Sequence record: PZ445498.1
Length of the DNA stretch: 64,000 bases
From: a phage
Reading direction: 5' to 3' (one strand)
Below the pieces are notes generated by a model. The model was given only the letters and a program-made list of their open reading frames with translations, was not told the DNA's origin and searched no databases. How positions within the stretch are numbered: position 1 is the first letter of the stretch; every line of letters begins with the position of its first letter. Below, in pieces: positions 1 through 64,000 of the stretch. The translations under genes were made by a program, and so were the position numbers.

Positions 1-384
1 ACGTTCCAGAAGGTCATCAACGTTAGTAGTGAAGTTCTTCACGCTATCCGCACCATAACGCTGGAACCATTCTGCAATTCGCAGATGGGCAATGTTAGGC
101 TCAACAGTCTGTAGTTCCTGACGACGCATGTTGTAGAACTCATGAGTCTTGAGATACAGATCGTTACCATCTTCATCAATGCCAGGGAAACGAGCACTGA
201 AGTAGTTAGGATCATCTTCACCACAGAAGCGACGGAAGCCAGCTTCAAAGTTAGGCAAGCTACATACTTCCTCTAGATCGTACTCATCCCACAAGGATTT
301 CCCACTAGCAGTATCAGTACGGAAAGCACGAACACCACTATCTACACTCAAACCTGCACCACTAACAACGATTAGTCTACGCAT
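1..384 (-). CDS. Sir2-family NAD-dependent deacylase, N-terminal 128 aa; gene runs off the window start
   Basis: Not in ORF track (no stop in window). Minus-strand ATG at 382-384; translation MRRLIVVSGAGLSVDSGVRAFR...PNIAHLRIAEWF...TTNVDDLLER carries the GAGxS..G...FR, N.AH and TxNxDxL.ER sirtuin motifs. Confidence 0.7.
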   Translation of the reverse strand, partial: MRRLIVVSGAGLSVDSGVRAFRTDTASGKSLWDEYDLEEVCSLPNFEAGFRRFCGEDDPNYFSARFPGIDEDGNDLYLKTHEFYNMRRQELQTVEPNIAHLRIAEWFQRYGADSVKNFTTNVDDLLER

Positions 385-536
385 TATACGATTCCTTGCT
401 TGAATCCTTCGATGATATTTTGGAGCAGAATTGCTTCTTCTGGGCGAACCTTCTCTTGCTTAATAAGCATATCCAAACCAGCAATACAGGTAGCTACTCC
501 AGCATTATACCCAGCATTCCACTGCTCCATAAGCAT
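384..536 (-). CDS. hypothetical small protein (trimmed from track ORF 384..662)
   Basis: Track ORF overlaps the upstream 547..750 ORF; internal ATG at 534-536 lies 10 nt after that ORF's stop. Weak RBS. Confidence 0.3.
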   Translation of the reverse strand: MLMEQWNAGYNAGVATCIAGLDMLIKQEKVRPEEAILLQNIIEGFKQGIV

Positions 537-546
537 ATTTTCTAAA

Positions 547-750
547 TTACTTTTTAGATTCTGATTCAAGAAGTCCATAAAGTTTTTCCTCCAATTCCAT
601 AATACGATTTTCGTAAGAAGCACGCAGCTTCTCGATGGACAAAGCACGAACTGTAACTTCATCTGAATTGATCGCTAGCTGAGCTAGATCTTCTGTTTCC
701 ATACGTCCGTTGTAAATTAAGCGATATTTAAGATGTTTTACGTTTTTCAT
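547..750 (-). CDS. hypothetical coiled-coil protein
   Basis: 67-aa ORF with an aaggaa RBS upstream of the ATG. Confidence 0.45.
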   Translation of the reverse strand: MKNVKHLKYRLIYNGRMETEDLAQLAINSDEVTVRALSIEKLRASYENRIMELEEKLYGLLESESKK

Positions 751-759
751 TCTTGTTCC

Positions 760-1041
760 TTAGTTCTGTACTGTAAATTCATTCTTATCACAGTGAGCAT
801 AATAATACCCATACATACGATAAATTTTCACAGCCTTAGTAGACCCCTTCGATTCTTCATAATCAATCCAGAGCCACTTGTCTTTACCTACATAATGTAC
901 CCGAAACTTCTTAACTTTCTTATCATTCCATGTTGCAACAACACGACGATAATCAAATCCGCCCAACCAATCTAGAGCCTTACGTTCTTCACTAGGCTCT
1001 CCAAGATAGGAAACATCTACTTTCGGAAGCAATTCGCTCAT
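760..1041 (-). CDS. hypothetical protein
   Basis: 93-aa ORF in the same minus-strand block as nrdD. Confidence 0.5.
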   Translation of the reverse strand: MSELLPKVDVSYLGEPSEERKALDWLGGFDYRRVVATWNDKKVKKFRVHYVGKDKWLWIDYEESKGSTKAVKIYRMYGYYYAHCDKNEFTVQN

Positions 1042-1139
1042 AGCTTTCTCCTCTCAAATTTATAAATCAATTATACATAAGTTTTAGCTCGAAAGCAAAT
1101 AAAATAAAAGCCAGATCGACTAGCGACCTGGCTGATTCA

Positions 1140-3014
1140 TTATTTAGCTCTTACATCTGCATGCTTGATTCGTCCCATAACCTCATGCTGTTTACCTGGG
1201 TTAAATGGGCGTGCACCTGGATTACCAAGGTACCCACAAACACGACGTGTTACCTCAAGAGTCTCAGGATCATGGTTGCCACAAATTGGGCATTTAAATC
1301 CATCTTCAGAAGCAATTGTTTCGCCTAAGAATCCACACTCACCACAAGAATCAACTGGAGTATTAATACCAAAGTAGTGAACTTTACTTGCAGCATAGTT
1401 AATTACCCATTCTAGGGCATCTGGGAATTTCTTCATGTCAGGTAATTCCACGTAGGAAATGCACCCACCAGAAGCAATAGGAGTAAAGTTAGACTCATAA
1501 TCAAATTTCACATTTGGAGCAACCTTACGTTCTACATCAAGGTGATGGGAGTTAGTGTAATATCCTTTAGCCAGAATATCCTCATGCTCTGGGAAGTACT
1601 CACGGTCTAGACGACAGAAGCGATCACACAGAGATTCAGATGGTGTAGCATACAGACTATAACCTAACTGAGTCTCTTCCTTCTTCTGATCAGCACGATC
1701 ACGCATATATTGTAGCACACGTTGAACGAACTTGATACAAGACTCAGACATTGTATCTACATCTTTACCAAACATGAGCTGCAACATTTCGTGGCAACCA
1801 ATATATCCTAGAGATACGGAAGCACGCTTGTAGAAATGATCAAATACATATTCATCTGGCCCCAGACGTAATCCAAAGGCTCCTGACATATAGAGGATGG
1901 GCGCAGCTTTAGCTTGAATGTATTTTAAGCGATCAACCCTCCACTCCAATGCTTTTAACGCGGTATCCACACGCAGCTCAAGCAGATCGAAGAATAGATC
2001 AATATTTCCTTCCGCTTCGATAGCGATTCGAGGAAGGTTTACGGAAACAACGCCTAAGTTGTTACGACCAGAAGTTTCACCATCTTCCGCAGCAGCCAGG
2101 AATGAACGACAGCCCATAGAGACTTTGTAGTCTCCCGTAACTTCTACAACCTTATCATAACTGATGTAGTCAGGATACATACGTTCAGCAGTACATTTCA
2201 TAGCTAACTTCTTGATATCATAGTTAACATCACCAGGTTTCATGTTTACGCCATCACGCAAAACAAATACCAGTTTAGGGAAGATAGCTGTACGTTTATT
2301 GATACCCAAACCATCCATACGCACTTCTAGGATTGCTTTCTGTACAAGACGTGCTTCCCAAGAAGTTCCTAGACCAAACCCAAAGGTAATAAACGGACTT
2401 TGACCATTAGAGTTGAACATCGTATTGATTTCATACTCCAGGCCCTGACAGGCATCGTAAACTTCTTTCTCAGTCATTTCCGTAGCCATTACAGATGCTT
2501 TGGCTTCATCCTTAGTCCAACGTTTTGCAAACGCATGATTCTTATCATAAGACTTACGAACATAAGGAGCCAGTACTTCATCTAATCGGTCTACAGAAGT
2601 ACCACCATATTGATGGGAGCTAACCTGAGTAATAATCTGAGCTGTAATAGCAGCCGCAGTAGTAATGGAGTTTGGCGTACTGATTTCAGCATTACCAACC
2701 TTCATACCGTTTTTCAACATATCTTCCAAAGCAACCAGGCAACAGTTAGTCATACCTAATGCAGCGTAATCAGCATCATGGAAGTGAATATCACCAATCA
2801 TGTGAGCATTTCGAATCTGGATTGGCATTTCTTCCAGAATCAGATATTTACTCAATTCCCCTGCAAGCATATCCCTTTGTGTAGGGAAACGTTCTGAGGG
2901 CTTATTGGCATTATTAAACAGCAGCTCTTCATCTGCTGAACCTTCGATAATTTCTTTGCAGTTTCGAATTAAGGACTGCATTCCTTTATATTTTAGTTCT
3001 TCATTGCGATTCAT
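1140..3014 (-). CDS. nrdD: anaerobic ribonucleoside-triphosphate reductase (class III, glycyl radical)
   Basis: 624 aa; C-terminal CPICGNHDPETLEVTRRVCGYLGNPGARPFNPGKQHEV shows the Zn-ribbon cysteines and RVCGY glycyl-radical motif. Confidence 0.9.
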   Translation of the reverse strand: MNRNEELKYKGMQSLIRNCKEIIEGSADEELLFNNANKPSERFPTQRDMLAGELSKYLILEEMPIQIRNAHMIGDIHFHDADYAALGMTNCCLVALEDMLKNGMKVGNAEISTPNSITTAAAITAQIITQVSSHQYGGTSVDRLDEVLAPYVRKSYDKNHAFAKRWTKDEAKASVMATEMTEKEVYDACQGLEYEINTMFNSNGQSPFITFGFGLGTSWEARLVQKAILEVRMDGLGINKRTAIFPKLVFVLRDGVNMKPGDVNYDIKKLAMKCTAERMYPDYISYDKVVEVTGDYKVSMGCRSFLAAAEDGETSGRNNLGVVSVNLPRIAIEAEGNIDLFFDLLELRVDTALKALEWRVDRLKYIQAKAAPILYMSGAFGLRLGPDEYVFDHFYKRASVSLGYIGCHEMLQLMFGKDVDTMSESCIKFVQRVLQYMRDRADQKKEETQLGYSLYATPSESLCDRFCRLDREYFPEHEDILAKGYYTNSHHLDVERKVAPNVKFDYESNFTPIASGGCISYVELPDMKKFPDALEWVINYAASKVHYFGINTPVDSCGECGFLGETIASEDGFKCPICGNHDPETLEVTRRVCGYLGNPGARPFNPGKQHEVMGRIKHADVRAK

Positions 3015-3123
3015 TATACCCTCCTTCTCTAACTAAGACTACTATTATAACTCATTAGAAGGCGGATGTCAACAATATTTTACTATAAAGTTCTGTAACA
3101 TGATCTGAGTCAAAAAATTTTAT

Positions 3124-3152
3124 TTGCCAACCTCTATTAAAAATAGTATAAT
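3124..3152 (+). promoter_or_regulatory. sigma70-type promoter (ttgcca-17-tataat)
   Basis: Hexamer spacing read directly. Confidence 0.5.
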
Positions 3153-3264
3153 CACGCGCCCGTGTACGCGATATAAAATGATTATCTAGTACCATACATC
3201 TCCCAATAAAAGCAAGCAAATTTTTTATTTAAATGCAATATCATAGGCTTATTTAAAATTGTAG

Positions 3265-3293
3265 TTGCTTTCTCCCGTATATATTGGTATAAT
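3265..3293 (+). promoter_or_regulatory. early promoter (ttgctt-17-tataat), upstream of phoH
   Basis: Conserved hexamers, 17-bp spacer. Confidence 0.6.
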
Positions 3294-3366
3294 ATATTTG
3301 TAAGTTGATAAACAAGATCTTTTTGTTGATCCTCTGTTAGCGAAGTACACTATAGGAGTGTTATTT

Positions 3367-4119
3367 ATGGGAAAAGCACGTCAAAAAAGAGAGAACCGCA
3401 ATGGTTCAAGAAAGCGTGGCAACAAGTATGAGAGTAACGTAATTCAAGCAGATTTCTCTGGTGATTACGCCAATCCAGTTGCTAAATCCCTAGTTGGTAA
3501 AAACCGTGAGCAAAAATCATATATCAATATGATCAAGAACAACACAGTGACTGTGGGTATTGGTGAACCAGGTACTGGTAAAACCTTTATTCCGTCCGTT
3601 CTTGCAGCTCAGGAACTCGTAGACATTCACTCAGATATTGAGCAAGTGATCCTCGTGCGTCCGAACGAACCTCTAGGTAAATCTCTTGGTATGCTCCCAG
3701 GTGATCTGGCAGAAAAGCTAGAGCCTTGGTTGGAACCAATAGCCGATGGCATGAAATGGTCAATCGGTGATCACGCCTACAAAGGATATGTCGAACGTCA
3801 GAAAATTAAATTCCTGGCTATCGAACATGCCCGTGGCCGAACTTTCAACAACTCCTATGTAATTGTCGATGAAGCTCAGAATATCTCCGTTGAAGCAATG
3901 ATCTGTCTCTTGACTCGTGTAGGACAAGATTGTCGTTTAATTATCTGTGGGGATATAGCTCAGAAAGACATCAAGGGTGATTCAGGTCTAGCACTTCTTA
4001 TGGAAGTCTATGAGAAGTACGAAAACTCTCCTTTCTCTATGATCGAACTGATCGACAACGTTCGCTCACCAGAGTCTAAAGCATTCTACGATATCTTTAA
4101 GGATATGGGGAAGGTGTAA
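3367..4119 (+). CDS. phoH: PhoH-like ATPase
   Basis: Walker A GEPGTGKTF and Walker B VIVDEAQN; start moved to the ATG at 3367, 6 nt after aggag (track start 3358 is GTG). Confidence 0.85.
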   Translation: MGKARQKRENRNGSRKRGNKYESNVIQADFSGDYANPVAKSLVGKNREQKSYINMIKNNTVTVGIGEPGTGKTFIPSVLAAQELVDIHSDIEQVILVRPNEPLGKSLGMLPGDLAEKLEPWLEPIADGMKWSIGDHAYKGYVERQKIKFLAIEHARGRTFNNSYVIVDEAQNISVEAMICLLTRVGQDCRLIICGDIAQKDIKGDSGLALLMEVYEKYENSPFSMIELIDNVRSPESKAFYDIFKDMGKV

Positions 4120-4120
4120 T

Positions 4121-4363
4121 ATGGGAAACGTCGTACATCTGCACCGCAAAACTAAGATCCACCGTACTTCATTGAGTGCTGCTAATATGATTACACGTAA
4201 GGAAGGGGAAGAAAGTCCTAAGACTACCCTAGCGTGGAAAATTGTAGCCTCTAATCCAAATCGGCCTTTCAACTATAATGAACTGAGTACTTCTATAGAC
4301 ATTCTTATGGCTAAGGAAATACGACAGAAACTAACTGATATGACCGATAAACTTAAATGGTAA
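4121..4363 (+). CDS. hypothetical protein
   Basis: 80-aa ORF immediately after phoH, followed by a terminator. Confidence 0.4.
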   Translation: MGNVVHLHRKTKIHRTSLSAANMITRKEGEESPKTTLAWKIVASNPNRPFNYNELSTSIDILMAKEIRQKLTDMTDKLKW

Positions 4364-4370
4364 GACAGAC

Positions 4371-4403
4371 GAGCCTGGGTATGAAAATATCCGGGCTCTT
4401 TTT
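4371..4403 (+). terminator. rho-independent terminator
   Basis: gagcctgg ... ccgggctc stem followed by a T-run. Confidence 0.7.
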
Positions 4404-4419
4404 ATCTGTAAAATTGTAC

Positions 4420-4448
4420 TTGCAAAATGACTCAAAACAAAGTAGAAT
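4420..4448 (+). promoter_or_regulatory. promoter (ttgcaa-17-tagaat), upstream of nrdA
   Basis: Follows terminator 4371-4403. Confidence 0.5.
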
Positions 4449-4486
4449 ATCTCCTAAATCCTGATAACTACAAAAAGGAAAGCCAA

Positions 4487-6820
4487 ATGAGCCATCGTAT
4501 AGAAAAAGTAATTAAACGTGACGGTACTGTTCAGGACTTTGCTCCTGAAAAACTCAATGATTGGGCTGCATGGGCATGTAAAGATACTGACGTAAGTTGG
4601 TCTGCCGTAGTTATGGCTGCCCTGAAAAATCTACCCAAAGGTGTTGTAGACTCCGATACACTCCAAGATGTGTTAATTAAAGCCGCTGAAGGTCTTATAA
4701 AAGACAATCCAGCATATGATACTGTAGCAAAGGAATTACGTCTTGCGCAGATGCGTAAACGCCTATATGATTCCTTCGAACCACCTTCTCTGCGTTTCTT
4801 CCACGATCATATGGTTCGTGTTGGCGCTTGGGAAGACATGAGTGCATGGATTAGCGATGATCAGTTTGATGCTCTGAATCAAGTTATTGATCATGATCGC
4901 GATCGTTTATTCACTAGTGGTGGACTGAAACAGTTCTTCGACAAGTATTCCCGTCGTAATATTGCAACTGGTGAAATTTATGAAACTCCGCAGTTTGCCT
5001 ACATGGGTATGGCAATGGCGATGTTATCTCAACCTAACTGGACAATTCTAGATGCAATCGACCTCTACAATGCAATGTCGCTCCACAAAATCAACGTTCC
5101 TACGCCGCCACTGGTTGGTCTGCGCTCTAGTGACCGTGGATTTGCTAGTTGCTGCCTCGTGGATTCCACTGACACGCTGGATTCAATCGACACAGCCGAG
5201 CACATCGTCTTCAAAATGGTCGCAGCCAGAGCGGGAATCGGGTATCATCTTGAAAGCCGATCAATTGCTGATCCGGTGCGAAATGGGGCATTCCCGCATT
5301 CCGGAAAACTGCCATATTATCGACACATTGACCGATCAGTAAAAGCTAACACTCAGCAAACCCGTGGCGGTTCTGCTACTGTGTCTTATCCATACTTCGA
5401 TCCTGAAATCATTCAGTTGATGCAGGTTAAGCAGCAACGTGCTACAGACGAGAATAAAATCGATAAGATGGATTACTCTCTGAGCTTTAACAACCTTCTA
5501 TTAAAACGTTACCTGAAAAACGAAGATATTACGCTAATGTCCTACTTCTACGCACCAGAAGTTCATGAAGCGTTTTATGGCGAAGATGAGGCTAAGTTTG
5601 AAGAAATCTACGTGGCAGCGGAGAAACGTGTGGCTTCTCTTACAAAGATCGACCACGAAGGAAAAACAATTCCAGCAGCTCCTAGAATCTCTGCAAAAGA
5701 AATCCTAGATACTTGGTTACGTATCCGTATGGAAACAGGGCGTATGTATGCTCATCACATTGGTGAATCTAACCGTCATGGTAACTTCCTTGACCCGATT
5801 CGTATGACCAACCTATGTGTTGAAATTACTCAGCCAACCAGGCCATTCCATCACATTACGGAGCTGTATAAGACCCAAGATCAGTTAGATGATATGCGTC
5901 CAGAAGATATTGGCGAAGTATCTCTGTGTAACTTAGGTGGAGTTGTACTAGGACGCATGGAATCTCTGGCTGAATGGGAAAAAACTTGCTACATTCTTCT
6001 GAAATTCGTTGATACCATCATTGAAATTCAGGACTATCCGTTCCCTACTATGGAATACACGGCTAAGAAGCGTCGTAACGTAGGTATTGGTCTGATGAAC
6101 GCAGCAGGTGCAATGGCAGCAGAAGGTCTGGCTTACGAAGGTGAAGAAGCCCGTAACTGGATTCACCGTGAAGCTGAGAAACTTTCTTACTTCCTGCATA
6201 AAGCCTCTGTACGTCTGGCTAAAGAACAAGGTGCATGTGACTGGTTTAATCGTACTAAACCATCCAAGGGGACTCTGGTAATCGACACGTATAAGAAAAC
6301 TGTTGATGAACTGGTAACTGTAGATCTAGAAATGGATTGGGAATCTCTGCGTGCAGATATTCTGAAATATGGTATGCGTAACTCTGTTCTGACTGCTCAG
6401 ATGCCCGGTGAAAGTTCCTCTGTACTGCTAGGTGTTACTAACTCTATCGAACCGCCTCGTAAGATTGTATCTATCAAGGGTAGTGCAGTGAATAAAGTAA
6501 TTGCAATTGCTCCAGGTGCAACTGATTGGGATACATTAATGAGTTATAAACTGGCTTATGATGTAGATCGTATCGAGTGGGTCAAATGGGTAGCAACCAT
6601 GCAGAAATTCTTCAGTCAGTCTATAAGTACGAATATGTACTATGACTACACCAAGTTTGAGAATGAAATTATTCCTGGCCCAGTAGTAGTTCGTGATTTC
6701 ATGACTGCTGTTAAGTACGGTTGGAAAACTTTCTACTATGCAAACTTTAACACCGAGAATGGTGGTGGTGCAGGGGAAGAAACTGCTGCTGGATGCGCAT
6801 CTGGTGGTTGTCAATTATAA
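4487..6820 (+). CDS. nrdA: ribonucleoside-diphosphate reductase large subunit (class Ia)
   Basis: ATP-cone start MSHRIEKVIKRDG, C-terminal Cys pair; start at the ATG after aaaggaaa RBS, downstream of promoter 4420-4448 (track start 4427 would lie inside the promoter). Confidence 0.9.
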   Translation: MSHRIEKVIKRDGTVQDFAPEKLNDWAAWACKDTDVSWSAVVMAALKNLPKGVVDSDTLQDVLIKAAEGLIKDNPAYDTVAKELRLAQMRKRLYDSFEPPSLRFFHDHMVRVGAWEDMSAWISDDQFDALNQVIDHDRDRLFTSGGLKQFFDKYSRRNIATGEIYETPQFAYMGMAMAMLSQPNWTILDAIDLYNAMSLHKINVPTPPLVGLRSSDRGFASCCLVDSTDTLDSIDTAEHIVFKMVAARAGIGYHLESRSIADPVRNGAFPHSGKLPYYRHIDRSVKANTQQTRGGSATVSYPYFDPEIIQLMQVKQQRATDENKIDKMDYSLSFNNLLLKRYLKNEDITLMSYFYAPEVHEAFYGEDEAKFEEIYVAAEKRVASLTKIDHEGKTIPAAPRISAKEILDTWLRIRMETGRMYAHHIGESNRHGNFLDPIRMTNLCVEITQPTRPFHHITELYKTQDQLDDMRPEDIGEVSLCNLGGVVLGRMESLAEWEKTCYILLKFVDTIIEIQDYPFPTMEYTAKKRRNVGIGLMNAAGAMAAEGLAYEGEEARNWIHREAEKLSYFLHKASVRLAKEQGACDWFNRTKPSKGTLVIDTYKKTVDELVTVDLEMDWESLRADILKYGMRNSVLTAQMPGESSSVLLGVTNSIEPPRKIVSIKGSAVNKVIAIAPGATDWDTLMSYKLAYDVDRIEWVKWVATMQKFFSQSISTNMYYDYTKFENEIIPGPVVVRDFMTAVKYGWKTFYYANFNTENGGGAGEETAAGCASGGCQL

Positions 6821-6829
6821 TAAAAACAA

Positions 6830-6856
6830 GGAGATCTTCGGGTCTCCTTTTTCTTT
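6830..6856 (+). terminator. rho-independent terminator after nrdA
   Basis: ggagatc-ttcg-ggtctcc followed by tttttcttt. Confidence 0.75.
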
Positions 6857-6866
6857 GAAATTTTAC

Positions 6867-6895
6867 TTGCTAATCGCTACCAGATTTGCTATAAT
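6867..6895 (+). promoter_or_regulatory. early promoter (ttgcta-17-tataat)
   Basis: Follows terminator 6830-6856. Confidence 0.6.
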
Positions 6896-6919
6896 ATCTC
6901 TATATTAAGGAGATATACT

Positions 6920-7438
6920 GTGAAACCTCAACTAACAAAAGAATTTCTAGAGAAATATCTAGAACTCAGAGAAGATACTCTCTATTGGAAGCCAAGAGAG
7001 ACTAATAAAGGTGGATTTAATACTAGATTTGCTGGAAAACCTGTAGGAGCCGTCAATGGAAATGGCTACCTATGCTTCCGACTTAACGTGGAAGGTTATA
7101 GATGGGAATTAAGAAATCATGTAGTAATCTTCTGTCTCTATTATGGATATTACCCAACTAAGACAGTAGACCATAAAGATACAAATAAACTTAATAACCA
7201 TCCTTTAAATCTACGAGAATCAACCGATGCTGGTAATGCCCAAAATAGGGGAGCCGGTAAAAACAATACCCATGGACATAAAAACCTAGAGCCTCTTAGT
7301 TCAGGAAACTGGAGGGTTAGGATAACACACAACGGTACTGTTTACAGATCTTCCGCAATGCCTCTAGAAAAAGCTCTAGAACATAGAGATATTAAACTTA
7401 AAGAATTTCATGGCGAATACGCTAATAATGGAGAATAA
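6920..7438 (+). CDS. HNH homing endonuclease
   Basis: 172 aa; VDHKDTNKLNNHPLNLRE HNH core, same family as ORFs 21918 and 40363; inserted between nrdA and nrdB. Confidence 0.7.
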   Translation: MKPQLTKEFLEKYLELREDTLYWKPRETNKGGFNTRFAGKPVGAVNGNGYLCFRLNVEGYRWELRNHVVIFCLYYGYYPTKTVDHKDTNKLNNHPLNLRESTDAGNAQNRGAGKNNTHGHKNLEPLSSGNWRVRITHNGTVYRSSAMPLEKALEHRDIKLKEFHGEYANNGE

Positions 7439-7441
7439 TTA

Positions 7442-8587
7442 ATGACAACCTTACTAAATCTGAACTGGAATCCTGATTCTGAAGAGCTATTTCTCGGAGA
7501 TGCCCTGGGAGTAGCAGACTATGTTCGTGTTGCTCATCCAGAGCTAGAACGACTCGCACTATTACAGAGGAGCCAGTTTTGGACTGAAACTGAAATCAGT
7601 CTAGAAAGTGACAAAAAGCAATGGCCTAATCTTCCAAGAGAAATACAAGAAATCACTCTGCTGAACTTAGCTTGGCAGGTTCAAACAGATTCTTTCATTA
7701 GTCGTGCTCCTGAGGCAGCTATTATGCCACTTGTAAGCCGTCCTGAATTGGAAGGTATGCTCAAGCAGTGGAGCTACTTCGAAGATCTGCATAGCCGTGC
7801 ATATAGTAACATTATTCGTAACGTTCTGACTGATCCAGCAGAATTTATTGATTCTGTAACTAAAAACCAAGAAGCATTTGCACGTATCGCAGATTCTGTT
7901 GAACTGTTTGATGAATTGTATCTGTTAGGCCAGTATTTCCTTGCAGTACGTGATCATCGTGGTGATAATACTTATCCAGAAACTGAGTTCCCTGAAGTTA
8001 AACGTGAAACTCAGGCTAAACTGTTAGACGCTTACTTTGCAATCTACGGTCTGGAAGCAATGCAGTTCTACGCATCCTTTGCATGTACCTTTGCTCTAGC
8101 AGAGAACGATATTCTGCAAGGTATTGCTAAGAACCTGCAATTAATCGCTAAAGATGAAGCTCTACATACTCAAATGTCTAAAGCTATCATCCAGATTATG
8201 TTCCAGCAGTTTGATAAAGATCTGGTAGATGAAGCATTAGCTAAAGCACCAACACAACTCCTAAAAACTCTGAAAACTGAGATTGAATGGGGTCACTTTA
8301 TCTTTAAAGGCCGTAGTCTGATTGGTTTGAACGCAGAACTGCTTGAAGAATACCTTTACTTTGTAGGACGTAACGCATTTATGCACATTGGTGTAGAATG
8401 GCCAAGCCACTTACCTGTAATTACTAAGAACCCTATTCCGTGGATTATGAACTGGCTGGATACTACTTCCTTACAGCCTGCCCCACAAGAAATCCAGATT
8501 GGTGCAGCATATCGTGTGGGTCAGGTAACTGAAACTTCTGCTGATACCCTGAAAGATCTGGGTAACGAATTTGAGGGCATGTTCTAA
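7442..8587 (+). CDS. nrdB: ribonucleoside-diphosphate reductase small subunit
   Basis: 381 aa, directly downstream of nrdA, with the helical di-iron fold sequence pattern. Confidence 0.9.
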   Translation: MTTLLNLNWNPDSEELFLGDALGVADYVRVAHPELERLALLQRSQFWTETEISLESDKKQWPNLPREIQEITLLNLAWQVQTDSFISRAPEAAIMPLVSRPELEGMLKQWSYFEDLHSRAYSNIIRNVLTDPAEFIDSVTKNQEAFARIADSVELFDELYLLGQYFLAVRDHRGDNTYPETEFPEVKRETQAKLLDAYFAIYGLEAMQFYASFACTFALAENDILQGIAKNLQLIAKDEALHTQMSKAIIQIMFQQFDKDLVDEALAKAPTQLLKTLKTEIEWGHFIFKGRSLIGLNAELLEEYLYFVGRNAFMHIGVEWPSHLPVITKNPIPWIMNWLDTTSLQPAPQEIQIGAAYRVGQVTETSADTLKDLGNEFEGMF

Positions 8588-9117
8588 TGATAGCAGCAAT
8601 CTATGCAACTGGGCCGAATGGGGAGTTCGGCCTCAATGGTAAACTCCCTTGGGGTTCTTTCAAAGAAGAACTAAATACTTTCTATGCTACTTTGGATTCT
8701 CTAGCACCTGATAATATTATTGTAGGAGCAGGAACTTGGTTAGCCTTCCCTGAGACTCTGCAAAAAAGAATACTAGGAGATTCTGACCTATTTATTTATG
8801 CAAATAGACCACTACCTAACTCTGTAGGATCAGCTACACGCATAAGCAACATTGGATACCGTCTGCCTGATTTTCTCAAGGAAGAGGTAACTGTAGTATT
8901 AGGGGGAGCAACTCTGCTTCTTGAAATGTATGTCAAAAATCATCTAGATATGGCGTATATCTCTACTATTACTTCAGCCACACCATTATCTGCTGATGTA
9001 CATCTGCATCATCATATTACTTTAACTAATTCAATGGCAACTAGAATGGACTATGTGGCAGGACAGAATGCAGATAAAACGCTTTCATTCTTACAAGAAT
9101 TGGTGATATTTAAATGA
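8587..9117 (+). CDS. frd: dihydrofolate reductase
   Basis: [23 protein letters not shown]-terminal DHFR signature; translationally coupled to nrdB and thyA. Confidence 0.85.
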
Positions 9118-9968
9118 AGCAATATATTGAAACTGGAAAACGTATTCTTGAAGAGGGTGTATGGGTAACGAATCCTAGAACAGGGGTTCGTTGCCTAACC
9201 ATTATTGATGCAGACTTTACCTTTAACGTAGGAGCAGGAGAACTGCCGCTAGTAACTACTCGTAAAGCATTTGCTAAACAAGCAATAATGGAAATGATCG
9301 GATATCTCCGTGGGTACGACTCAGCAGCACAATTCCGCGCTATTGGTGTTAATACATGGAATGCTAATGCAAATGAAAATATTGCCTGGCTAGGTAATCC
9401 ATTCCGTAAAGGCGAGGATGATATGGGACGAGTTTATGGTGTTCAAGGACGTCATTGGACTAATTCTGATGGTATGGTATTTGATCAGTTAGCCAAAGTC
9501 TATCATAATTTGAAAAGAGGGATTGACGATCGTGGAGAAATTTTAACTTTTTGGAACCCTGGGGAATTTCGTAAAGGATGCCTACGTCCATGTATGCATA
9601 CCCATCAATTCTCTATTTTAGGTGATACACTATACCTAAACTCTTTCCAGAGGTCTAATGATTTCTTGCTGGGCCAAGTATTTAATATGGTGCAATGCTA
9701 TGCACTTCTAGCTATTATGGCACAGATTACAGGTCTTAAGCCAGGTATTGCTCGTCAAAAGATTATTAATCTTCATATCTATGAAGATCAGTATAATGTT
9801 CTGATGGAGCACAAGCAATTCGATCGTGAACCTTTTGCACCTCCTACTTTAGAAATCAATCCAAATATTAGAACTTTGGATGATGTATTAACGTGGGTAA
9901 GTAAGGATGATTTTACTGTTCGTGGCTATGAACACCATCCTGCTATTGCATATCCATTTACGGTGTAA
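9114..9968 (+). CDS. thyA: thymidylate synthase
   Basis: 284 aa; ...[42 protein letters not shown]... thymidylate synthase active-site region. Confidence 0.9.
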
Positions 9969-9971
9969 CAT

Positions 9972-10325
9972 ATGTTAATTATACTATTATTTGTCATATT
10001 CTTTCTAAAACATTTTATGGCCGATTATCCACTCCAAACACCATATATGCTAAGAAAGACGCATAAAATAGGGTGGAAACTTCCATTATTAACCCATTCG
10101 CTAGTACATGCTGGATTAACATTTGCAATTCTAATCCTATTCACATCACCAGGAATGTCTATAGCTTTAGCTATTATGGAATTAATTCTACACTTTATTA
10201 TAGATTATTGGAAAGCACAACGCTGTAAATACGCTATAAGCGATGCTAAGTTTTGGATAGCTTTAGGATTTGATCAGTTACTACATTATCTGACATACGC
10301 CCTAATAATCTTGATTATAATCTAA
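9972..10325 (+). CDS. hypothetical membrane protein
   Basis: 117 aa, several hydrophobic helices. Confidence 0.5.
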   Translation: MLIILLFVIFFLKHFMADYPLQTPYMLRKTHKIGWKLPLLTHSLVHAGLTFAILILFTSPGMSIALAIMELILHFIIDYWKAQRCKYAISDAKFWIALGFDQLLHYLTYALIILIII

Positions 10326-10330
10326 TTCAA

Positions 10331-10352
10331 ATAGCCCTTCGGGGCTATTATA
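10331..10352 (+). terminator. hairpin terminator
   Basis: agccc-ttcg-gggct followed by AT-rich tract. Confidence 0.5.
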
Positions 10353-10363
10353 TTTAAATTTCA

Positions 10364-10392
10364 TTTGCTTACTGAGTGAAATTCAAATATAA
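10364..10392 (+). promoter_or_regulatory. early promoter (ttgctt-17-tataat)
   Basis: Follows hairpin 10331-10352. Confidence 0.6.
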
Positions 10393-10423
10393 TATACTTC
10401 TAATTTGACAGAAGGATTTAATA

Positions 10424-11002
10424 ATGACAGCCATAGTAGCATTTAAATATAAAGATAAAGTATACTTAGCTGGTGATCGTATGGGTTCTAATGGCTATAC
10501 GAAACTGCTGGTTAAAAATCCGAAAGTATTCAAAATCTCTGATGATTTGTACTTCGGATACACTAGTTCCTTCTACATGGGACAATTACTAGAGCATAGC
10601 TTTACTGTACCACCACGTTTAGCAGATATTTCTGATGATAAATATTTATACACGGAAATAGTACCTAAATTACGTGATATGTTTAACCAGAAAGATTTTG
10701 GCGAAAAGAAAAATGAAAAATATGCTGAACCTAATCTGGGACAATTTATTATGCTCTACAAAGGAAGAATCTTTATTTTCCAATCTAATGCTTCTATTCT
10801 AGAAGTTGAATATGCCGGTGTAGGCTGTGGAGGAGAAGATGTACTTTCCAGTATTCGTACAGGTTTAGCTATTGCGGATTGTCGAGCCACAGATTTAGAT
10901 GTAGATGATATATTTGAAATCATTGATCTGGCTTTTACGCATTGTGCAGATTATATGTGTGGTGTATCTTCTCAACATGATGTTTTAGTAATTGGAGAAT
11001 AA
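10424..11002 (+). CDS. HslV/proteasome-like Ntn-hydrolase (putative)
   Basis: Begins MTAIVAFKYKDKVYLAGDRMGS, i.e. Thr at position 2 followed by a beta-strand and GD motif as in HslV; assignment by motif only. Confidence 0.4.
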   Translation: MTAIVAFKYKDKVYLAGDRMGSNGYTKLLVKNPKVFKISDDLYFGYTSSFYMGQLLEHSFTVPPRLADISDDKYLYTEIVPKLRDMFNQKDFGEKKNEKYAEPNLGQFIMLYKGRIFIFQSNASILEVEYAGVGCGGEDVLSSIRTGLAIADCRATDLDVDDIFEIIDLAFTHCADYMCGVSSQHDVLVIGE

Positions 11003-11004
11003 AT

Positions 11005-11274
11005 ATGTCTATTCTTTTATCTGCTCTAGAAGCAAAACAAAATACTATTGCTAGCATTAAAAAGGAAGTAATTGACCTAGAATCACTTATTGCCGTAGAG
11101 ATTGACAAAGCTATTAAAGATAAAGAATTTAATTGTCACATCCAGGGATTAACTGAATACTCAGAAAACGCTAGAAATAGCGTCATGCAAAAACTTAGCA
11201 AACTAGGTTATGTTGTGGAAGCTAAGTATGAGCAACGTGAAGGTTTTTGGCTTGAAATTGATTGGAGCAAATAA
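11005..11274 (+). CDS. hypothetical protein
   Basis: 89-aa ORF; stop overlaps the rnh start (TAATG). Confidence 0.5.
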   Translation: MSILLSALEAKQNTIASIKKEVIDLESLIAVEIDKAIKDKEFNCHIQGLTEYSENARNSVMQKLSKLGYVVEAKYEQREGFWLEIDWSK

Positions 11275-11750
11275 TGTCGGTTTTCCACATATATACAGAT
11301 GGTGCATGTAAAGGCAATCCTGGTTTAGGTGCGTGGGGATTCGTTGTCTATAATGATAATGATGATCGTATTGGCTCTAAATCTGGCTTCAGCCCTAAAA
11401 CTACTAATAACGAAATGGAACTTACTGCAATTGTAGAAGTTCTTCGTTGGTCTACTAAGAAAGATAATCGTCCAGTAATTATCTACACTGATTCTGCTTA
11501 CTGCAAAAATGGTATGGAAAGCTGGATGTGGTCTTGGCAGAAGAAAGGCTGGAAGAAGGGAGATGGTGAAACTCCTCTTAATCTAGAACTCTGGCAAGAA
11601 GCATTTAAACTAACTCAACAGTATATTAACTTCCATGATACCAATCCAACCTTTGTTAAGGTTAAAGGTCACTCAGGTATTCGTGGTAATGAAGAAGTTG
11701 ATGCTCTATGCAATACTGTAATTACTGAGCAAGAACTTGCTGAGATGTAA
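11274..11750 (+). CDS. rnhA: ribonuclease H
   Basis: FHIYTDGACKGNPG...ELTAIVEVL...IYTDSAY...HSGIRGNEEVDAL RNase HI catalytic motifs; start at ATG 11274 after ggag. Confidence 0.85.
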   Translation: MSVFHIYTDGACKGNPGLGAWGFVVYNDNDDRIGSKSGFSPKTTNNEMELTAIVEVLRWSTKKDNRPVIIYTDSAYCKNGMESWMWSWQKKGWKKGDGETPLNLELWQEAFKLTQQYINFHDTNPTFVKVKGHSGIRGNEEVDALCNTVITEQELAEM

Positions 11751-11770
11751 TAAATAATTTAAAAATTCAC

Positions 11771-11799
11771 TTGCTTAAAGCCCTCGAATTTAGTATAAT
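11771..11799 (+). promoter_or_regulatory. early promoter (aaaaattcacttgctt...tataat)
   Basis: Member of the repeated promoter family. Confidence 0.65.
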
Positions 11800-11826
11800 A
11801 TTCGTATTGAAAGTGAGGAGGGCTTT

Positions 11827-12105
11827 ATGCGAATTTACAACTCAAATTCATTAGGATTTAAACCTTTGAGAAAACGCGCACAATCTCCGCGTCAGATCAG
11901 AAAGGCAAATATTGGTGAGCCAGAAACTAGGCTTCCACCACCTCCGGAGCAGCGTCTAGTTTATCTAGATGAAGAATTAGCCGAAAGGGAACGCAAAGCT
12001 CAAGAAGAAATTGAGCGCAAGAAACTGTGTACTGCTCCTGCATATAACAAGGGTGGTTATCAGTACGTTTCCAGTGAGGAACAAGCTAAGATGATCGGCA
12101 GATAA
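11827..12105 (+). CDS. hypothetical protein
   Basis: 92 aa, promoter 11771-11799 upstream. Confidence 0.5.
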   Translation: MRIYNSNSLGFKPLRKRAQSPRQIRKANIGEPETRLPPPPEQRLVYLDEELAERERKAQEEIERKKLCTAPAYNKGGYQYVSSEEQAKMIGR

Positions 12106-12121
12106 TTTTTAAAAAATTCAT

Positions 12122-12150
12122 TTGCTAAACGCTTCAAAATTTCGTATAAT
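12122..12150 (+). promoter_or_regulatory. early promoter (aaaaattcatttgcta-17-tataat)
   Basis: Member of the repeated promoter family. Confidence 0.7.
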
Positions 12151-12188
12151 ATATCTCATAAATTGATCAACAAAAAGGAAAACAAATA

Positions 12189-12704
12189 ATGGCTAAGCAG
12201 AAAAACGCAAAAACTCAGGCAGCTCCGGCAGTTAAAACTTTCGCTCAGACCGAAGCCAATCGTAAGGCTCGTCTGGAACGTCATCTGCGTAAGCATCCTA
12301 CTGATGCTCAGGCTCAGACTGCCCTGAAGTCTGCGGCTCCGGTTCGCCAGAAGCCGAAGGCCAAGAACTCTACTCGCGCAACTGCTAAGCAGGTTGTGTT
12401 CATCAAGGGTGAAGGTCATAAGTCTGTACCTGTAACTCTGAGCTTTAACGGCGGTGCTGAGATGTTCGCCCGCAACGGTATGGCTCTGAAAGACTACGAA
12501 AAAGCAGTCAATCAGAAGCGTAAGCCAATGGCTGACGTAATGCGTGAATCCCGTGGACAGTTTGGCTCCGTTAAACCGAATATTTTCGGTGTAGAGTATA
12601 GCCGTGACAACGTTCGCGCTCTGTGCTACGGTATCGGTATTAAGTTTACTGGTGCTTCTGATCGTAAATCCGCTAAACCTACTCGTAAGCGTAAAGCGAA
12701 GTAA
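12189..12704 (+). CDS. highly basic Lys/Arg/Ala-rich protein (possible DNA-binding)
   Basis: 171 aa; host-like high-expression codon usage (CGT/CTG/GCT); followed by a gggggcgaaagcccc hairpin. Confidence 0.6.
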   Translation: MAKQKNAKTQAAPAVKTFAQTEANRKARLERHLRKHPTDAQAQTALKSAAPVRQKPKAKNSTRATAKQVVFIKGEGHKSVPVTLSFNGGAEMFARNGMALKDYEKAVNQKRKPMADVMRESRGQFGSVKPNIFGVEYSRDNVRALCYGIGIKFTGASDRKSAKPTRKRKAK

Positions 12705-12711
12705 TGATTGA

Positions 12712-12726
12712 GGGGGCGAAAGCCCC
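12712..12726 (+). terminator. GNRA-tetraloop hairpin (gggggc-gaaa-gcccc), RNA-stability element or terminator
   Basis: Identical hairpin repeated at 12991-13005; no clear T-run. Confidence 0.4.
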
Positions 12727-12765
12727 ATATACTAACTCTTTCTCTGACTAATCAAGGATATTTTT

Positions 12766-12981
12766 ATGTTCTCTAAGAAACCACGTTCCGTTACTGAAAT
12801 CGTTGCTTCCTTTACCACTATTACTGATGAACTTCAAGCTCGTATTGAAGCTGACCAGAAAACTGCTGCTGATATTCAGAAACAGCAGGAAGAACTCGCT
12901 CTGAAACTGGCTGAAACCAATAAGAGTGAAAAATCTGCTCAAACTATTAAGGAAAATATCCTTAAACTGCTGGGCAAGTAA
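12766..12981 (+). CDS. hypothetical coiled-coil protein
   Basis: 71 aa, flanked by GNRA hairpins. Confidence 0.55.
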   Translation: MFSKKPRSVTEIVASFTTITDELQARIEADQKTAADIQKQQEELALKLAETNKSEKSAQTIKENILKLLGK

Positions 12982-12990
12982 TTTAAATCA

Positions 12991-13005
12991 GGGGGCGAAA
13001 GCCCC
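12991..13005 (+). terminator. GNRA-tetraloop hairpin (second copy)
   Basis: gggggcgaaagcccc. Confidence 0.4.
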
Positions 13006-13022
13006 TCTTATTTGGAGAAACT

Positions 13023-13235
13023 ATGCGTAACTTCGTTGCAAAGAATGATTTTAACCGTGCTAGCACTCACAAGTCTGCTAGAGACTACACTCGTCTTTCT
13101 AAACATGAGCTTCTAGAAGAGATCATGGAAGAAAACTGGGATGTTAACGAAAATGGAACAGACCTGTTTGAAGAAGAGGAACTTCCTCTGAAAGACCCCA
13201 AACAGTGGGAGTCTATTAAAGAGACAGCTCTTTAA
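13023..13235 (+). CDS. hypothetical acidic protein
   Basis: 70-aa ORF. Confidence 0.5.
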   Translation: MRNFVAKNDFNRASTHKSARDYTRLSKHELLEEIMEENWDVNENGTDLFEEEELPLKDPKQWESIKETAL

Positions 13236-13265
13236 TAGTTTTCTACAACAATAAAGGACATAATT

Positions 13266-13967
13266 ATGAAATTCAAGCCCTTTGGTATGCTGGACATTGA
13301 ATCTCTAGGTACTCCAGGAAATTGCGGTACTACTCATATTGCAATGCCTTCTTTCGCTTTTGTAGCTATGCACGGAATTGATAAAGATCCTGATCTGGTA
13401 TTCGTTACTCTAGACGTTCAAGATCAGCTTAATGCGGGTGCTAAGGTAACTGCCTCTACTATTGCATTCTGGATGGATCAAGCTAAAAACAGTCCATCTG
13501 CGCTCCATATTATGGAGGCTCTGAACGGTCGCAATCCAAAACTGATTGCCTTCCGTGATGGTAAGCATCACTGCACTAATGATGTAGGCTCCAATTACGC
13601 TGCCTTCTCTATGGCTCAGAACATTATGGAATTGTCTCTAGGAGATAATGCTCTGTATTACGGCAATGGCCCAGAGTTTGATATGACTATCTACTCTGCA
13701 AATACGTTCCATGCCGGAACCCATGAAGAAATAGTTCCGTGGAAATTCTGGAACTTAGGTAACGTTCGATCTTTCCGTAATCAGTGGATGCAAGCTGGTT
13801 ATACTTATAAAGATCTAGAAGCCGAAGGTGCTAGCTGGGCAAAAGCTAAAATGGAAAAGATGGACACCATTCGTTATGGAATCTATCCTGTGAAGCATGA
13901 TCCAGCATTTGATGCTTTAGTTGAAAGTTATTGTGTAGCCGTCATGATCGAAAAAATCAAAATTTGA
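13266..13967 (+). CDS. DEDDh-type 3'-5' exonuclease-like protein (putative)
   Basis: LDIESLGT (D-x-E) near the N-terminus and H-x4-D (KHDPAFD) near the C-terminus. Confidence 0.4.
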   Translation: MKFKPFGMLDIESLGTPGNCGTTHIAMPSFAFVAMHGIDKDPDLVFVTLDVQDQLNAGAKVTASTIAFWMDQAKNSPSALHIMEALNGRNPKLIAFRDGKHHCTNDVGSNYAAFSMAQNIMELSLGDNALYYGNGPEFDMTIYSANTFHAGTHEEIVPWKFWNLGNVRSFRNQWMQAGYTYKDLEAEGASWAKAKMEKMDTIRYGIYPVKHDPAFDALVESYCVAVMIEKIKI

Positions 13968-13997
13968 TTTGCTTTCAGCTCCAAAATTCTGTATAAT
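13968..13997 (+). promoter_or_regulatory. early promoter
   Basis: ttgctt ... tataat plus shared leader cataaatttgagaga. Confidence 0.65.
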
Positions 13998-14037
13998 ATA
14001 TTCATAAATTTGAGAGAACAACAAAAGGAAAATAATT

Positions 14038-14220
14038 ATGCCAGTATCTAAAAACGTCCGTAAAAATGGTAAAGTAGCAAAACGTAACCTGGGTCTGCGT
14101 CGTATGGCTGAGCGTCAGTCCGGCATCCAGAAAATCTTTAATGTGCTGAATCGCGCCAACCCGAATATTGATAACAGTTCTGATACTGTTCTGCGCACTC
14201 TGCTGGCAATCGGTCTGTAA
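14038..14220 (+). CDS. hypothetical basic protein
   Basis: 60 aa, promoter 13968-13997 and shared leader upstream. Confidence 0.5.
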   Translation: MPVSKNVRKNGKVAKRNLGLRRMAERQSGIQKIFNVLNRANPNIDNSSDTVLRTLLAIGL

Positions 14221-14272
14221 TAGACTGTTTTTTAAAACAAATTCAAATCTCAAACTTCATATAAGGAAGCAA

Positions 14273-14914
14273 ATGATGACTACTCGTATCTCTAAAACTC
14301 GTGCTCTGGCAACTATCAAGTCTCTGGAATCTAAAATCCGTAAAGCTACTGAACAACAGCTTTTGATTGCTGTTGGTGAAGGTAAAGACAAGAATCAAGT
14401 TGTCGTTGGTGCTGCAATCGAAGTAGATGCTCTGTCTACTCGTATTAAAACTGATTTCCAGTCTCTGCTGGATATGATGACCCAGCGTGATCAGCTGAAA
14501 GCAGCGCTGATCAAGAGCAATGCTGAAACTGTTGTAGAGATCGGTTCCCGCTCTATGACTGTTGCGGAAGCAATCGAAGCTAAGCGTTCTATGGAACTCA
14601 AAGCTCAGTTGCTGGCTAACATGCGTAAGCAGTTCCATGCTGCTACTGTTAAGTTTAACACTCAGAAGGCTCAGTTTGATGCCAAGTATGAGCGTTTGCA
14701 GGATACCATGGCTACCCGCGACAAGAAGACTTCCGAGGATGAAGTTAAGATGCAGCTTAACCTGCTGGAACTCAAGAACACTCCATTCCTGATCGATCCG
14801 CTGGAGCTGGAAAAGCTGATCAAGCAACACGACGAAGAATACCAGGACTTTGCAACCAACGTTGACTTTGTTCTGTCTGAGTCCAACGCCTCTACTTTTA
14901 TCGAAGTAGAGTAA
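14273..14914 (+). CDS. hypothetical coiled-coil protein
   Basis: Start moved to the MMTTR ATG pair after aaggaag RBS; host-like codon usage. Confidence 0.6.
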   Translation: MMTTRISKTRALATIKSLESKIRKATEQQLLIAVGEGKDKNQVVVGAAIEVDALSTRIKTDFQSLLDMMTQRDQLKAALIKSNAETVVEIGSRSMTVAEAIEAKRSMELKAQLLANMRKQFHAATVKFNTQKAQFDAKYERLQDTMATRDKKTSEDEVKMQLNLLELKNTPFLIDPLELEKLIKQHDEEYQDFATNVDFVLSESNASTFIEVE

Positions 14915-15300
14915 TAATTTAAAAGACTAGTAAATCGGTAGACGAAAGCCCAAGCATCTTACCTCGCAGCAGCGGTTGAAATACGAGGTTAAATAAGACC
15001 GCTGACCATACTATAAAGTATAATCTATTGGAGATTATGTTTATTACACCAGCCTCTTAAGCTGAACTGTAAAAACGGTCGTTGGTAGTACCAACACAAC
15101 TTCAAAGATCAACGCTCAAGTATGAAAGCTGAAAAGTTAAAAGCACTCAAACTTCTAACCTTCTAAAGCTAAAAGATGCAAAGTATTCGTTGATGATTCA
15201 AACCCTAGATCAAAGGTACATGGCTCATAAGATATGGCCTGTGGCGCCTCTAGGCTGTTTATCGGTTTACTAGTCTCTCAATTTAAAAATGTATTTGCTA
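14915..15300 (+). ncRNA. ORF-free element closed by a 10-bp inverted repeat
   Basis: gactagtaaa near 14918 pairs with tttactagtc near 15281; no ORF; precedes promoter 15295-15323. Confidence 0.25.
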
Positions 15301-15323
15301 ATTAGTTTAGTTTTCTATATAAT
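15295..15323 (+). promoter_or_regulatory. early promoter
   Basis: ttgcta-17-tataat. Confidence 0.65.
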
Positions 15324-15353
15324 ATATTTTTAAATTGATGAGACGAGGCTATT

Positions 15354-15671
15354 ATGATTTTTCATATTCTAATTGATGATGTTCGTGACCTACATGGGAT
15401 GGATATTATCATTCGAACCCCCGAAGCCGCTATTGAGTTTCTGAATACAACCGATACCACCGGACATTTCGTTTATATGGATAACGATCTGGCTGTAGAT
15501 GGTATGGAAGGTTATCAAATTCTTCGTTTACTCCTAAAATTTGGTCAGAGACCCAAGAAAGTGGTACTAGTAACCTCGAACCCAGTAGCTAAAGAGACCA
15601 TGCGTAATGATCTCTTAGACGAAGGGTATCAAGAAAGCCCTAATCGTATTGAGTACGATTGGCCGGAGTAA
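15354..15671 (+). CDS. CheY-like receiver-domain protein (putative)
   Basis: 105 aa; ILIDDV...VYMDNDL...VVLVTSNP pattern resembles a receiver fold; motif-level only. Confidence 0.35.
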   Translation: MIFHILIDDVRDLHGMDIIIRTPEAAIEFLNTTDTTGHFVYMDNDLAVDGMEGYQILRLLLKFGQRPKKVVLVTSNPVAKETMRNDLLDEGYQESPNRIEYDWPE

Positions 15672-15676
15672 ATAAA

Positions 15677-16126
15677 ATGAAGGCAGCTTTGCTTTTAATA
15701 GCTGCCCTAACCTATAGCTTCAATAGTCATGCGACCTACGACTCAAAGCAGATTGATTGCATTGCAAAAAATATCTACTTCGAAGCACGAGGTGAGGGCA
15801 CTAAAGGAATGATCGCAGTTGCACAGGTTACTAAAAACCGTGTTAACTCTGGTACTTTTCCTGATTCTTACTGTAAAGTAGTATATCAGTCTAACCAGTT
15901 CTCTTGGGTGGCCAAGAGACCAAAAGTTGATAAAACCGATGAGGCTTGGCAAGTTGCTAAGAATTTAGCTAGAGTGATATACTACGTTGATTTACCACAA
16001 GATCCAACACATGGAGCGTTATACTTCCATAGTGGTAAAGATAAACCGTACTGGACAAAGAAGTTTAAGAAAACAACGAAGATTCAAGGCCATACGTTTT
16101 ACAAGCCTGTGGTTAAGAAAACTTAA
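15677..16126 (+). CDS. secreted SleB/CwlJ-like cell-wall hydrolase
   Basis: Signal peptide MKAALLLIAALTYSFNSHA then IYFEARGE...AVAQVTKNR...QFSW, typical of the SleB hydrolase family. Confidence 0.6.
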   Translation: MKAALLLIAALTYSFNSHATYDSKQIDCIAKNIYFEARGEGTKGMIAVAQVTKNRVNSGTFPDSYCKVVYQSNQFSWVAKRPKVDKTDEAWQVAKNLARVIYYVDLPQDPTHGALYFHSGKDKPYWTKKFKKTTKIQGHTFYKPVVKKT

Positions 16127-16135
16127 AAAATTCGA

Positions 16136-16164
16136 TTGCTTAAAGCCTTAAATTTCTGTATAAT
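16136..16164 (+). promoter_or_regulatory. early promoter
   Basis: ttgctt-17-tataat plus leader ataaattgatgagagga. Confidence 0.65.
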
Positions 16165-16196
16165 AACTGTATAAATTGATGAGAGGAAAGCGAACA

Positions 16197-16367
16197 ATGA
16201 AAACCTTAGTAATTATTGGTGTTAACACTCACGGTATTCGTACTACGAAAACAGTTAAAACTACTAACGTTGCTGAAATTACTACAAATCCTAAGAAGTT
16301 TGATTTCGCCAAAGTCTCAGCAGTTATGACAGAACAATCTTTTAACCAAGCACTGGGAATTAAATAA
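16197..16367 (+). CDS. hypothetical protein
   Basis: Start at ATG 16197 after gagaggaaag leader RBS. Confidence 0.45.
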   Translation: MKTLVIIGVNTHGIRTTKTVKTTNVAEITTNPKKFDFAKVSAVMTEQSFNQALGIK

Positions 16368-16810
16368 TGGAAGAGAATATTCTAGATGTTTTGCGTAGGG
16401 CTTTGCAGGAATCCAAGTTTAATGGTTCTGATAAAGAAGTAGCTAAAAGCTACCAGACCATAATCGGAGATCTTCAGCGTGTTGATAAAGACTTCATTAC
16501 TTCTGAACAGTTTGTATCTTATCTAAAAGCTCAACTGAAAAGCATTAATCAGACGAAAGCTAAACTTCACGGTCAAGACCTTGATAATTATAGCTTGCAG
16601 TCTGCTCAGTATGAATATATACTGAACAAATGGTTACAGCAGTATCTGCCGCCTCAGTTATCTGATTCTGAGATTCGCAAATACTTTGCAGAATTAGTTA
16701 AGTTGAATCCTGGGATTACAAAAGGTATGCTGATGAAAGCGATTAAGGAAGAGTTTCCTGGTCGTTACGACGGTGGCATTGCTGCTCAGGTTGCTGGCGA
16801 ATTTAATTAA
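16367..16810 (+). CDS. GatB/YqeY-like domain protein (putative)
   Basis: 147 aa; C-terminal ...GMLMKAIKEEFPGRYDGGIAAQVAGEF resembles YqeY domain ends. Confidence 0.4.
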   Translation: MEENILDVLRRALQESKFNGSDKEVAKSYQTIIGDLQRVDKDFITSEQFVSYLKAQLKSINQTKAKLHGQDLDNYSLQSAQYEYILNKWLQQYLPPQLSDSEIRKYFAELVKLNPGITKGMLMKAIKEEFPGRYDGGIAAQVAGEFN

Positions 16811-16818
16811 AAATTGAT

Positions 16819-16847
16819 TTGCTAAACGCCTCAAAATTCTGTATAAT
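16819..16847 (+). promoter_or_regulatory. early promoter driving the 1-kb ORF-free region
   Basis: aaaaattgatttgcta-17-tataat. Confidence 0.65.
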
Positions 16848-16849
16848 AG

Positions 16850-17875
16850 ATTCATAAATTAGAGAACAGCGAGCCGATTACGCTGAGTGAGTTTAGTGAT
16901 TCCTACTAGGATAGCTATTCCACTGAATAGAGTCGGTGAGTTTAGAATGATCACCTGTTAGAGTTCCGAGTCCAGTCCGGTATATCCGGCCAAGTGACTA
17001 GAGTAACGAATATAGGTTCGAGACTTCTTGTAAAACTCGGGAGCTGTCCCGAAACCTCGTAAACTCTTCTCTAATTTATACAAAACGATGGTTCTCAACA
17101 TGAGCTAGGCACAGTGTGAAATACGGTGCGTGTCCCAGAGGTAGAAGACTGAAGGTTGGGCTTGAGAAAACCATGTAACTTTCAACGCTGACCCGTCTAG
17201 GATGCAAGTCAAGACGTATGTATACCACAATGCGGCGATTGTCCATCGAATAGTGGGGTGTCGAACCGACTTATGTGATAACACTGCCAGATGCTCACAG
17301 GCTGACATTGAGCTTCGCTGCTCCTTCTGGAAAGAATCGGATAACTCGGGCTTATACCGGATAAGCATTCGCTGCTGGAGTACATACTATGACGGTTCAG
17401 GAGGTACGCCGCCTGATCAGTATTAGGTTAGAATCGAAACAGCTAAACCACGAAAGGACTGGGATGCTTGCTGAGCTACCCCTACCTGATACATGCCTCA
17501 GCTAACTTCGCATCGAAAATCGGAGGTGCGATTTAACCAGACCGCGTAACTATGAGAGTGGGAAATGGTAAACTGTATAGCTTGACTCTAACTTAGTTAG
17601 GTGGCTACAGAGCCTTAATGGGACAGTCTAGATACTTAGTGAACCGCGGATAACGCTAAGAATACTGTGAAAATACTATGGGAGTCATGACCCGGATGTT
17701 GCCCGATCGCTATAGTGGCGAATAACCACGAAGTCACCTTGACTTAAACTGGAAGATATTGTTCGACGGAAGGGCTGAAGAGCTTAATCTGAGGGGGCTG
17801 ACCCTACCTACCGCCGGGTATCTTTAAGAGTTCTTACGAGAGTTCTTAAACATACCTAAACATTAAGGAATACTA
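16850..17875 (+). ncRNA. candidate large structured non-coding RNA (about 1 kb, promoter-driven, ORF-free)
   Basis: Promoter 16819-16847 reads into about 1 kb with no plausible ORF, GC about 48 % versus about 38 % around it, many short hairpins and T-loop-like GGTTCGA motifs. Confidence 0.3.
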
Positions 17876-18385
17876 ATGAATCTAGGAACTACTTGTATAT
17901 TTGATCACAGAGAAATGTGTTGCCCACATATCCTCTACGTAGTTCACTTTGCAGAGCGTCTTACGCTGGATGAAGCTCGTGAGAAAATGAGTGGAATTAC
18001 TGGATATGACTTCCGTGAAGGTGAATACTTTAGCGTTGCTCTTGATTACATTGACAATACCCGTCTTTATCATCTAGTGCAGCTAGGGGAAGAAACTGAT
18101 GAAGTGAAAATGGCGAAAGATACTTTACGTCGTTATCGTCCTCAGATTCTAGAACGTACACTTCGTGGTGAGTTCAGTGACCCATTCTTTTTGAAGTGTT
18201 ATGATGCAGACGCTAATGAGTACTTGGGGCGACAAAGGTTTTACAAAGAAATCAAAGAGTTTGTGGGTGAAAAATACGAAGCACTACTCGTTGATTCTAG
18301 AGCACGACGTGCAGCTAAAAATGCTGAGAAATCAGCTAAAGCAGCACTAGAAAGTCAAACCAAACTGAACGAAATCGTTAAGTGA
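17876..18385 (+). CDS. hypothetical protein
   Basis: 169-aa ORF, RBS aaggaa upstream. Confidence 0.5.
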   Translation: MNLGTTCIFDHREMCCPHILYVVHFAERLTLDEAREKMSGITGYDFREGEYFSVALDYIDNTRLYHLVQLGEETDEVKMAKDTLRRYRPQILERTLRGEFSDPFFLKCYDADANEYLGRQRFYKEIKEFVGEKYEALLVDSRARRAAKNAEKSAKAALESQTKLNEIVK

Positions 18386-18393
18386 TCTAATTT

Positions 18394-18468
18394 CGGGGTG
18401 TAGTCTAAGGGATAGGCAGGAGTCTTCTAAATTCCTTTATGCAGGTTCGAATCCTGTCACCTCGGCCA
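18394..18468 (+). tRNA. tRNA-Arg (anticodon UCU)
   Basis: Acceptor cggggtg/cacctcg, anticodon loop cttctaa, T-arm gcagg-ttcgaat-cctgt, CCA encoded. Confidence 0.75.
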
Positions 18469-18501
18469 ACTTTAATAACTGTAACTAAACAAAGGAAATA
18501 T

Positions 18502-19446
18502 ATGTTTACTAAAAACACTAAAGAACTAACTTCTGAGCAAAAAGTAATTCGTACTATTAAACGTTGGGGTGTTGGTGCTGCTGTTGGTCTTGGTGCTCTT
18601 ATTCTGGCTCTCAATTCCTATACAGTTGTTCAGGATGGTACTGTTAAGACCCAAACCTTCCTGGGTAAAGTTAGCCCTAATCCTGTATTGCCAGGCTTCC
18701 ATATTGTTAACCCATTTGCTTCTTTTGATACTTTTAGTACGAAAGATATTTCCATGAAACTGGATAAACTTCAGGTGCCTAGCCAGGATAAGTTTAAGTC
18801 TACTGTTGACATTACCGTTATGTTGCAGTTTGATGGTGCTAAAGCTCCTATGAACCGTGTTAACGCAGGTACTCAGGATCAAGCTCTGAACAAGTACGTT
18901 GAAGAGAAGATGCTGTCTACGATTCGTGAGTTTGGTAAGTCTGTACCAAAAGCACAAGATCTGTTCGACGCTAAGATTCAGGCTCAACTGCAAACCGCTA
19001 TTCAGCAAGAAGTAGAAGAGTACGCGCGTCCTTATGGCTACACCGTTAAGCAAGTATTCCTTCAGGATATTACTCTGCCACCGGTAATCATGGAACAGGT
19101 ACAGAACACTAAAGTTCGTGAAGAACAAGTTAACGCTGCAAAAGCTGAACTAGCTCGTGTTGAACAAGAAGCACAGCAGAAAGTTAAGCAAGCTGAAGCT
19201 GATCGTTCTGCTCGTGAAAATATGGCAGTAGCTAACGAACGTGACGCAGATGCTAAACTGTACGCAGCTAAGAAAGAAGCTGAAGCTAACGCCGCTCTGC
19301 AACGTACCATTACTCCTGAAATGATTCGTTGGAAGCAGCTGGAAGTTGAAATGCTTCGTGCTGAAAAATACCAAGGTGGTGTACCGCAGACTGTTGTTGG
19401 TACTGGCTACGATGGTCAAATGATCATGGATATGCGTAACAAGTAA
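18502..19446 (+). CDS. SPFH/band-7 (prohibitin/HflK-like) membrane protein
   Basis: N-terminal TM helix then SPFH-like region and a long Ala/Glu/Lys coiled coil; start at ATG 18502 after aaggaaa. Confidence 0.6.
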   Translation: MFTKNTKELTSEQKVIRTIKRWGVGAAVGLGALILALNSYTVVQDGTVKTQTFLGKVSPNPVLPGFHIVNPFASFDTFSTKDISMKLDKLQVPSQDKFKSTVDITVMLQFDGAKAPMNRVNAGTQDQALNKYVEEKMLSTIREFGKSVPKAQDLFDAKIQAQLQTAIQQEVEEYARPYGYTVKQVFLQDITLPPVIMEQVQNTKVREEQVNAAKAELARVEQEAQQKVKQAEADRSARENMAVANERDADAKLYAAKKEAEANAALQRTITPEMIRWKQLEVEMLRAEKYQGGVPQTVVGTGYDGQMIMDMRNK

Positions 19447-19470
19447 TAGTTACACGTAATCTTCGAACCA

Positions 19471-19508
19471 AGCCCGCGTTCCCTCCGAGAGCGCGGGCTT
19501 TTCTGTAT
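19471..19508 (+). terminator. rho-independent terminator after the SPFH gene
   Basis: agcccgcg ... cgcgggct followed by ttttctg. Confidence 0.75.
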
Positions 19509-19650
19509 TTAAGGCAAAAGAAAAGCCCATAAGTTATTCAACTAAGGTCTTTAGTATTTAATTCTTTAGAATCGCATACTATTGTTGCTGCAACAACGTG
19601 CTACCATTAAATGCCCTGAGATTTTTCCACTAAAAAGTTTAAAAATTCGT

Positions 19651-19679
19651 TTGCTTGAATGCTAAATTCTCTGTATAAT
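19651..19679 (+). promoter_or_regulatory. early promoter upstream of the NadR-like gene
   Basis: ttgctt-17-tataat plus leader. Confidence 0.65.
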
Positions 19680-19709
19680 ATATTTATAAATTTGAGAGAG
19701 GAATCAAAC

Positions 19710-20765
19710 ATGATTAAGACTGGTCTAGTAATTGGTAAGTTCGCACCCTTAACGCGTGGCCATATTAACCTAATAAATACAGCAGCAACTATGTGTGAAC
19801 GAGTTATTATTGTAGTTAGTCATGATAATCGTTGGCTGGATAAGCAGAACACACGTGATCAGGAAGTATTACAGTTAAAGAATCGTCTTCGTTGGTTAGA
19901 ACAAACTTACGCGGATATTGAGCACGTTTCGGTAGAGTATATTATTGAAGATGATATTCCTGAATATCCGAATGGTTGGCCGGAATATGCTAGAATCCTT
20001 AATGAAAATTACGGACATTTACCTGAGATCACCATTTTCTCTAGCGAACTAGACTATGATGCAGAATATAAGAAATATCTGCCGAAGTTTGGTCATTATA
20101 TTGTAGATTCTGATCGGACTCGTGTTCCAATCTCAGCTACAATGATTCGTAATGATCTTATGAAGTATTGGGAGTTTCTTCCTAGCGTAGTTCGTAAAGA
20201 TTACGTGCGTAGGGTTGTAATCATTGGGACTGAAAGCTCAGGAAAGACTACTTTAACAAAATACCTTGCGAAGCTATACAACACTTCGTGGGTAGAAGAA
20301 TATGGTCGAACGTATTGTGAAGTTGATCTAGTTGGTAACGAAAATCTGCTTACCAGCGAAGATTATAGTAAAATTGCGTTCAGACACAAAGAGCTAGAGT
20401 TTGAGGCAGAACGTACTGCAAATAAGATCATGTTTGTGGATACAAATGCTTTTATTACTGAGTTCTACCACAGACTTTATGAACATCGTAAGAACCCTGT
20501 GGTTACAGCAATTGCAAAAGAAGAACATTACGATTTAGTAATTGTTCTAGCGCCCACTGTCAAGTGGGTAGATGATGGTTTACGTATTAACTCCGATCGT
20601 TCAATTACTTCTGAACTGTTCGAGCAGATGAAGAAAGAATTTCCAAATCAGTTCCCTGAAGGGCGTACTGTGTACATCGACTCCCCGGACTACAAAGTTC
20701 GTATGGACGAAGCAGTAAACGCAGTAGACTGGCTGATTCATCACTTTAACGTTGGAGAGTTTTAA
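19710..20765 (+). CDS. NadR-like bifunctional NMN adenylyltransferase / ribosylnicotinamide kinase
   Basis: N-terminal GKFAPLTRGH nucleotidyltransferase motif; C-terminal P-loop VVIIGTESSGKTTLTKYLA; no HTH domain. Confidence 0.7.
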   Translation: MIKTGLVIGKFAPLTRGHINLINTAATMCERVIIVVSHDNRWLDKQNTRDQEVLQLKNRLRWLEQTYADIEHVSVEYIIEDDIPEYPNGWPEYARILNENYGHLPEITIFSSELDYDAEYKKYLPKFGHYIVDSDRTRVPISATMIRNDLMKYWEFLPSVVRKDYVRRVVIIGTESSGKTTLTKYLAKLYNTSWVEEYGRTYCEVDLVGNENLLTSEDYSKIAFRHKELEFEAERTANKIMFVDTNAFITEFYHRLYEHRKNPVVTAIAKEEHYDLVIVLAPTVKWVDDGLRINSDRSITSELFEQMKKEFPNQFPEGRTVYIDSPDYKVRMDEAVNAVDWLIHHFNVGEF

Positions 20766-20766
20766 T

Positions 20767-21444
20767 ATGACTAACTATCTCGTAAATGACTTTAAAAACT
20801 GGAAACCTCTGGAATATCTGTGGCTGTTCATAGCGGTTGCCTTCATTAGTTTAGCTAACTATAATGGTACACCTCTAGATTGGGCTACTGCGATAACCAA
20901 CGTAGTTTGTGTTATTTTGGTTGCTAAAGGACGTGTTTCTAACTATATTTGGGGCTTAGTTGGTGTTCTTACCTATGGTATTACAGCTTTAAACGCAGAT
21001 CTTTATGGTAACGCTGCACTAAACCTGCTATACTACGTTCCTATGCAGTTTTATGGAATGTACTTATGGCATAAAAATAAGCCAAGTAATCTGCCAGATG
21101 TTCCAACTAAGATTCTGACTAAAGTCCAAGCTCTGCTGACTCTAGGGATTCTAGCAGTAGCCACGTTAGGGTATGGTAGTTTCTTAGCTACTACGGCTGA
21201 TCCATTCCCAATGTTGGATGCATTTACTGCGGTAGGTAGTGTGATCGCTATGTGGCTTATGGTTAAGCAGTATGCCGAGCAGTGGCTGATCTGGATTGCT
21301 ATTAACATTGGTACTGTGTACATTTGGCTTGTAACTACTCAATCTACAGGTGCATCTTATGCAATCCTAGCAATGTGGCTAGTATTCTTAGGTAACTCTA
21401 TTATGGGAGCCTATAAAGGATACTTTGTACGCGTTAACAAATAA
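20767..21444 (+). CDS. pnuC: PnuC-like nicotinamide riboside transporter
   Basis: Multi-pass membrane protein with ...YGMYLWHKNK... and ...WLIWIAINIGTVYIWLV; coupled to the NadR-like gene. Confidence 0.7.
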   Translation: MTNYLVNDFKNWKPLEYLWLFIAVAFISLANYNGTPLDWATAITNVVCVILVAKGRVSNYIWGLVGVLTYGITALNADLYGNAALNLLYYVPMQFYGMYLWHKNKPSNLPDVPTKILTKVQALLTLGILAVATLGYGSFLATTADPFPMLDAFTAVGSVIAMWLMVKQYAEQWLIWIAINIGTVYIWLVTTQSTGASYAILAMWLVFLGNSIMGAYKGYFVRVNK

Positions 21445-21491
21445 AGTAGTTATAGCCCTCTAAGCGAGGGCTATTATACAGAAATTTTCAC

Positions 21492-21520
21492 TTGCTTAAT
21501 ATAGAAAATTTCTATATAAT
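21492..21520 (+). promoter_or_regulatory. early promoter
   Basis: ttgctt-17-tataat. Confidence 0.65.
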
Positions 21521-21550
21521 ATATTTATAAATTCGAGAGAGGAATCAAAC

Positions 21551-21847
21551 ATGAAACGCATTGTACTTGCACTGACTCTAGTATCTACTTCTGTATTTGC
21601 TGCTCCGCAACAGGAACTTTGTCAAGTTCAGGTTTGTAATAAGTTAGAACGATTTACTTTGGATATTTGGTCACACATTAAAGATAATATGGGTGAACAG
21701 TGTTTTGATATTGTTCTGCCAAAAGAGCAGGCTGTTCCTGGTGCTATTCTTAGCTCAGAGTCACGTTGGTGGCAGGGTTCTTCTATCAATCCAACTAAGA
21801 AGTCAGTGACACGTATCAAACAAGTATATCAGTGCAAGGTTCAGTAA
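21551..21847 (+). CDS. hypothetical secreted protein
   Basis: Signal peptide MKRIVLALTLVSTSVFAAP. Confidence 0.5.
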   Translation: MKRIVLALTLVSTSVFAAPQQELCQVQVCNKLERFTLDIWSHIKDNMGEQCFDIVLPKEQAVPGAILSSESRWWQGSSINPTKKSVTRIKQVYQCKVQ

Positions 21848-21855
21848 AATTTCAC

Positions 21856-21884
21856 TTGCTTAATGTCGAAATTTTCTGTATAAT
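21856..21884 (+). promoter_or_regulatory. early promoter
   Basis: ttgctt-17-tataat. Confidence 0.65.
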
Positions 21885-21917
21885 ATATTCATAAATTCGG
21901 AAGATTAGGAACTATTT

Positions 21918-22427
21918 ATGCTAGACTATGAGTCTATACTTTATAGATTCCGTTTAGAAGATGGTGTGCTGGTGTGGAATCCGCTCTCCGGAAACTCCAG
22001 AGAGGAGAAGATATTTAATACTAAGTTTGCCAATAAACCTGCGGGATCTTTGCACAAAAGCTCTGGGTATATCAGAGTTAACGTTGATCACCAAGATTAC
22101 TTAGCTCATATCATAGTATTTATACTATATTATGGGTATAGGCCGGAAATGATTGATCATAAAGACTGCAATAAGTTAAACATACATCCTTTAAATTTAA
22201 GAGCAGCGGATAGTACCACTAATACTCATAATGCTAGTAAATCTTCTAGGAATACTAGCGGATTTAAGGGAGTATCCTACCACAAAGCATCTGGTCAGTG
22301 GCAGGGTAGAATAATGTTTAAAGGTAAGTCATACTCCGCAGGGCTGCACAGTACTCCTGAAGCAGCAAATGAAGCTCTAATTCAACTGAGAGAGAAACTT
22401 CATGGGGAATACGCCCGAAATAATTAA
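21918..22427 (+). CDS. HNH homing endonuclease
   Basis: IDHKDCNKLNIHPLNLRAA HNH core; stop abuts tRNA-Ser. Confidence 0.7.
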   Translation: MLDYESILYRFRLEDGVLVWNPLSGNSREEKIFNTKFANKPAGSLHKSSGYIRVNVDHQDYLAHIIVFILYYGYRPEMIDHKDCNKLNIHPLNLRAADSTTNTHNASKSSRNTSGFKGVSYHKASGQWQGRIMFKGKSYSAGLHSTPEAANEALIQLREKLHGEYARNN

Positions 22428-22516
22428 GGAAGAATAGCATAACGGTATTGCAGCAGATTGCTAATCTGTCGGTTTGAAACATAGCCTTGTGGGTTCGAAT
22501 CCCACTTCTTCCTCCA
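22428..22516 (+). tRNA. tRNA-Ser (anticodon GCU)
   Basis: Acceptor ggaagaa/ttcttcc, loop ttgctaa, long variable arm, T-arm gtggg-ttcgaat-cccac, CCA. Confidence 0.75.
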
Positions 22517-22521
22517 AATTT

Positions 22522-22599
22522 GGTTCTCAAGCTCATTTGGTATGAGCCGTCGCCTCATAAGCGAAAGGTAGGTAGGTTCGAATCCTCCGGGAGCCACCA
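22522..22599 (+). tRNA. tRNA with CAU anticodon (Met, fMet or Ile2)
   Basis: Acceptor ggttctc/gggagcc with G-U pairs, loop ctcataa, T-loop ttcgaat, CCA. Confidence 0.65.
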
Positions 22600-22616
22600 A
22601 TTAACTAGGAGACTAT

Positions 22617-22802
22617 ATGTCTAAGTTTCAAGAGCTTAAACAAGAACTAGAAGAGTGCATGTGTACTCACTGCCAAGGAACAGGTACTATTAATGATGCT
22701 GAACCTGGCGATATGCGTTTTGAAGAGTGGGAATGCGCAGCATGTAATGGTTCTGGTATTAATCCAGAATTTGGAATTTCTCTAGATATTGATCGAGGTT
22801 AA
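22617..22802 (+). CDS. small Cys-rich zinc-finger protein (DnaJ-like CxxCxGxG repeats)
   Basis: CTHCQGTG ... CAACNGSG. Confidence 0.5.
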   Translation: MSKFQELKQELEECMCTHCQGTGTINDAEPGDMRFEEWECAACNGSGINPEFGISLDIDRG

Positions 22803-23136
22803 CATGGATATTTACACTACTCCAGCAGTAAATCTGATTGGCTCTTGCCTTGTGCATTTCCGCTTCTTCCAAACGGATGATAGCAAAGAGGAATATACTT
22901 ATCCTCTGATGGATTTTCAGATTGAGGATTTCTTTCGTGAAGTTCGTAATATTTCTGGAAACTTCTTCTATGGTATGGATAAGGAAGATTTTGACATTGA
23001 GTTCCCTATAATCTCTCGTTATTTCCTAGAACAGTCTGACGCTCATTTTAGTAAGATTGAGCATATGGAAGTAGCATGGGCAATTCAGTTCGAGATTACT
23101 GGTTTTGCTCGATATATTCAGGGTTACGAACTCTAA
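22789..23136 (+). CDS. hypothetical protein
   Basis: 115-aa ORF. Confidence 0.5.
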   Translation: MIEVNMDIYTTPAVNLIGSCLVHFRFFQTDDSKEEYTYPLMDFQIEDFFREVRNISGNFFYGMDKEDFDIEFPIISRYFLEQSDAHFSKIEHMEVAWAIQFEITGFARYIQGYEL

Positions 23137-23145
23137 AGATTACAT

Positions 23146-23222
23146 GGGGGTGTAATCGAATTGGCATAGGTACTGGACTTAAAATTCAGGTTTTGTGGGT
23201 TCGAATCCCACCACCCCTACCA
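23146..23222 (+). tRNA. tRNA, anticodon UAA predicted (Leu?), atypically short variable arm
   Basis: Acceptor gggggtg/cacccct, anticodon stem ctgga/ttcag with loop cttaaaa, T-arm gtggg-ttcgaat-cccac, CCA. Confidence 0.55.
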
Positions 23223-23373
23223 AATTAAGGAAATAAAATGAAAGCTATTAAGAAAGCACTACGTAAATTTATGTACTGTCGTTTTCATAGCATCAAGACT
23301 TCAACTAATGGTACGACTTATGATCGCTATGATCCTAAGTTTGGCTTACATTCTAAATAACTGGAGAAAACAA

Positions 23374-23580
23374 ATGGCTAATCCTGAAATTACGGCACAA
23401 CGCTTTATGCTGAAAGGAATTATTGCTGAAGCAGGCATGACAGAAGAAGTTACAGATTTTCAAAAGCAATTCCTCAATATTCTCACTCAAGCTAAAGAGC
23501 TAGGAGAGAAGGAACATGGCGCGGCTATTATGGCAATCACGTTGGTTGGGCTTGATCTGGCTGAAGAATCAGGAGTTTAA
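23374..23580 (+). CDS. hypothetical protein
   Basis: Start at MANPEIT after ggagaaaacaa. Confidence 0.45.
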   Translation: MANPEITAQRFMLKGIIAEAGMTEEVTDFQKQFLNILTQAKELGEKEHGAAIMAITLVGLDLAEESGV

Positions 23581-23610
23581 CTCCTCCAAGCAGAAATTTT
23601 AAAAATGTAC

Positions 23611-23640
23611 TTGCTTTTTACTTAAGATTTCTGTTATAAT
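23611..23640 (+). promoter_or_regulatory. early promoter
   Basis: ttgctt-18-tataat. Confidence 0.6.
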
Positions 23641-23670
23641 AGTTATATAAATTGATGAAGGAGTTAACGA

Positions 23671-23946
23671 ATGCAAAATCGTGTTATAACAACTGGTATT
23701 GAAAGTGCAATCTGTAAATCCTGGGAAGGCTGGGAAGGTGAGATTGAATGGCTTTATTTCTATGATGTAGAACTTCTGCCGGAAATTAAAGCTAAATGTG
23801 TTGAAGCTGGCATGGCTCCAGATGCTACGGCTGATGTTGAGATTAGCATGAATAAGTTAGAGGGTCGGGTAATCACTGTTAGTGATGAGGGTGAAGAAGT
23901 TTTTGAACTTCCGTTCTCCTTAACTGTCACTCCTAAGTTCGACTAA
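23671..23946 (+). CDS. hypothetical acidic protein
   Basis: 91 aa, promoter 23611-23640 upstream. Confidence 0.5.
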   Translation: MQNRVITTGIESAICKSWEGWEGEIEWLYFYDVELLPEIKAKCVEAGMAPDATADVEISMNKLEGRVITVSDEGEEVFELPFSLTVTPKFD

Positions 23947-23982
23947 CTGATACAGCACTGAGCAAGTTCTTTAAAGTTTGAC

Positions 23983-24012
23983 TTGCTCAAGTGCCTTAAA
24001 ACTTGATATAAT
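23983..24012 (+). promoter_or_regulatory. early promoter upstream of a tRNA block
   Basis: ttgctc-18-tataat. Confidence 0.55.
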
Positions 24013-24136
24013 ATTTATCTAATTTGGAAACATATCTGAATGAGAAGTAATTAAGCGAGTTGCTTTTAGGGGTAAAGTCAGGAAATCCTGAAATATTCCA
24101 CCTTGAGTTTAACCGACTTACTTTTCATTCAAATAT

Positions 24137-24217
24137 GGGGGATTGGCTCAGTGGCGACGGCGCCTGGCTGTAGACCGGGTATATCACGCGGAGGTTCGAG
24201 TCCTCCATCCCCCACCA
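24137..24217 (+). tRNA. tRNA-Tyr (anticodon GUA) probable
   Basis: Acceptor gggggat/atccccc, stem cctgg/ccggg with loop ctgtaga, extended variable region, T-arm ggagg-ttcgagt-cctcc, CCA. Confidence 0.55.
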
Positions 24218-24225
24218 AATTTAAT

Positions 24226-24300
24226 GCACCTATCGTCTAATGGTTAGGACATCAGGATTTCAATCTGAGAATCGGAGTTCAATTCTCCGTGGGTGTGCCA
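24226..24300 (+). tRNA. tRNA-Glu (anticodon UUC)
   Basis: Acceptor gcaccta/tgggtgt, D-arm gtctaatggttaggac, loop atttcaa, T-arm cggag-ttcaatt-ctccg, CCA. Confidence 0.7.
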
Positions 24301-24309
24301 ATTAATAAT

Positions 24310-24380
24310 TGGGGTACGCATAGGTTGCTAGTGGGCCTCCAAAACCCATGAAAAGGTTTCGAATACCTTTACCCCTGCCA
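24310..24380 (+). tRNA. tRNA, anticodon CCA (Trp) possible
   Basis: T-arm aaggt-ttcgaat-acctt, acceptor 3' tacccct, CCA; short D-arm, 1-72 mismatch; anticodon assignment uncertain. Confidence 0.45.
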
Positions 24381-24386
24381 ATATTT

Positions 24387-24461
24387 GCACCTTTAGCTGA
24401 GATGGATTAGCGCTTGCCTGAAGAGCTTGAGAGGTTCGTTCAATTCGAACAGGGTGCACCA
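24387..24461 (+). tRNA. tRNA-Phe (anticodon GAA)
   Basis: Acceptor gcacctt/agggtgc, D-stem gctg/tagc, loop ctgaaga, T-arm gttcg-ttcaatt-cgaac, CCA. Confidence 0.65.
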
Positions 24462-24478
24462 ATTTGAAGGAGATGCTG

Positions 24479-24751
24479 ATGCATCCTGAAAACTTCTTTA
24501 TATACTGTACTAGTCTTTTGCTTAAACGCCGGATTAATAAAGTATATCACTACAGAGCTAGTCAACAGCCTTATGTTTATGATTCTAGTGGAGATCATAT
24601 TCCACTTGAGCAACTAGGGACTGATTATATGGTTTTGAAGCACTTTAATGAGGCGAATATCTCTAGCGTTCATAACCGACAAAACTCTAAAACGTGGTGG
24701 CATAAGAAGCGTAAGAAAGGCATCAAATTTCTTAAAAATGTAGTTGCTTAA
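24479..24751 (+). CDS. hypothetical protein
   Basis: Start moved to the ATG after aaggag (track TTG start overlaps the tRNA-Phe 3' end). Confidence 0.45.
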   Translation: MHPENFFIYCTSLLLKRRINKVYHYRASQQPYVYDSSGDHIPLEQLGTDYMVLKHFNEANISSVHNRQNSKTWWHKKRKKGIKFLKNVVA

Positions 24752-24772
24752 ATCCTTAAAGTTCTGTATAAT
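24744..24772 (+). promoter_or_regulatory. early promoter
   Basis: ttgctt-17-tataat. Confidence 0.6.
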
Positions 24773-24800
24773 TATTACATAAATTGAACTGGAGAACTAG

Positions 24801-24989
24801 ATGAAAGCACCTAAACCGAAATTAGTTAAGTTCGACTGCTGTGATACTGAAATCTTATTTACTAAGTTTGGTGAATTTAAGATGTGTGAATGTGGAACAT
24901 GTGGTTACGATCATGGTGATGGATATTATTGCAGAACCCTAGGGCCTTCTGAACTAATCCACTTCTCATGGCCGGAAAGTAAAGAATAA
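24801..24989 (+). CDS. small Cys-rich zinc-ribbon protein
   Basis: CCDTE...CECGTCGYDHGDGYYC. Confidence 0.5.
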   Translation: MKAPKPKLVKFDCCDTEILFTKFGEFKMCECGTCGYDHGDGYYCRTLGPSELIHFSWPESKE

Positions 24990-24991
24990 TA

Positions 24992-25067
24992 CGACCGTTG
25001 GCTGAATGGCTTAGGCGGAGGCCTGCAAAACCTCCTTATGTGAGTTCGAATCTCATGCGGTCGTCCA
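24992..25067 (+). tRNA. tRNA-Cys (anticodon GCA)
   Basis: Acceptor cgaccgt/gcggtcg, loop ctgcaaa, T-arm gtgag-ttcgaat-ctcat, CCA. Confidence 0.7.
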
Positions 25068-25074
25068 AATTTTA

Positions 25075-25157
25075 GGGTCGTTAGCCAAGCGGTTTGGCGG
25101 GGGACTGTTAATCCATGTCGAAAGACAACGTAGGTTCGAATCCTACACGGCCCGCCA
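25075..25157 (+). tRNA. tRNA, anticodon GUU (Asn) possible, enlarged variable region
   Basis: Acceptor gggtcgt/acggccc, D-arm gcc-aagcggttt-ggc, T-arm gtagg-ttcgaat-cctac, CCA; anticodon stem poorly paired. Confidence 0.5.
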
Positions 25158-25184
25158 ATTTCATTAACAACTGAGGAAATAGAT

Positions 25185-25370
25185 ATGACAACTCGTGCAA
25201 TTGCTCGACTAGAAGCTGATCGTGATAATCTGATTAATAATATTAAGGTTCGTGATAATATTATTAAGGCTCTGAAAGCTGAACTTCTTGAAGAACTTCA
25301 AGGTCAAGTAGAGCGTCGTGAAGCTCTAAAAGAGGTTGAGGAAGCTATCGAAAAACTCAAGGCTGAATAA
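25185..25370 (+). CDS. hypothetical coiled-coil protein
   Basis: 61 aa. Confidence 0.45.
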   Translation: MTTRAIARLEADRDNLINNIKVRDNIIKALKAELLEELQGQVERREALKEVEEAIEKLKAE

Positions 25371-25373
25371 ATT

Positions 25374-25955
25374 ATGCACGGAATATCCTTACCCATTCCA
25401 GGGTTTGAGGAGTACTTAGTAAGTTTGGATGGGTTAGTATTTAGTATCAAATCAAACAAAATACTAACCCCAATAACCAGTAATTACGGATACTTATCTA
25501 TACGTCTCCATAAAAATGGTCAACAGAGAAATACCGGTGTACATAGGATTTTAGCATGTGCATTTAAGAAATTACCAAGTCTAGACTCTGAACTAGAAGT
25601 TGACCATATTAACACAGACATTACTTATTGGGGTCTTAATAACTTACAAGTGCTCACAAAAGAGCAGCATCTAGAAAAGACTTTAAAAGACAAAGGATTT
25701 AGTAAACTAAACCATGATAATTGTTGTAAGGATTGTGGTAAAGCTATTTCTTTAAAAGCTGAAAAATGTCAGGAGTGCTCTTCATATAAACCAAAAGATA
25801 TCTCTATAACTAAAGAAATAATCGAGGTTACAGTAAGAGAGCTAGGCTGGTCAGGTGCAGGGAGAAAGTTAAGTTATTCAGATAATGGGTTGCGTAAAAG
25901 ATACACTTCTTTAGGAGGCAATCCTAAAGAACTTAAAAAGTTAAAGGTACTATAG
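25374..25955 (+). CDS. HNH homing endonuclease with C-terminal Cys-rich region
   Basis: ELEVDHINTD..NLQVLTKEQH HNH core and CCKDCGK...CQECSS; its 3' end overlaps the first 10 nt of tRNA-Asp. Confidence 0.7.
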   Translation: MHGISLPIPGFEEYLVSLDGLVFSIKSNKILTPITSNYGYLSIRLHKNGQQRNTGVHRILACAFKKLPSLDSELEVDHINTDITYWGLNNLQVLTKEQHLEKTLKDKGFSKLNHDNCCKDCGKAISLKAEKCQECSSYKPKDISITKEIIEVTVRELGWSGAGRKLSYSDNGLRKRYTSLGGNPKELKKLKVL

Positions 25956-26020
25956 TCTAACGGTTAGGATACTCCCCTGTCACGGGAGAGGTAGGGTTTC
26001 GATTACCCTTAGTACCGCCA
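25946..26020 (+). tRNA. tRNA-Asp (anticodon GUC)
   Basis: Acceptor ggtacta/tagtacc, anticodon stem ctccc/gggag with loop ctgtcac, T-arm agggt-ttcgatt-accct, CCA. Confidence 0.85.
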
Positions 26021-26026
26021 AATTAT

Positions 26027-26103
26027 ACATCCATAGCTCAATTGGTTAGAGCTACCGCCTCTTAAGCGGTAGGTTCTAGGTTCAAGTCCTAGTGGGTGTA
26101 CCA
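26027..26103 (+). tRNA. tRNA-Lys (anticodon CUU)
   Basis: Acceptor acatcca/tgggtgt, D-arm gctcaattggttagagc, stem accgc/gcggt with loop ctcttaa, CCA. Confidence 0.75.
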
Positions 26104-26316
26104 AACATCAGAGCAGCGTGATGTACTGCAAAGACCCAAAGTCCGGGGTGGACTTCTTGATTCAAAGGAGCAGGCATTAATTATCATTCTAGCGTGGTGG
26201 AGAGGGGACACCAGCTTGCCGAGGGTAGAAGCTCGTTCGATTCGAGTGAAAGAATGGTTCTCGTAAATCCGCACAAGTGATAGTAGGTTCAAGTCCTACC
26301 TAGATTGACTCATTAT

Positions 26317-26390
26317 GCGTTCGTAGTTAAAAGGTATAATTTTTGGTTGCCAACCAGAAGTTGAGGGTTCGATTCCCTCCGACCGCACCA
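26317..26390 (+). tRNA. tRNA-Gly (anticodon GCC)
   Basis: Acceptor gcgttcg/cgaccgc, loop ttgccaa, T-arm gaggg-ttcgatt-ccctc, CCA. Confidence 0.7.
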
Positions 26391-26645
26391 AATCTTTGTA
26401 GGTCGCGTCACTTATAATGGGACTACAGGGTAAACAAGGCGATGAGTTTCCGGCCGGTTCTAGTCGCTGAAAATCCTCCCGACCAGGTAGGTGTAGGTAA
26501 ACGAAAGTTTACTTATTGAGTAGGTTCCGATAGATCGGCGAGTCTATTCTGGCATTTAAGAGAAGTCTCGCAAACTTCTTTGTCAGCCGTGGGGCTTGAA
26601 CCCTCCAGGTGGCCTACGCAATAAGTAAATTTATTAAAAATTCAT

Positions 26646-26674
26646 TTGCTATTTTGCTTAATTCTCTGTATAAT
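26646..26674 (+). promoter_or_regulatory. early promoter
   Basis: ttgcta-17-tataat. Confidence 0.65.
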
Positions 26675-26706
26675 ATATCTTATAAAGTGTTGAGAAGGAA
26701 AGCAAA

Positions 26707-26904
26707 ATGAAAAAAGTTATGTTACTATCTGTATTCTTACTCACTGGTTGCTTTAAATTTGATTCAACCATTAACAAGGAGTATGAATTTGCAAAAAATT
26801 TCTGTGGTGGAGAGAGTAAAATACAAAACTTCAGTATACACTCTACAATTCCTAGTACCATTTACTGCGTAGATGGACGGAATATTAATATTCCACCACA
26901 ATAA
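26707..26904 (+). CDS. small lipoprotein
   Basis: MKKVMLLSVFLLTGC lipobox. Confidence 0.5.
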   Translation: MKKVMLLSVFLLTGCFKFDSTINKEYEFAKNFCGGESKIQNFSIHSTIPSTIYCVDGRNINIPPQ

Positions 26905-26913
26905 AAGAATATT

Positions 26914-26990
26914 CTCCGATTAGCTCAATTGGCTAGAGTACACCGTTTGGGGCGGTGGGGTTGAAGGTTCGAGTCCTTCATTGGAGACCA
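26914..26990 (+). tRNA. tRNA-Pro (anticodon UGG)
   Basis: Acceptor ctccgat/attggag, stem caccg/cggtg with loop tttgggg, T-arm gaagg-ttcgagt-ccttc, CCA. Confidence 0.85.
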
Positions 26991-26996
26991 AACAAT

Positions 26997-27074
26997 TGCG
27001 GGTTAGATCTTTGGTAGAGATCGCTAGTCTCATAAGCTAGAAAGAGGTAGGTTCGATTCCTACACCCGCTTCCA
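26997..27074 (+). tRNA. tRNA with CAU anticodon (Met, fMet or Ile2); 1-72 mismatch
   Basis: D-stem gatc/gatc, stem ctagt/gctag with loop ctcataa, T-arm gtagg-ttcgatt-cctac, CCA. Confidence 0.65.
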
Positions 27075-27095
27075 ATTTAATAGAAGGATTTCGAA

Positions 27096-27260
27096 ATGAA
27101 ATTATTTCGTTTAAAGGTAAGTGATCTACGATCTAGCAAAGATCGTAAGAAGTATCCACTAGCCCATTACGGTAAAGATAAAAACGAAGTGATGGCGGAA
27201 TTAGGAATCAATCATCCTTACTTGAAAGTCTACTCTATTAAGGAAGTCTATGCTAATTAA
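27096..27260 (+). CDS. hypothetical small protein (54 aa, below the ORF-track cutoff)
   Basis: ATG at 27096 after aagga; MKLFRLKVSDLRSSKDRKKYPLAHYGKDKNEVMAELGINHPYLKVYSIKEVYAN. Confidence 0.4.
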   Translation: MKLFRLKVSDLRSSKDRKKYPLAHYGKDKNEVMAELGINHPYLKVYSIKEVYAN

Positions 27261-27723
27261 TAAAGTTTTAGCTGCCTTAAACCTTCCTGATAACTTCATT
27301 ATAGATGATAAGCTCATAAGAGCTTATATGAGCAAATATAACGAAATTTCGGGTAAAGAAGGTAAGTTAAAAACTTCAGAGTTTAGATTCTGTTATCGAA
27401 TGGCAGCCTTAAATCTCTTAAAGTATAAAAGGGAGCATAAAATACCTATAACGGAAGGTTTTGTATATGTAATTGGTAATCCAGCATGGCCAGGCATGTA
27501 TAAAATAGGTATGACTATAGATGTGAATGAGAGGTTAGCAAGTTATCAAACTTATTCACCTAATAGAGACTACAAGCTATACCATTTCAGATTTTCGTCG
27601 GATAAAAGACGTACAGAGAAAGAATTACATAATCTTCTTAAAGATTATAGAGTATCTGGAGAGTGGTTTGAAGTACCTGTACTAGATGCTTTTAAATTAT
27701 TAGTAGAAAAATTGGATTGCTAG
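27250..27723 (+). CDS. T5orf172 / GIY-YIG-like domain protein
   Basis: GFVYVIGNPAWPGMYKIGMTIDVNERL...GEWF matches the pattern I recall for the T5orf172 family; 3' end overlaps the following tRNA by about 10 nt. Confidence 0.55.
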   Translation: MLINKVLAALNLPDNFIIDDKLIRAYMSKYNEISGKEGKLKTSEFRFCYRMAALNLLKYKREHKIPITEGFVYVIGNPAWPGMYKIGMTIDVNERLASYQTYSPNRDYKLYHFRFSSDKRRTEKELHNLLKDYRVSGEWFEVPVLDAFKLLVEKLDC

Positions 27724-27791
27724 CTCAACTGGATAAGAGTAGCGGACCTTTAATCCGTCAGTTCTGGGTTCGAATCCCAGGCAATCCACCA
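27714..27791 (+). tRNA. tRNA-Lys (anticodon UUU) probable; C at position 33
   Basis: Acceptor ggattgc/gcaatcc, stem gcgga/tccgt with loop cctttaa, T-arm ctggg-ttcgaat-cccag, CCA. Confidence 0.6.
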
Positions 27792-27795
27792 AATT

Positions 27796-27869
27796 GCTCG
27801 GTTAGTTTAATGGTAGAACCCCGTCTTTACACGGCGGTTGCGATAGTTCGATTCTATCACCGAGTACCA
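27796..27869 (+). tRNA. tRNA-Val (anticodon UAC)
   Basis: Acceptor gctcggt/accgagt, stem ccgtc/ggcgg with loop tttacac, T-arm gatag-ttcgatt-ctatc, CCA. Confidence 0.75.
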
Positions 27870-27894
27870 ATTAACTCAAAATAAGGAATTGCAA

Positions 27895-28249
27895 ATGCAA
27901 TTATCAAGCAAGGTTCAAGGCTATTTCGGTCATGTAACAATGGAGTTCGCTATCTCTTAAAGGTTGGGACTTCGAACAAGATCTAGCTGAATTCTACAAA
28001 GATATTGATCTGAACGTACCATACATAGGACTCTCCACTGGTCAAGAGATTACAGAAGCCGATGTATTCAAGGCAAGTCAAGGTGAGGTAACACCTAGTT
28101 TTGCCGAGTTCTGGTTAGGTATCACACTGAAAGAAGATGCACCGGATGGTGGTGTGGTTATGCAGAGTATGCACTCTGGAAGCTCTGATTACCTTTTCGT
28201 TAGCGACGTTAAGGAACTACAAGAAATCGCTAAAAATGTACTTGCTTGA
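27895..28249 (+). pseudogene. frameshift-interrupted gene (21-codon ATG frame then 95-codon +1 frame)
   Basis: RBS taaggaa and ATG 27895 open a frame that stops at 27958-27960; the +1 frame is open from 27938 to 28249 and has no start codon of its own. Confidence 0.35.
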
Positions 28250-28270
28250 TGCTTAATTTCTTGTTATAAT
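28242..28270 (+). promoter_or_regulatory. early promoter
   Basis: ttgctt-17-tataat; overlaps the 3' end of the frameshifted gene. Confidence 0.6.
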
Positions 28271-28625
28271 ATTTATATAAATTGATGTGAAAATAGCTGC
28301 CTAGATATCAGGTGTATGACGTCTACACTAGCAGAGCTACCGAAAAAGAGATCCTCAGGATAAACGCCGTAGCAAAATTAGTCTGATATCCATCAATTTA
28401 GTTCACTAAGGTATTAGCTCGACCTAGGACTGGCTGCCAAAAAGCACAGTTGCAATTAGACCCCCTAATGGCGGGGGATGCTTTGCAATAAGTTCTAGAT
28501 TAGTCCACTAGATTCAGCGGCTACTGAATAGTGTATTGGGTTTGCGAGATGACGCGGTTCCTTCCGCTCGAAGCGAAGGTGCTGTAGTTACGCCGAGCTA
28601 ATAGCCTTAGTAAACTAAAGAATTT

Positions 28626-28700
28626 GGGCGGTTAGTTTATCTGGGAAAATACCTGACTTGCACTCAGGAGTGAGGAGTTCGACTCTCCTACTGTCCACCA
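28626..28700 (+). tRNA. tRNA-Ala (anticodon UGC)
   Basis: Acceptor gggcggt/actgtcc with G-U pairs, stem cctga/tcagg with loop cttgcac, T-arm aggag-ttcgact-ctcct, CCA. Confidence 0.75.
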
Positions 28701-28705
28701 AATTC

Positions 28706-28790
28706 GGGGCTATGCTGGAACTGGTAGACAATACGGCCTTAGATTCCGTAGCTTAAATGCGTGGGAGTTCGAGTCTCCCTAGCCCCACCA
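28706..28790 (+). tRNA. tRNA-Leu (anticodon UAG), type II
   Basis: Acceptor ggggcta/tagcccc, loop cttagat, long variable arm, T-arm gggag-ttcgagt-ctccc, CCA. Confidence 0.75.
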
Positions 28791-28806
28791 ACTTATAGGA
28801 TAATGT

Positions 28807-29391
28807 ATGCAGTTTGTACCAATAAAAGATGCACCAGGGTATTTAGTAAATGAAACAGGGGATGTGTTATCTACATTTACTAATAAAATTTTATCAAGAT
28901 ATATAGTTGATGGATACCCTGCTGTAAAATTACAGATAAATGGTAAGCAAACTTCGGTACTTATACACCGAATTATTTCCCATGTATTTGGGGACTTATA
29001 TAATCTATTTGATCCTGAATTAGAAGTAGATCACAAGGATAGAGATAGGCTGAATCTATCTAAAGATAATCTTCAAGTTTTATCAAAAATAGAACATCAG
29101 AAGAAAACTAATAAAGATAATGGATGGTCTGATAGTAGAGTACCTTGCCCCTTATGTGGAAATCTAATGCTTCAGAGATCAGTAACATGTACAAATTGTA
29201 AGCCAAAACCTACAGGAAAGTTAATAAAACCAGAATTGTCCTTAGAAGACATAACTGAAAAGGTTTTATTAATGGGGTGGGTTAAGGCAGCTAAAGATCT
29301 AGAAGTATCAGAGTCCACTTTACGTAGACGATATACTAAACTAACCGGATTAAGCCCAAAAGTATTAACAGAACAACGGAAAAGCAAATAG
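28807..29391 (+). CDS. HNH homing endonuclease with C-terminal Cys-rich region
   Basis: Paralogue of ORF 25374 (ELEVDHKDRD..NLQVLSKIEH; CPLCGN...CTNC); 3' end overlaps tRNA-Ser by 14 nt. Confidence 0.7.
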   Translation: MQFVPIKDAPGYLVNETGDVLSTFTNKILSRYIVDGYPAVKLQINGKQTSVLIHRIISHVFGDLYNLFDPELEVDHKDRDRLNLSKDNLQVLSKIEHQKKTNKDNGWSDSRVPCPLCGNLMLQRSVTCTNCKPKPTGKLIKPELSLEDITEKVLLMGWVKAAKDLEVSESTLRRRYTKLTGLSPKVLTEQRKSK

Positions 29392-29471
29392 ACTGGTGAC
29401 TAAACCCGATTGGAAATCGGTTGAGGGGTAGCAATACCGCCTTATGGGTTCAACTCCCATCTTTTCCGCCA
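29378..29471 (+). tRNA. tRNA-Ser (anticodon GGA), type II
   Basis: Acceptor ggaaaag/cttttcc, loop ttggaaa, long variable arm, T-arm atggg-ttcaact-cccat, CCA. Confidence 0.6.
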
Positions 29472-29483
29472 AACAATTTATAT

Positions 29484-29578
29484 GGTAGGTCAATCCAATG
29501 GCTGGCGCTGGACTCCGACTTGAAATCGGTTGATCGTAGTGATACGGTGTAAGGGTTCGATCCCCTTACCTACCTCCA
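29484..29578 (+). tRNA. tRNA-Ser (anticodon UGA), type II
   Basis: Acceptor ggtaggt/acctacc, loop cttgaaa, long variable arm, T-arm aaggg-ttcgatc-ccctt, CCA. Confidence 0.65.
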
Positions 29579-29959
29579 AATCTTGAAGTATGCCGGAATC
29601 GGTAGACGGGGCTTCCTAAAGGGCGTAAGGGGAACATCCACTCCTCATAAGATACCCGAAAATGAGGCTGAGATAAATGGTCTATCTCATGAAGGTTCAA
29701 GTCCTTCTGCTTCTTGATACATTAATGGCTCAAAGTGTAACGGTGCTATTTGATGTTCTTAGTAAGACTTTCCCGACATGCGTTCGGGAGTAAGCTGCTA
29801 AGGCTAGAGTAGAAGAGTTTCGGAGAGCCGCCACAATTGAGTATTATTAGAGAGCATTCGCAAGAAAGAATCAGGAGAAAAACCTGTGCGCAGAATGACT
29901 AACTTTGGTACCTTAGACGGCCAAATGGAGGACTGATCATCCCCTAATAGTATTCAATT

Positions 29960-30036
29960 GTGGCTATATCATAATTGGTTAATGATCCTGATTGTGAATC
30001 AGGCCTATGTGGATTCGAATTCTACTAGCCACCCCC
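29960..30036 (+). tRNA. tRNA-His (anticodon GUG)
   Basis: Acceptor gtggcta/tagccac, stem cctga/tcagg with loop ttgtgaa, T-arm gtgga-ttcgaat-tctac; 3' end reads cccca. Confidence 0.75.
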
Positions 30037-30043
30037 AAATATA

Positions 30044-30118
30044 GCGTCCTTATTTCAACGGAAAGAATGTAAAGCTACGAACTTTACGATCGGGGTTCGA
30101 TTCCCTGAGGATGCACCA
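30044..30118 (+). tRNA. tRNA-Arg (anticodon ACG)
   Basis: Acceptor gcgtcct/aggatgc, stem taaag/cttta with loop ctacgaa, T-arm cgggg-ttcgatt-ccctg, CCA. Confidence 0.75.
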
Positions 30119-30142
30119 ATTAACTTAAACAGGAAATAAAAT

Positions 30143-30343
30143 ATGGCTGATTTCTGCAAAGAATGCTCTATTGATATGTGGGGAAGAGATACTGGTGATC
30201 TTTCTGGTCTGATTACAGAAGCCGAAGTTAAAGAAGGCTATGGTGCTGTTGTAATCTGTGAAGGTTGTGGCATTATCCGTGTTGATCATAATGGTAAACG
30301 TCTAGAAGAACCTGATCCAATCGCCACGGTTCCTGTAGAATAA
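30143..30343 (+). CDS. small Cys-rich protein
   Basis: CKEC...CEGCG. Confidence 0.5.
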   Translation: MADFCKECSIDMWGRDTGDLSGLITEAEVKEGYGAVVICEGCGIIRVDHNGKRLEEPDPIATVPVE

Positions 30344-30351
30344 AAAATTAT

Positions 30352-30427
30352 TGGAGTGTAGCTCAACTGGCAGAGCGACGGTTTCTGACACCGTAGGTTT
30401 CTAGTTCGATCCTAGACATTCCAGCCA
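30352..30427 (+). tRNA. tRNA-Gln (anticodon CUG)
   Basis: U1-A72 acceptor tggagtg/cattcca, D-arm gctcaactggcagagc, stem acggt/accgt with loop ttctgac, CCA. Confidence 0.8.
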
Positions 30428-30433
30428 AACAAT

Positions 30434-30511
30434 TGGGGATTAGCTTAGCTTGGCCTAAAGCTTCGGCCTTTGAAGTCGAGATCATTGGTTCAAATCCAAT
30501 ATCCCCTGCCA
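30434..30511 (+). tRNA. tRNA-Gln (anticodon UUG) probable
   Basis: D-stem gctt/aagc, stem tcggc/gtcga with loop ctttgaa, T-arm attgg-ttcaaat-ccaat, CCA; 1-72 mismatch. Confidence 0.6.
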
Positions 30512-30519
30512 AACAATAA

Positions 30520-30595
30520 GCGGTTAAGCACACGGGTTGTGCCGCAGGCCTTCCAAGCCCCGCTGAGTAGGGTTCGATTCCCTCTAGCCGCTCCA
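30520..30595 (+). tRNA. tRNA, anticodon UCC (Gly) possible
   Basis: Acceptor gcggtta/tagccgc, D-arm gcac-acgggtt-gtgc, T-loop ttcgatt, CCA; anticodon stem weak. Confidence 0.5.
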
Positions 30596-30612
30596 ACTTT
30601 AAGGAAACATTT

Positions 30613-30834
30613 ATGCACGTTTTTGAGTTTCGTGATAAAAGTAACAATAAACGAGTTATTGTTATTGGAGAAACATACCTAGCATACGAACAAACTGACG
30701 GCTCTGTTATCTTGAATGATGAGAAAGCAAATTTTAGCTTTTATCCAGAAGAACCTTATGAAGAGTTTCGTACTAAGTTTCTTTTACCAGACTGGCTAGC
30801 AGTAGCCGAGCAACTAGAATCCGAAGATGGCTGA
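30613..30834 (+). CDS. hypothetical protein
   Basis: 73 aa, aaggaaa RBS. Confidence 0.5.
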   Translation: MHVFEFRDKSNNKRVIVIGETYLAYEQTDGSVILNDEKANFSFYPEEPYEEFRTKFLLPDWLAVAEQLESEDG

Positions 30835-30985
30835 TAACCTGAGACTAAAGGTTGACAAACAAAAGAAACGTGTAGAGATTGAGCTTGGTGACGAACGCCT
30901 AGCACTATCCTTCGAGTTTCTTCAGCAGTTGGCGATGACAGTAATGTCTGATAAGTCTCCTGTATTTGAAAAAGAAATCCCGTTG
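30827..30985 (+). CDS. hypothetical small protein (52 aa, below the ORF-track cutoff)
   Basis: ATG overlaps the preceding stop (ATGGCTGA); MADNLRLKVDKQKKRVEIELGDERLALSFEFLQQLAMTVMSDKSPVFEKEIPLK. Confidence 0.35.
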
Positions 30986-31001
30986 AAATGACGGGTTTAT
31001 T

Positions 31002-31076
31002 GCTCCTAAAGCATTGCTGGCGATGCAGTTGCCTTGTAAGCATCTGAACTGGGTTCGACTCCTGGTGGGAGCACCA
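31002..31076 (+). tRNA. tRNA-Thr (anticodon UGU)
   Basis: Acceptor gctccta/tgggagc, loop cttgtaa, T-arm ctggg-ttcgact-cctgg, CCA. Confidence 0.7.
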
Positions 31077-31091
31077 AATTTAAAAATTCAT

Positions 31092-31120
31092 TTGCCTTCT
31101 CTCTTATTTCTTGTTATAAT
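31092..31120 (+). promoter_or_regulatory. early promoter
   Basis: ttgcct-17-tataat. Confidence 0.6.
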
Positions 31121-31150
31121 ATTTATATAAATTAATGAGAGGGAAACCAA

Positions 31151-31444
31151 ATGAAACGTTATCTTTCTGTCGTGTTCCAAACTGGTGGTCAACGCTACAC
31201 TTATGAATTTCCTGAGTCCTGGAAAATTAAAGAAGGTGATCAAGTTGTTGTATTAACACCTCGTGAAGGCTTCAAAGTAGTAACGGTTAAACAAGTCTTT
31301 CCAAAAGATCACGAACCATCTAAGTCTATTCAGTACAAGATGATTCACGGTCTGGTACGAAAAGTACCTAGAACAGAAGTCGAAGTAGATAAAACTGGGG
31401 AAGCTAAATACCAGTATACTTCTTACTTGGATGAAATGATGTAA
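31151..31444 (+). CDS. hypothetical protein
   Basis: 97 aa, promoter 31092-31120 and shared leader. Confidence 0.5.
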   Translation: MKRYLSVVFQTGGQRYTYEFPESWKIKEGDQVVVLTPREGFKVVTVKQVFPKDHEPSKSIQYKMIHGLVRKVPRTEVEVDKTGEAKYQYTSYLDEMM

Positions 31445-31445
31445 T

Positions 31446-31521
31446 GCTCTGATAGTTCAACAGGTTAGAACAGGCGACCGATAATCGTCAAATCTTGGTT
31501 CGATCCCAAGTCGGAGTACCA
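31446..31521 (+). tRNA. tRNA-Ile (anticodon GAU); C at position 33
   Basis: Acceptor gctctga/tcggagt, D-arm gttcaacaggttagaac, stem ggcga/tcgtc with loop ccgataa, T-arm cttgg-ttcgatc-ccaag, CCA. Confidence 0.7.
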
Positions 31522-31527
31522 AATTAT

Positions 31528-31603
31528 AGTTAGTTGGCAGAGTGGTTATGCACCTCCTTCATACGGAGCGACTACAGTGGTTCAACTCCACTACTAACTA
31601 CCA
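31528..31603 (+). tRNA. tRNA with CAU anticodon (Met, fMet or Ile2)
   Basis: Acceptor agttagt/actaact, loop ttcatac, T-arm agtgg-ttcaact-ccact, CCA. Confidence 0.65.
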
Positions 31604-31786
31604 AAGATAAGATCAGGCCTTTGTGCCAGATCTCTGTGTTTATTAAACTGAATGGGACTATCAATCCACAAGCCGGACTACGAGCGATTATCGGGTATTC
31701 ACTTAATAAACAGCCTGCCTCCCAGTTTTTATCTTGCTTCTGGGTTAACAAAAAGCTGAGCCAAATTCTAACATCAGGGAGATCTA

Positions 31787-32155
31787 ATGAAAGCATATCA
31801 AAGTCTTAAGTCTGGCGTAATTAACCTTGTTCATGATAACCAGATCATTCAGCTATATTCTAAAGATGGTGAACTTAAACAAAAGGTTCTAGTTGAAGAT
31901 CTAGAGGGTATCACACCTCATTTTGACCCTGAGGCCTTCCGCATTGTAGATGTAGAAGTGGTTCCTCAAGTCGAGGGTGGTCAGCACCTAAATGTCAATG
32001 TGTTAAGCCGTGATCAGCTTTTGGATGCACAGAAACATCTTGAAAAATATCCTCAGTTGACCATCCGTGTCTCTGGCTATGCTGTTCGATTTAACGCATT
32101 GACGCGTGAACAACAGAACGACGTTATTAGTCGTACATTTACTCAGGCGATATAA
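31787..32155 (+). CDS. hypothetical protein
   Basis: 122-aa ORF. Confidence 0.5.
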
Positions 32156-32236
32156 TGGGGTTTGGATACGATTTCTCCCAACTACGCAAGGTAGTCGAGC
32201 AAACTCCATTTATCTCCCAAGTTTTAGGAGAAATGT

Positions 32237-32536
32237 GTGGATCGAGCAGTAAGACGCCATCACCGGCAACGTGTGAAAAACAATCGCAAGAAGTATTGGA
32301 CAGTCTTCCCACATGAAGAAAGCCCTAAGAGGTTAGGCATTATCACTACCACTCCTTGCATCTGTTCTTGTTGGATGTGTGGGAATCCTCGCAAATACTA
32401 TAAGAATAGTAAAGCAGGCATGAAAATTTCGGAGATTAAAAAGATGGATGCAATGATTATGGGCATCACCTTTACAGGTGGTATCTCTGATGAATTCGAC
32501 GGTTTTGTAACTCAGGATATTGTCGAAATTATCTAA
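32237..32536 (+). CDS. hypothetical Cys-rich protein
   Basis: 99 aa, PCICSCWMCGNP; start codon uncertain (GTG). Confidence 0.4.
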   Translation: MDRAVRRHHRQRVKNNRKKYWTVFPHEESPKRLGIITTTPCICSCWMCGNPRKYYKNSKAGMKISEIKKMDAMIMGITFTGGISDEFDGFVTQDIVEII

Positions 32537-32545
32537 TTAATAATA

Positions 32546-32582
32546 AACCCCAGCTATTGAATACGTAGTCTGGGGTTTTCTT
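32546..32582 (+). terminator. rho-independent terminator
   Basis: aaccccag ... ctggggtt followed by ttcttg. Confidence 0.6.
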
Positions 32583-32600
32583 GTATATAGGATTTTCGAA

Positions 32601-32786
32601 ATGAAAATTTTTAAAGTGAACTATAGCGGCCTGTGGTTAGGTGGTACAGCTATTGTTGTTGCGGAAACTGCGGAAGAAGCAATCGAACTGGCTAGAAATC
32701 ATAGAAGTTCTATAGAATTCGAGAATGTGACAGCAGAAGAACTCCCTAGCAGTGGGGTAGTATACAACGATAACGGAGACTACTAA
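32601..32786 (+). CDS. hypothetical protein
   Basis: 61 aa, follows terminator 32546-32582. Confidence 0.45.
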   Translation: MKIFKVNYSGLWLGGTAIVVAETAEEAIELARNHRSSIEFENVTAEELPSSGVVYNDNGDY

Positions 32787-32845
32787 ATGTTATATTTTGA
32801 AGTTAGACCACATTAAGTTACTTTAACAGACTTAATGGAGGTATT

Positions 32846-33199
32846 ATGAGCCGTACATATCGTAAACAATCGGGAAATCGTCACTGGCGTGATGCACATC
32901 GTTCTAAATTCAACTTTACTCTTGGGTACAATCGTCGTTTCTTTGCTTTGAAGGAGCCAGCAGTCCCGTATACTAGAGAAGAAGTTGAAAAGGAATTACA
33001 AGACCATATCATTAAATATGAGAAGAAGGATGGTTACAACTGGGATTCTATCAGCCAAGCCGTCAAGTGGCACTCTAACAAAATGGTTCGTCAAGGAAAC
33101 CGTATGGAACTGCATCGTGTTATGCAAGATCCGGAAAATTACGACTACAACTGCGATCATGACCTACGTAAGCGTGGGTTATGGTGGTGCTACGACTAA
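32846..33199 (+). CDS. hypothetical protein
   Basis: 117 aa. Confidence 0.5.
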   Translation: MSRTYRKQSGNRHWRDAHRSKFNFTLGYNRRFFALKEPAVPYTREEVEKELQDHIIKYEKKDGYNWDSISQAVKWHSNKMVRQGNRMELHRVMQDPENYDYNCDHDLRKRGLWWCYD

Positions 33200-33216
33200 T
33201 TTCGTAAATAATTCAT

Positions 33217-33245
33217 TTGCTAAAACCCTCTCCTTTTGATATAAT
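33217..33245 (+). promoter_or_regulatory. early promoter
   Basis: ttgcta-17-tataat. Confidence 0.65.
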
Positions 33246-33275
33246 ATTTATATAAATTGATGAGAGGGCTTTGAA

Positions 33276-33557
33276 ATGAAAACTCGCCTAGACTGTGCTG
33301 TTCACGTACTTGAGCATGATGTTGTTGGGACTTGTATGTCTTATCATGAAGCAGGTAAAATGATTGTTAAACGTGTTGCTGATGTTTGTAGTTTGAAAAT
33401 CACCGAAGATGAAGCAGACGAACTGCTTGGACAGGCAATAGAGAAAACAGAAATTTTCTTGTGCGATTCTTGTTCTTGGTGGTGTGAAGCTCACGAACAT
33501 TCTTTCAATGATTATGATGTATGCCGTGACTGTAAAGAGGACGATGAAGATGAATAA
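33276..33557 (+). CDS. Cys-rich zinc-binding protein
   Basis: CDSCSWWCEAH...CRDC. Confidence 0.5.
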   Translation: MKTRLDCAVHVLEHDVVGTCMSYHEAGKMIVKRVADVCSLKITEDEADELLGQAIEKTEIFLCDSCSWWCEAHEHSFNDYDVCRDCKEDDEDE

Positions 33558-33849
33558 GTTTATTATTGCTCTGGTAATTTCAGCAGTCAGTTTCGGTTCT
33601 CTGGCATCTACCAAAGTTTCTATGAAGAATGGTAATGTTAAAGTTCAGCAGAATGGCATTACCACCGAATATGGTAAAGTACGTGGTGTAAAAGAACGTA
33701 ATGGCAAAGTAGAAATATATACTAATAAAAACTTCTCTACTCCGGCTGTTACTGTTAGTAAACGTGGTGAAATCACTACTCAACGTACTAATAGTTCTGA
33801 TTCTTTTACTTGCCGTTATGACTGCGGCTTTGAAGGTGAAGATGAGTAA
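33544..33849 (+). CDS. hypothetical secreted protein
   Basis: Signal peptide MKMNKFIIALVISAVSFGSLAS; start overlaps the previous stop. Confidence 0.5.
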   Translation: MKMNKFIIALVISAVSFGSLASTKVSMKNGNVKVQQNGITTEYGKVRGVKERNGKVEIYTNKNFSTPAVTVSKRGEITTQRTNSSDSFTCRYDCGFEGEDE

Positions 33850-34261
33850 TTTAGACCCTAGAATTAAACATGCAGTTGAAGAAATCCAAGATCAAATCGA
33901 TGAGGATTTCACTGTTTGGTCAAGATTTGGTAATGGTGAAGGTTGTCAGCTTTATAGCATGAAAATGGGTATCTCGATTGAACTTAGTATCAATCCCGAG
34001 GGTAACGTAGAAGCCCAACCCCTGTTCAGTGTTCCAGGCTTCTCTGGATTTGTTATGGGCATGAAACTATGTCTACCAAATAAACATCTTTACCGTGTTA
34101 TCTGTCAGCTAGAAACAATTAAACATTTCTTGCCAGAAGATAACATTAATGACTACTATCATGAAGTTGTAGCAGCTTACATGATGAAAGAACGCAAACG
34201 TCGGAGAGCAGAACGTGAAAGAGCTAAATCTCAACAGTCTAGTACAGATTCCAGCAACTGA
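33842..34261 (+). CDS. hypothetical protein
   Basis: Start at ATG overlapping the previous stop (ATGAGTAA). Confidence 0.5.
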   Translation: MSNLDPRIKHAVEEIQDQIDEDFTVWSRFGNGEGCQLYSMKMGISIELSINPEGNVEAQPLFSVPGFSGFVMGMKLCLPNKHLYRVICQLETIKHFLPEDNINDYYHEVVAAYMMKERKRRRAERERAKSQQSSTDSSN

Positions 34262-34508
34262 TGCTGTACTAGAATATCTTAGAAAGGATCATGTTAAATT
34301 CTGGACTGATTATAGCTACGATCATAACTCAGATTTAGCTACTGATTTTGCAAATAAACGAATAGCTGAGTATAAAGATCCTAGAGTTAAAAATGGTATG
34401 ATTACCTTACCACTTTGGGATGTAATGGAAAAGTTTGGTAAAGATTTGTGCCCAGGTTGTATACCATTGTTTGTTACTATTCTAATTGACGAAAAGGATC
34501 TTAAATGA
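34215..34508 (+). CDS. hypothetical protein (start uncertain)
   Basis: Track ORF with GTG start overlapping the previous gene by 47 nt. Confidence 0.35.
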   Translation: MKELNLNSLVQIPATDAVLEYLRKDHVKFWTDYSYDHNSDLATDFANKRIAEYKDPRVKNGMITLPLWDVMEKFGKDLCPGCIPLFVTILIDEKDLK

Positions 34509-34789
34509 TTATCTCTCCATTTGCTTTGTGGTTTGTTATTGGTGCAGTTGTCGCGATTTATAGCCTGATTGATGATCTGTATATCTCTAAAAATAAAGAT
34601 GTTATTCTTTATGTTATAAACAAATATCGTACACCAGAATTAGCAGAATTTGACGATGAAAAGATGTTCAAATTCATTATGTCAGGTATGCTTATTATGG
34701 ACACCTTGTTCGGGCCAGTAGCTACTTATTTCTTCTTTCGTAAAACTCGTAAGATGAAAAAATTCCGTGCTGAAATGCAGAGCAAGTAA
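34505..34789 (+). CDS. hypothetical membrane protein
   Basis: 94 aa, hydrophobic N-terminus. Confidence 0.5.
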   Translation: MIISPFALWFVIGAVVAIYSLIDDLYISKNKDVILYVINKYRTPELAEFDDEKMFKFIMSGMLIMDTLFGPVATYFFFRKTRKMKKFRAEMQSK

Positions 34790-34905
34790 AGAACTCGCGT
34801 AGGACCGAGTTGCGTCACCTGCAACTGTTACGGATAAGGGAGTCGTGCCCCTTAGTGCGGTAAGTGGTGAGTTGGTCGCGGACCTCAACTTTAACTGGAG
34901 ATATC

Positions 34906-35253
34906 ATGAGCTTTATTTTATTCATTGTAGCAGCATGGTTTATTATTGGTTTAGGCTATGCTATTGCAGTTATTCGTCATCTGGATGAATATTCTGCTGA
35001 ATGGTTTATTAAGTACCTACGTTTAGACGATCAAGAATATGAGTTCGACAGTGATGAGGAAAGGCAGGCTGTCCAGTCAATGACTCCCAAAGAATGCTTG
35101 CTCTACATGCGTGTAATTGGTTTCTTTGGACTGTTGGTAGCAGGACCGCTAGGTCTTACTATTGCTCCTTACAAAGACGTTATTGACGACATTAAACTAT
35201 GGAGAACCGCTGGATCGCTACGTCGTGCTAGAGAATTAAGTAAACAAGAGTGA
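34906..35253 (+). CDS. hypothetical membrane protein
   Basis: Start at MSFILFIVAAWF. Confidence 0.5.
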   Translation: MSFILFIVAAWFIIGLGYAIAVIRHLDEYSAEWFIKYLRLDDQEYEFDSDEERQAVQSMTPKECLLYMRVIGFFGLLVAGPLGLTIAPYKDVIDDIKLWRTAGSLRRARELSKQE

Positions 35254-35288
35254 TGATAATCACCTCCTAGCAAGAATAATAATGACAA

Positions 35289-35326
35289 AGCCCAGTCGCA
35301 AAATTGCAGGCTGGGCTATTTTTTGT
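35289..35326 (+). terminator. rho-independent terminator
   Basis: agcccag ... ctgggct followed by attttttg. Confidence 0.7.
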
Positions 35327-35339
35327 AATAAAATTTCAG

Positions 35340-35368
35340 TTGCTCAGATGCCACAAGTATTATATAAT
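35340..35368 (+). promoter_or_regulatory. early promoter
   Basis: ttgctc-17-tataat, follows terminator 35289-35326. Confidence 0.6.
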
Positions 35369-35399
35369 ATGTTTATAGATTGAGGCAAGAGGATTAAAT

Positions 35400-36080
35400 A
35401 TGAGAATTATTAGTAAATGGGCAGATGTATACGATTTGCAGAACAGCTTGTTTGACCCCGATCGTGCTTGGGAGCGTAAAACTGAAGAGCTAACAATAAA
35501 GGCTCCAGATGATGGCAACTACATGATTATGCAAGAACGTATGATTGCTCGTGTTGGTGAAAAGAAAGGCTATTTTAAAATTCTACCGTTTTTCCTAGCA
35601 GGAGAGATTTATTGGATGTACCATATTGATGTATTGGATACTCAAGTAAAAACTTTCAATCTAGACAAAGCATTAGAAGTTTTGAAAGAGAATGGATGGT
35701 CAACGGGATTTTCTCTACTAGATATAAATAGAGGAAAGCCAAAAGAATCTATTCTATCCTGGCAAGAGGAAGTTACCTCTAAAGCTGAAGAGGCCTTAGC
35801 TGAGTTAAGAGTACCTTTAGCGGTTCTAGACTCAGTAGTTCCAAATGATAAAGATAGTAATAAGTATTTCAAGGTTATAACTAACCCACGCCTACATCTA
35901 TCAGGTATTCCGTGGCAGGAAGTTGAAAGCAACTTATACCGATTACACCAGAGAATTGAACAATATATCTGGGGCGTACTTGGAACAGGAGAACCAGATA
36001 TTATTACCATTTCTGATAAAGACCGCCTAGCAGCACATGGATTTGATACGGTTACGTCATTCAGGAATATGAAAAGATGA
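35400..36080 (+). CDS. hypothetical protein
   Basis: 226 aa, promoter 35340-35368 upstream. Confidence 0.55.
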   Translation: MRIISKWADVYDLQNSLFDPDRAWERKTEELTIKAPDDGNYMIMQERMIARVGEKKGYFKILPFFLAGEIYWMYHIDVLDTQVKTFNLDKALEVLKENGWSTGFSLLDINRGKPKESILSWQEEVTSKAEEALAELRVPLAVLDSVVPNDKDSNKYFKVITNPRLHLSGIPWQEVESNLYRLHQRIEQYIWGVLGTGEPDIITISDKDRLAAHGFDTVTSFRNMKR

Positions 36081-36520
36081 TAAAAAACTTTATTAGTTCT
36101 CTATGGCAAGGTAAGTGGTATATCCTGGGAGCTGGTCTTGCGATAGGTATCGGATTCGGTGCTTATCATTTAGTAAATAAGGTCGAAACTTTAGCGGGAG
36201 ATCTTGCAGTTGCGACTAAAAAGATCTCCACTCTAGAGACTTCTCTTAATAAAGTGAAAACTGAGAGTGAACTTCGTGAGACTCGAATGAACCAGTATTT
36301 TACAATGAATAATATTTCGCAAGCAGATCTAGACAAAAAGATTAAGCAGTTAGATAAAGCTCTTAGTCGTCAAGATGTTATTGCTGCAAAGCCTGGATTG
36401 GTAACATTAATTGCTAAAAAGCAGAATAAAGAGTTCGAGGAAAGATTAGCATGTTTAACTGGAAACTTGGAGTACTGCTCGCAGCCGCAATCACAATCAC
36501 AGGCTGTGCAGAAGAAATAA
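36077..36520 (+). CDS. membrane-anchored coiled-coil protein
   Basis: N-terminal TM helix then coiled coil. Confidence 0.5.
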   Translation: MIKNFISSLWQGKWYILGAGLAIGIGFGAYHLVNKVETLAGDLAVATKKISTLETSLNKVKTESELRETRMNQYFTMNNISQADLDKKIKQLDKALSRQDVIAAKPGLVTLIAKKQNKEFEERLACLTGNLEYCSQPQSQSQAVQKK

Positions 36521-36804
36521 AACCGGAGCCATCCCATGAGTTAAAGCAAGCTCATGTAGATTGGCCTAAAGTACTTCAGCCGTGTAGCTTTGATTTCAAA
36601 TTCGAAAAGAAATTAGCTACAAATGGTGAAGATGGCGTAGTAGTTGTTGTACCTTACAAAGATTGGAATGCAAAAGCAAAATGCGAGGAAGCAGTTTACT
36701 CTTACATTTCACGACTGACCGGTATGGTTTGCTTCTATCGTCAAGATTTACAAGAAAAACGTTGCTTAGTTTATTATCCACCCATTACAAATAGGAAAGA
36801 TTAA
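36451..36804 (+). CDS. lipoprotein
   Basis: MFNWKLGVLLAAAITITGC lipobox; overlaps the previous ORF. Confidence 0.45.
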   Translation: MFNWKLGVLLAAAITITGCAEEIKPEPSHELKQAHVDWPKVLQPCSFDFKFEKKLATNGEDGVVVVVPYKDWNAKAKCEEAVYSYISRLTGMVCFYRQDLQEKRCLVYYPPITNRKD

Positions 36805-37556
36805 TGTCAGTATTAGTCGGTTTACATGGTGAGGCTGGTGCGGGAAAAGATACCGTTGCAGAATTAATGATTGACTGGTGTAATGACACGTTCCCAACGT
36901 GTTCATCCCGTCGTTATAGTTTTGCTAAACCCGTTTACGAACTTGCATCCGTAATCCTTGGGGTAACTCCAGAGTTTCTGGGAGAGCGCAGGGGAAAAGA
37001 GATTGACCAATGGTTTACAGTCACACAATCTCAATTGGAGCGAGCTAGAGACGTATGGTTTAAGTATGGTATCGATAAGTTTGAGGACTTCTCGTACGTT
37101 TGGCCGATATTTGAAGGAAAATACCTTGATCCTCAGCAGTTAATTGGGCAAGCTGATGATGCGCTGTATAGCGTATTTATCTCCCCAAGAAAAATGCTAC
37201 AGCTTGTAGGTACTGAGTTAGGAAGGCAGCTGGTGCATGAACGCATTTGGCTCATAATTCTGGAGCAATCCATCGATAAAGACGACCCAGACGTCGCAAT
37301 AGTTACCGATGTGCGTTTCCCCAATGAGGGAGAACTAATCATGGAAACCAATACTCTAGATATGGATTCCATGCTTATTAAGGTTGAATCTGGTATTACT
37401 AATAAGTATCGCATCGAGACAGATCATCCGTCTGAAAGCGGTATTCCTGAAAAATACATTTCTCATAAATTTGAGAATACCTTCAACGGACTTGATGCAC
37501 TTCGTACCGATGTGTACCACTTCTGTGACTTAGAGCTAGAACCACTAGTTGGATAA
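36804..37556 (+). CDS. dnk: deoxynucleoside monophosphate kinase
   Basis: N-terminal P-loop LVGLHGEAGAGKDT as in phage dNMP kinases. Confidence 0.65.
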   Translation: MSVLVGLHGEAGAGKDTVAELMIDWCNDTFPTCSSRRYSFAKPVYELASVILGVTPEFLGERRGKEIDQWFTVTQSQLERARDVWFKYGIDKFEDFSYVWPIFEGKYLDPQQLIGQADDALYSVFISPRKMLQLVGTELGRQLVHERIWLIILEQSIDKDDPDVAIVTDVRFPNEGELIMETNTLDMDSMLIKVESGITNKYRIETDHPSESGIPEKYISHKFENTFNGLDALRTDVYHFCDLELEPLVG

Positions 37557-37568
37557 TTAAGGATCACT

Positions 37569-38168
37569 ATGACTAACAAGAAAGAAGAAAAGACTAACCT
37601 GTTTCACACTGTTCGCCAATCTAATGAGTATACCTTTTTCTTTGACGAAGAGTTAGGCTCACCGGATGAGTATCGTGATCTATCAATGATACTTATGCAG
37701 GCTGGTGAAGATGATGAAATTAATCTGATGATTAATGGGCCTGGTGGTTATGTTGATACTGCTGCACAGCTATCTAACCTAATCGCTAACTGTCGTGGAA
37801 CGGTTATTGGACACCTGCTCGGTCCTAGTGCTTCTGCTTACTGCACAATCTTCCTATCTTGCCACGGTTGGGTTGTACATCCACATGCTACGCTTATGGG
37901 GCATACGTTCTCTGGCGGATTCTGTGAGAAAGGTCAAGAAATCAAGAAAGCCTATGAATCCTACAACCAGTTTGTAGAAGATATGATGCTAGATATTTAC
38001 TTTCCGTTCTTCTCTGTAGACGAAATCGAGGACATGGTAAAAGAGAATAAGAATATCTATCTCAACAGCAAAGAAATCAATAAGCGTATTGAAATTTTGG
38101 CGAATTATCGTAAAGAGCAGTGTAGTAAAGCTCAAGCCCCGCATCCAGAAGAACATGGAGAAGTGTAA
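37569..38168 (+). CDS. ClpP-like serine protease family protein
   Basis: ...INLMINGPGGYVDTAAQ...GPSASAYCTIF...HPHATLMGHTFSGG ClpP-like pattern. Confidence 0.55.
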   Translation: MTNKKEEKTNLFHTVRQSNEYTFFFDEELGSPDEYRDLSMILMQAGEDDEINLMINGPGGYVDTAAQLSNLIANCRGTVIGHLLGPSASAYCTIFLSCHGWVVHPHATLMGHTFSGGFCEKGQEIKKAYESYNQFVEDMMLDIYFPFFSVDEIEDMVKENKNIYLNSKEINKRIEILANYRKEQCSKAQAPHPEEHGEV

Positions 38169-38177
38169 GTAGTTTTA

Positions 38178-38210
38178 AGCCAGAGTTTAACGACTCTGGC
38201 TTTTCTTTTG
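38178..38210 (+). terminator. rho-independent terminator after the ClpP-like gene
   Basis: agccagag ... ctctggct followed by tttctttt. Confidence 0.7.
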
Positions 38211-38271
38211 CCTAAAATTCTTCTTGACAACGACAAAAAATTGTGCTCCAGAAGTGATCTTAAAAAACACA

Positions 38272-38298
38272 TTGTAATTTTACTCTAGAATTAGTATA
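38272..38298 (+). promoter_or_regulatory. promoter upstream of the holin-endolysin cassette
   Basis: ttgtaa-17-tataat. Confidence 0.45.
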
Positions 38299-38324
38299 AT
38301 GGTAGTGGTTAGAGGAGGTTACAA

Positions 38325-38981
38325 GTGGAAAAGTTTATACAACTATTAACGATACTGCTACAAGAAGCGAAAGATCCAGCTTCGCTACTAAAACGTCTGC
38401 TAACTATCTTAGTTGCTGTCATTATTTTCTTGTTTGTAAGTAACACTAGCGAGGTGATGTCATTTTTAAAGACTTTCTCCACGTCTTCGGTTTTACAGGA
38501 TGTTCAAACCCAAAGGATAGATAACTTTCCTAATGTAGCACGAGAAAAGAGTATGATTCTTTTCTCCCAGACTGGTGCGGATGCCGTTTTTGTAGTAAAA
38601 TATAAACCAGATGCTATAAATGATTATTCAAACATTATTGCATGGGAAAGCAATGCGCAATTGGATAGGGCTGACTTGGCCGATAAAGCAGTAAATAAGA
38701 CGTCTGAACTTTATAGACGTCACCTGGAAGGCTTTAACTACGCTGCGGATTTAAGTGTAAAAGTAAATAAATATACTGGGTCAAATATACCAGCATTTAA
38801 GAACATTACTTTTAATTACGTCTACACTTGTCCATATTTCAACCTAAATAATATCTATGCTGGATACATAGGTATTGCATGGAAGGATAAACCCGTAGAT
38901 ACAGCTGATTCGGAACAATTTAATGAGTACTTAGCAAAGCTCTGTTCCCCACAACGGAGATCATTAGGTAGATCTATATGA
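38325..38981 (+). CDS. holin (putative)
   Basis: 218 aa with an N-terminal TM helix, immediately upstream of and overlapping the endolysin gene. Confidence 0.55.
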   Translation: MEKFIQLLTILLQEAKDPASLLKRLLTILVAVIIFLFVSNTSEVMSFLKTFSTSSVLQDVQTQRIDNFPNVAREKSMILFSQTGADAVFVVKYKPDAINDYSNIIAWESNAQLDRADLADKAVNKTSELYRRHLEGFNYAADLSVKVNKYTGSNIPAFKNITFNYVYTCPYFNLNNIYAGYIGIAWKDKPVDTADSEQFNEYLAKLCSPQRRSLGRSI

Positions 38982-39391
38982 GTTTTAAATTTGGTAAAAA
39001 TAGCGAAAAACAATTAGCAACTGTTAAGCCCGAGCTACAAAAGGTAGCTCGTAGGGCTTTAGAATTATCTCCATATGATTTCACAATCGTACAGGGTATT
39101 CGTACAGTAGCACAAAGTGCCCAAAACATTGCTAATGGTACTTCATTTTTGAAAGACCCTAGCAAGAGTAAGCATGTAACTGGAGACGCTATCGATTTTG
39201 CACCATATATTAATGGAAAGATTGATTGGAAAGATCTGGAAGCATTTTGGGCTGTTAAGAAGGCTTTTGAACAAGCTGGTAAGGAACTTGGTATCAAACT
39301 TCGTTTTGGTGCCGACTGGAATAGTTCTGGTGATTATCATGATGAGATCGATCGTGGTACTTACGACGGTGGTCACGTAGAATTAGCCTGA
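38978..39391 (+). CDS. endolysin, L-alanyl-D-glutamate peptidase (M15 family)
   Basis: 137 aa; SKHVTGDAIDF and DGGHVEL Zn-ligand motifs; N-terminus MSFKFGKNSEKQL matches my recollection of the T5 endolysin. Confidence 0.8.
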   Translation: MSFKFGKNSEKQLATVKPELQKVARRALELSPYDFTIVQGIRTVAQSAQNIANGTSFLKDPSKSKHVTGDAIDFAPYINGKIDWKDLEAFWAVKKAFEQAGKELGIKLRFGADWNSSGDYHDEIDRGTYDGGHVELA

Positions 39392-39402
39392 TAATAAATC
39401 AA

Positions 39403-39424
39403 GGCGGGAGTTACCCCGCCTTTT
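39403..39424 (+). terminator. rho-independent terminator after the endolysin gene
   Basis: ggcggg-agtta-cccgcc followed by tttt. Confidence 0.7.
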
Positions 39425-39466
39425 AAAGCAAAGGGGGCTTTAAAAACTTAATGATAGGAGAAAGCC

Positions 39467-39883
39467 ATGTTTGCAGAACTATTCACCATGATGTTACTAG
39501 GAATATGGAAGATAAGCCTAGTAGTTTTCATTTTAATGATAATTCTTACGGTTGTCGCACTAGTTACCCAAAATGACACATTAAAGAAAGTCGTTCATGG
39601 GCTAGAGTATATAATTATGGGCACATTCGGCGTTTGCAAATGCAACTGCCAGAGAAATACGAAATATTGTTGGCTTTGGATGGAGTTAGAGAACTGCATC
39701 ACAGTAGCCCTGGCTGTCTCATTCGGTATGATTCTTATGGCCCTTACTCTAGCATTGATACCACTGATGTTAGCTGGGGGAGTCACGGCTTATTTCACCC
39801 TTTTCTCCCCTATACTTATGTATTCAATATATCCAATAACAATGTACTTAGTTAGGAAGAGATTCCCACATCAAGCACATTAA
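39467..39883 (+). CDS. hypothetical multi-pass membrane protein
   Basis: 138 aa, several TM helices, follows the lysis genes. Confidence 0.5.
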   Translation: MFAELFTMMLLGIWKISLVVFILMIILTVVALVTQNDTLKKVVHGLEYIIMGTFGVCKCNCQRNTKYCWLWMELENCITVALAVSFGMILMALTLALIPLMLAGGVTAYFTLFSPILMYSIYPITMYLVRKRFPHQAH

Positions 39884-39896
39884 TATAAAAAAGTGT

Positions 39897-39925
39897 TTGA
39901 CTTTCCGCTGAAATTTTTATATAAT
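39897..39925 (+). promoter_or_regulatory. early promoter
   Basis: ttgact-17-tataat. Confidence 0.6.
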
Positions 39926-39958
39926 ATTTGTATAAATTGAATCAGAGGAGTTTCACAA

Positions 39959-40366
39959 ATGTCAGATCGTTACTATACTCAGATGGCTAACCATTACAAT
40001 ATGGCTCCGTATGAATTGAACATCGCATTACGTGACCTCGATTCACCAGAGCGTGCAAAACTTGATAAAAAGGCGGGAATTCGTATGTCTAGCAAGGGCA
40101 AGAAACTTACTCGTATTGACTTAAATACCATGCTAATGGAAGAGCTTGGCGTGAATATTGAAGGTCAGAAGTTGCCTCTCAATGTTCTTGAAACGATGCT
40201 GGATAAAGTCAAAAAGAAAACCTATAAGAAAGTACAAGTACCGGAAGGCAGGCTAAAAGCCCCTTATCAGGCTGCTGTATCTGAGTGCTTAGGTGCTACC
40301 TTAGATCTTAGCACTGCAACTGTTAAAGTGATGCGTGCGTTTTTAGAGGCAGTTAATAAATTGTGA
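39959..40366 (+). CDS. hypothetical protein
   Basis: 135 aa, promoter 39897-39925. Confidence 0.5.
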   Translation: MSDRYYTQMANHYNMAPYELNIALRDLDSPERAKLDKKAGIRMSSKGKKLTRIDLNTMLMEELGVNIEGQKLPLNVLETMLDKVKKKTYKKVQVPEGRLKAPYQAAVSECLGATLDLSTATVKVMRAFLEAVNKL

Positions 40367-40890
40367 TTACCCAAGAAAGATTGAAGGAGCTTCTAGAGTA
40401 CAATCCAGATACAGGGATATTTATATGGAAGAGCCGAAAGATAGATAGAAGTGGTTTTAACAAGCAATTCGCAGGAAAAGTTGCTGGCAATCCTCAAAAT
40501 AACGGTTATATCAATATTACTGTTGATTCCGAAGTTCATGGGGCACATAGATTAGCTTTTCTTTACATGGAAGGCTATATGCCTGCAAGGGTAGACCACG
40601 AAAACATGGTTAGGTCTGATAACAAATGGCTTAACCTACGAGAAGCTACAGTCTCTCAAAATGGTGCTAATGCGTTAAAGTATTCGAATAATAGTTCTGG
40701 ATATAAGAACGTATACTGGACAAAGAAAACGTGTAAATGGCAAGTACAGGTTATGAAAGATGGTAAATCCTACTCGGGAGGATACTTCACAAACCTCAAA
40801 GATGCTGTAGAAACTGCCAATGAGTTAAGATTTGAATTATTTGGGGAATTTGCCCTATATGAACCATTTAAAGGAGATAAACATGAGTAA
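40363..40890 (+). CDS. HNH homing endonuclease
   Basis: VDHENMVRSDNKWLNLREA HNH core, same family as ORFs 6920 and 21918. Confidence 0.7.
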   Translation: MITQERLKELLEYNPDTGIFIWKSRKIDRSGFNKQFAGKVAGNPQNNGYINITVDSEVHGAHRLAFLYMEGYMPARVDHENMVRSDNKWLNLREATVSQNGANALKYSNNSSGYKNVYWTKKTCKWQVQVMKDGKSYSGGYFTNLKDAVETANELRFELFGEFALYEPFKGDKHE

Positions 40891-41173
40891 ATTAGTATAT
40901 CTATTAAAGGGATCTACCTGCAATCCTTGTAAACTTTTCGAGCCTGTATTCGATAAAGTAGTACAGGACTACAGTCTAGAAGTTCATAAAGAGACTGATA
41001 ATACAGAACTTATGCAGAAATTTGGCGTTCGTCAGGTTCCTGTAGTAGTTTTAGCAGATCGTCTCCCGAATGGTCGTGTGGAAGCCAACCACATTCTGAT
41101 TGGTCGTCAACTTCGTAAAGAAACTATGCATGACGCAATCAAAAACTTCCTGGAAGATAATCCAGAAGATTAA
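40883..41173 (+). CDS. thioredoxin/glutaredoxin-like protein
   Basis: CNPC (CxxC) active-site motif near the N-terminus; start at ATG after aaggag. Confidence 0.55.
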   Translation: MSKLVYLLKGSTCNPCKLFEPVFDKVVQDYSLEVHKETDNTELMQKFGVRQVPVVVLADRLPNGRVEANHILIGRQLRKETMHDAIKNFLEDNPED

Positions 41174-41181
41174 TAAATCTA

Positions 41182-41212
41182 ACCCAGATCTTAGCTGATC
41201 TGGGTTTTTCTT
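41182..41212 (+). terminator. rho-independent terminator
   Basis: cccagatc ... gatctggg followed by tttttc. Confidence 0.7.
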
Positions 41213-41215
41213 TAT

Positions 41216-41244
41216 TTGCCAAACGCCTAAAATTTTGATATAAT
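41216..41244 (+). promoter_or_regulatory. early promoter
   Basis: ttgcca-17-tataat, follows terminator 41182-41212. Confidence 0.6.
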
Positions 41245-41275
41245 ATATTTATAAATTGATGAGAGGAGTATCACA

Positions 41276-41656
41276 TTGAATTACGCATATCTTATAATAC
41301 ATAATAACGTGGTCTGTGGTACTCGTGCTGTAGAAATGGGAATCACAGAAGAAAAATATAAGTCACTGCCTGAAAAGGAGCAAGAATATTATGTTGAGCA
41401 AGCTGCTTGGGAATATGCTGAGGCTTATCCCGAAGAACGTGAAGGCCGTGTTACTATTGTTGTTACTTTGGGGCTGGTGGGCTGTGATACCGAAGTTGAT
41501 ACAGATATAGAAACACTTGAAGAATGGGAAGAGTTGGATATTGCAGAACAAAATGCTATCATCCATCAATCTTTCTGGGAAGCAGTAGACTGTCACGTTG
41601 TCTTTGAGCCAAACGATACAGAAGCTGAAAAACACACTAATTGGATGACTCGATAA
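41276..41656 (+). CDS. hypothetical acidic protein
   Basis: 126 aa; start codon TTG per track. Confidence 0.45.
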   Translation: MNYAYLIIHNNVVCGTRAVEMGITEEKYKSLPEKEQEYYVEQAAWEYAEAYPEEREGRVTIVVTLGLVGCDTEVDTDIETLEEWEELDIAEQNAIIHQSFWEAVDCHVVFEPNDTEAEKHTNWMTR

Positions 41657-42519
41657 TGAAAAAAGAATTTAACCTGCACGAAATGTTAGTAGTACCAGAC
41701 GATGTTAACCTGTTCTTCGTAGGAGATATTCACGGCTGTAATGATATGCTGGAAGATGCTCTTAAACTAGCAGGATATAAAGAAAAGCGTGACTATGTTG
41801 TCTGTGTTGGCGACTTAATTGACCGTGGCCCGCAGAACTTACAGGTTCTAGCCAAATTCTTATATAACCCACGCTTCCGTAGCGTTCGTGGCAATCATGA
41901 TCAGTTTATGATTGCCGGGGATTATGCCAACTGGATGTATAATGGTGGAATGTGGGCAATGAATGATCTGGATACCAATACAATTAAAGGTATCGCAGAA
42001 GATATGGCAGTTAAAATGCCAGTATTCATGACTGTACTCCATCGTGGCATGAAATACGGTGTTGTTCATGGTGGAATACCCTTCCAGTATAAAGATGCGG
42101 GATTCGATGTACATACACCTAATTGGGACGATATTATCGATCATATCGCTGCAAGTGAAAATGATCCTAATGATCATCCTAGTTATTACATTGAGCCATA
42201 TCTATTGGATCGTGATGTAATTCAGGAAATTGGTTTTCATCTGTCTAAGCAAGGTGCAGAGCACCCCTATTTCCAGCGTTATGCAGGATTTAAAGATGAA
42301 TTGACTGTGGAAGTACCAGAAGTTGAGAGTGTGGATTTCGTATTCCACGGACACACTGGTGTTCCTTACCCAATTCTGTACAAGAACCGTGTTTATCTCG
42401 ATACTGGCGGTGTTTTCAACGGGCAGTTGACGGTTGCGCAAGTTAATGATGAAGCCGGTAAGATCATGACATTTACCACAGATAAAAATGATAGCTGTGG
42501 TGTACAGAGGATTCTGTAA
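41656..42519 (+). CDS. Ser/Thr protein phosphatase (calcineurin-like metallophosphatase)
   Basis: GDIHGC, GDLIDRG and RGNHD motifs. Confidence 0.75.
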   Translation: MKKEFNLHEMLVVPDDVNLFFVGDIHGCNDMLEDALKLAGYKEKRDYVVCVGDLIDRGPQNLQVLAKFLYNPRFRSVRGNHDQFMIAGDYANWMYNGGMWAMNDLDTNTIKGIAEDMAVKMPVFMTVLHRGMKYGVVHGGIPFQYKDAGFDVHTPNWDDIIDHIAASENDPNDHPSYYIEPYLLDRDVIQEIGFHLSKQGAEHPYFQRYAGFKDELTVEVPEVESVDFVFHGHTGVPYPILYKNRVYLDTGGVFNGQLTVAQVNDEAGKIMTFTTDKNDSCGVQRIL

Positions 42520-42803
42520 TGGAAAAACCTATTATACCAACAATTACTAAGTATTGTAACTTTGAGTCTCTAGGCTGGGCTGGCTTTATTGATGTTGAGG
42601 GGATACGATCTATATCCCCCGCATTTGAAGAAGATAATAGGCTCTTTATTATTATCTCGTATGAGAAGGGAGAACCAGTAAAACTTTACGCTAAAACACT
42701 AGAGAATGCTAACGATTTAGCCAAACATATCTTTAATCATATGAATGAATTTAAAGATAAGTGGAATCGCTATCAATATGAGCACCATATGTATTGGTTA
42801 TAA
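42519..42803 (+). CDS. hypothetical protein
   Basis: 94 aa. Confidence 0.5.
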   Translation: MEKPIIPTITKYCNFESLGWAGFIDVEGIRSISPAFEEDNRLFIIISYEKGEPVKLYAKTLENANDLAKHIFNHMNEFKDKWNRYQYEHHMYWL

Positions 42804-42819
42804 CTAAAAAGAGGTATTA

Positions 42820-43026
42820 ATGAAAAAGCTGGTATTCTTATCTACATTGCTGTTAGCTGGATGTGATTCCTACGACGATAATATGAGATTTACTGCAGAA
42901 GATACAAAACACTTATGTGATGTAGCTGGAGGTGAGCTAGATTATTCCAGTATTCAAATTGGACTCACAAAAGGTATATTCTACGATAGTTATACTATTA
43001 CATCCACATGTGTAAGGGATAAATAA
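42820..43026 (+). CDS. small lipoprotein
   Basis: MKKLVFLSTLLLAGC lipobox. Confidence 0.5.
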   Translation: MKKLVFLSTLLLAGCDSYDDNMRFTAEDTKHLCDVAGGELDYSSIQIGLTKGIFYDSYTITSTCVRDK

Positions 43027-43616
43027 TGAAAGTTAAATTCTGGTCGGATTTGCACTTAGACCACCCTGGAACTCTTCGCTTCCGTCCGTGGTTTAAGAAT
43101 ATGAAAGAACATGATGAATATATCCTAGATACTTTGTCCAAGCACATTGGCAAGCGTATTAAGCTCGTCTTGCTAGGGGATATTGCCGTGGGGCGTGAAG
43201 GGTTGGCTAAATTAAAGTCGGTTATCCACAATGTGCCTAACCAGTTAATCATGGGCAACCACGATGCTGAACGTCAGGGTCTGCGTATTAAAGATCTTGT
43301 AGACGTTTATGATGATATTCAGGCTCTAGGTAAGCAAACAGGTGGTGGCAAGAAGTTTTGGCTGTCACATTGTCCATTGCACGAAGCAGAACTTCGTGGT
43401 AGGCTAAACATTCACGGACATGTGCACACTAATTCTGTGCGTGACCCACGTTATATCAACGTCTCTTTTGAGATGAGCAAGACTCCTATTCCTCTAGAGG
43501 ATATTGTGTCTGGCAAATTCACAAGCTATGATAAAGTGGTTAACTGCACTACTGGTGAAGTACTCCAAATCGATGAAGATGTGGCAGCGGTATTGAGTGG
43601 AGATATCAATGTTTGA
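43026..43616 (+). CDS. calcineurin-like metallophosphoesterase
   Basis: DLHLDH, LGDIAVG, MGNHD and HGHVH motifs. Confidence 0.6.
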   Translation: MKVKFWSDLHLDHPGTLRFRPWFKNMKEHDEYILDTLSKHIGKRIKLVLLGDIAVGREGLAKLKSVIHNVPNQLIMGNHDAERQGLRIKDLVDVYDDIQALGKQTGGGKKFWLSHCPLHEAELRGRLNIHGHVHTNSVRDPRYINVSFEMSKTPIPLEDIVSGKFTSYDKVVNCTTGEVLQIDEDVAAVLSGDINV

Positions 43617-43683
43617 TTTTGATGGAATGACTCGTGATATAGTTATAACAGCAGCAATAATTGTTGTTGTTTCTTTCTTACTT

Positions 43684-43708
43684 GGCCTAGGCTTAGGCCT
43701 TTTATTTT
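43684..43708 (+). terminator. rho-independent terminator
   Basis: ggcctag ... taggcc followed by ttttatttt. Confidence 0.65.
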
Positions 43709-43718
43709 AAAACTTCAT

Positions 43719-43747
43719 TTGCTAAAACTCTTAGTTTTCTGTATAAT
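43719..43747 (+). promoter_or_regulatory. early promoter
   Basis: ttgcta-17-tataat, follows terminator 43684-43708. Confidence 0.65.
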
Positions 43748-43777
43748 TACTTTATAAATTGATGAGAAGGAATCAAA

Positions 43778-44209
43778 ATGCAAAAGATTGATAAAGCACT
43801 CTTAATCGCAACAGCTGATAAGTTTGAGCAAGTTAAAGCTACTTTTAAGGCAGTCTTTCAGTCCTATGTTCAAGACAAATCGAACCCTATTTCTGAGCGT
43901 TTGATGATGTGGGAATGTTTTGCTTGCAATGCTCTGCTAATTTCCGATTATAAGGGAGAAGTATCTGAGGAATTGCATGAGATCTTTATTAATGAGGATA
44001 CTCCACGCTATCAGTTAGTGAACTTCCAAGATTTAGCTGAGCAAGTTATTCCTGATGATCTTTGGGACAAGTATTACGGTGATCCTGAAGAAGATGGTAT
44101 GGAACCTGAGAAGTGCATCGAACTGATCTGTAAGGATCATCCTGAAATTGCTGAGAAATTTGAGTTAGTATTTGCTTCTGAGTTCTCAGGTTTCGTTAAC
44201 GATTGGTAA
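43778..44209 (+). CDS. hypothetical acidic protein
   Basis: 143 aa. Confidence 0.5.
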   Translation: MQKIDKALLIATADKFEQVKATFKAVFQSYVQDKSNPISERLMMWECFACNALLISDYKGEVSEELHEIFINEDTPRYQLVNFQDLAEQVIPDDLWDKYYGDPEEDGMEPEKCIELICKDHPEIAEKFELVFASEFSGFVNDW

Positions 44210-44226
44210 GTAAATAAAAAATTCAG

Positions 44227-44255
44227 TTGCTTTTAGCTTTAAAATTCTGTATAAT
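44227..44255 (+). promoter_or_regulatory. early promoter
   Basis: ttgctt-17-tataat. Confidence 0.65.
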
Positions 44256-44269
44256 AAGTTCATAAATTA

Positions 44270-44539
44270 ATGAGAGAGGAAATTCTAATGGAAAACATGA
44301 CTAAAACTGAAATGGCTAACGTTCTGGCAATTCTCCTCGATATGCAGGGTTTTGAAGGTCAGCTCATGAAGATGTCTATTCCGGCAATGAAAAAGATGTA
44401 CGATTCTCTGAATAAGAATGCTATGGCATTCAACCTCGCAAAACAGGAAGCACGTTTTGCGAAAGAGCATCAAGCAACTGCCGAACGTCGTGCAGCATCT
44501 TTTGAGCGTGAAGTTAAGCAACTAAAAGGTAAGAAATAA
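44270..44539 (+). CDS. hypothetical protein
   Basis: Start is either the leader ATG (44270) or ATG 44288. Confidence 0.5.
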   Translation: MREEILMENMTKTEMANVLAILLDMQGFEGQLMKMSIPAMKKMYDSLNKNAMAFNLAKQEARFAKEHQATAERRAASFEREVKQLKGKK

Positions 44540-44958
44540 TGACTAACGGAAAATTCTTACTTGTACTAGGGCTGAATGCCCTAGTTTCCCTGGCTATCAC
44601 GCTTGGTGTTACCGATTTCACGCTCAACCAGCGTGATAAAGTTGACGAAGACGCACCAGTATCAATTTCAGTAACTGAATATATCTATCCAGAAGTTAAA
44701 GAAAGGGCAGAACGTAATAAAGTGCTCGCAGAAGCAGAAGTTATACGCCAACAAGCTAATCTAGACGAAGCTCTTTCAAAATATTCCGGCGTAGAGGTTT
44801 TTGATGCGTATAAGCTAAATGATATTATTGAAGCAAAACTTCAAATTGAAGAAGGTAAACGCTTTTGTAACGCAAGTGGTGCATCCCTAGTAAAGATTAA
44901 ATTTTACCAAATGACAAGCCCCTACATTAAATGTAGTAATGGAGTAATAGATAAATGA
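44539..44958 (+). CDS. hypothetical secreted/membrane protein
   Basis: 139 aa, hydrophobic N-terminus. Confidence 0.5.
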   Translation: MTNGKFLLVLGLNALVSLAITLGVTDFTLNQRDKVDEDAPVSISVTEYIYPEVKERAERNKVLAEAEVIRQQANLDEALSKYSGVEVFDAYKLNDIIEAKLQIEEGKRFCNASGASLVKIKFYQMTSPYIKCSNGVIDK

Positions 44959-45236
44959 TAACGGAAATTCTAATTGGATTGCTAGTAATTACAACAATAG
45001 CAGCAATCGGTGGTATAATTGGCATCATTAATGCTAGTAAAAATATGGAAGCTATGAAGCTTACCAACGAAGGCTTACACAAACGTCTGGTCGAGCAAGA
45101 AGAAGCTATTGAAATGGCTCAACGTAGATCAGATATTCTTAAAGATAAACTGACAACTATCGAATCAATAGCAGGGAATACGAAATTGCCTCCTAAAATC
45201 CTTCGTTCCCAGATAATTACGGAGATTAAGAAATGA
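44955..45236 (+). CDS. hypothetical membrane protein
   Basis: 93 aa, N-terminal TM helix. Confidence 0.5.
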   Translation: MITEILIGLLVITTIAAIGGIIGIINASKNMEAMKLTNEGLHKRLVEQEEAIEMAQRRSDILKDKLTTIESIAGNTKLPPKILRSQIITEIKK

Positions 45237-45478
45237 TCATGTTTCTCTTAGCGATGTACATTGTAGTTATTGCAGTTTTGGTTCAAAAATATCATACTTG
45301 GTCAATTAAGAATGTTGCAAAAGTAGCACTATTCATTATTCCGGTTCCAGTTCTTATTATTGCTCTAGCCTTGACAATGATCGCAGGCAAGATCACTAAG
45401 ACCAATGTTAAACGAATTATCGACGAAATCCAGCAATCTTCTGACCTAATTGAGGATATCCTGAAAGATGAAGCTTAA
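45233..45478 (+). CDS. hypothetical membrane protein
   Basis: 81 aa, two TM helices. Confidence 0.5.
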   Translation: MIMFLLAMYIVVIAVLVQKYHTWSIKNVAKVALFIIPVPVLIIALALTMIAGKITKTNVKRIIDEIQQSSDLIEDILKDEA

Positions 45479-45797
45479 TCATTTAGAAGCAACTTTACTG
45501 CACGAGTTCTTGGGTTTTGTTACAGATGGTTTCATTCAAACAGATACTCAAACTACTGAAGTTTTAACTCGGATTCGTGGAAAGCTAGAAGGCACATTGG
45601 AAGATTTCTGGAGACCACTGTCTGAACTGCCTCCACTTCATCTGAAAGTTATTGTTAAAGATATTGAGACTGGCGAAGAACGTGAAATGATCCGCAAAGA
45701 ATATGCGGATAGTTATTCTCCAGCTTCTATGGTTATGCATCATGATGATGAAGCAGAAACTCTTTGGACAGCCCATTACAAATGGCGCCTCCCGTGA
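45468..45797 (+). CDS. hypothetical protein
   Basis: 109 aa. Confidence 0.5.
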   Translation: MKLNHLEATLLHEFLGFVTDGFIQTDTQTTEVLTRIRGKLEGTLEDFWRPLSELPPLHLKVIVKDIETGEEREMIRKEYADSYSPASMVMHHDDEAETLWTAHYKWRLP

Positions 45798-45897
45798 TTG
45801 AATTATCAACTGTTACGGCAATCCTAGTCTTCGGCTTAGTGGTTGCCGTTTTCATCATCGTGGAGCAAGCCAAAGTAATAAGGAGACTTAAAAATAA

Positions 45898-46095
45898 ATG
45901 TTAAGGTTATACACTCAGTTTCCCCAGCTATTGACCGAATACTTTGAGCTACTACCTCAAATTATGTTTTTAGCTAGTTTAGTGAATATCACGTTCAGAC
46001 AACTAGGATTTGATGTTCCACCATTCAATATTACCGAAGTTCTTCCAGTTATGTACGAAGGCATTATAGTAGCGTTTAACGGAGTTCGCAAATGA
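45898..46095 (+). CDS. hypothetical protein
   Basis: 65 aa. Confidence 0.45.
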   Translation: MLRLYTQFPQLLTEYFELLPQIMFLASLVNITFRQLGFDVPPFNITEVLPVMYEGIIVAFNGVRK

Positions 46096-46559
46096 CAGCA
46101 CTGCAAAGATTACAGAATTACTGGTTTGATGGACAATTTAATGATTTATTCATTCAGTTGTTTGTCGAAACAAATGGACGCTTCAATTATCGCTTCTTCA
46201 ATACATTCCATGAGTCGAAATACTCCCACACAGAAATTAATGCAGCGATTCAAGACCTCACAGGTTCTAAGGTAATTCCTTATCGTGATGTAGATTTCGC
46301 ACCTGACTGTTTTGGTTTTGAATTGTTTAAGAAGGCATATAAATTCGGTAAGTTCGAAGATGCACGACATTGGGTTCATGACTTCTGGTATAATACTGAT
46401 ATCGTTCCTAGCCGTGTACTGATCCTCAACTGGATTGCAAAACAACATCCGCCGAAGGCACAATCGGCATTCCTTCCAACTGATACAGGAAATCTTTACC
46501 ATGACACAAAAGAAAAATCCAGTGCTAGAGCAGATGAAGCAGTTGGAGAAGCGGATTGA
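46092..46559 (+). CDS. hypothetical protein
   Basis: 155 aa. Confidence 0.5.
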   Translation: MTALQRLQNYWFDGQFNDLFIQLFVETNGRFNYRFFNTFHESKYSHTEINAAIQDLTGSKVIPYRDVDFAPDCFGFELFKKAYKFGKFEDARHWVHDFWYNTDIVPSRVLILNWIAKQHPPKAQSAFLPTDTGNLYHDTKEKSSARADEAVGEAD

Positions 46560-46884
46560 GGAAGGTACTCTAGAAGGTCGAGATATTGTTAATCATGCCT
46601 TCGATCTTACTACAGACCATGCTGACCCAATCGTTGCAGGTGAAACAGCAGATCTTATTGGTCTCTTAATGGCAGTTGGCCAGTTAATGGACATTACTCA
46701 GGAAGAGATTGATAATGGTGAAGAAGTTACTGTTCAAGATGTTCTTGGTGCTGTAGATCTGGTTGTTAATGCCTATGCTTATAAACGTCGCCATGCAATT
46801 AATGAGTATTCAGTATCTCGTGAGATTACTGAATCTCTTCTAGAAACTGCTGATATGGCCTTAAACGGCAAGAAACTTCACTAA
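46501..46884 (+). CDS. hypothetical acidic protein (start uncertain)
   Basis: Starts at MTQKKNPV; overlaps the previous ORF by 58 nt. Confidence 0.4.
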   Translation: MTQKKNPVLEQMKQLEKRIEEGTLEGRDIVNHAFDLTTDHADPIVAGETADLIGLLMAVGQLMDITQEEIDNGEEVTVQDVLGAVDLVVNAYAYKRRHAINEYSVSREITESLLETADMALNGKKLH

Positions 46885-46894
46885 GGAAATAATT

Positions 46895-47317
46895 ATGCAA
46901 TTTAACGTTATATCTGCTTTTCCAGGGTGTGGTAAGACTTACTTTACTAAGTGTTTTCCACGTGTACTAGATTCAGATTCTTCTAAGTTCCCGAAGGATA
47001 ACTTTCCAGCGAACTATATTGAGCACATTTCACAAGCTATAGAAGAAGGTAAACTGATCTTAGTTTCTAGCCATAAAGAAGTACGGGATGCTCTTCATGC
47101 TGCTGGAATAAATTTTATTCTGCTTTATCCAGAACGAGAGCTAAAAGAAGAATATTTAGCTAGGTATAAAGAAAGAGGAAGTCCTGATAGCTTTATCTCT
47201 TTACTTGATAGTAAATGGGATGAATGGATAACCTCCTGTGAATGTGACCCTGCGATCTCTATTCCTATGGAATCAGGTGAATTTATAACGGATTTAGTGA
47301 GCATTGATGCTACCTAA
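46895..47317 (+). CDS. P-loop NTPase-like protein
   Basis: ISAFPGCGKTYF Walker A motif. Confidence 0.5.
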   Translation: MQFNVISAFPGCGKTYFTKCFPRVLDSDSSKFPKDNFPANYIEHISQAIEEGKLILVSSHKEVRDALHAAGINFILLYPERELKEEYLARYKERGSPDSFISLLDSKWDEWITSCECDPAISIPMESGEFITDLVSIDAT

Positions 47318-47325
47318 TTTCTAGA

Positions 47326-47352
47326 GGCCAGGACTTAATTGTTCTGGCCTTT
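47326..47352 (+). terminator. hairpin terminator
   Basis: aggccagga ... tctggcct followed by ttcg. Confidence 0.5.
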
Positions 47353-47362
47353 CGTGTATATT

Positions 47363-47881
47363 ATGAGAGATAAAATAAACGAATTACTTTATGAGGAAGC
47401 ACTACAATTCCCCCTAAATAGGTTCACTAAATCAGATGGATCTATTAATAGAACTAAGCTCAAACAACTTCATCCAGACTTCCAGCAAGATGCACTTAAT
47501 CTTATCTTTATTAGAAGAGCTGTTGAAGCACATGGTAAGTTCTTTGGGTATGAAAGAGTTAAATATAGAACGATGCAACAGCAGGTTGAGATATATTGTC
47601 CAGATCACGATGGTTACTTCTTGCAAACTGCACGGTCTCACTTAGAAGGACATGGTTGCCGATTATGTGCTCATAAAGTTGTGACACGCTTAACAGAATA
47701 TGGAGTGTACACCGTACCAGCACCTTTCCACAAATTTGTAGTTGACGGTGAGCACATAATTTGGTATAATAAAGATCAAAAGTTAAAACAGGAGTTAAAG
47801 AAAGATGGAGTACGTAGTCTGGTCAAACCCCTTAGCTCTACTCTCCCACAAACTATTCAAGACGACGTGGGGGAGGCATGA
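47363..47881 (+). CDS. Cys/His-rich zinc-binding protein
   Basis: CPDHDG...HLEGHGCRLCAH; start moved downstream of terminator 47326-47352. Confidence 0.45.
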   Translation: MRDKINELLYEEALQFPLNRFTKSDGSINRTKLKQLHPDFQQDALNLIFIRRAVEAHGKFFGYERVKYRTMQQQVEIYCPDHDGYFLQTARSHLEGHGCRLCAHKVVTRLTEYGVYTVPAPFHKFVVDGEHIIWYNKDQKLKQELKKDGVRSLVKPLSSTLPQTIQDDVGEA

Positions 47882-48092
47882 GATAACTGTTAATGAGAAT
47901 CCACTTAATCATCAACATCCTTTAGTCCCAACTCTCTATAAGATTATTATAAATGATACAGAATACTTATTAGATGATTTTGGTAAAGAGTTTGTACAAA
48001 AAGCCATAGACGACAATAATGTTTCTATGGGCGAATTAATTAATAGAGCATCTAATTTTGATAAGAGTTGGATGTTAATTTGGAGTAACTAA
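47805..48092 (+). CDS. hypothetical protein (start uncertain)
   Basis: Track ORF overlapping the previous gene by 76 nt. Confidence 0.3.
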   Translation: MEYVVWSNPLALLSHKLFKTTWGRHEITVNENPLNHQHPLVPTLYKIIINDTEYLLDDFGKEFVQKAIDDNNVSMGELINRASNFDKSWMLIWSN

Positions 48093-48325
48093 TGGAAATT
48101 GTAGCAAGCGTCTTAGTAGTTATGTTATTCATAGTAATACTCGTATCTTTCGTTATTATGCGTAGAGCCAGAGAATTAGCAGAGGATCTAACAAAGTTAC
48201 GTGGAGAGGTGGCTACTCTTAAATTACAACGTGAATCTCTCAAGCTATTCGTGGCCCAAGGTAGCCTAGAACATACAGCAGAAGACTTCATAGTATATCT
48301 TAAACGTTACATGGGAATCAAATAA
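48092..48325 (+). CDS. hypothetical membrane protein
   Basis: 77 aa, N-terminal TM helix. Confidence 0.5.
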   Translation: MEIVASVLVVMLFIVILVSFVIMRRARELAEDLTKLRGEVATLKLQRESLKLFVAQGSLEHTAEDFIVYLKRYMGIK

Positions 48326-48510
48326 TGGAAACATTACTTCTTGTACTACTAGGCGGCTCACTCTTAACTATTCTAGGCTTGATAATTGTATGTAGTCGCC
48401 TCAATGTTAAGAATCTAGAATTAGATAGTGAGAATCAGATTCTTAACCGAGAAATTAAACAACATAATATCGCAGCTCGTAAGCTGTTAGATAAACTGGA
48501 GAATAGATAA
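48325..48510 (+). CDS. hypothetical membrane protein
   Basis: 61 aa, N-terminal TM helix. Confidence 0.5.
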   Translation: METLLLVLLGGSLLTILGLIIVCSRLNVKNLELDSENQILNREIKQHNIAARKLLDKLENR

Positions 48511-49121
48511 TGTTTACACAACAAACCATTAAAGTAGTTGCAGATCATGAACTCGACACATGGGATTATAGCTTTAAAGATCTGACTGCTACAGTACAGT
48601 TTAAATCTATGCAACTGTCGTTTTTGCACATTGATCTTCAGGCTTGCAAAGAGTTTCAGGCTAAGCTCATGAATGCTCGTAAGATCTTTGGCACAGCTCG
48701 CATCCCGGCTGATAATCTGATTAATGCACTAATCGATGCAGGATACAAACTCGTGAAGACTGAGGTGAATCGCCCTAGTACTCCAGTGACTATTCGAGAT
48801 CCGTGGCAGTCTGGACCAATCACGATGTTAAATAATTCTGATAAAAGATTAATGTCGGATATGCACAATGTTCCTTGTGGTGGCGTGGTAAGCAATACGC
48901 AATCATATAAGTTTGGGGAGGATTGCAGTCCTTCTGTACAATTGAAACATACTCAAGAAGCTCTTGAATCTGATATGCGAAGCGTAGCACCAGCGGATGC
49001 TGGAGTTTCTAGGAACTCATACACCATTCATCTGAGTACACCATCTAGTAGAAATGAGAGCTTTGCTGATGCAGTTATGGAAGCTCTTGTTGATCTGACT
49101 AATAGTAAGGGTTTTAATTAA
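48510..49121 (+). CDS. hypothetical protein
   Basis: 203 aa. Confidence 0.55.
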   Translation: MFTQQTIKVVADHELDTWDYSFKDLTATVQFKSMQLSFLHIDLQACKEFQAKLMNARKIFGTARIPADNLINALIDAGYKLVKTEVNRPSTPVTIRDPWQSGPITMLNNSDKRLMSDMHNVPCGGVVSNTQSYKFGEDCSPSVQLKHTQEALESDMRSVAPADAGVSRNSYTIHLSTPSSRNESFADAVMEALVDLTNSKGFN

Positions 49122-49471
49122 TGGAACTAGTTACTGAATTTACTATAGGCCACTGCAAGGTGGCTTTTCTCAATGAAAAGTCTTTTAATAACGAAGAAAC
49201 TATTGGGATCTTTGAAATTAAGGAGGATGAATATGAACGTGTGGAAAGGCTAGCGTATTTATTCTTTGCTGATGGTCATTTAATGAATGATCTCAAAGAG
49301 CTAGTATTTAGGTTGCCAAAAGATATACCTTTCACAGCTAGAAACATGTCTCATATTGTTGCTCAACTAAATCTAATATGGATTAAATTAGATCCCGCTA
49401 TAGATAGAGTCATAACATTAAAAGAAAGACCAGTTAAAAAATTTACAGGTGATCAAGCCTGTGATATCTAG
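49121..49471 (+). CDS. hypothetical protein
   Basis: 116 aa. Confidence 0.5.
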   Translation: MELVTEFTIGHCKVAFLNEKSFNNEETIGIFEIKEDEYERVERLAYLFFADGHLMNDLKELVFRLPKDIPFTARNMSHIVAQLNLIWIKLDPAIDRVITLKERPVKKFTGDQACDI

Positions 49472-49548
49472 TAATAAAAGCACGAGCCTCTACGGAGGCT
49501 CTAAAATAAAAAGAAGGTCACAATGACCTTAAAAACGAGAGATAAATA

Positions 49549-50430
49549 ATGTATAACTTTAAAGATAAACTAAGACAAAATGCTGGCAAAGGAAAAGCTA
49601 AGGAAACAAATAATATTCCTAATGCTAAAATATTACCTTTCCCTGAACTAACCCAAGAAGAAAAAGATAAACTAGCATTTATGTTCGATGCACTTCTAGG
49701 ACTGAATGGACGTTTATACTCTACGCTCTCGTTAAATGAGAAGCGTTTAGTAGAGTTCTTCGGAAAACGTTATCAAGTTACATCTAAGGGTAACGCTCTT
49801 AAAGAAGGAGAAAAACCTTACACAGTTATTAAGATTAGTGCATATGCACATCGTTTCTTAATTCGTGCGCTAGAGACAGAATACTTCACATTACCATCAT
49901 TTAGTGCATTCCACATCTTCGAAGATGAACGAATGAATATTGATGATTTATATGGAGATCGTTATCAATATTCAGGAAGTCCTTTCCATGATGCACTGAG
50001 AAGCTACCCAAATTGTTATCTTCCAATTAGAGCATCACAAGGCAAGGCAAGTGTCTTTGCAGTGTACTCAGGATCTAAAGCATCGGATCTAGAAACTTAT
50101 ATTTATAAAGAACGTAGATCTGCTATTCCAGAAGAAGCACGTTATGAAAATCCAATTCTACCAACTAAAGAAGTCAAGGAAACCAAAACTTCTACTACTC
50201 AAACAGAATCTCCTTATCTGAAGTTTGAGAAACAAGTTGGATGGGTTCTAGAAATGGGTATAGCTTCACCGCTTGCTGCAGCATTTATCAATAGGTATCT
50301 AGAAATTCCTGACGAGTTCCACACACGTTATAACACGAATATTCAGATCACAGATGAATTAATAGCTATTGCAAAAGATACACCTACTAACACTGAGGCG
50401 TATCAAAAAGCATACCAAGAGTTACTATAA
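49549..50430 (+). CDS. hypothetical protein
   Basis: 293 aa; last gene before the repeat region. Confidence 0.55.
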   Translation: MYNFKDKLRQNAGKGKAKETNNIPNAKILPFPELTQEEKDKLAFMFDALLGLNGRLYSTLSLNEKRLVEFFGKRYQVTSKGNALKEGEKPYTVIKISAYAHRFLIRALETEYFTLPSFSAFHIFEDERMNIDDLYGDRYQYSGSPFHDALRSYPNCYLPIRASQGKASVFAVYSGSKASDLETYIYKERRSAIPEEARYENPILPTKEVKETKTSTTQTESPYLKFEKQVGWVLEMGIASPLAAAFINRYLEIPDEFHTRYNTNIQITDELIAIAKDTPTNTEAYQKAYQELL

Positions 50431-50882
50431 GATCCTGCAAGTCTCGGTGCACAATACCTGTACCGAGACTCAAATACAAACTCTCGTTGACAGATAACTA
50501 AATGTATGTTATCATAACTCTATGAGTTAATAGAATTAACCATTTAGAGTTGCCACACAGAAGGTGTGGTGGTTCAGGAATCTTAAATTACTGACTTGTA
50601 GCGTAGGTTACGGAGCGACAGGACAAGTCAACAGGTAATTTAATAAAGATTACTAGAAACATCACGAGACCTTCTGGCGGGGGCAAAGCTCTATATGAGA
50701 ACCCTGGGGGATCTTATACTTATATAAAAACTGATACTGTTGAATAGATAAATTAACGTTCAAGATGATACACCGGTTGCCGCTCATCTGCTAGGATGGC
50801 ACAACACTTTCTAGTAGACTCCTAAGTTTCTAGGAAAACTCACGCATTCTAGGGCAGTTTCTCTCCAACGTTACATATCCTA

Positions 50883-50941
50883 GGGCGGTTTCCTATACAG
50901 GGCGGTTATAGGGAGGGCGGTTATAGGGAGGGCGGTTATTT
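50883..50941. repeat. short tandem repeat (gggcggttataggga units)
   Basis: Four gggcggtt cores within 60 bp. Confidence 0.8.
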
Positions 50942-50982
50942 CTAGAAGACATTTTTCCAAAACACATTTCTGGAAATTGCTA

Positions 50983-51582
50983 TCGGATTTGCACATTATG
51001 TTTCTAGAAATTTATGGTCGGATTTGCACATTGATAGGAGTCTCCAAAGTTTTTAGGAACACTGAAAATAGCAGCATTATTTCGGGCCGAAGGCCCATAT
51101 TTGCCTGAGTTTTTAGAGCCACAGGAATTTTCACTTGTCAAGCTGTTTTGCCCCCTTTTGCTAATAAAATTTCGTATAATCTCCCCGAATCTCACTTCTA
51201 GCCAAAACATCCCACATTATCCCCAAAAACGCAGCAAACCGGTGCTAAAGCACCATCACCGCTGCTCCTCCCGTAGTTCCTCCCAAAATCTCATCGGATT
51301 CGCACTTCTCCCCAAACCCACACAATCACACACCCTCCCATCAAAGTCACAAAAATCTTGTCGGATTTGCACATCTCAACACATGTCGGATTTGCACATA
51401 CTCTAGTAAATCCAGCTGGATTGCATTGCAGTTGCGGATTGCTGGAGTTTTTAGGAAAATTCATTGTCGGATTCGCACACTATAAAAATATTTCCCATCG
51501 GATTTGCACACTACCAAAAATTGTCGGATTCGCACATACACGCCCACACGTAACACCCGTGGAGCAATGTCGGATTTGCACA
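50983..51582. repeat. dispersed direct 13-mer TCGGATT(T/C)GCACA, 9 copies
   Basis: Copies at about 50983, 51018, 51294, 51361, 51386, 51467, 51498, 51524 and 51570, all on the plus strand; degenerate copies near 51413 and 51433. Confidence 0.8.
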
Positions 51583-51617
51583 AAAGCGCAGGGCAAAATG
51601 AAAATGCCCTGCCTGCC

Positions 51618-51775
51618 GAAATGCGAATGATAATGAGATTGATTCTCATTTGAAAAGTTGAATGCGAATGATAATGATTCGCGTTTAGAAAGTGGAATGA
51701 GAATGGTTATCATTTACAGAATTGAATGCGAATGAGTTGCATAATGATAATGATTCGCATTTAGAAAGGGAAGTG
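51618..51775. repeat. AT-rich repeats and palindromes built on AATGCGAATGATAATGA
   Basis: Three direct copies of gaatgcgaatga plus inverted partners (aatgcgaat ... attcgcatt). Confidence 0.75.
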
Positions 51776-51794
51776 AGAAACACTGCTATTTAAG

Positions 51795-51803
51795 TTATCC
51801 ACA
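51795..51803. promoter_or_regulatory. DnaA-box consensus TTATCCACA
   Basis: Exact 9-mer match. Confidence 0.45.
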
Positions 51804-51884
51804 GGTTTATTAACAGCACGATTTGACTTGACAAAATCCTAGCGATTTTGAGGCGTTATCAACAGACTTATTAACAGGTTATTC

Positions 51885-51904
51885 TACTGTATAAATATAC
51901 AGTA
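51885..51904. promoter_or_regulatory. LexA (SOS) box-like palindrome TACTGTATAAATATACAGTA
   Basis: Fits TACTG-N10-CAGTA exactly. Confidence 0.5.
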
Positions 51905-52274
51905 TATTCCAGCAGGAGAATAATCTAATATAGCCTTTAAACGCTCTGTAACGCAGTCTAACGCGTTTATTTTTGGAGGAGGTATTTTAATAAGGGGAAG
52001 TTTGAGGAAGACCAGAAAAAGCGGGGCCGGTAGTTGCGCCCCGTTATTATTAGCGGTAGATGTATTGTTGCCAGTAGCGGCGGATATTGTCGCCACCGTC
52101 GGGATCATTAGCAGACCTAATATTACCTATAAAAATATATAGTTTCATAACGCCATCGCTCCTAGAATGAGAATGATTATTATTAACATTGTGAAGCCAT
52201 TACCAAATCGTAAACGCTGGGAATGTTTCCCAGCGGTATTATTAGATTTATGGCTTTGTGTTTTTCGCCACCAG

Positions 52275-52623
52275 CTATTCATAAGCTGATTTCCGAAACG
52301 TTGTTTCAATACTATCCGCAGTGGATTGAATATACGCGCCTTTCATAATCAGGCGCTCTGTACACACTTTGCGGAAAATGTCAATAAATTCATTTTCATT
52401 TTCCGCTATTAACGCTTCCCCCATAACCTGAACGTCACAAGACCCAAAAGTTAAAAATTGAAACGCTAGTTCACGGGCGACAACGGCAGAAATTTTATAA
52501 TGTGCTTTGCCCTCATAGATATTAACCACGCCTTTATAAACTGGTGAAAGCTGATTTAAATAGTTTGCTAATAATGCCGGACGGCAATTAGTTACAAATC
52601 GGTTGCCCTCGTAAATTACCATT
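52275..52623 (-). CDS. hypothetical pre-early protein
   Basis: Start reassigned to the internal ATG (MVIYEGN) coupled to the upstream stop (TAAAATG). Confidence 0.45.
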
Positions 52624-52836
52624 TTATAACACTCCCCGAAACGCAGCGTAAAAGGTGGCAAAGTGTTTAACCGTTTCGGATACCAAATTGCCGCGCTTGT
52701 CAAATTTCTTTTCTGTAACACGAAAGGCGTTTTTATTGCGTGGTACATATTCAATTTTACAGTCTAGACGCTCGAACGTGTTAACATCCACCAGCTTAAA
52801 ACCTTTGGAACGGGCAAGGGAAACATTCTTTAACAT
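52624..52836 (-). CDS. hypothetical pre-early protein
   Basis: 70 aa, aaagggga RBS. Confidence 0.45.
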   Translation of the reverse strand: MLKNVSLARSKGFKLVDVNTFERLDCKIEYVPRNKNAFRVTEKKFDKRGNLVSETVKHFATFYAAFRGVL

Positions 52837-52838
52837 TT

Positions 52839-52988
52839 TTATTCCCCTTTACCAGTCATACAGCCTAACAAGTAAGAAAAACCCGCGATACCTGCTCCAA
52901 TAATAACCACGTGAACGCCGAAAGCTATTGCAAACAGTGATAAAATAGCGCCCAAGATACCTGCTAGAACTGATCGAAAAATAACCAT
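52839..52988 (-). CDS. small hydrophobic peptide (49 aa, below the ORF-track cutoff)
   Basis: aggag RBS; MVIFRSVLAGILGAILSLFAIAFGVHVVIIGAGIAGFSYLLGCMTGKGE. Confidence 0.35.
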   Translation of the reverse strand: MVIFRSVLAGILGAILSLFAIAFGVHVVIIGAGIAGFSYLLGCMTGKGE

Positions 52989-53036
52989 TTTATTAGCTCC
53001 TAGAAATTAGGGGCGAAAGTAACGCCCCGTTATTAA

Positions 53037-53264
53037 TTACATTAAAACAATTTTTGCCGCTTGCTTTTTGGTGCAGTGGTTAGCTTTCAATTCATCCAGC
53101 AAAAATCCGGCTGTTTGCTGATCAATCTTGTCATTGTCGTAAAGCCCCTGAATGGTAACATAAGTTTTACCAATCCCAAATTCAGAAACCATAACGCTGA
53201 CAATAGCGGGAACGGATACCCATTCCATACCGTTAAAAATTGCAGAAGATGATGAATATACCAT
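53037..53264 (-). CDS. hypothetical pre-early protein
   Basis: 75-aa ORF downstream of the 333-aa gene on the same strand. Confidence 0.4.
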   Translation of the reverse strand: MVYSSSSAIFNGMEWVSVPAIVSVMVSEFGIGKTYVTIQGLYDNDKIDQQTAGFLLDELKANHCTKKQAAKIVLM

Positions 53265-53384
53265 TTTAACGCCTCCTAGAAATCAGGGAAAAATTTTCAA
53301 TCCACCGTTTCGGTGTAAAGGCATTATAACAAAAAAGGCCGCCATAATAGGCGACCTTTACAAAACTTTACATTAGACTAATTA

Positions 53385-54386
53385 TTATTCGCTTTCAGCG
53401 TTTTGGGTAAAGGTGGAAATGTCAATACCTTTTACCATTTCGTCGATCATTTCAGCGATGTTAAAAGATTGTACCATTTCTAGCATTGCCGCTTCCATTG
53501 CCGCGCCTGCTACCGCTTTTGCTTTCGCGTTATTCGGGGCGTACTGGTCAACTGCTACACTCAGCAGGTTAGCAATAACTACCCGACCGATAGGCGTATC
53601 AATATAACCCTTGATAATAAACGGCGCTTTTTTCGCCGCTACTTTTGTGATTTGAGTCAGTGCAATTTTACCTGCTTCCAGTTTAGCAGCGTTTACAACG
53701 GCGGATTTATTAGCGGCAACGATAGAAGATACTTTAGACATAATATTTCCTTTATTTTCAGTAGTTTGCGCATTTGCGCTTGAAGTTTGAGATTGTACAG
53801 CCTGTTTTGTTACAATGTCAAGCGGTAAAAGTGTAAATCCAGCATTTGCAACGTTTGATTCATTCCCATACTCTAAATAATCGTTAGGAATCAACATGTT
53901 ACCGCTAGCGCGTTCAAAACACAATACGCCAGTTGTTTCGATTGCGTCACTATCCGCACCTTTATAACTGGATGATAATTCACGCCAGATACTATTTAAT
54001 AACGATCCGACACTATCCAGCCGGATATTATTTACTTTTGTTGCTGTTACCTGCTCCTTTTCTTGCACGTTATATAATCGCGCAATGTAACCACTATGAG
54101 ACTCATTATAGCCAACAATGATAAAATCAATATCAGTTCCACGACTATTACGGAAAATATGATAATCACGGTTGAAAATTACTAGCGCCCTTGTCTGGTC
54201 TAGTAATAGCGTGAAATCATCGACTGAATAATGAGTATCATTATTATCTAAAATATCCTCGTGAATCTTTTCGATAATAGTAGCCGTATGTTGTAGGCTT
54301 GCCGCGCTACTACCATCTAGCAGGTTGCGCAAACTACCTTTTAAAATAGTGGCGTTTGCTGGTACTGCAATTCTTACAGTAGACAT
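53385..54386 (-). CDS. hypothetical pre-early protein (333 aa), function unknown
   Basis: Largest leftward ORF of the higher-GC block; no motif I recognise. Confidence 0.6.
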   Translation of the reverse strand: MSTVRIAVPANATILKGSLRNLLDGSSAASLQHTATIIEKIHEDILDNNDTHYSVDDFTLLLDQTRALVIFNRDYHIFRNSRGTDIDFIIVGYNESHSGYIARLYNVQEKEQVTATKVNNIRLDSVGSLLNSIWRELSSSYKGADSDAIETTGVLCFERASGNMLIPNDYLEYGNESNVANAGFTLLPLDIVTKQAVQSQTSSANAQTTENKGNIMSKVSSIVAANKSAVVNAAKLEAGKIALTQITKVAAKKAPFIIKGYIDTPIGRVVIANLLSVAVDQYAPNNAKAKAVAGAAMEAAMLEMVQSFNIAEMIDEMVKGIDISTFTQNAESE

Positions 54387-54644
54387 TTCTTTACCTCCCT
54401 CGTTAATCGGTGAGTGAATGATATAGATATTTGTTCATTAGGGGCAAGAAAAAAGAAAAGGTTTTTTATTCCTTGCCTACTGCCTGTTTTTATGATATCC
54501 GCGCGTTTTCTATTTCTAGCACTCTGTAAGTGTACACAAGGCTTTATTATAATAAGGGCAGCAGTGAGAAAACGCCGTGTAGCGCGTTCTAGGCCGCTTA
54601 AATTTGATTGCGGTTGTTACTGCTACCATTCTACCCTGTATATT

Positions 54645-54664
54645 TATACAGTAGGATAACCTGT
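54645..54664. promoter_or_regulatory. LexA box-like palindrome CTGT-N8-ACAG
   Basis: cctgtatatttatacagtag in the divergent intergenic region. Confidence 0.45.
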
Positions 54665-54673
54665 ATATAAGTC

Positions 54674-54682
54674 TGTGGATAA
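54674..54682. promoter_or_regulatory. DnaA box (TGTGGATAA, reverse complement of TTATCCACA)
   Basis: Exact 9-mer; 8/9 matches also at 54723-54731 and 55008-55016. Confidence 0.45.
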
Positions 54683-55494
54683 GTCGCCAAAACGTCGCCT
54701 ATTGCGTCAAGTTATTTTGTGCTGTGGATAGCTTTGTGCATAACCTAAATGATAGTGGTTCTCACTTAGCCCGATAGTTTCTCATAGTTATTATTTCTCA
54801 TTAATTTATGTGTATATTATATATTATGAAATAGTTAGTTGGCTAATAGATTTTTAGAGTATTAATAGTCTGCTAACTGTTTCGGCTGTTACAATCCACC
54901 AGCGTGATTATCATCCTAGCGATTATTAGTCTGCTAATGCTCTGATGCACGTCCAGACTTATTTGTCAATGAAAAATAACAGCAGAAAATACTTTTTTGA
55001 AAAATCAAGTGGATAACTCATTAAATTTCATTTTTGCTTTTTGTATAAGTTATTAACAGGGTCTAAAACGCTCTGTAACGCATTCTAAGCGCCTCAAAGG
55101 AAAAGATAGGCAATCATAAGGGGTACACCGAGAAAACCTCACCACGAGGATTTTAGATTTTGTCAAGTACCCTAGAGCAGATATAAATGAAAAAATTACT
55201 TGCTAAAATGGTTGTTTTGGTGTTATTCGCGCGCCCGTTTCATTAAATTTAATGCGCCGCTGGACGTTTGCGAGTAGTGGTTTTCTTTACGTTTCTTTAC
55301 AAAAATACGCTTGCGCCCTTCTCGGTATTCTCCTATTATTTATCACGTAGGGCGGCAATGACGAACTACACGGCGGGGATAACAGCGATTGACAGTCTGT
55401 TTGACCTTTCAAAACCCTGCCATGCTCTTTAAAAATTAGGGAACATCTTAAAGCCTATCGGCGGTAAACTTAGATATTATAAGGAATCGACGAT

Positions 55495-55704
55495 ATGAAA
55501 CAAACGCTTTTGATCACTGGCAAGCCTATCAAGTCGCTTGATAGCAGAACAAAAAATTTGTTGACAGTAGCGCAACGATCTGTAAAATACAGATTCAAGC
55601 AATACAAGAAAGGCAAGCAACAAGGGCTGGAAATGGTGTGGCGTAATATAATGATTGATTTATATAACTCCCATCAAATCGAAAAAAGTTTAAAAAACGA
55701 TTGA
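55495..55704 (+). CDS. hypothetical pre-early protein
   Basis: 69 aa, basic. Confidence 0.45.
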   Translation: MKQTLLITGKPIKSLDSRTKNLLTVAQRSVKYRFKQYKKGKQQGLEMVWRNIMIDLYNSHQIEKSLKND

Positions 55705-55870
55705 CACGCTAGCCGATAGGTTTTAAGATGTTCCCCGTAGTAACTGCTCTTTAACAATTTGGAAAAACGGTAATGTTTAGGCTAACTCCTAGCGGATTAT
55801 AATCTAATAGCGTTTCAAAGTATCGAGGCGCTATTGTGGAATAATCCCCCAATAAACCGGAGTATTAAAA

Positions 55871-56122
55871 ATGCAAAACGTTATCACCGCACCGAAAGTA
55901 GGTCAATCCGTTTTTATTCCTTTCGTTACTAAAACGGATGAATTAACTGGAAAAGCTGAACGTATTAAAGGTGCGGCGCTTGATCCCTTTGATAAAATTG
56001 AAGCGGTCTATGCGGAAACGGAACGCAGTAATCACGGCAAGCCGATTTATAACGTCCGTGTTAAATCTGGCGACGTTGTAAAGATCATTCAGAAGGATGA
56101 TAAATGGCAAGCCATAGCATAA
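55871..56122 (+). CDS. hypothetical pre-early protein
   Basis: 83 aa, ggagta RBS. Confidence 0.5.
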   Translation: MQNVITAPKVGQSVFIPFVTKTDELTGKAERIKGAALDPFDKIEAVYAETERSNHGKPIYNVRVKSGDVVKIIQKDDKWQAIA

Positions 56123-56222
56123 ATTAGTGTTACTTTTATATTCCCCTGAAATATGGGGAATATATGGATTAACATTAGTTAATCATAATCCCTTAATTAA
56201 TAATTGAATGGAGTATTAAATT

Positions 56223-56639
56223 ATGTCTAACGTTAAAACCGAAAAAACCGCAAAATTTTCTTGGAACGAAGAAAACACCGAAAAGGCTGTTTCTATGTAT
56301 TCTGAAATGGTCGCTAAAAGCGGAATTGAATTTGCTAACACTGACGGCTTAAAAGAAATCGCCGCCGCCGTTGGCGCGGCGTCCCCTGTCTCTGTACGTT
56401 CTAAACTGACCAGCGCAAAAGCATACCAGAAAAGCGACAAGCCGCGCAAAGTTGGCGGCGGTAGCTCAATCCGTAAAGCTCACTATGTGCGCGTTATCGC
56501 TAAACACGCCATTGATTCAGGCATTATCAAAGACGCCGATGATCTGGCAAGTTTGGAAAGTGCAAAACTGGAAACGCTGGAAGCCGTGGCGCAATTGTTA
56601 GGCGTTGCCGATGAAGTAAAACAGGCCGCAGGCGAATAA
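56223..56639 (+). CDS. hypothetical pre-early protein (about 15 kDa; possible A2-like)
   Basis: 138 aa; host-like codon usage; size and position next to the A1-like gene are the only basis for the A2 suggestion. Confidence 0.5.
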   Translation: MSNVKTEKTAKFSWNEENTEKAVSMYSEMVAKSGIEFANTDGLKEIAAAVGAASPVSVRSKLTSAKAYQKSDKPRKVGGGSSIRKAHYVRVIAKHAIDSGIIKDADDLASLESAKLETLEAVAQLLGVADEVKQAAGE

Positions 56640-56672
56640 ATTTAATCAGCGGGGAATATTCCCCGCTATAAT
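56640..56672 (+). terminator. hairpin after the pre-early 138-aa gene
   Basis: cagcgggg-aatatt-ccccgctat. Confidence 0.45.
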
Positions 56673-56678
56673 TTCCCT

Positions 56679-56894
56679 TTGACCGGAGTTATTAAAATGA
56701 TCTTCTTTCCTAGTGAATCCCTCATTCTAGGCTTGTTTATTATGGCGGCCTCATTATTATTCGCTTATTTTCAAAATGATTTAGATTCATATTATTTTAA
56801 GCGTAAATCTAAATTCGCAAAGAGTTTAGGTCTTATTTGTTTTATTGCCGCCGTTGCTCTTGGTGTAAGTTCTAGCCTAATGCCGATTAGTTAA
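56679..56894 (+). CDS. small membrane protein
   Basis: 71 aa, two TM helices. Confidence 0.45.
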   Translation: MTGVIKMIFFPSESLILGLFIMAASLLFAYFQNDLDSYYFKRKSKFAKSLGLICFIAAVALGVSSSLMPIS

Positions 56895-56991
56895 ATGTTG
56901 CAAATTATAACGCTGTAAATAAACGGCGTTATATTTGGCAATATTGCCAGCTTTAAAATGTTTTAAATCCCTTTAATGGAGTTAAATTAAT

Positions 56992-58656
56992 ATGAATATT
57001 TCCGCAGAAAAACAGTCTCAGATCACTAAACTTGCCGCTGATTTTAATTTCTACGGTAAGCGTTTACGCGCTACCAAACTTGAAGTTTGCGACGATATTT
57101 CAAAAGCTGTTTATGTTACGCCGAAACATTCAACGTCAATTTGTGACTGGCTGGAAGCAAATAAACCAGCGAAACCGAAAGCGGCAAAAGCCGAAAAGGC
57201 GATTAAAAACGATGATCGCCCAGAGGCGGCGGGAATTGTTTCTAGCACCGTTGAGCAATGGGAAGTTAAATCCGGTAAACGCTTTATTATTACCTCGATT
57301 CAGAATAATACTTTCCCGCATAAAAACTTTTTAGCAAGTCTGGAAAAATTCGCTGAATATATCGGCGCTGAATTGCTAATCAGTAAATTCATTTATAATA
57401 AAAATGGATTCCAGAATGGGGAAGGCGGCGAAAAAATCAAATATGATCCCGCATTTGACAAATATATTTGCGAGAAAAACGTATTTTTAAATAACCGCCG
57501 CTTTGCTTTCATGGCTGAAATTAACGTTTTGCCAACGGCTGATTATCCGCTTTCAGGATTCGCAGAAACCGCCACCGCTTTAAATATCGAAGGTCTGGCA
57601 ATTGGTCACGCAAAAATTACCGCTGAAAGTGTGCCAGCGTTAAAAGGTGAAGTAGTACGCCGTATGTACTCCACCGGAACGGCTACACTTAAAAACTATA
57701 TTCAGCAGAAAGCAGGTCAAAAAGCTGAGGCGCTGCATAATTTCGGCGCTTTGCTGGTAGAATTTGACGACGACGGCGAATTTTTTGTTCGCCAGCTTGA
57801 AACAATGGACGAAAGCGGAATGTTCTATGATTTGAATGTTTGCGCTATACCAACCGGATGTTTCAAAACATCTGATCATGTTTTAGGCTTGCAATATGGC
57901 GATATTCACGCCGAAAAATTAGATGATGATTGTGCCGTTGCGTCATGGGTGGGCGAAAATAGCTTGCTTGATATTCTTAAACCAAAATATCAGTTTATCC
58001 ATGATGTGCATGATTTTACATCGCGCAATCATCATAATCGCGCCTCTGGTGTATTCCTAGCTAAACAGTATGCCGCCGGACGTGACAAAGTTATTGACGA
58101 TCTCATTGATACCGGTCGCGTGTTGGAGTCAATGGAGCGCGATTTTTCTCAAACAATCATCGTGGAATCCAATCATGATCTAGCGTTATCCCGTTGGCTT
58201 GATGATCGTAATGCTAACATTAAAGACGATCCAGCCAACGCGGAACTATATCACAGCCTAAACGCTGCGATTTATGCGGCTATTGCAAAACAAGATGATA
58301 CCTTTAACGTATTGGATTATGCGCTTAGAAACGTTGCAGGTTGCGAATTTAACGCTATTTTCCTGACTACTGACCAATCGTTTAAAATTGCAGGAATTGA
58401 ATGCGGTGTGCATGGTCACAACGGCATTAACGGCAGTCGGGGCAATCCTAAACAGTTTAAGAAGTTGGGACGCCTCAACACTGGCCATACTCACACGGCG
58501 AGCATTTATGGCGGCGTGTATACCGCTGGCGTTGCTGGTAGTCTCGATATGGGTTACAACGTTGGCGCTAGTAGCTGGACGCAAACGCATTTAATTACCT
58601 ATGCAAACGGGCAACGTACTTTGATTGATTTCAAAAACGGTAAATTCTTTGCATAA
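56992..58656 (+). CDS. A1: A1-like pre-early protein with C-terminal metallophosphoesterase (Mre11/SbcD-like) domain
   Basis: 554 aa; GDIHAE, ESNHD, GVHGHNG and GHTH motifs in the C-terminal half; size matches my recollection of T5 A1. Confidence 0.65.
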   Translation: MNISAEKQSQITKLAADFNFYGKRLRATKLEVCDDISKAVYVTPKHSTSICDWLEANKPAKPKAAKAEKAIKNDDRPEAAGIVSSTVEQWEVKSGKRFIITSIQNNTFPHKNFLASLEKFAEYIGAELLISKFIYNKNGFQNGEGGEKIKYDPAFDKYICEKNVFLNNRRFAFMAEINVLPTADYPLSGFAETATALNIEGLAIGHAKITAESVPALKGEVVRRMYSTGTATLKNYIQQKAGQKAEALHNFGALLVEFDDDGEFFVRQLETMDESGMFYDLNVCAIPTGCFKTSDHVLGLQYGDIHAEKLDDDCAVASWVGENSLLDILKPKYQFIHDVHDFTSRNHHNRASGVFLAKQYAAGRDKVIDDLIDTGRVLESMERDFSQTIIVESNHDLALSRWLDDRNANIKDDPANAELYHSLNAAIYAAIAKQDDTFNVLDYALRNVAGCEFNAIFLTTDQSFKIAGIECGVHGHNGINGSRGNPKQFKKLGRLNTGHTHTASIYGGVYTAGVAGSLDMGYNVGASSWTQTHLITYANGQRTLIDFKNGKFFA

Positions 58657-58708
58657 TTAAATTTAATCGGCGGTTGAAATATGCCGCCATTAATAAAAGG
58701 ATAATTAA

Positions 58709-58987
58709 ATGACGATTAAAATTAATCTTCCATCTAGTAAAAATATGTCTGATACATATGCCATTGATAATATCGGGCATGGCACTGTATACCGTAATAT
58801 AAAAGATGGTGACTGTTATATTTATCAAAATCCGATAAATGGTCATTCTTATATAATTGAATCAGGGGATTTTTATTCCTTTGAAACTGATTATGAGGCG
58901 AGGGATTATTTGCAGGAACAAGATATTCCCGATGTGTGGAAAGAAACAAATTTAAACTTTGTTGTAAGTTTAGAAGTCAATAAATAA
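58709..58987 (+). CDS. hypothetical pre-early protein
   Basis: 92 aa. Confidence 0.5.
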   Translation: MTIKINLPSSKNMSDTYAIDNIGHGTVYRNIKDGDCYIYQNPINGHSYIIESGDFYSFETDYEARDYLQEQDIPDVWKETNLNFVVSLEVNK

Positions 58988-59023
58988 ATTAATCCCGTAA
59001 TTAAATAATCTGGAGTCATAAAC

Positions 59024-59416
59024 ATGAAAAACCAAAACATTCCTTTTGATCGCGCTACTTCTTCCATCGTTCTAGTTTACTCTAATGGCGAACGTTATCA
59101 CGTCGAAGCGGGGCAAGTTAATTTTGATTTGCTGAATTATAACGCCGCTTTGCAGGTTACTACCTTTGCTTATGATACCGGCAAAGTGGCAAGCCATACG
59201 AAAGCAAAAGGCGTTTACGCTGATACTTTGACAGTGCAAACAATTATTATTGACGCTGTAAAATCAGGTCTAGCGTTTGCAGTTGTCGCGCCATGCCCCG
59301 CTTGCCTTGATAATGCTCTTATGTCTGCAAAGGTCTACACTTGCGCGGGGATTCGTTCCAGCGTATCAGGTGAGGATATTAGTTTTATCGCTGATGCGTT
59401 GGCGTATGGTCTTTAA
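59024..59416 (+). CDS. hypothetical pre-early protein
   Basis: 130 aa, followed by a hairpin at 59437-59462. Confidence 0.5.
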   Translation: MKNQNIPFDRATSSIVLVYSNGERYHVEAGQVNFDLLNYNAALQVTTFAYDTGKVASHTKAKGVYADTLTVQTIIIDAVKSGLAFAVVAPCPACLDNALMSAKVYTCAGIRSSVSGEDISFIADALAYGL

Positions 59417-59436
59417 TAGTTAATTTATTATTACCC

Positions 59437-59462
59437 GCTTATAAATAGCGGGTAATGCTGAA
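59437..59462 (+). terminator. hairpin in the pre-early region
   Basis: acccgcta-taaa-tagcgggt. Confidence 0.45.
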
Positions 59463-59492
59463 TTAACTACCCTTAAATGGAGAATGTAACAA

Positions 59493-60197
59493 ATGAATCA
59501 AGTCAACATGAATATTACCCGCGCTTTCCCGCATATTTCCCGCGTTATGATTTGGGATTTAGACGGAACGATTATAAATTCTTTCCATCGTGTAGCGCCT
59601 TGTTTTGATGGCAACGGTAATTTAGATTTAGCTAAATATTCCCGTGAAGCCTGCAAACATGATTTAATTATGCAGGATTCTTTATTGCCGTTGGTTGAAT
59701 ATATGCGCCAATGTATGAATGATGCAAATACTTTAAATATTATTTGTACCGCGCGCCTTATGTCTAAAAGCGCTTACTTTTATTTGCGTAAACAAGGCTT
59801 GCGAGGGCGCGGAAATAGCAATATCCGCGTATTCTCCCGCGATACATTACACAAATACTTTGAAGCGGATAAGGTTAGCGAAATATATCATAGTAAAGAC
59901 GCTGTATACAAAAGCTATTACTTTGAACTATTTAAACAGCTATATCCGAACGCTGATTTTACGATGATTGATGATCATAAAGGCGTATTATCGGCGGCGG
60001 CAAGTGCTGGATTCAAAACACTGGACGCCCAAGCCGTTAACGATATCCTATCAATCGGCGTAGCATTGATCGGTGAAACCTTTATTGATGAATCGTTAGA
60101 TGATGATAACGATTATCAATTCCTAGCCGAACGTTTAAAAATGTGTTGGGAAGGTATGACCGAGGAAGAACGCGCGGAATATAGTACCACACCGTAA
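59493..60197 (+). CDS. dmp: HAD-family 5'-deoxyribonucleotidase (dmp-like)
   Basis: HAD motif I VMIWDLDGTIINS; position in the pre-early block as for T5 dmp. Confidence 0.6.
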   Translation: MNQVNMNITRAFPHISRVMIWDLDGTIINSFHRVAPCFDGNGNLDLAKYSREACKHDLIMQDSLLPLVEYMRQCMNDANTLNIICTARLMSKSAYFYLRKQGLRGRGNSNIRVFSRDTLHKYFEADKVSEIYHSKDAVYKSYYFELFKQLYPNADFTMIDDHKGVLSAAASAGFKTLDAQAVNDILSIGVALIGETFIDESLDDDNDYQFLAERLKMCWEGMTEEERAEYSTTP

Positions 60198-60390
60198 CAA
60201 TTCATTGATAAATTAAAAGTTGCCTAACAATTAAAAATAAAATAGTCACACTGTGTAATGATAACATGGTGTGACTATTAGCTTGCTAAGTACCGGGGCG
60301 GTAATGAGACTCATTCTCATCTAGGGAACCTCTGGGCCCACCTTCATGTGTAATCTTATGAGATTTCGAGAATTGGTAATTAGCGCTAAC

Positions 60391-60636
60391 TTAGGAGGAA
60401 CACCGGTCTACCGGCTTGTCTCCTGATTCTGACATACGAAATCTCCTCCGCGACGCCCGAGATCCATCCGACCACTCTCGCTCAAACTCCGCACGTTTCT
60501 CCGCAAACCTCCGCTCTCTTTCCGAAAGCTCCCGCGATACTCCCGCAACATATTCACGATGTTTGTTAATCGCCCCGAGTGTTCCGAAGATTCCAGCAAG
60601 CACCCCGATAATGAAGATAGCTACAAAGCTAAACAT
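60391..60636 (-). CDS. small membrane protein
   Basis: 81 aa; N-terminal TM helix then charged tail. Confidence 0.4.
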   Translation of the reverse strand: MFSFVAIFIIGVLAGIFGTLGAINKHREYVAGVSRELSERERRFAEKRAEFEREWSDGSRASRRRFRMSESGDKPVDRCSS

Positions 60637-60823
60637 CTAATTCCCTCTCAAGTTGGTGAATACGTGCCCGATCATTACGTTGGGAGTCCAGTAATTTATC
60701 CATATTAATATTCAGCTGGGTGACTTTATCCTCTAGCCGCTGTATGCGATTACGGTGTGACGTCATATATCCAACAATCCAGACAAGCCATACTACAAGT
60801 GTAATAAGTCCTAACCAATCCAT
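60629..60823 (-). CDS. small membrane protein with coiled coil
   Basis: 64 aa; TM helix then coiled coil. Confidence 0.4.
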   Translation of the reverse strand: MDWLGLITLVVWLVWIVGYMTSHRNRIQRLEDKVTQLNINMDKLLDSQRNDRARIHQLERELDV

Positions 60824-61032
60824 TATTTATCTCCCCGCAGCTTACGTTCTATACGAGCTAAATGGTTATCTAAGATGCACTGCCCGATAATTACCACAAC
60901 TAGTAATGCAATAATCACTACTTCCATTATAACCACCCCGCCATAGCCGCTAACCAAAAGAGTACAAAGATAAAGAATAACACAGTTCCGAATCCGAAAC
61001 TATTTATCCAACTTTCGTACACTTCCCCACGT

Positions 61033-61311
61033 CTATTCTTTCTTCTGTCGTCTGACATCTCTTTGCTTCTCCTGTAGTCCTGGTATTTGGAATATCCTAG
61101 CAATTGCACGAACCATTATGACTGTCCCGATAAGATCCATTACTTCATCGAAGCAGGCTTCTTCTAGTAAGAAGGATGTTCCCATCACGTCTTCTATTGT
61201 ATCTTCTATGACGTCTTGAATGATTTCGTTAATTGCATCATGTATTGCTTTAGTCCTGGGATCTATTTCAAAGTTAACAGGTTCCTGAAAGGACTTTTCT
61301 TCATCTTGCAT
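61033..61311 (-). CDS. hypothetical acidic protein
   Basis: 92-aa ORF. Confidence 0.4.
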   Translation of the reverse strand: MQDEEKSFQEPVNFEIDPRTKAIHDAINEIIQDVIEDTIEDVMGTSFLLEEACFDEVMDLIGTVIMVRAIARIFQIPGLQEKQRDVRRQKKE

Positions 61312-61385
61312 TGTGTTTGCTACCTGTACCTCATCCCAGAAATAAAAATTTTTGTTTACTTCGAGATCTTTTTAATTTATACTAA

Positions 61386-61652
61386 TTACAAGTATCCAGA
61401 TTGTTCAAGATTAAATTTACAATCACCGTATTTTAAGTCGAATTGTGATAAGTCCCACCAACCGAATTTAGTACGCATCTGTACTTTAGGGAAACGATAT
61501 CCTACTTCACGAACATCTCGGATTGTTAAGCTATAGTGCTGTGCTCCGGTAGCCCATGAAGTTTTTACATAGGCTACACAAAATGGTTTAGGTTGTGGTG
61601 CACATCCAGACAACATCGTTACAGCAGCTAAAGCGATTAGTAATTTTTTCAT
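61386..61652 (-). CDS. llp: Llp-like lipoprotein (receptor-blocking superinfection-exclusion candidate)
   Basis: MKKLLIALAAVTMLSGC lipobox; small protein divergently transcribed from the receptor-binding protein gene, as described for T5 llp/oad. Confidence 0.6.
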   Translation of the reverse strand: MKKLLIALAAVTMLSGCAPQPKPFCVAYVKTSWATGAQHYSLTIRDVREVGYRFPKVQMRTKFGWWDLSQFDLKYGDCKFNLEQSGYL

Positions 61653-61735
61653 TTTAGTTCTCCAGTTCAATTTATAAATATATTATAACAAAATAATAGG
61701 AACAGAGCAACTACATTTTTAACTTAGGAGATTAT

Positions 61736-63508
61736 ATGGGTTTTTTCGCAGGAAAGTTTAGTGATGGTAAAACAGTGTTATCACTAACAAATAATAATGG
61801 TGGAGACACCAATGAGCATTACAGTCCTGGGGGTAACACAATATTTCACTCTGATATGCCCTTCGTTCTAGTAGATGGAACATATGAGGCTGCTCTAGGT
61901 AACGCTGGTAATGGATATTTTGTTTGTGCGATGCCCCCTGATATCATTAATATGAAGTCTAATGATCCTGGTAGAGTAATCCTTACTGCTATTGAGATTA
62001 ATGGTACACATAGGGGATTTCTAAACGGTACACAATCGCAGGTAGGTCAGTATCTTACTTTTGCAGAAGAGCCCTCACGAGCATTTGCTGCTGTAGGACT
62101 AAGTTCCGCCTTTGCTATTGGGGATAGTTTAGCTAGTGGTACTTATATATACAATAGTTCAATAGGTCATGAAGAATCTATAGCACGTCAAGGTACAGGG
62201 GGTACACTAATTCAGGGTTCTGATTTTGGTATAGTAAGGCCAGGTGGCTTTGTACCTGCAGGCGAAGCTATTGCGGGAGCTTATGACTTACTAGGCTTCC
62301 CTAAAGGGTCTAGTACTGTACCTTTGGATGGCGGAAATGCTAAATACTGGGATCCTAACTGGTATAACCCTATTGGGTCTGCCGGTAGGGGGCATAATCA
62401 TTTTTATGTATGTAGCTCTAACATTCGTAGCTACATCGGAAAGAAAAGAGAAGTTCCTGCGAATACCAACGTATTCTACAATCCCAGTAAACTAGTTTAC
62501 GCATGTAGAGGGTCCGCTAGTAACATGGCTAGTCAGTCTGTTAAGACCGTTTATGTTCAGGATTGGTATAATATCACTCCGACTAAAGTTATTTGGTATG
62601 TACTGAATCTACGTTACTCAAATGGTAATATAAGTGTTTCTGGAACCCCATTTACTGGCTCTGATATTCTTATATCTCCTTCAAACTTTACTATTAAAGG
62701 AGTTAGTCTCCCTAACACTGGATATAAGTTCATTAACCAGAATGCTTTTGGAAACTTGGGTTATCGTCCCGATATGGAGTATGTGGGTAATAATGCCGCG
62801 TATACTGGAGTTTTTGGCGATACAACCGCCAGATGTGAGTTCATTGGGTCTAATAATGGTAGTCTATGGTCCCCTGTAAACTATGGTGGTGCTGCCTCCC
62901 AGATTAGTATCTACAAATTTAACGCAGGTAAGCAGTGGTACGTAGATACTAATACTAACTCTATTGGTAATGAACATGGGGCTGTGTGGAGTCCAAGTAC
63001 AGTTCCTCTCCGATTATTTCCAAATAACGTGGCTAGTACATATGTTGGAGATGATATTACTCCTTCATACCCCGGTACTGGAGATTACTATCTTCCTCTA
63101 TCAACTGTTTGGTTAGGGTTACCTAACGCCCATTCTACTATCATCCTAACTAGCGAAGTTATCATGGGTAACATTAATACTGCCGGACAACCAATTCGTA
63201 CGTATGCAGGTATTGCATGGCAGGTACAGGGTAGACGTCAGCAGAGTTATACTGCAGGTGACGGAGTATTCCACCAAATATTGACTTTACCACCCGGACA
63301 TCTAGTACCCTATCATGGGACTTCTTCTTATAGCTATTGGCAAGTATGGGCTAGTAGTTCAGATATGGAGTTTCGTAGAAATGGATATATCTACACAGTA
63401 AAGAACCTTGGTAATGGTAACGTTGAGTTTGGTGTTATTATACATGCTGGATCTCAGGCAGCTGTTTTCTTACCAAGACTACGTGTAACAGTTCAACGCC
63501 TAACCTAA
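61736..63508 (+). CDS. oad: receptor-binding tail protein, pb5-like
   Basis: 590 aa; N-terminus [41 protein letters not shown] resembles the T5 pb5 N-terminus as I recall it; the rest is divergent. Confidence 0.7.
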
Positions 63509-63518
63509 AGGAGGATAT

Positions 63519-64000
63519 ATGGCAAATGATGTATTAGTTCCCGATCTAATGTCTCCCGAAGGCATGGATGTTATTGAAGCCTATTTACAGTGCGGTAGTG
63601 ATGTTCCTGCCGCCGCTCGTAGTCTTGGAATGTCCGAGATTGTATTCCGTGATATAATGAATCGTGGGGAAGTTAAAAACTATCTCAACGATATCTTTAT
63701 GGAAAGTGGCTTCCGTAATCGTGACCGCTTATTCGGAGTTCTTGATGAAGTTATCAAGCGCAAGTTGGAAGAACTCGAAGAAACTGGCATGGGTTCTGAC
63801 CAGGATATCATGGATATTCTCTGGAAGGCGCATAAGATGAAGATGGAAGAAATGAAAATGATGGTAGAACTGGAGAAAGTGAAGGCAGCAGCCCGTACTC
63901 CGGCTAACCAGACTAACATTCAGAATAATATTATTGCTGGAAGTGGTGACGAAAACTATATGAATCTTATTACCGCTCTAGCAGGAGGAGGTAAGAGATA
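63519..64000 (+). CDS. hypothetical HTH-containing protein (possible terminase small subunit), 3' partial
   Basis: ORF runs off the window end; [16 protein letters not shown] looks like a helix-turn-helix. Confidence 0.35.

Follow-up and report, generated by a model that had tools for sequence, protein, structure and literature searches.

The 64,000-nucleotide stretch of phage DNA analysed here (the window; PZ445498.1) comes from an Epseptimavirus, an EPS7-like phage. Five ORFs lie on its minus strand between positions 52275 and 54386, all in the same direction. A megablast search with this region matched 459 phage records, the best at 96% identity, and DNA identity to published genomes is ~93–96% among the matches listed. 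The ORFs are genes rather than chance reading frames since all five have a good Shine–Dalgarno (SD) sequence, all five are assigned to a PHROG family and the region is conserved in the 459 records, which bears out the original prediction of five minus-strand genes. The sizes given then also hold for four of them (333, 75, 49 and 70 aa), but the last ORF encodes 115 aa, the 116 given for it having included the stop codon. For this ORF a mechanical list gives 159 aa, from an upstream TTG; we adopted 115 aa.

The junctions cited as evidence of coupling are present, TAAAAATG between the 49- and 70-aa genes and TAAAATG between the 70- and 115-aa genes, but tight coupling is limited to these three genes and does not extend to the whole set. 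The 75- and 49-aa genes are separated by 48 nt containing a GC hairpin. As anticipated, the unit diverges from a plus-strand unit, whose genes were mapped by blastp as 009/hdi-007-A2-005-A1-003-002-dmp, and the intergenic region contains DnaA boxes and a LexA-box-like palindrome. Three small ORFs further downstream (52145–52282, 52050–52148 and 51884–52108; 45, 32 and 74 aa) were considered as additional operon genes. They are without a family match, and the corresponding DNA of EPS7 and Ace is non-coding, so this reading was rejected and the five ORFs are taken to be the entire unit here. Comparison of the five proteins with Pfam, PHROGs, NCBIfam, PADLOC and PDB sequences returned nothing beyond DUF7566, PHROGs without a function and a disputed label on phrog_4227.

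By blastp the five proteins are one-to-one orthologs of T5.011, 012, 013, 014 and 015 (56, 73, 63, 90 and 86% identity, respectively), colinear and in the same orientation; this orthology, the synteny and the conservation of signals described below come from the present analysis. The operon can therefore no longer be called uncharacterised, as it was at the outset, because its T5 orthologs 011–015 have already been expressed singly in E. coli and deleted (Mahata 2021, PMC8201957; Annor 2026, bioRxiv 10.64898/2026.04.02.716235). Of 13 T5 genes cloned in the earlier study, 008, 011 and 015 were toxic (Mahata 2021, PMC8201957); the later one found 011, 013 and 015 toxic and described their phenotypes (Annor 2026, bioRxiv 10.64898/2026.04.02.716235). 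T5 lacking the hegG–017 arm is still viable, which makes the genes dispensable in the laboratory (Annor 2026, bioRxiv 10.64898/2026.04.02.716235). Orthology and synteny with T5 agree with the pre-early reading, placing the genes in the second, divergent first-step-transfer (FST) unit of a T5-like phage, with host-takeover factors as products. The unit is most probably the Epseptimavirus version of the second T5 pre-early unit, 011–015, a known operon encoding accessory host-takeover products, and by analogy with T5 its expression would be pre-early.

Transcription signals and inverted repeats

A scan placed a sigma-70 promoter (TTGCCC-18-TATCAT) at 54418–54447 on the minus strand, and 3' of it lie the SD sequence GAGGGAGG and the ATG of the 333-aa gene. 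In an alignment, the promoter block agrees at nearly every base with the promoter annotated in T5 at 6411–6489, upstream of T5.011, and its function in the window is presumed from T5. The 120-nt gap between the 333- and 75-aa genes contains a strong intrinsic terminator, also found by scanning (minus strand, 53359–53334), with a 10-bp stem and a T-run. Its stems are identical to those of the annotated T5 terminator at 7534–7559. Between this terminator and the 75-aa gene is a candidate extended -10-like element, TGTTATAAT (minus strand, 53323–53331), identified by its match to the consensus and unchanged between the window and T5. The strong terminator would set gene 011 apart from 012–015, which may be reached via read-through or from the extended -10 element, with 013, 014 and 015 predicted to be translationally coupled.

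The probable end of the unit is a palindromic GC hairpin with a T-rich tract (minus strand, 52215–52235), a weak signal. The scan lists this hairpin for the plus strand only; the stem is palindromic, and the minus-strand T-rich tail, TTTACGATTT, was read from the sequence. The DNA downstream of the hairpin is non-coding in EPS7 and Ace.

The five-gene unit lies between the two 132-nt arms of an inverted repeat. The upstream arm (54636–54767), of the IRC-spacer-IRD type, carries DnaA boxes and the LexA-box-like palindrome. The downstream arm (51771–51902), of the IRD'-spacer-IRC' type, carries DnaA boxes and a near-consensus LexA box and forms the start of the injection-stop region. Inverted repeats of the IRC/IRD type have been described in T5-like phages by Davison (bioRxiv 10.1101/866236).

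The 333-residue protein and its C-terminal module

The 333-aa protein (minus strand, 53385–54386), the T5.011 ortholog, matches Pfam DUF7566 and phrog_4263, both of unknown function, from end to end (DUF7566: E=1.6e-139, 465.6 bits, the gathering threshold being 27, residues 1–333 on model positions 1–336). It is built from an N-domain (residues 1–195), a disordered linker rich in Q/S/T/N (196–215) and a helical C-module of 118 aa (216–333). Identity to T5.011 is 56% overall, made up of 39% in the variable N-domain and 92% in the near-invariant C-module, and the phenotype of the 333-aa protein may differ from that of T5.011 given the divergence of its N-domain. AF2 modelled the N-domain with a pLDDT of ~90 and, with a deep alignment, the C-module as all-alpha with a pLDDT of 85. 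Neither the sequence databases nor structure comparison yielded an informative sequence or fold relative of the 333-aa protein. The DUF7566 model treats the protein as one unit, whereas here only the last ~118 residues are widespread, with many alternatives to the N-terminal part.

Many UniRef members of the family and the record of phage STG2 bear a methyltransferase name, by which the 333-aa protein would be a DNA N6-adenine methyltransferase. Both the SAM-binding FxGxG and the catalytic (D/N/S)PP(Y/F/W) motifs are missing from the protein, as are a methyltransferase domain and a Rossmann-type fold. The name 'adenine methyltransferase' is unsupported for the DUF7566 family, and we consider this activity extremely improbable for the window protein.

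The C-module occurs in ~720 protein clusters (50% identity), either free-standing, as proteins of ~120 aa, or fused behind unrelated N-domains, and in its fusions it is always C-terminal. The phages concerned include T5-like, 190-kb and 372-kb phages. The N-domains comprise HIRAN, the T5 type, one that is ExoX-like and many of unknown function; a PHROG scan of 149 family representatives gave a function to almost none of the N-domains. HIRAN (PF08797), a DNA 3'-end-binding domain, is N-terminal in 23 of the 149 representatives and the window-type N-domain in only 13. The window N-domain was considered as a divergent HIRAN and rejected, with an hhalign probability of 0.15% and no match to Pfam HIRAN; the two are unrelated. 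A role for the C-module as a membrane anchor was likewise discarded, there being no hydrophobic stretch of transmembrane grade (maximum KD19 1.33). Other large phages encode free-standing modules in their early or accessory regions, and the genomic contexts examined showed no recurrent informative neighbour. One free-standing C-module lies near a Gad2 gene.

Nested in frame within the 333-aa gene is an ORF for the C-module, starting at Met216 (minus strand, 53385–53741; 118 aa, 12.3 kDa) and preceded by the SD sequence AAGGA (53752–53748). Of 35 unique fusions, all 35 have an SD and ATG where the module begins, compared with 10–16% at control in-frame positions (P ~5e-16, for lineages that are not all independent). 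A promoter-like element, predicted within the 333-aa ORF (minus strand, 53792–53821; TTGACA-18-TACAAT, 11/12), is the best minus-strand match of a 4.5-kb scan and lies ~50 nt upstream of the internal start. A counterpart stands at the corresponding place in T5 (TTGACA-18-TAAATT), in EPS7 and Ace and in most T5-like loci, although the overlapping codons differ; distant relatives lack the element.

As SD and ATG precede the module in all 35 fusions, a nested second product is likely, and the 333-aa gene seems to encode a second predicted protein, with an internal start, which many phages share. The gene would then give rise to two proteins, a full-length fusion of 36 kDa and a 12-kDa C-module translated from the internal SD and ATG, the latter perhaps also transcribed in T5-like phages from the internal promoter. 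In this scheme the helical C-module would serve as the conserved core and would be brought to DNA by the variable N-domain, whose place HIRAN takes in other phages. In T5, gene 011 is toxic and its product disorganises the nucleoid (PMC8201957; bioRxiv 10.64898/2026.04.02.716235); wild-type T5 011 was unclonable in pBAD24, whereas a recoded copy could be cloned (Annor 2026, bioRxiv 10.64898/2026.04.02.716235). We tentatively propose a fuller model, in which interchangeable N-domains take the 12-kDa core to host DNA, the core is the agent of T5.011 toxicity and of its effect on the nucleoid, and the internal promoter explains the resistance of 011 to cloning.

Alternatively, the internal SD and ATG could be the relic of an old fusion of two genes, only the full-length protein being made in T5-like phages. 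Free-standing module genes exist, so fusion through loss of a stop codon is plausible, and the recoded T5 011, from which the internal signals are probably gone, was toxic nonetheless (Annor 2026, bioRxiv 10.64898/2026.04.02.716235). The amino-acid content of the linker (K-G and Q-E codons) could also partly mimic an SD. Against a scar, however, 15/15 distant fusions, whose N-domains are unrelated and whose module identity is 33–62%, have kept the SD and ATG, compared with 10–16% at control positions, and T5-like phages keep the promoter-like hexamer pair at a fixed distance despite amino-acid changes. This explanation is possible but doubtful.

The nickase ortholog and the small proteins

The original prediction assigned a motif to none of the proteins. 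The 333-aa protein belongs to DUF7566, which is without a function, the 75-aa protein has no match in Pfam or PDB, and the 115-aa protein is the ortholog of a nickase, T5.015. T5 015 binds Ung and nicks abasic sites in an Ung-dependent manner, and its inactive mutant had three Lys substitutions (Mahata 2021, PMC8201957). The 115-aa ORF (minus strand, 52275–52622; phrog_4379) is 86% identical to T5.015 over the full length and conserves six of six Lys; its own nickase activity is putative, by homology (PMC8201957). The neighbouring 70-aa protein (minus strand, 52624–52836; phrog_4227), 90% identical to T5.014, is basic (pI 10.1, 15 K+R).

RefSeq nevertheless places the nickase name on T5.014 and EPS7 AGC_0012, and PHROGs on phrog_4227, from which the 70-aa protein would be the Ung-dependent nickase. 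The strong basicity of the protein would fit DNA binding, and the three Lys replaced in the inactive mutant of Mahata (PMC8201957) can be read in the same sense. The gene list in that study, however, skips 001, 004, 006 and 010, numbers that only the AY543070 locus tags give to dmp, A1, A2 and hegG; hence its 015 is the 114-aa T5 protein. In T5 the 70- and 114-aa ORFs are at 8086–8298 and 8300–8644. UniProt puts the activity on this protein too, naming its family AP endonuclease. Moreover, with NC_005859 numbering, 015 is toxic with Mahata's phenotype and 014 is harmless (Annor 2026, bioRxiv 10.64898/2026.04.02.716235), the latter as in the first study (PMC8201957). The 70-aa protein is called 'ORF015' in another T5 record, which would account for a mix-up in RefSeq and PHROGs. 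The nickase label on the 70-aa protein is thus probably a numbering error, and nickase activity of this protein very unlikely; judged by homology, it is the 115-aa ORF, not the 70-aa one, that is the nickase ortholog. Members of the 70-aa family in hundreds of phage annotations are acquiring this name, which is probably misplaced.

The 75-aa protein (minus strand, 53037–53264; phrog_5145) is 73% identical to T5.012, which is not toxic (PMC8201957; bioRxiv 10.64898/2026.04.02.716235). The 49-aa protein (minus strand, 52839–52988; phrog_5607), 63% identical to T5.013, is a predicted two-helix membrane hairpin with a maximum hydropathy of 2.64. T5 Gp013 has two TM segments and causes lysis on expression (Annor 2026, bioRxiv 10.64898/2026.04.02.716235). 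The toxicity of T5 013 is disputed, the gene having been not toxic in one study (Mahata 2021, PMC8201957) and toxic in the other (Annor 2026, bioRxiv 10.64898/2026.04.02.716235).

Host takeover, anti-defence and known systems

Toxicity, dispensability and the nickase mechanism are carried over to the window genes from experiments on T5, by which the products would be accessory, non-essential host-takeover factors. The 115-aa protein (015) would bind host uracil-DNA glycosylase and nick the abasic sites that Ung makes in dUMP-containing host DNA, bringing replication and division to a stop. The 49-aa hairpin (013) would insert in the membrane and be lytic if overproduced, and the 333-aa protein (011, DUF7566) would perturb the nucleoid.

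The suggestion that the operon serves anti-defence found no support, with no entry of that kind in PADLOC, Pfam or NCBIfam; in PADLOC, a collection of defence and not of anti-defence proteins, none of the five ORFs had a match at E<=0.1. Such a cassette would have at least one of 011, 012 and 014 inhibiting restriction, RecBCD, Dam/Dcm methylation or abortive infection and so protecting the incoming DNA. Several T5-like pre-early functions are indeed without an assigned gene, namely protection from RecBCD and restriction and, in both genera, avoidance of Dam/Dcm methylation (PMC10644984). Dispensability on laboratory hosts is often seen for accessory counter-defence genes, a constant C-module with a variable N-domain fits an arms race, and a Gad2 gene neighbours one free-standing module. 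Yet Epseptimaviruses, which carry 011–015, are reported to be R-M sensitive as a rule, in contrast to Tequintaviruses (PMC10644984). Of the five gene products, 015 alone has a known mechanism, and its target is host DNA and not a defence system (PMC8201957), and the phenotypes of 011 and 013 are those of host toxicity (bioRxiv 10.64898/2026.04.02.716235). An anti-defence role is unlikely, and we favour host takeover.

The operon is hence already known, with one modestly new detail, a two-module 011 with a putative nested product. The finding changes little, since the toxicity and deletion experiments first proposed for these genes have already been done on those of T5. The recognition of two modules opens T5.011, a toxic protein of the pre-early set that "resists functional predictions", to dissection, and the candidate internal start and promoter are a possible reason for the problems in cloning it. 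If two products are made, the C-module would define a large family of early phage proteins that has gone unrecognised, widespread, modular and associated with DNA-binding domains.

In phiX174 A/A*, T7 4A/4B and lambda C/Nu3, classic in-frame nested phage genes, the C-terminal part of an ORF likewise has its own in-frame SD and ATG. Both products of these genes are documented, whereas the second protein of the 333-aa gene is predicted from sequence signals.

EPS7 and Ace have genes of 102 and 164 aa between 011 and 012 and a small gene following 015, none of which is present in the window. The window differs from T5 in having no hegG (010), 016 or 017, in a 10-aa loop deletion in 013 and in an 011 N-domain that has diverged as described above. 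The T5 unit (NC_005859 6495–8644; the right-hand FST unit) and that of the window nonetheless have an identical gene order and 56–90% protein identity, and they share the promoter block, the terminator after 011, translational coupling and their position between IRC/IRD inverted repeats.

Gene content and published characterization of the five-gene unit

We placed the window in Epseptimavirus (EPS7-like T5 relatives, Demerecviridae) by megablast, with phage Ace the closest match (96%), followed by EPS7 (93.5%). Its orientation is the reverse complement of the standard T5 map. As originally predicted, the operon is opposite in strand to the A1/dmp unit: all five ORFs are on the minus strand, and 009, hdi, 007, A2, 005, A1, 003, 002 and dmp occupy the plus strand (55358-60224). 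Blastp against the T5 left terminal repeat (NC_005859) mapped the ORFs one-to-one and colinearly. The 333-aa ORF (53385-54386) corresponds to T5.011 (56% identity), the 75-aa ORF (53037-53264) to T5.012 (73%), the 49-aa ORF (52839-52988) to T5.013 (63%, with a 10-aa loop deletion), the 70-aa ORF (52624-52836) to T5.014 (90%) and the 115-aa ORF (52275-52622) to T5.015 (86%). The five genes form an already known unit, here in a phage near published genomes.

The lengths first given for these ORFs hold except for the last, where the stop codon had been counted (116 aa). Tight coupling is confined to the 49-to-70 (TAAAAATG) and 70-to-115 (TAAAATG) junctions; the 333-to-75 gap spans 120 nt and contains a strong intrinsic terminator (53359-53334), and the 75-to-49 gap spans 48 nt with a GC hairpin. 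Since each ORF follows a good Shine-Dalgarno (SD) sequence and has its own PHROG family, and the 52275-54386 stretch is kept in 459 phage records (megablast), all five are genuine genes. An extended -10-like element, TGTTATAAT (53323-53331), invariant between the window and T5, abuts the T-run of the 011 terminator and may serve 012-015 as a promoter of their own. Three small minus-strand ORFs with ATGA overlaps (45, 32 and 74 aa; 51884-52282) could be taken for a continuation of the operon. None matches a family, and the DNA 3' of the 115-aa gene is non-coding where it aligns in EPS7 and Ace, so they are probably spurious.

The description of the operon as uncharacterised is out of date, its T5 orthologs having been cloned, tested for toxicity and deleted. 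Of the 13 T5 pre-early genes that Mahata et al. 2021 (PMC8201957) cloned, 008, 011 and 015 proved toxic; 015 binds Ung and nicks Ung-made abasic sites, leading to arrest of replication and division. Cloning of all 17 genes by Annor et al. 2026 (bioRxiv 10.64898/2026.04.02.716235) showed 011, 013 and 015 to be the toxic ones in the arm that holds this unit. In that study 011, which "resists functional predictions", left nucleoids uneven and disorganised, Gp013, with two transmembrane segments, caused lysis, and a hegG-017 deletion phage was viable. Most of the experiments proposed with the original prediction have thus already been carried out in T5, defence rescue excepted.

Assignment of the nickase and role of the operon

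RefSeq and PHROG (phrog_4227) attach the nickase to the 70-aa protein (T5.014, EPS7 AGC_0012), which in RefSeq records of T5, EPS7 and other phages is an 'endonuclease nicking abasic sites generated by host uracil glycosylase Ung'. The two candidates are the 70-aa (window 52624-52836; T5 locus 8086-8298) and 115-aa (52275-52622; 8300-8644) proteins. The list of "unknown" genes in Mahata et al. leaves out 001, 004, 006 and 010; only under the AY543070/NC_005859 locus tags do these numbers denote dmp, A1, A2 and hegG. Under NC_005859 numbering, Annor et al. obtained the same phenotype for 015 and saw no harm from 014. Moreover, the 114-aa family bears the name "DNA-(apurinic or apyrimidinic site) endonuclease" in UniProt. 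These three lines of evidence and a fourth leave little doubt that the Ung-dependent nickase is the 114/115-aa protein, not the 70-aa one. All six lysines of T5.015 are kept in the window's 115-aa protein. As the fourth line, the exact 70-aa T5 sequence is named "ORF015" in another T5 record (UniRef Q5DMS9), which explains the label on this protein as an off-by-one transfer, probably an error now spreading through annotations. Correcting this assignment is a useful addition.

On the best-supported reading, the operon is a cassette for host takeover that is dispensable and whose genes are expressed from the first-step-transfer DNA. In such a cassette, 015 would turn host Ung into a weapon against host DNA containing dUMP, 013 would target the membrane and 011 the nucleoid. 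The original prediction also raised anti-defence as a possible function of the unit, a less likely reading for which we found no positive support: the operon proteins show no similarity to families catalogued in PADLOC, and Epseptimaviruses are generally sensitive to R-M whereas Tequintaviruses are resistant (PMC10644984). Both genera avoid Dam/Dcm methylation (PMC10644984).

Two modules in the 333-aa protein

The 333-aa protein belongs over its full length to Pfam DUF7566, a family in which many UniRef entries bear the name "DNA N-6-adenine methyltransferase", apparently spread from a single phage record, STG2. The protein matches no methyltransferase profile in Pfam or NCBIfam, lacks a catalytic or SAM-binding methyltransferase motif and shows no methyltransferase fold. 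Motif, profile and fold all fail to support this label, and its rejection is useful for DUF7566 at large.

Identity to T5.011 is 39% in the N-domain (residues 1-195) and 92% in the C-module (216-333). A profile search of 1.84 billion representatives returned 720 clusters, 479 at E<=1e-10, nearly all aligning to the last ~120 residues only. Among the best 149 of the 720, the module invariably occupies the extreme C terminus, after 0-425 unrelated residues; 13 carry the window-type N-domain, 23 a HIRAN domain and one an ExoX-like domain, the remaining N-parts being without assignment. Profile comparison rejected HIRAN for the window's own N-domain. The first half of the module is basic (pI 10.3) and the second acidic (pI 4.3), and hydropathy gave no transmembrane stretch. 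Stand-alone versions of ~120 aa occur in early/accessory regions of other large phages. A near-free-standing copy, with ~26 codons before the module Met, lies at ~4001-4327 of a 372-kb IMG/VR contig of jumbo-phage size, downstream of a 12/12 match to the sigma-70 consensus (TTGACA-17-TATAAT) and of an AGGAG SD. At another phage locus, a Gad2 gene (anti-Gabija, PF26128) and a free-standing module gene lie ~6 kb apart (3332-4351 and 10001-10357), in an accessory region that also holds ribonucleotide reductase, thioredoxin and ligase genes.

The window's module starts at Met216 (53741), six bases 3' of AAGGA. In a survey of 55 viral loci, all 35 unique fusions have an in-frame ATG at the module boundary with a canonical, correctly spaced SD core, including 15 of 15 distant fusions with unrelated N-domains and 33-62% module identity. 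The SD rate at other in-frame ATGs or codon positions of the same ORFs is 10-16% (P ~5e-16, the lineages being not all independent). In T5-like phages a promoter-like TTGACA-18-TACAAT/TAAATT lies ~50 nt 5' of the module start, its position fixed though the overlapping codons specify different residues. It is the sole match of at least 10/12 within the 333-aa gene. The single other 11/12 match in a 4.5-kb scan (TTGACA-16-TAAAAT, 55561-55588, plus strand, within the hdi ORF) coincides in position with the characterised strong T5 promoter P_H22, annotated inside T5.008. Wild-type 011 could not be cloned in pBAD24 and a recoded copy could (Annor et al. 2026), which fits leaky internal expression, among other possible explanations. 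These signals suggest that the gene probably yields two products, a 36-kDa fusion and a 12-kDa module, and this two-module architecture is a useful addition for DUF7566.

Flanking repeats and comparison with T5, EPS7 and Ace

An inverted repeat with 132-nt arms (51771-51902 and 54636-54767) flanks the five genes. It is the IRC-spacer-IRD/IRD'-spacer-IRC' pair with DnaA boxes that Davison (bioRxiv 10.1101/866236) described in 25 T5-like phages. Each arm is closed by a CTGT-N8-ACAG palindrome (51885-51904 and 54634-54653); the iss-side copy, TACTGTATAAATATACAGTA, has one mismatch to the 20-bp LexA-box consensus. The 64 kb contain just these two sites of the kind (0.05 expected), and both are kept in T5, EPS7 and Ace. 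The analysis of the repeats by Davison treats DnaA boxes and never LexA, and the literature searched held no link between LexA and T5-like repeats. Past the downstream arm, ~50500-51770 is non-coding and dense in short repeats, with spurious ORF translations repeating, for example, ITALP; this stretch is the positional counterpart of the T5 injection-stop region.

Compared with T5, the promoter block 5' of the 333-aa gene matches the annotated promoter nearly base for base, and the stems of the 011 terminator are identical. The window lacks hegG (010), 016 and 017. The 011-012 gap is an insertion hotspot (window 53265-53384; EPS7 locus 6585-7401; Ace locus 4406-4900), holding 102- and 164-aa genes in EPS7, the 164-aa gene only in Ace and none in the window or T5. 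Relative to EPS7 and Ace, the window is a minimal version, without these genes (two in EPS7, one in Ace), the small gene after 015 and a 017 homolog.

Follow-up and report, generated by a model that had tools for sequence, protein, structure and literature searches.

A predicted BtuB-class receptor-binding protein and its divergent exclusion-type lipoprotein in a T5-like phage locus

The BtuB variant of the receptor-binding module carried by T5-type phages has been known since BF23. The module itself, in which the gene of the receptor-binding protein (RBP) and that of a receptor-blocking lipoprotein are divergently arranged, is a hallmark of T5-type phages (PMC8624392). The RBPs of Markadamsvirinae fall into three clusters (BtuB, FepA, and FhuA), which, as stated in the paper on the BASEL collection, predict the terminal receptor, the vast majority being of the BtuB type (PMC8594841). 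In T5, the RBP pb5 is an elongated monomer, four loops of which enter the FhuA lumen (L1 around Gln115, L2 around Phe170, L3, and L4 at 570-590), and its opposite end is poorly ordered and thought to contact pb4 (PMC9586334). The T5 outer-membrane lipoprotein, Llp, is located on the periplasmic side and contains a disulfide between Cys11 and Cys58. It binds the FhuA plug in a non-native conformation and causes loops EL7 and EL8 to bend inward over the site of pb5, and such "jamming" was proposed by the T5 authors for TonB-dependent transporters generally (PMC9586334).

For the BtuB type, experimental data are available from several phages. Resistance to DT57C results from btuB-inactivating mutations, found by sequencing of resistant mutants; DT57C Llp equals BF23 Llp but for one residue, and its leaky expression decreases the plating of the DT57C series and of BF23 more than 100-fold, leaving T5 unaffected (PMC4728585). 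For BF23 Llp, a report by Mondigler et al. (2006), as cited in PMC4728585, put the effect at about six orders of magnitude. The BtuB dependence of phiR2-01 was demonstrated by knock-out, complementation, and heterologous expression (PMC8624392). The methods of the BASEL study describe the spotting of isolates on single surface-protein mutants, a purpose-built btuB::kanR strain included, and its S5 Table gives "BtuB" as the terminal receptor of Bas27 (TrudiGerster) on E. coli K-12 MG1655 dRM; this entry is a table listing, not raw plates, and the legend of Fig 6C speaks of receptors "determined or proposed" (PMC8594841). On fepA::kanR, according to the text of that study, no phage had a phenotype (PMC8594841).

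Layout and nearest relatives of the locus

The window considered here is the whole analysed stretch of 64,000 nucleotides from phage record PZ445498.1. The gene encoding a pb5/Oad/Hrs homologue, predicted to be an RBP of the BtuB class (590 aa), is located on the plus strand at 61736..63508 and was assigned from the ORF list, phrog_4815, and near-identical annotated RBPs. On the minus strand, at 61386..61652, lies the gene of a putative receptor-blocking, superinfection-exclusion lipoprotein of the BF23-Llp type (88 aa), assigned from the ORF list, phrog_1119, and annotated homologues. The first-pass annotation of this DNA had described a 590-aa RBP with a divergent lipoprotein bearing the lipobox LSGC, in a T5 llp/oad-like arrangement; both ORFs are present, and oad and llp have the same divergent arrangement in the T5 reference record. 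The layout is collinear with the annotations of vB_SenS-3, DT57C, T5, and phiR2-01 and conforms to the module-layout rule given for Markadamsvirinae RBPs (PMC8594841).

The two genes are separated by an AT-rich spacer of 83 bp (61653..61735), which contains both Shine-Dalgarno sites: AGGAG precedes the ATG start of the RBP gene, and GGAG is found upstream of the lipoprotein ATG at 61652 (translation MKKLLIALAAVTMLSGC..., 88 aa). Presumably both promoters are also located in the spacer, as annotated for T5, in the record of which overlapping divergent promoters are placed between oad and llp. Within 61200-63700, promoter-like sites were not above chance (5 vs 7.6 in shuffles), so no promoters were assigned in the spacer, and neither were terminator-like sites above chance in this interval (1 vs 1.4 expected). 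A lipoprotein start at the upstream TTG 61670, given by the mechanical ORF (61386..61670, minus strand), was considered and dropped. The true start is likely ATG 61652, which is favoured by its proper Shine-Dalgarno sequence and by the agreement with all annotated homologues, a 267-nt CDS being annotated also in vB_SenS-3, TrudiGerster, ende, and others. On the other side of the RBP gene, the DNA alignment shows that the window from 63519 onward (63519..64000, plus strand) corresponds to the small terminase subunit gene, terS, of vB_SenS-3 (L001 5220-5702), a conserved downstream neighbour that exceeds the window end.

The locus DNA (query 61300-63600) matched 217 records in a megablast search of 50,697 phage records. 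The top match, Salmonella phage vB_SenS-3 (MT004791, Epseptimavirus), is 99.6% identical over all 2301 nt. Its two genes (vBSenS3_202 / _203) are annotated as "receptor-binding tail protein" for the RBP and "putative receptor blocking protein" for the lipoprotein, and the terminase genes, first the small and then the large one, come next. Its neighbours are the same as in the window, with small membrane-protein genes upstream and terS/terL downstream. The lipoproteins of both phages are 100% identical and the RBPs 99.5%, the latter differing by three substitutions (K252N, K270N, and I493S), with K252, K270, and I493 private to the window. Outside the locus, the genome is mosaic; in the interval 30-55 kb of the window, other Epseptimaviruses give the best match of near-full coverage, at about 94%. 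Best matches of 95-99% were obtained for 15 further records, among them vB_EcoS-26175I-V, ende, polluks, smaug, and Citrobacter phage YZU-L1. TrudiGerster (BASEL Bas27, MZ501108; bas27_0201 / bas27_0200; 2 records) shows 92.6% DNA identity to the locus, with the same protein lengths and arrangement. The RBP is 97.3% and the lipoprotein, annotated as "superinfection exclusion protein", 90.9% identical to those of the window. Sixteen substitutions distinguish the two RBPs, five of them in 537-542, within the loop aligned to pb5 L4. TrudiGerster was obtained on E. coli K-12, and Salmonella was the isolation host of the phage closest to the window.

Both proteins were also assigned by comparison with PHROGs: the RBP to phrog_4815 "receptor binding tail protein" (E=1.4e-259, aligned 1-590) and the lipoprotein to phrog_1119 "Cor superinfection exclusion protein" (E=3.9e-21). 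The Pfam scan of both gave nothing above threshold, only chance-level scores for KOW6 (16 bits, cut-off 27) and LPAM_1 (13.9, cut-off 20). Very probably, the locus serves an Epseptimavirus (a T5-like siphovirus) as its module for host recognition and superinfection exclusion, with an RBP that would bind BtuB and a lipoprotein that would block it. Because of its near-identity to deposited, annotated phages, the locus is not new; the allele is already known, with an annotated GenBank entry and a representative in the BASEL collection. It carries little weight as a discovery and has predictive value for the design of Salmonella or E. coli phage cocktails: it is to be expected that a phage with this cassette depends on BtuB, selects for btuB mutants among the survivors, and cross-excludes other BtuB-dependent T5-like phages.

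Receptor class of the RBP

The receptor-class comparison was rebuilt from fetched reference loci and pairwise RBP identities, the class references being DT57C/D1G (BF23-like), phiR2-01, S131, and S124, with EPS7, SPC35, BF23, and H8 themselves left out. The window RBP groups with the RBPs of BtuB-dependent phages and falls outside the FhuA cluster (T5/S131) and the S124-type FepA cluster. Besides vB_SenS-3, a member of the BtuB cluster, and TrudiGerster, its relatives in that cluster include bobsandoy (83%) and 100268_sal2 (80%). The alignment against such references (the first-pass annotation had proposed the RBPs of T5, BF23, and relatives) gave 58-69% identity to the RBPs of the BtuB phages IrisVonRoten (69%), DT57C (65%), and phiR2-01 (58%), and about 30% to T5 pb5 and the FhuA-type S131 RBP (31% each) and the FepA-type S124 RBP (30%). 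In the identity matrix, the values are 63-97% among BtuB-cluster RBPs and 26-34% between clusters, and the FhuA-type RBPs of T5 and S131 are 94.5% identical to each other. The length follows the same division: 585-593 aa in BtuB-type RBPs (DT57C, IrisVonRoten, phiR2-01, bobsandoy, and 100268_sal2) and 637-640 aa in those of the FepA and FhuA types.

These identities to the anchors place the window RBP well inside the BtuB class, whose members range at least from 58 to 97% in identity to it. Its receptor is almost certainly BtuB, the transporter of vitamin B12, and, as judged from the alignments, it represents the usual type of BtuB-class RBP in Markadamsvirinae rather than a pb5 shortened in some exceptional way. 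The novelty that the first-pass annotation implied for a shortened RBP is thus lost, 590 aa being a normal length for the class and near-identity being found both to an annotated RBP, that of vB_SenS-3, and to that of TrudiGerster, for which the S5 Table lists BtuB; near-identity to an RBP of known receptor is what the first-pass annotation itself had named as grounds for refutation. The predicted BtuB dependence of the window phage is transferred from the literature on close homologues (Bas27, DT57C, and phiR2-01). BF23 Hrs/Llp and DT57C Rbp/Llp belong to the same family and length class (586 aa / 88 aa) and have the same divergent arrangement. For the BF23/DT57C module, BtuB use and exclusion by Llp were shown experimentally (PMC4728585); the backbones of BF23 and DT57C are Tequintavirus, that of the window Epseptimavirus. 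Yersinia phage phiR2-01 (Gp144 / Gp145) is an Epseptimavirus, is BtuB dependent, and shares the module layout; it differs from the window in the sequence of both proteins (58% identity for each) and in the host BtuB, which comes from Yersinia.

An alternative is a change of receptor in the subclade to which the window belongs (window, vB_SenS-3, 26175I-V, ende, polluks, smaug, YZU-L1, and TrudiGerster). The RBPs of this subclade are separated by approximately 17-20% aa identity from the bulk of Epseptimavirus RBPs, and their loop corresponding to pb5 L4 contains a hypervariable patch. Both features would be compatible with drift to a non-BtuB receptor, e.g., a different transporter of the TonB-dependent type, if only on hosts such as Salmonella or Citrobacter. 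However, TrudiGerster is itself a member of the subclade and is listed as BtuB dependent in the S5 Table, RBPs as distant as those of phiR2-01 and DT57C (58-65%) still belong to BtuB users, and the adjacent lipoprotein is of the BF23-Llp type and 96.6% identical to that of bobsandoy, the RBP of which belongs to the main Epseptimavirus cluster. Such a change of receptor is therefore very unlikely, and binding to BtuB is the preferred assignment.

The divergent lipoprotein

The lipobox LSGC of the 88-aa protein is read as MKKLLIALAAVTMLSG followed by C-A, with a signal peptide at residues 1-16 and Cys17 invariant in 10/10 homologues. Cys25 and Cys78 are also invariant among the ten homologues, and the three-cysteine pattern is common to T5 Llp and the window lipoprotein. 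Alanine at position +2, as opposed to aspartate, directs lipoproteins to Lol-dependent sorting to the outer membrane, and from this residue the outer-membrane sorting of the window protein may be expected. The lipoprotein ORF is kept at 58-100% identity, with its divergent position unchanged, in every BtuB-type phage examined; apart from the relatives already mentioned, identity to the window protein is 68% for DT57C and IrisVonRoten and 58% for phiR2-01. The match to DT57C Llp extends over 88 aa (E=4e-47). The exclusion role ascribed here to the lipoprotein is taken from the literature on such close homologues. It could be argued that the small ORF is non-coding or encodes an unrelated lipoprotein, incidental beside the RBP gene and not an exclusion factor, and it is true that it has no Pfam hit above threshold, no solved relative, and no fold match. 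This explanation is highly improbable in the face of the conservation in the same divergent position, the invariant lipobox and cysteines, and the exclusion activity demonstrated for the 68% identical DT57C protein (PMC4728585).

The relation to T5 Llp is more distant, with 23% identity (21% to the lipoprotein partner of the S124 RBP). T5 Llp is assigned to phrog_1119 over its full length (1.1e-19), and the window lipoprotein likewise matches over the full length. The hhalign comparison of the BtuB-type Llp alignment with T5 Llp covered residues 1-30 only, i.e., the signal peptide, the lipobox, and the region of the second Cys, and for this reason homology of the mature domains is not claimed beyond PHROG membership. 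The AF2 model of the lipoprotein (pLDDT 82) contains five strands and a C-terminal helix. A Foldseek search of PDB with this model gave a best E value of 0.13, for small beta domains that are not related, and no match to T5 Llp; a phmmer search of PDB sequences with the lipoprotein gave no match. It is worth noticing that AF2 modelled free T5 Llp inaccurately (PMC9586334). In the tests run, the mature T5 Llp and window Llp thus have no detectable sequence or fold similarity beyond the shared PHROG. As a shared fold was not demonstrated by hhalign, the PDB search, or Foldseek, plug jamming is considered for the window lipoprotein by analogy. It is proposed that, after export, the lipoprotein would receive its lipid at Cys17 and be sorted to the outer membrane, where it would reside in the inner leaflet, with a Cys25-Cys78 disulfide by analogy to T5. 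From the periplasmic side it would bind BtuB, possibly by jamming the plug as in T5, and make it unusable for BtuB-dependent T5-like phages. The outcome would be the exclusion of superinfection and the sparing of progeny from inactivation on cell debris.

A further point is what the lipoprotein is matched to. The first-pass annotation suggested a receptor other than FhuA and a cognate exclusion lipoprotein. The alignments agree with an RBP class other than FhuA and with a putative lipoprotein of the receptor-blocking type beside it; for the lipoprotein, however, "cognate" applies better to its relation with the receptor than to that with the RBP, because the identities of the two proteins are uncoupled among BtuB-type phages. 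For bobsandoy and the window, the values are 96.6% for Llp and 83% for the RBP, and for DT57C and IrisVonRoten, 100% and 74%, respectively. The uncoupling fits with recombination in the spacer, noted by Golomidova et al., and also with each of the two proteins being adapted to the receptor and not to its partner.

Comparison with pb5 and the variable patch

The window RBP is homologous to the solved pb5 (8b14_B/8a8c_B; phmmer against PDB, E=1.8e-46) in stretches 1-227 and 272-590; in the same PDB sequence search, no solved structure was found for any BtuB-class RBP or Llp. The T5 pair, pb5 (Oad) and Llp, has the same gene order and divergent transcription as the window pair, and it differs in the receptor, FhuA, in the greater length of pb5, and in an L4 region longer by 12 aa. 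The first-pass annotation estimated the RBP to be about 50 residues shorter than pb5, which is exact (590 vs 640 aa), and recognized a pb5-like N-terminus, which is confirmed by 58% identity at residues 1-40. Its description of the remainder as divergent holds in that identity drops to 15-48% in the later 40-residue bins (42-48% at 281-360; lowest, 15-22%, at 161-280), but not in the sense of lost homology, which is detectable end to end. The length deficit results from discrete deletions of 15 aa after residue 251, 10 aa after 265, and 12 aa after 528, and several of 3-4 aa. The 12-residue deletion coincides with the L4-equivalent loop, pb5 L4 (570-590) being aligned with residues 529-543 of the window RBP.

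Full-length homology to pb5 and the conserved N-terminus might be taken to indicate a FhuA-binding pb5 orthologue that has lost some 50 residues. This possibility is scarcely credible when the RBP is only 31% identical to pb5 of T5 and S131, compared to 94.5% among FhuA-type RBPs, when the alignment of the lipoprotein with T5 Llp is limited to the signal peptide region, and when DT57C Llp, the 68% relative of the window protein, gives no protection against T5 (PMC4728585). Binding to FepA, of the H8/S124 type, is just as hard to credit, as the 70% identity to the S124 RBP at residues 1-40 is set against 30% overall and the S124 partner lipoprotein has 103 aa and belongs to phrog_16810 rather than phrog_1119.

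With BtuB as the preferred receptor, the RBP is proposed to be a monomer at the tip of the central tail fibre, which would bind this TonB-dependent transporter irreversibly and thereby trigger DNA ejection. By analogy to pb5, it may be built in the same way, its loops being adapted to the barrel of BtuB; the insertion of loops is extrapolated from T5. The N-terminal approximately 40 residues and the region 281-360, which are conserved across receptor classes, presumably serve shared functions, e.g., attachment to the pb4 fibre.

Variation within the near-identical subclade was analysed for eight RBPs, otherwise 97-99.5% identical. Among their 25 variable positions, seven are located in residues 537-545, a patch of nine residues (codons at 63344..63370, plus strand) with four haplotypes. 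Such clustering was found in 0/200,000 random placements, and the fraction was 0.0013 when the changes private to smaug were omitted. No correlation of haplotypes with the host was evident among these few sequences, haplotypes being common to E. coli and Salmonella isolates. The patch aligns with the receptor-inserting loop L4 of pb5, and one might tentatively regard it as a hot spot of diversifying selection or micro-recombination, tuning the recognition of BtuB orthologs or variants (E. coli, Salmonella, and Citrobacter) or the escape from BtuB loop mutations, although this reading is rather doubtful. If it is correct, then the patch would be a compact, engineerable host-range determinant within the BtuB class, and this L4-equivalent segment could guide RBP engineering once the structure of a BtuB-RBP complex is available.

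Probable recombination between the lipoprotein and receptor-binding protein genes

The locus at 61386-63508, comprising the gene of the receptor-blocking lipoprotein (Llp, 61386-61652, minus strand) and the divergent gene of the receptor-binding protein (RBP, 61736-63508, plus strand), was set against four reference loci from related phages (L003, L007, L008 and L009). Among BtuB-type phages, the identity of the RBP was found to be uncoupled from that of the lipoprotein. The RBP of bobsandoy is 83% identical to that of the window and its Llp 96.6% identical, and between DT57C and IrisVonRoten the RBPs share 74% identity and the lipoproteins 100%. This uncoupling, as seen in sequence comparison, implies that recombination would have taken place between the two genes in BtuB-type phages.

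Within the RBP, residues 537-545 (window 63344-63370) form a nine-residue hypervariable patch, with four haplotypes among eight RBPs otherwise 97-99.5% identical. In alignment, this patch matches L4, the loop of T5 pb5 that inserts into FhuA; L4 is 12 residues shorter in the window RBP than in pb5.

Small reading frames beside llp

Between llp and a group of small membrane-protein ORFs lies a 92-aa, highly acidic ORF (61033-61311, minus strand). Its counterpart in TrudiGerster is also 92 aa long and the one in vB_SenS-3 is annotated as 103 aa, whereas T5 and DT57C have no annotated counterpart at that position. The membrane-protein group consists of three overlapping ORFs of 81, 64 and 44 aa (60391-60957, minus strand) with hydrophobic N-termini; their T5 counterparts are the small single-transmembrane proteins T5.160-162, located between llp and the terminal repeat.

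Genome ends and mosaicism

Alignment to the vB_SenS-3 annotation places the end of the long terminal repeat at ~60337, directly upstream of the small membrane-protein genes, and dmp (59493-60197), the A1 gene and others within it. Beyond this, the window runs on for >50 kb into early genes (phosphatase, dNMP kinase, holin and ClpP); thus, it seems that the source sequence is either a permuted form of the genome or one in which the terminal repeat has been collapsed.

The genome is mosaic, built from segments already known in Epseptimavirus. For window 30000-54999, the top near-full-coverage match (Salmonella phage 8sent65, among others) reaches only ~94%; by contrast, identity to vB_SenS-3 at the RBP locus is 99.6%.
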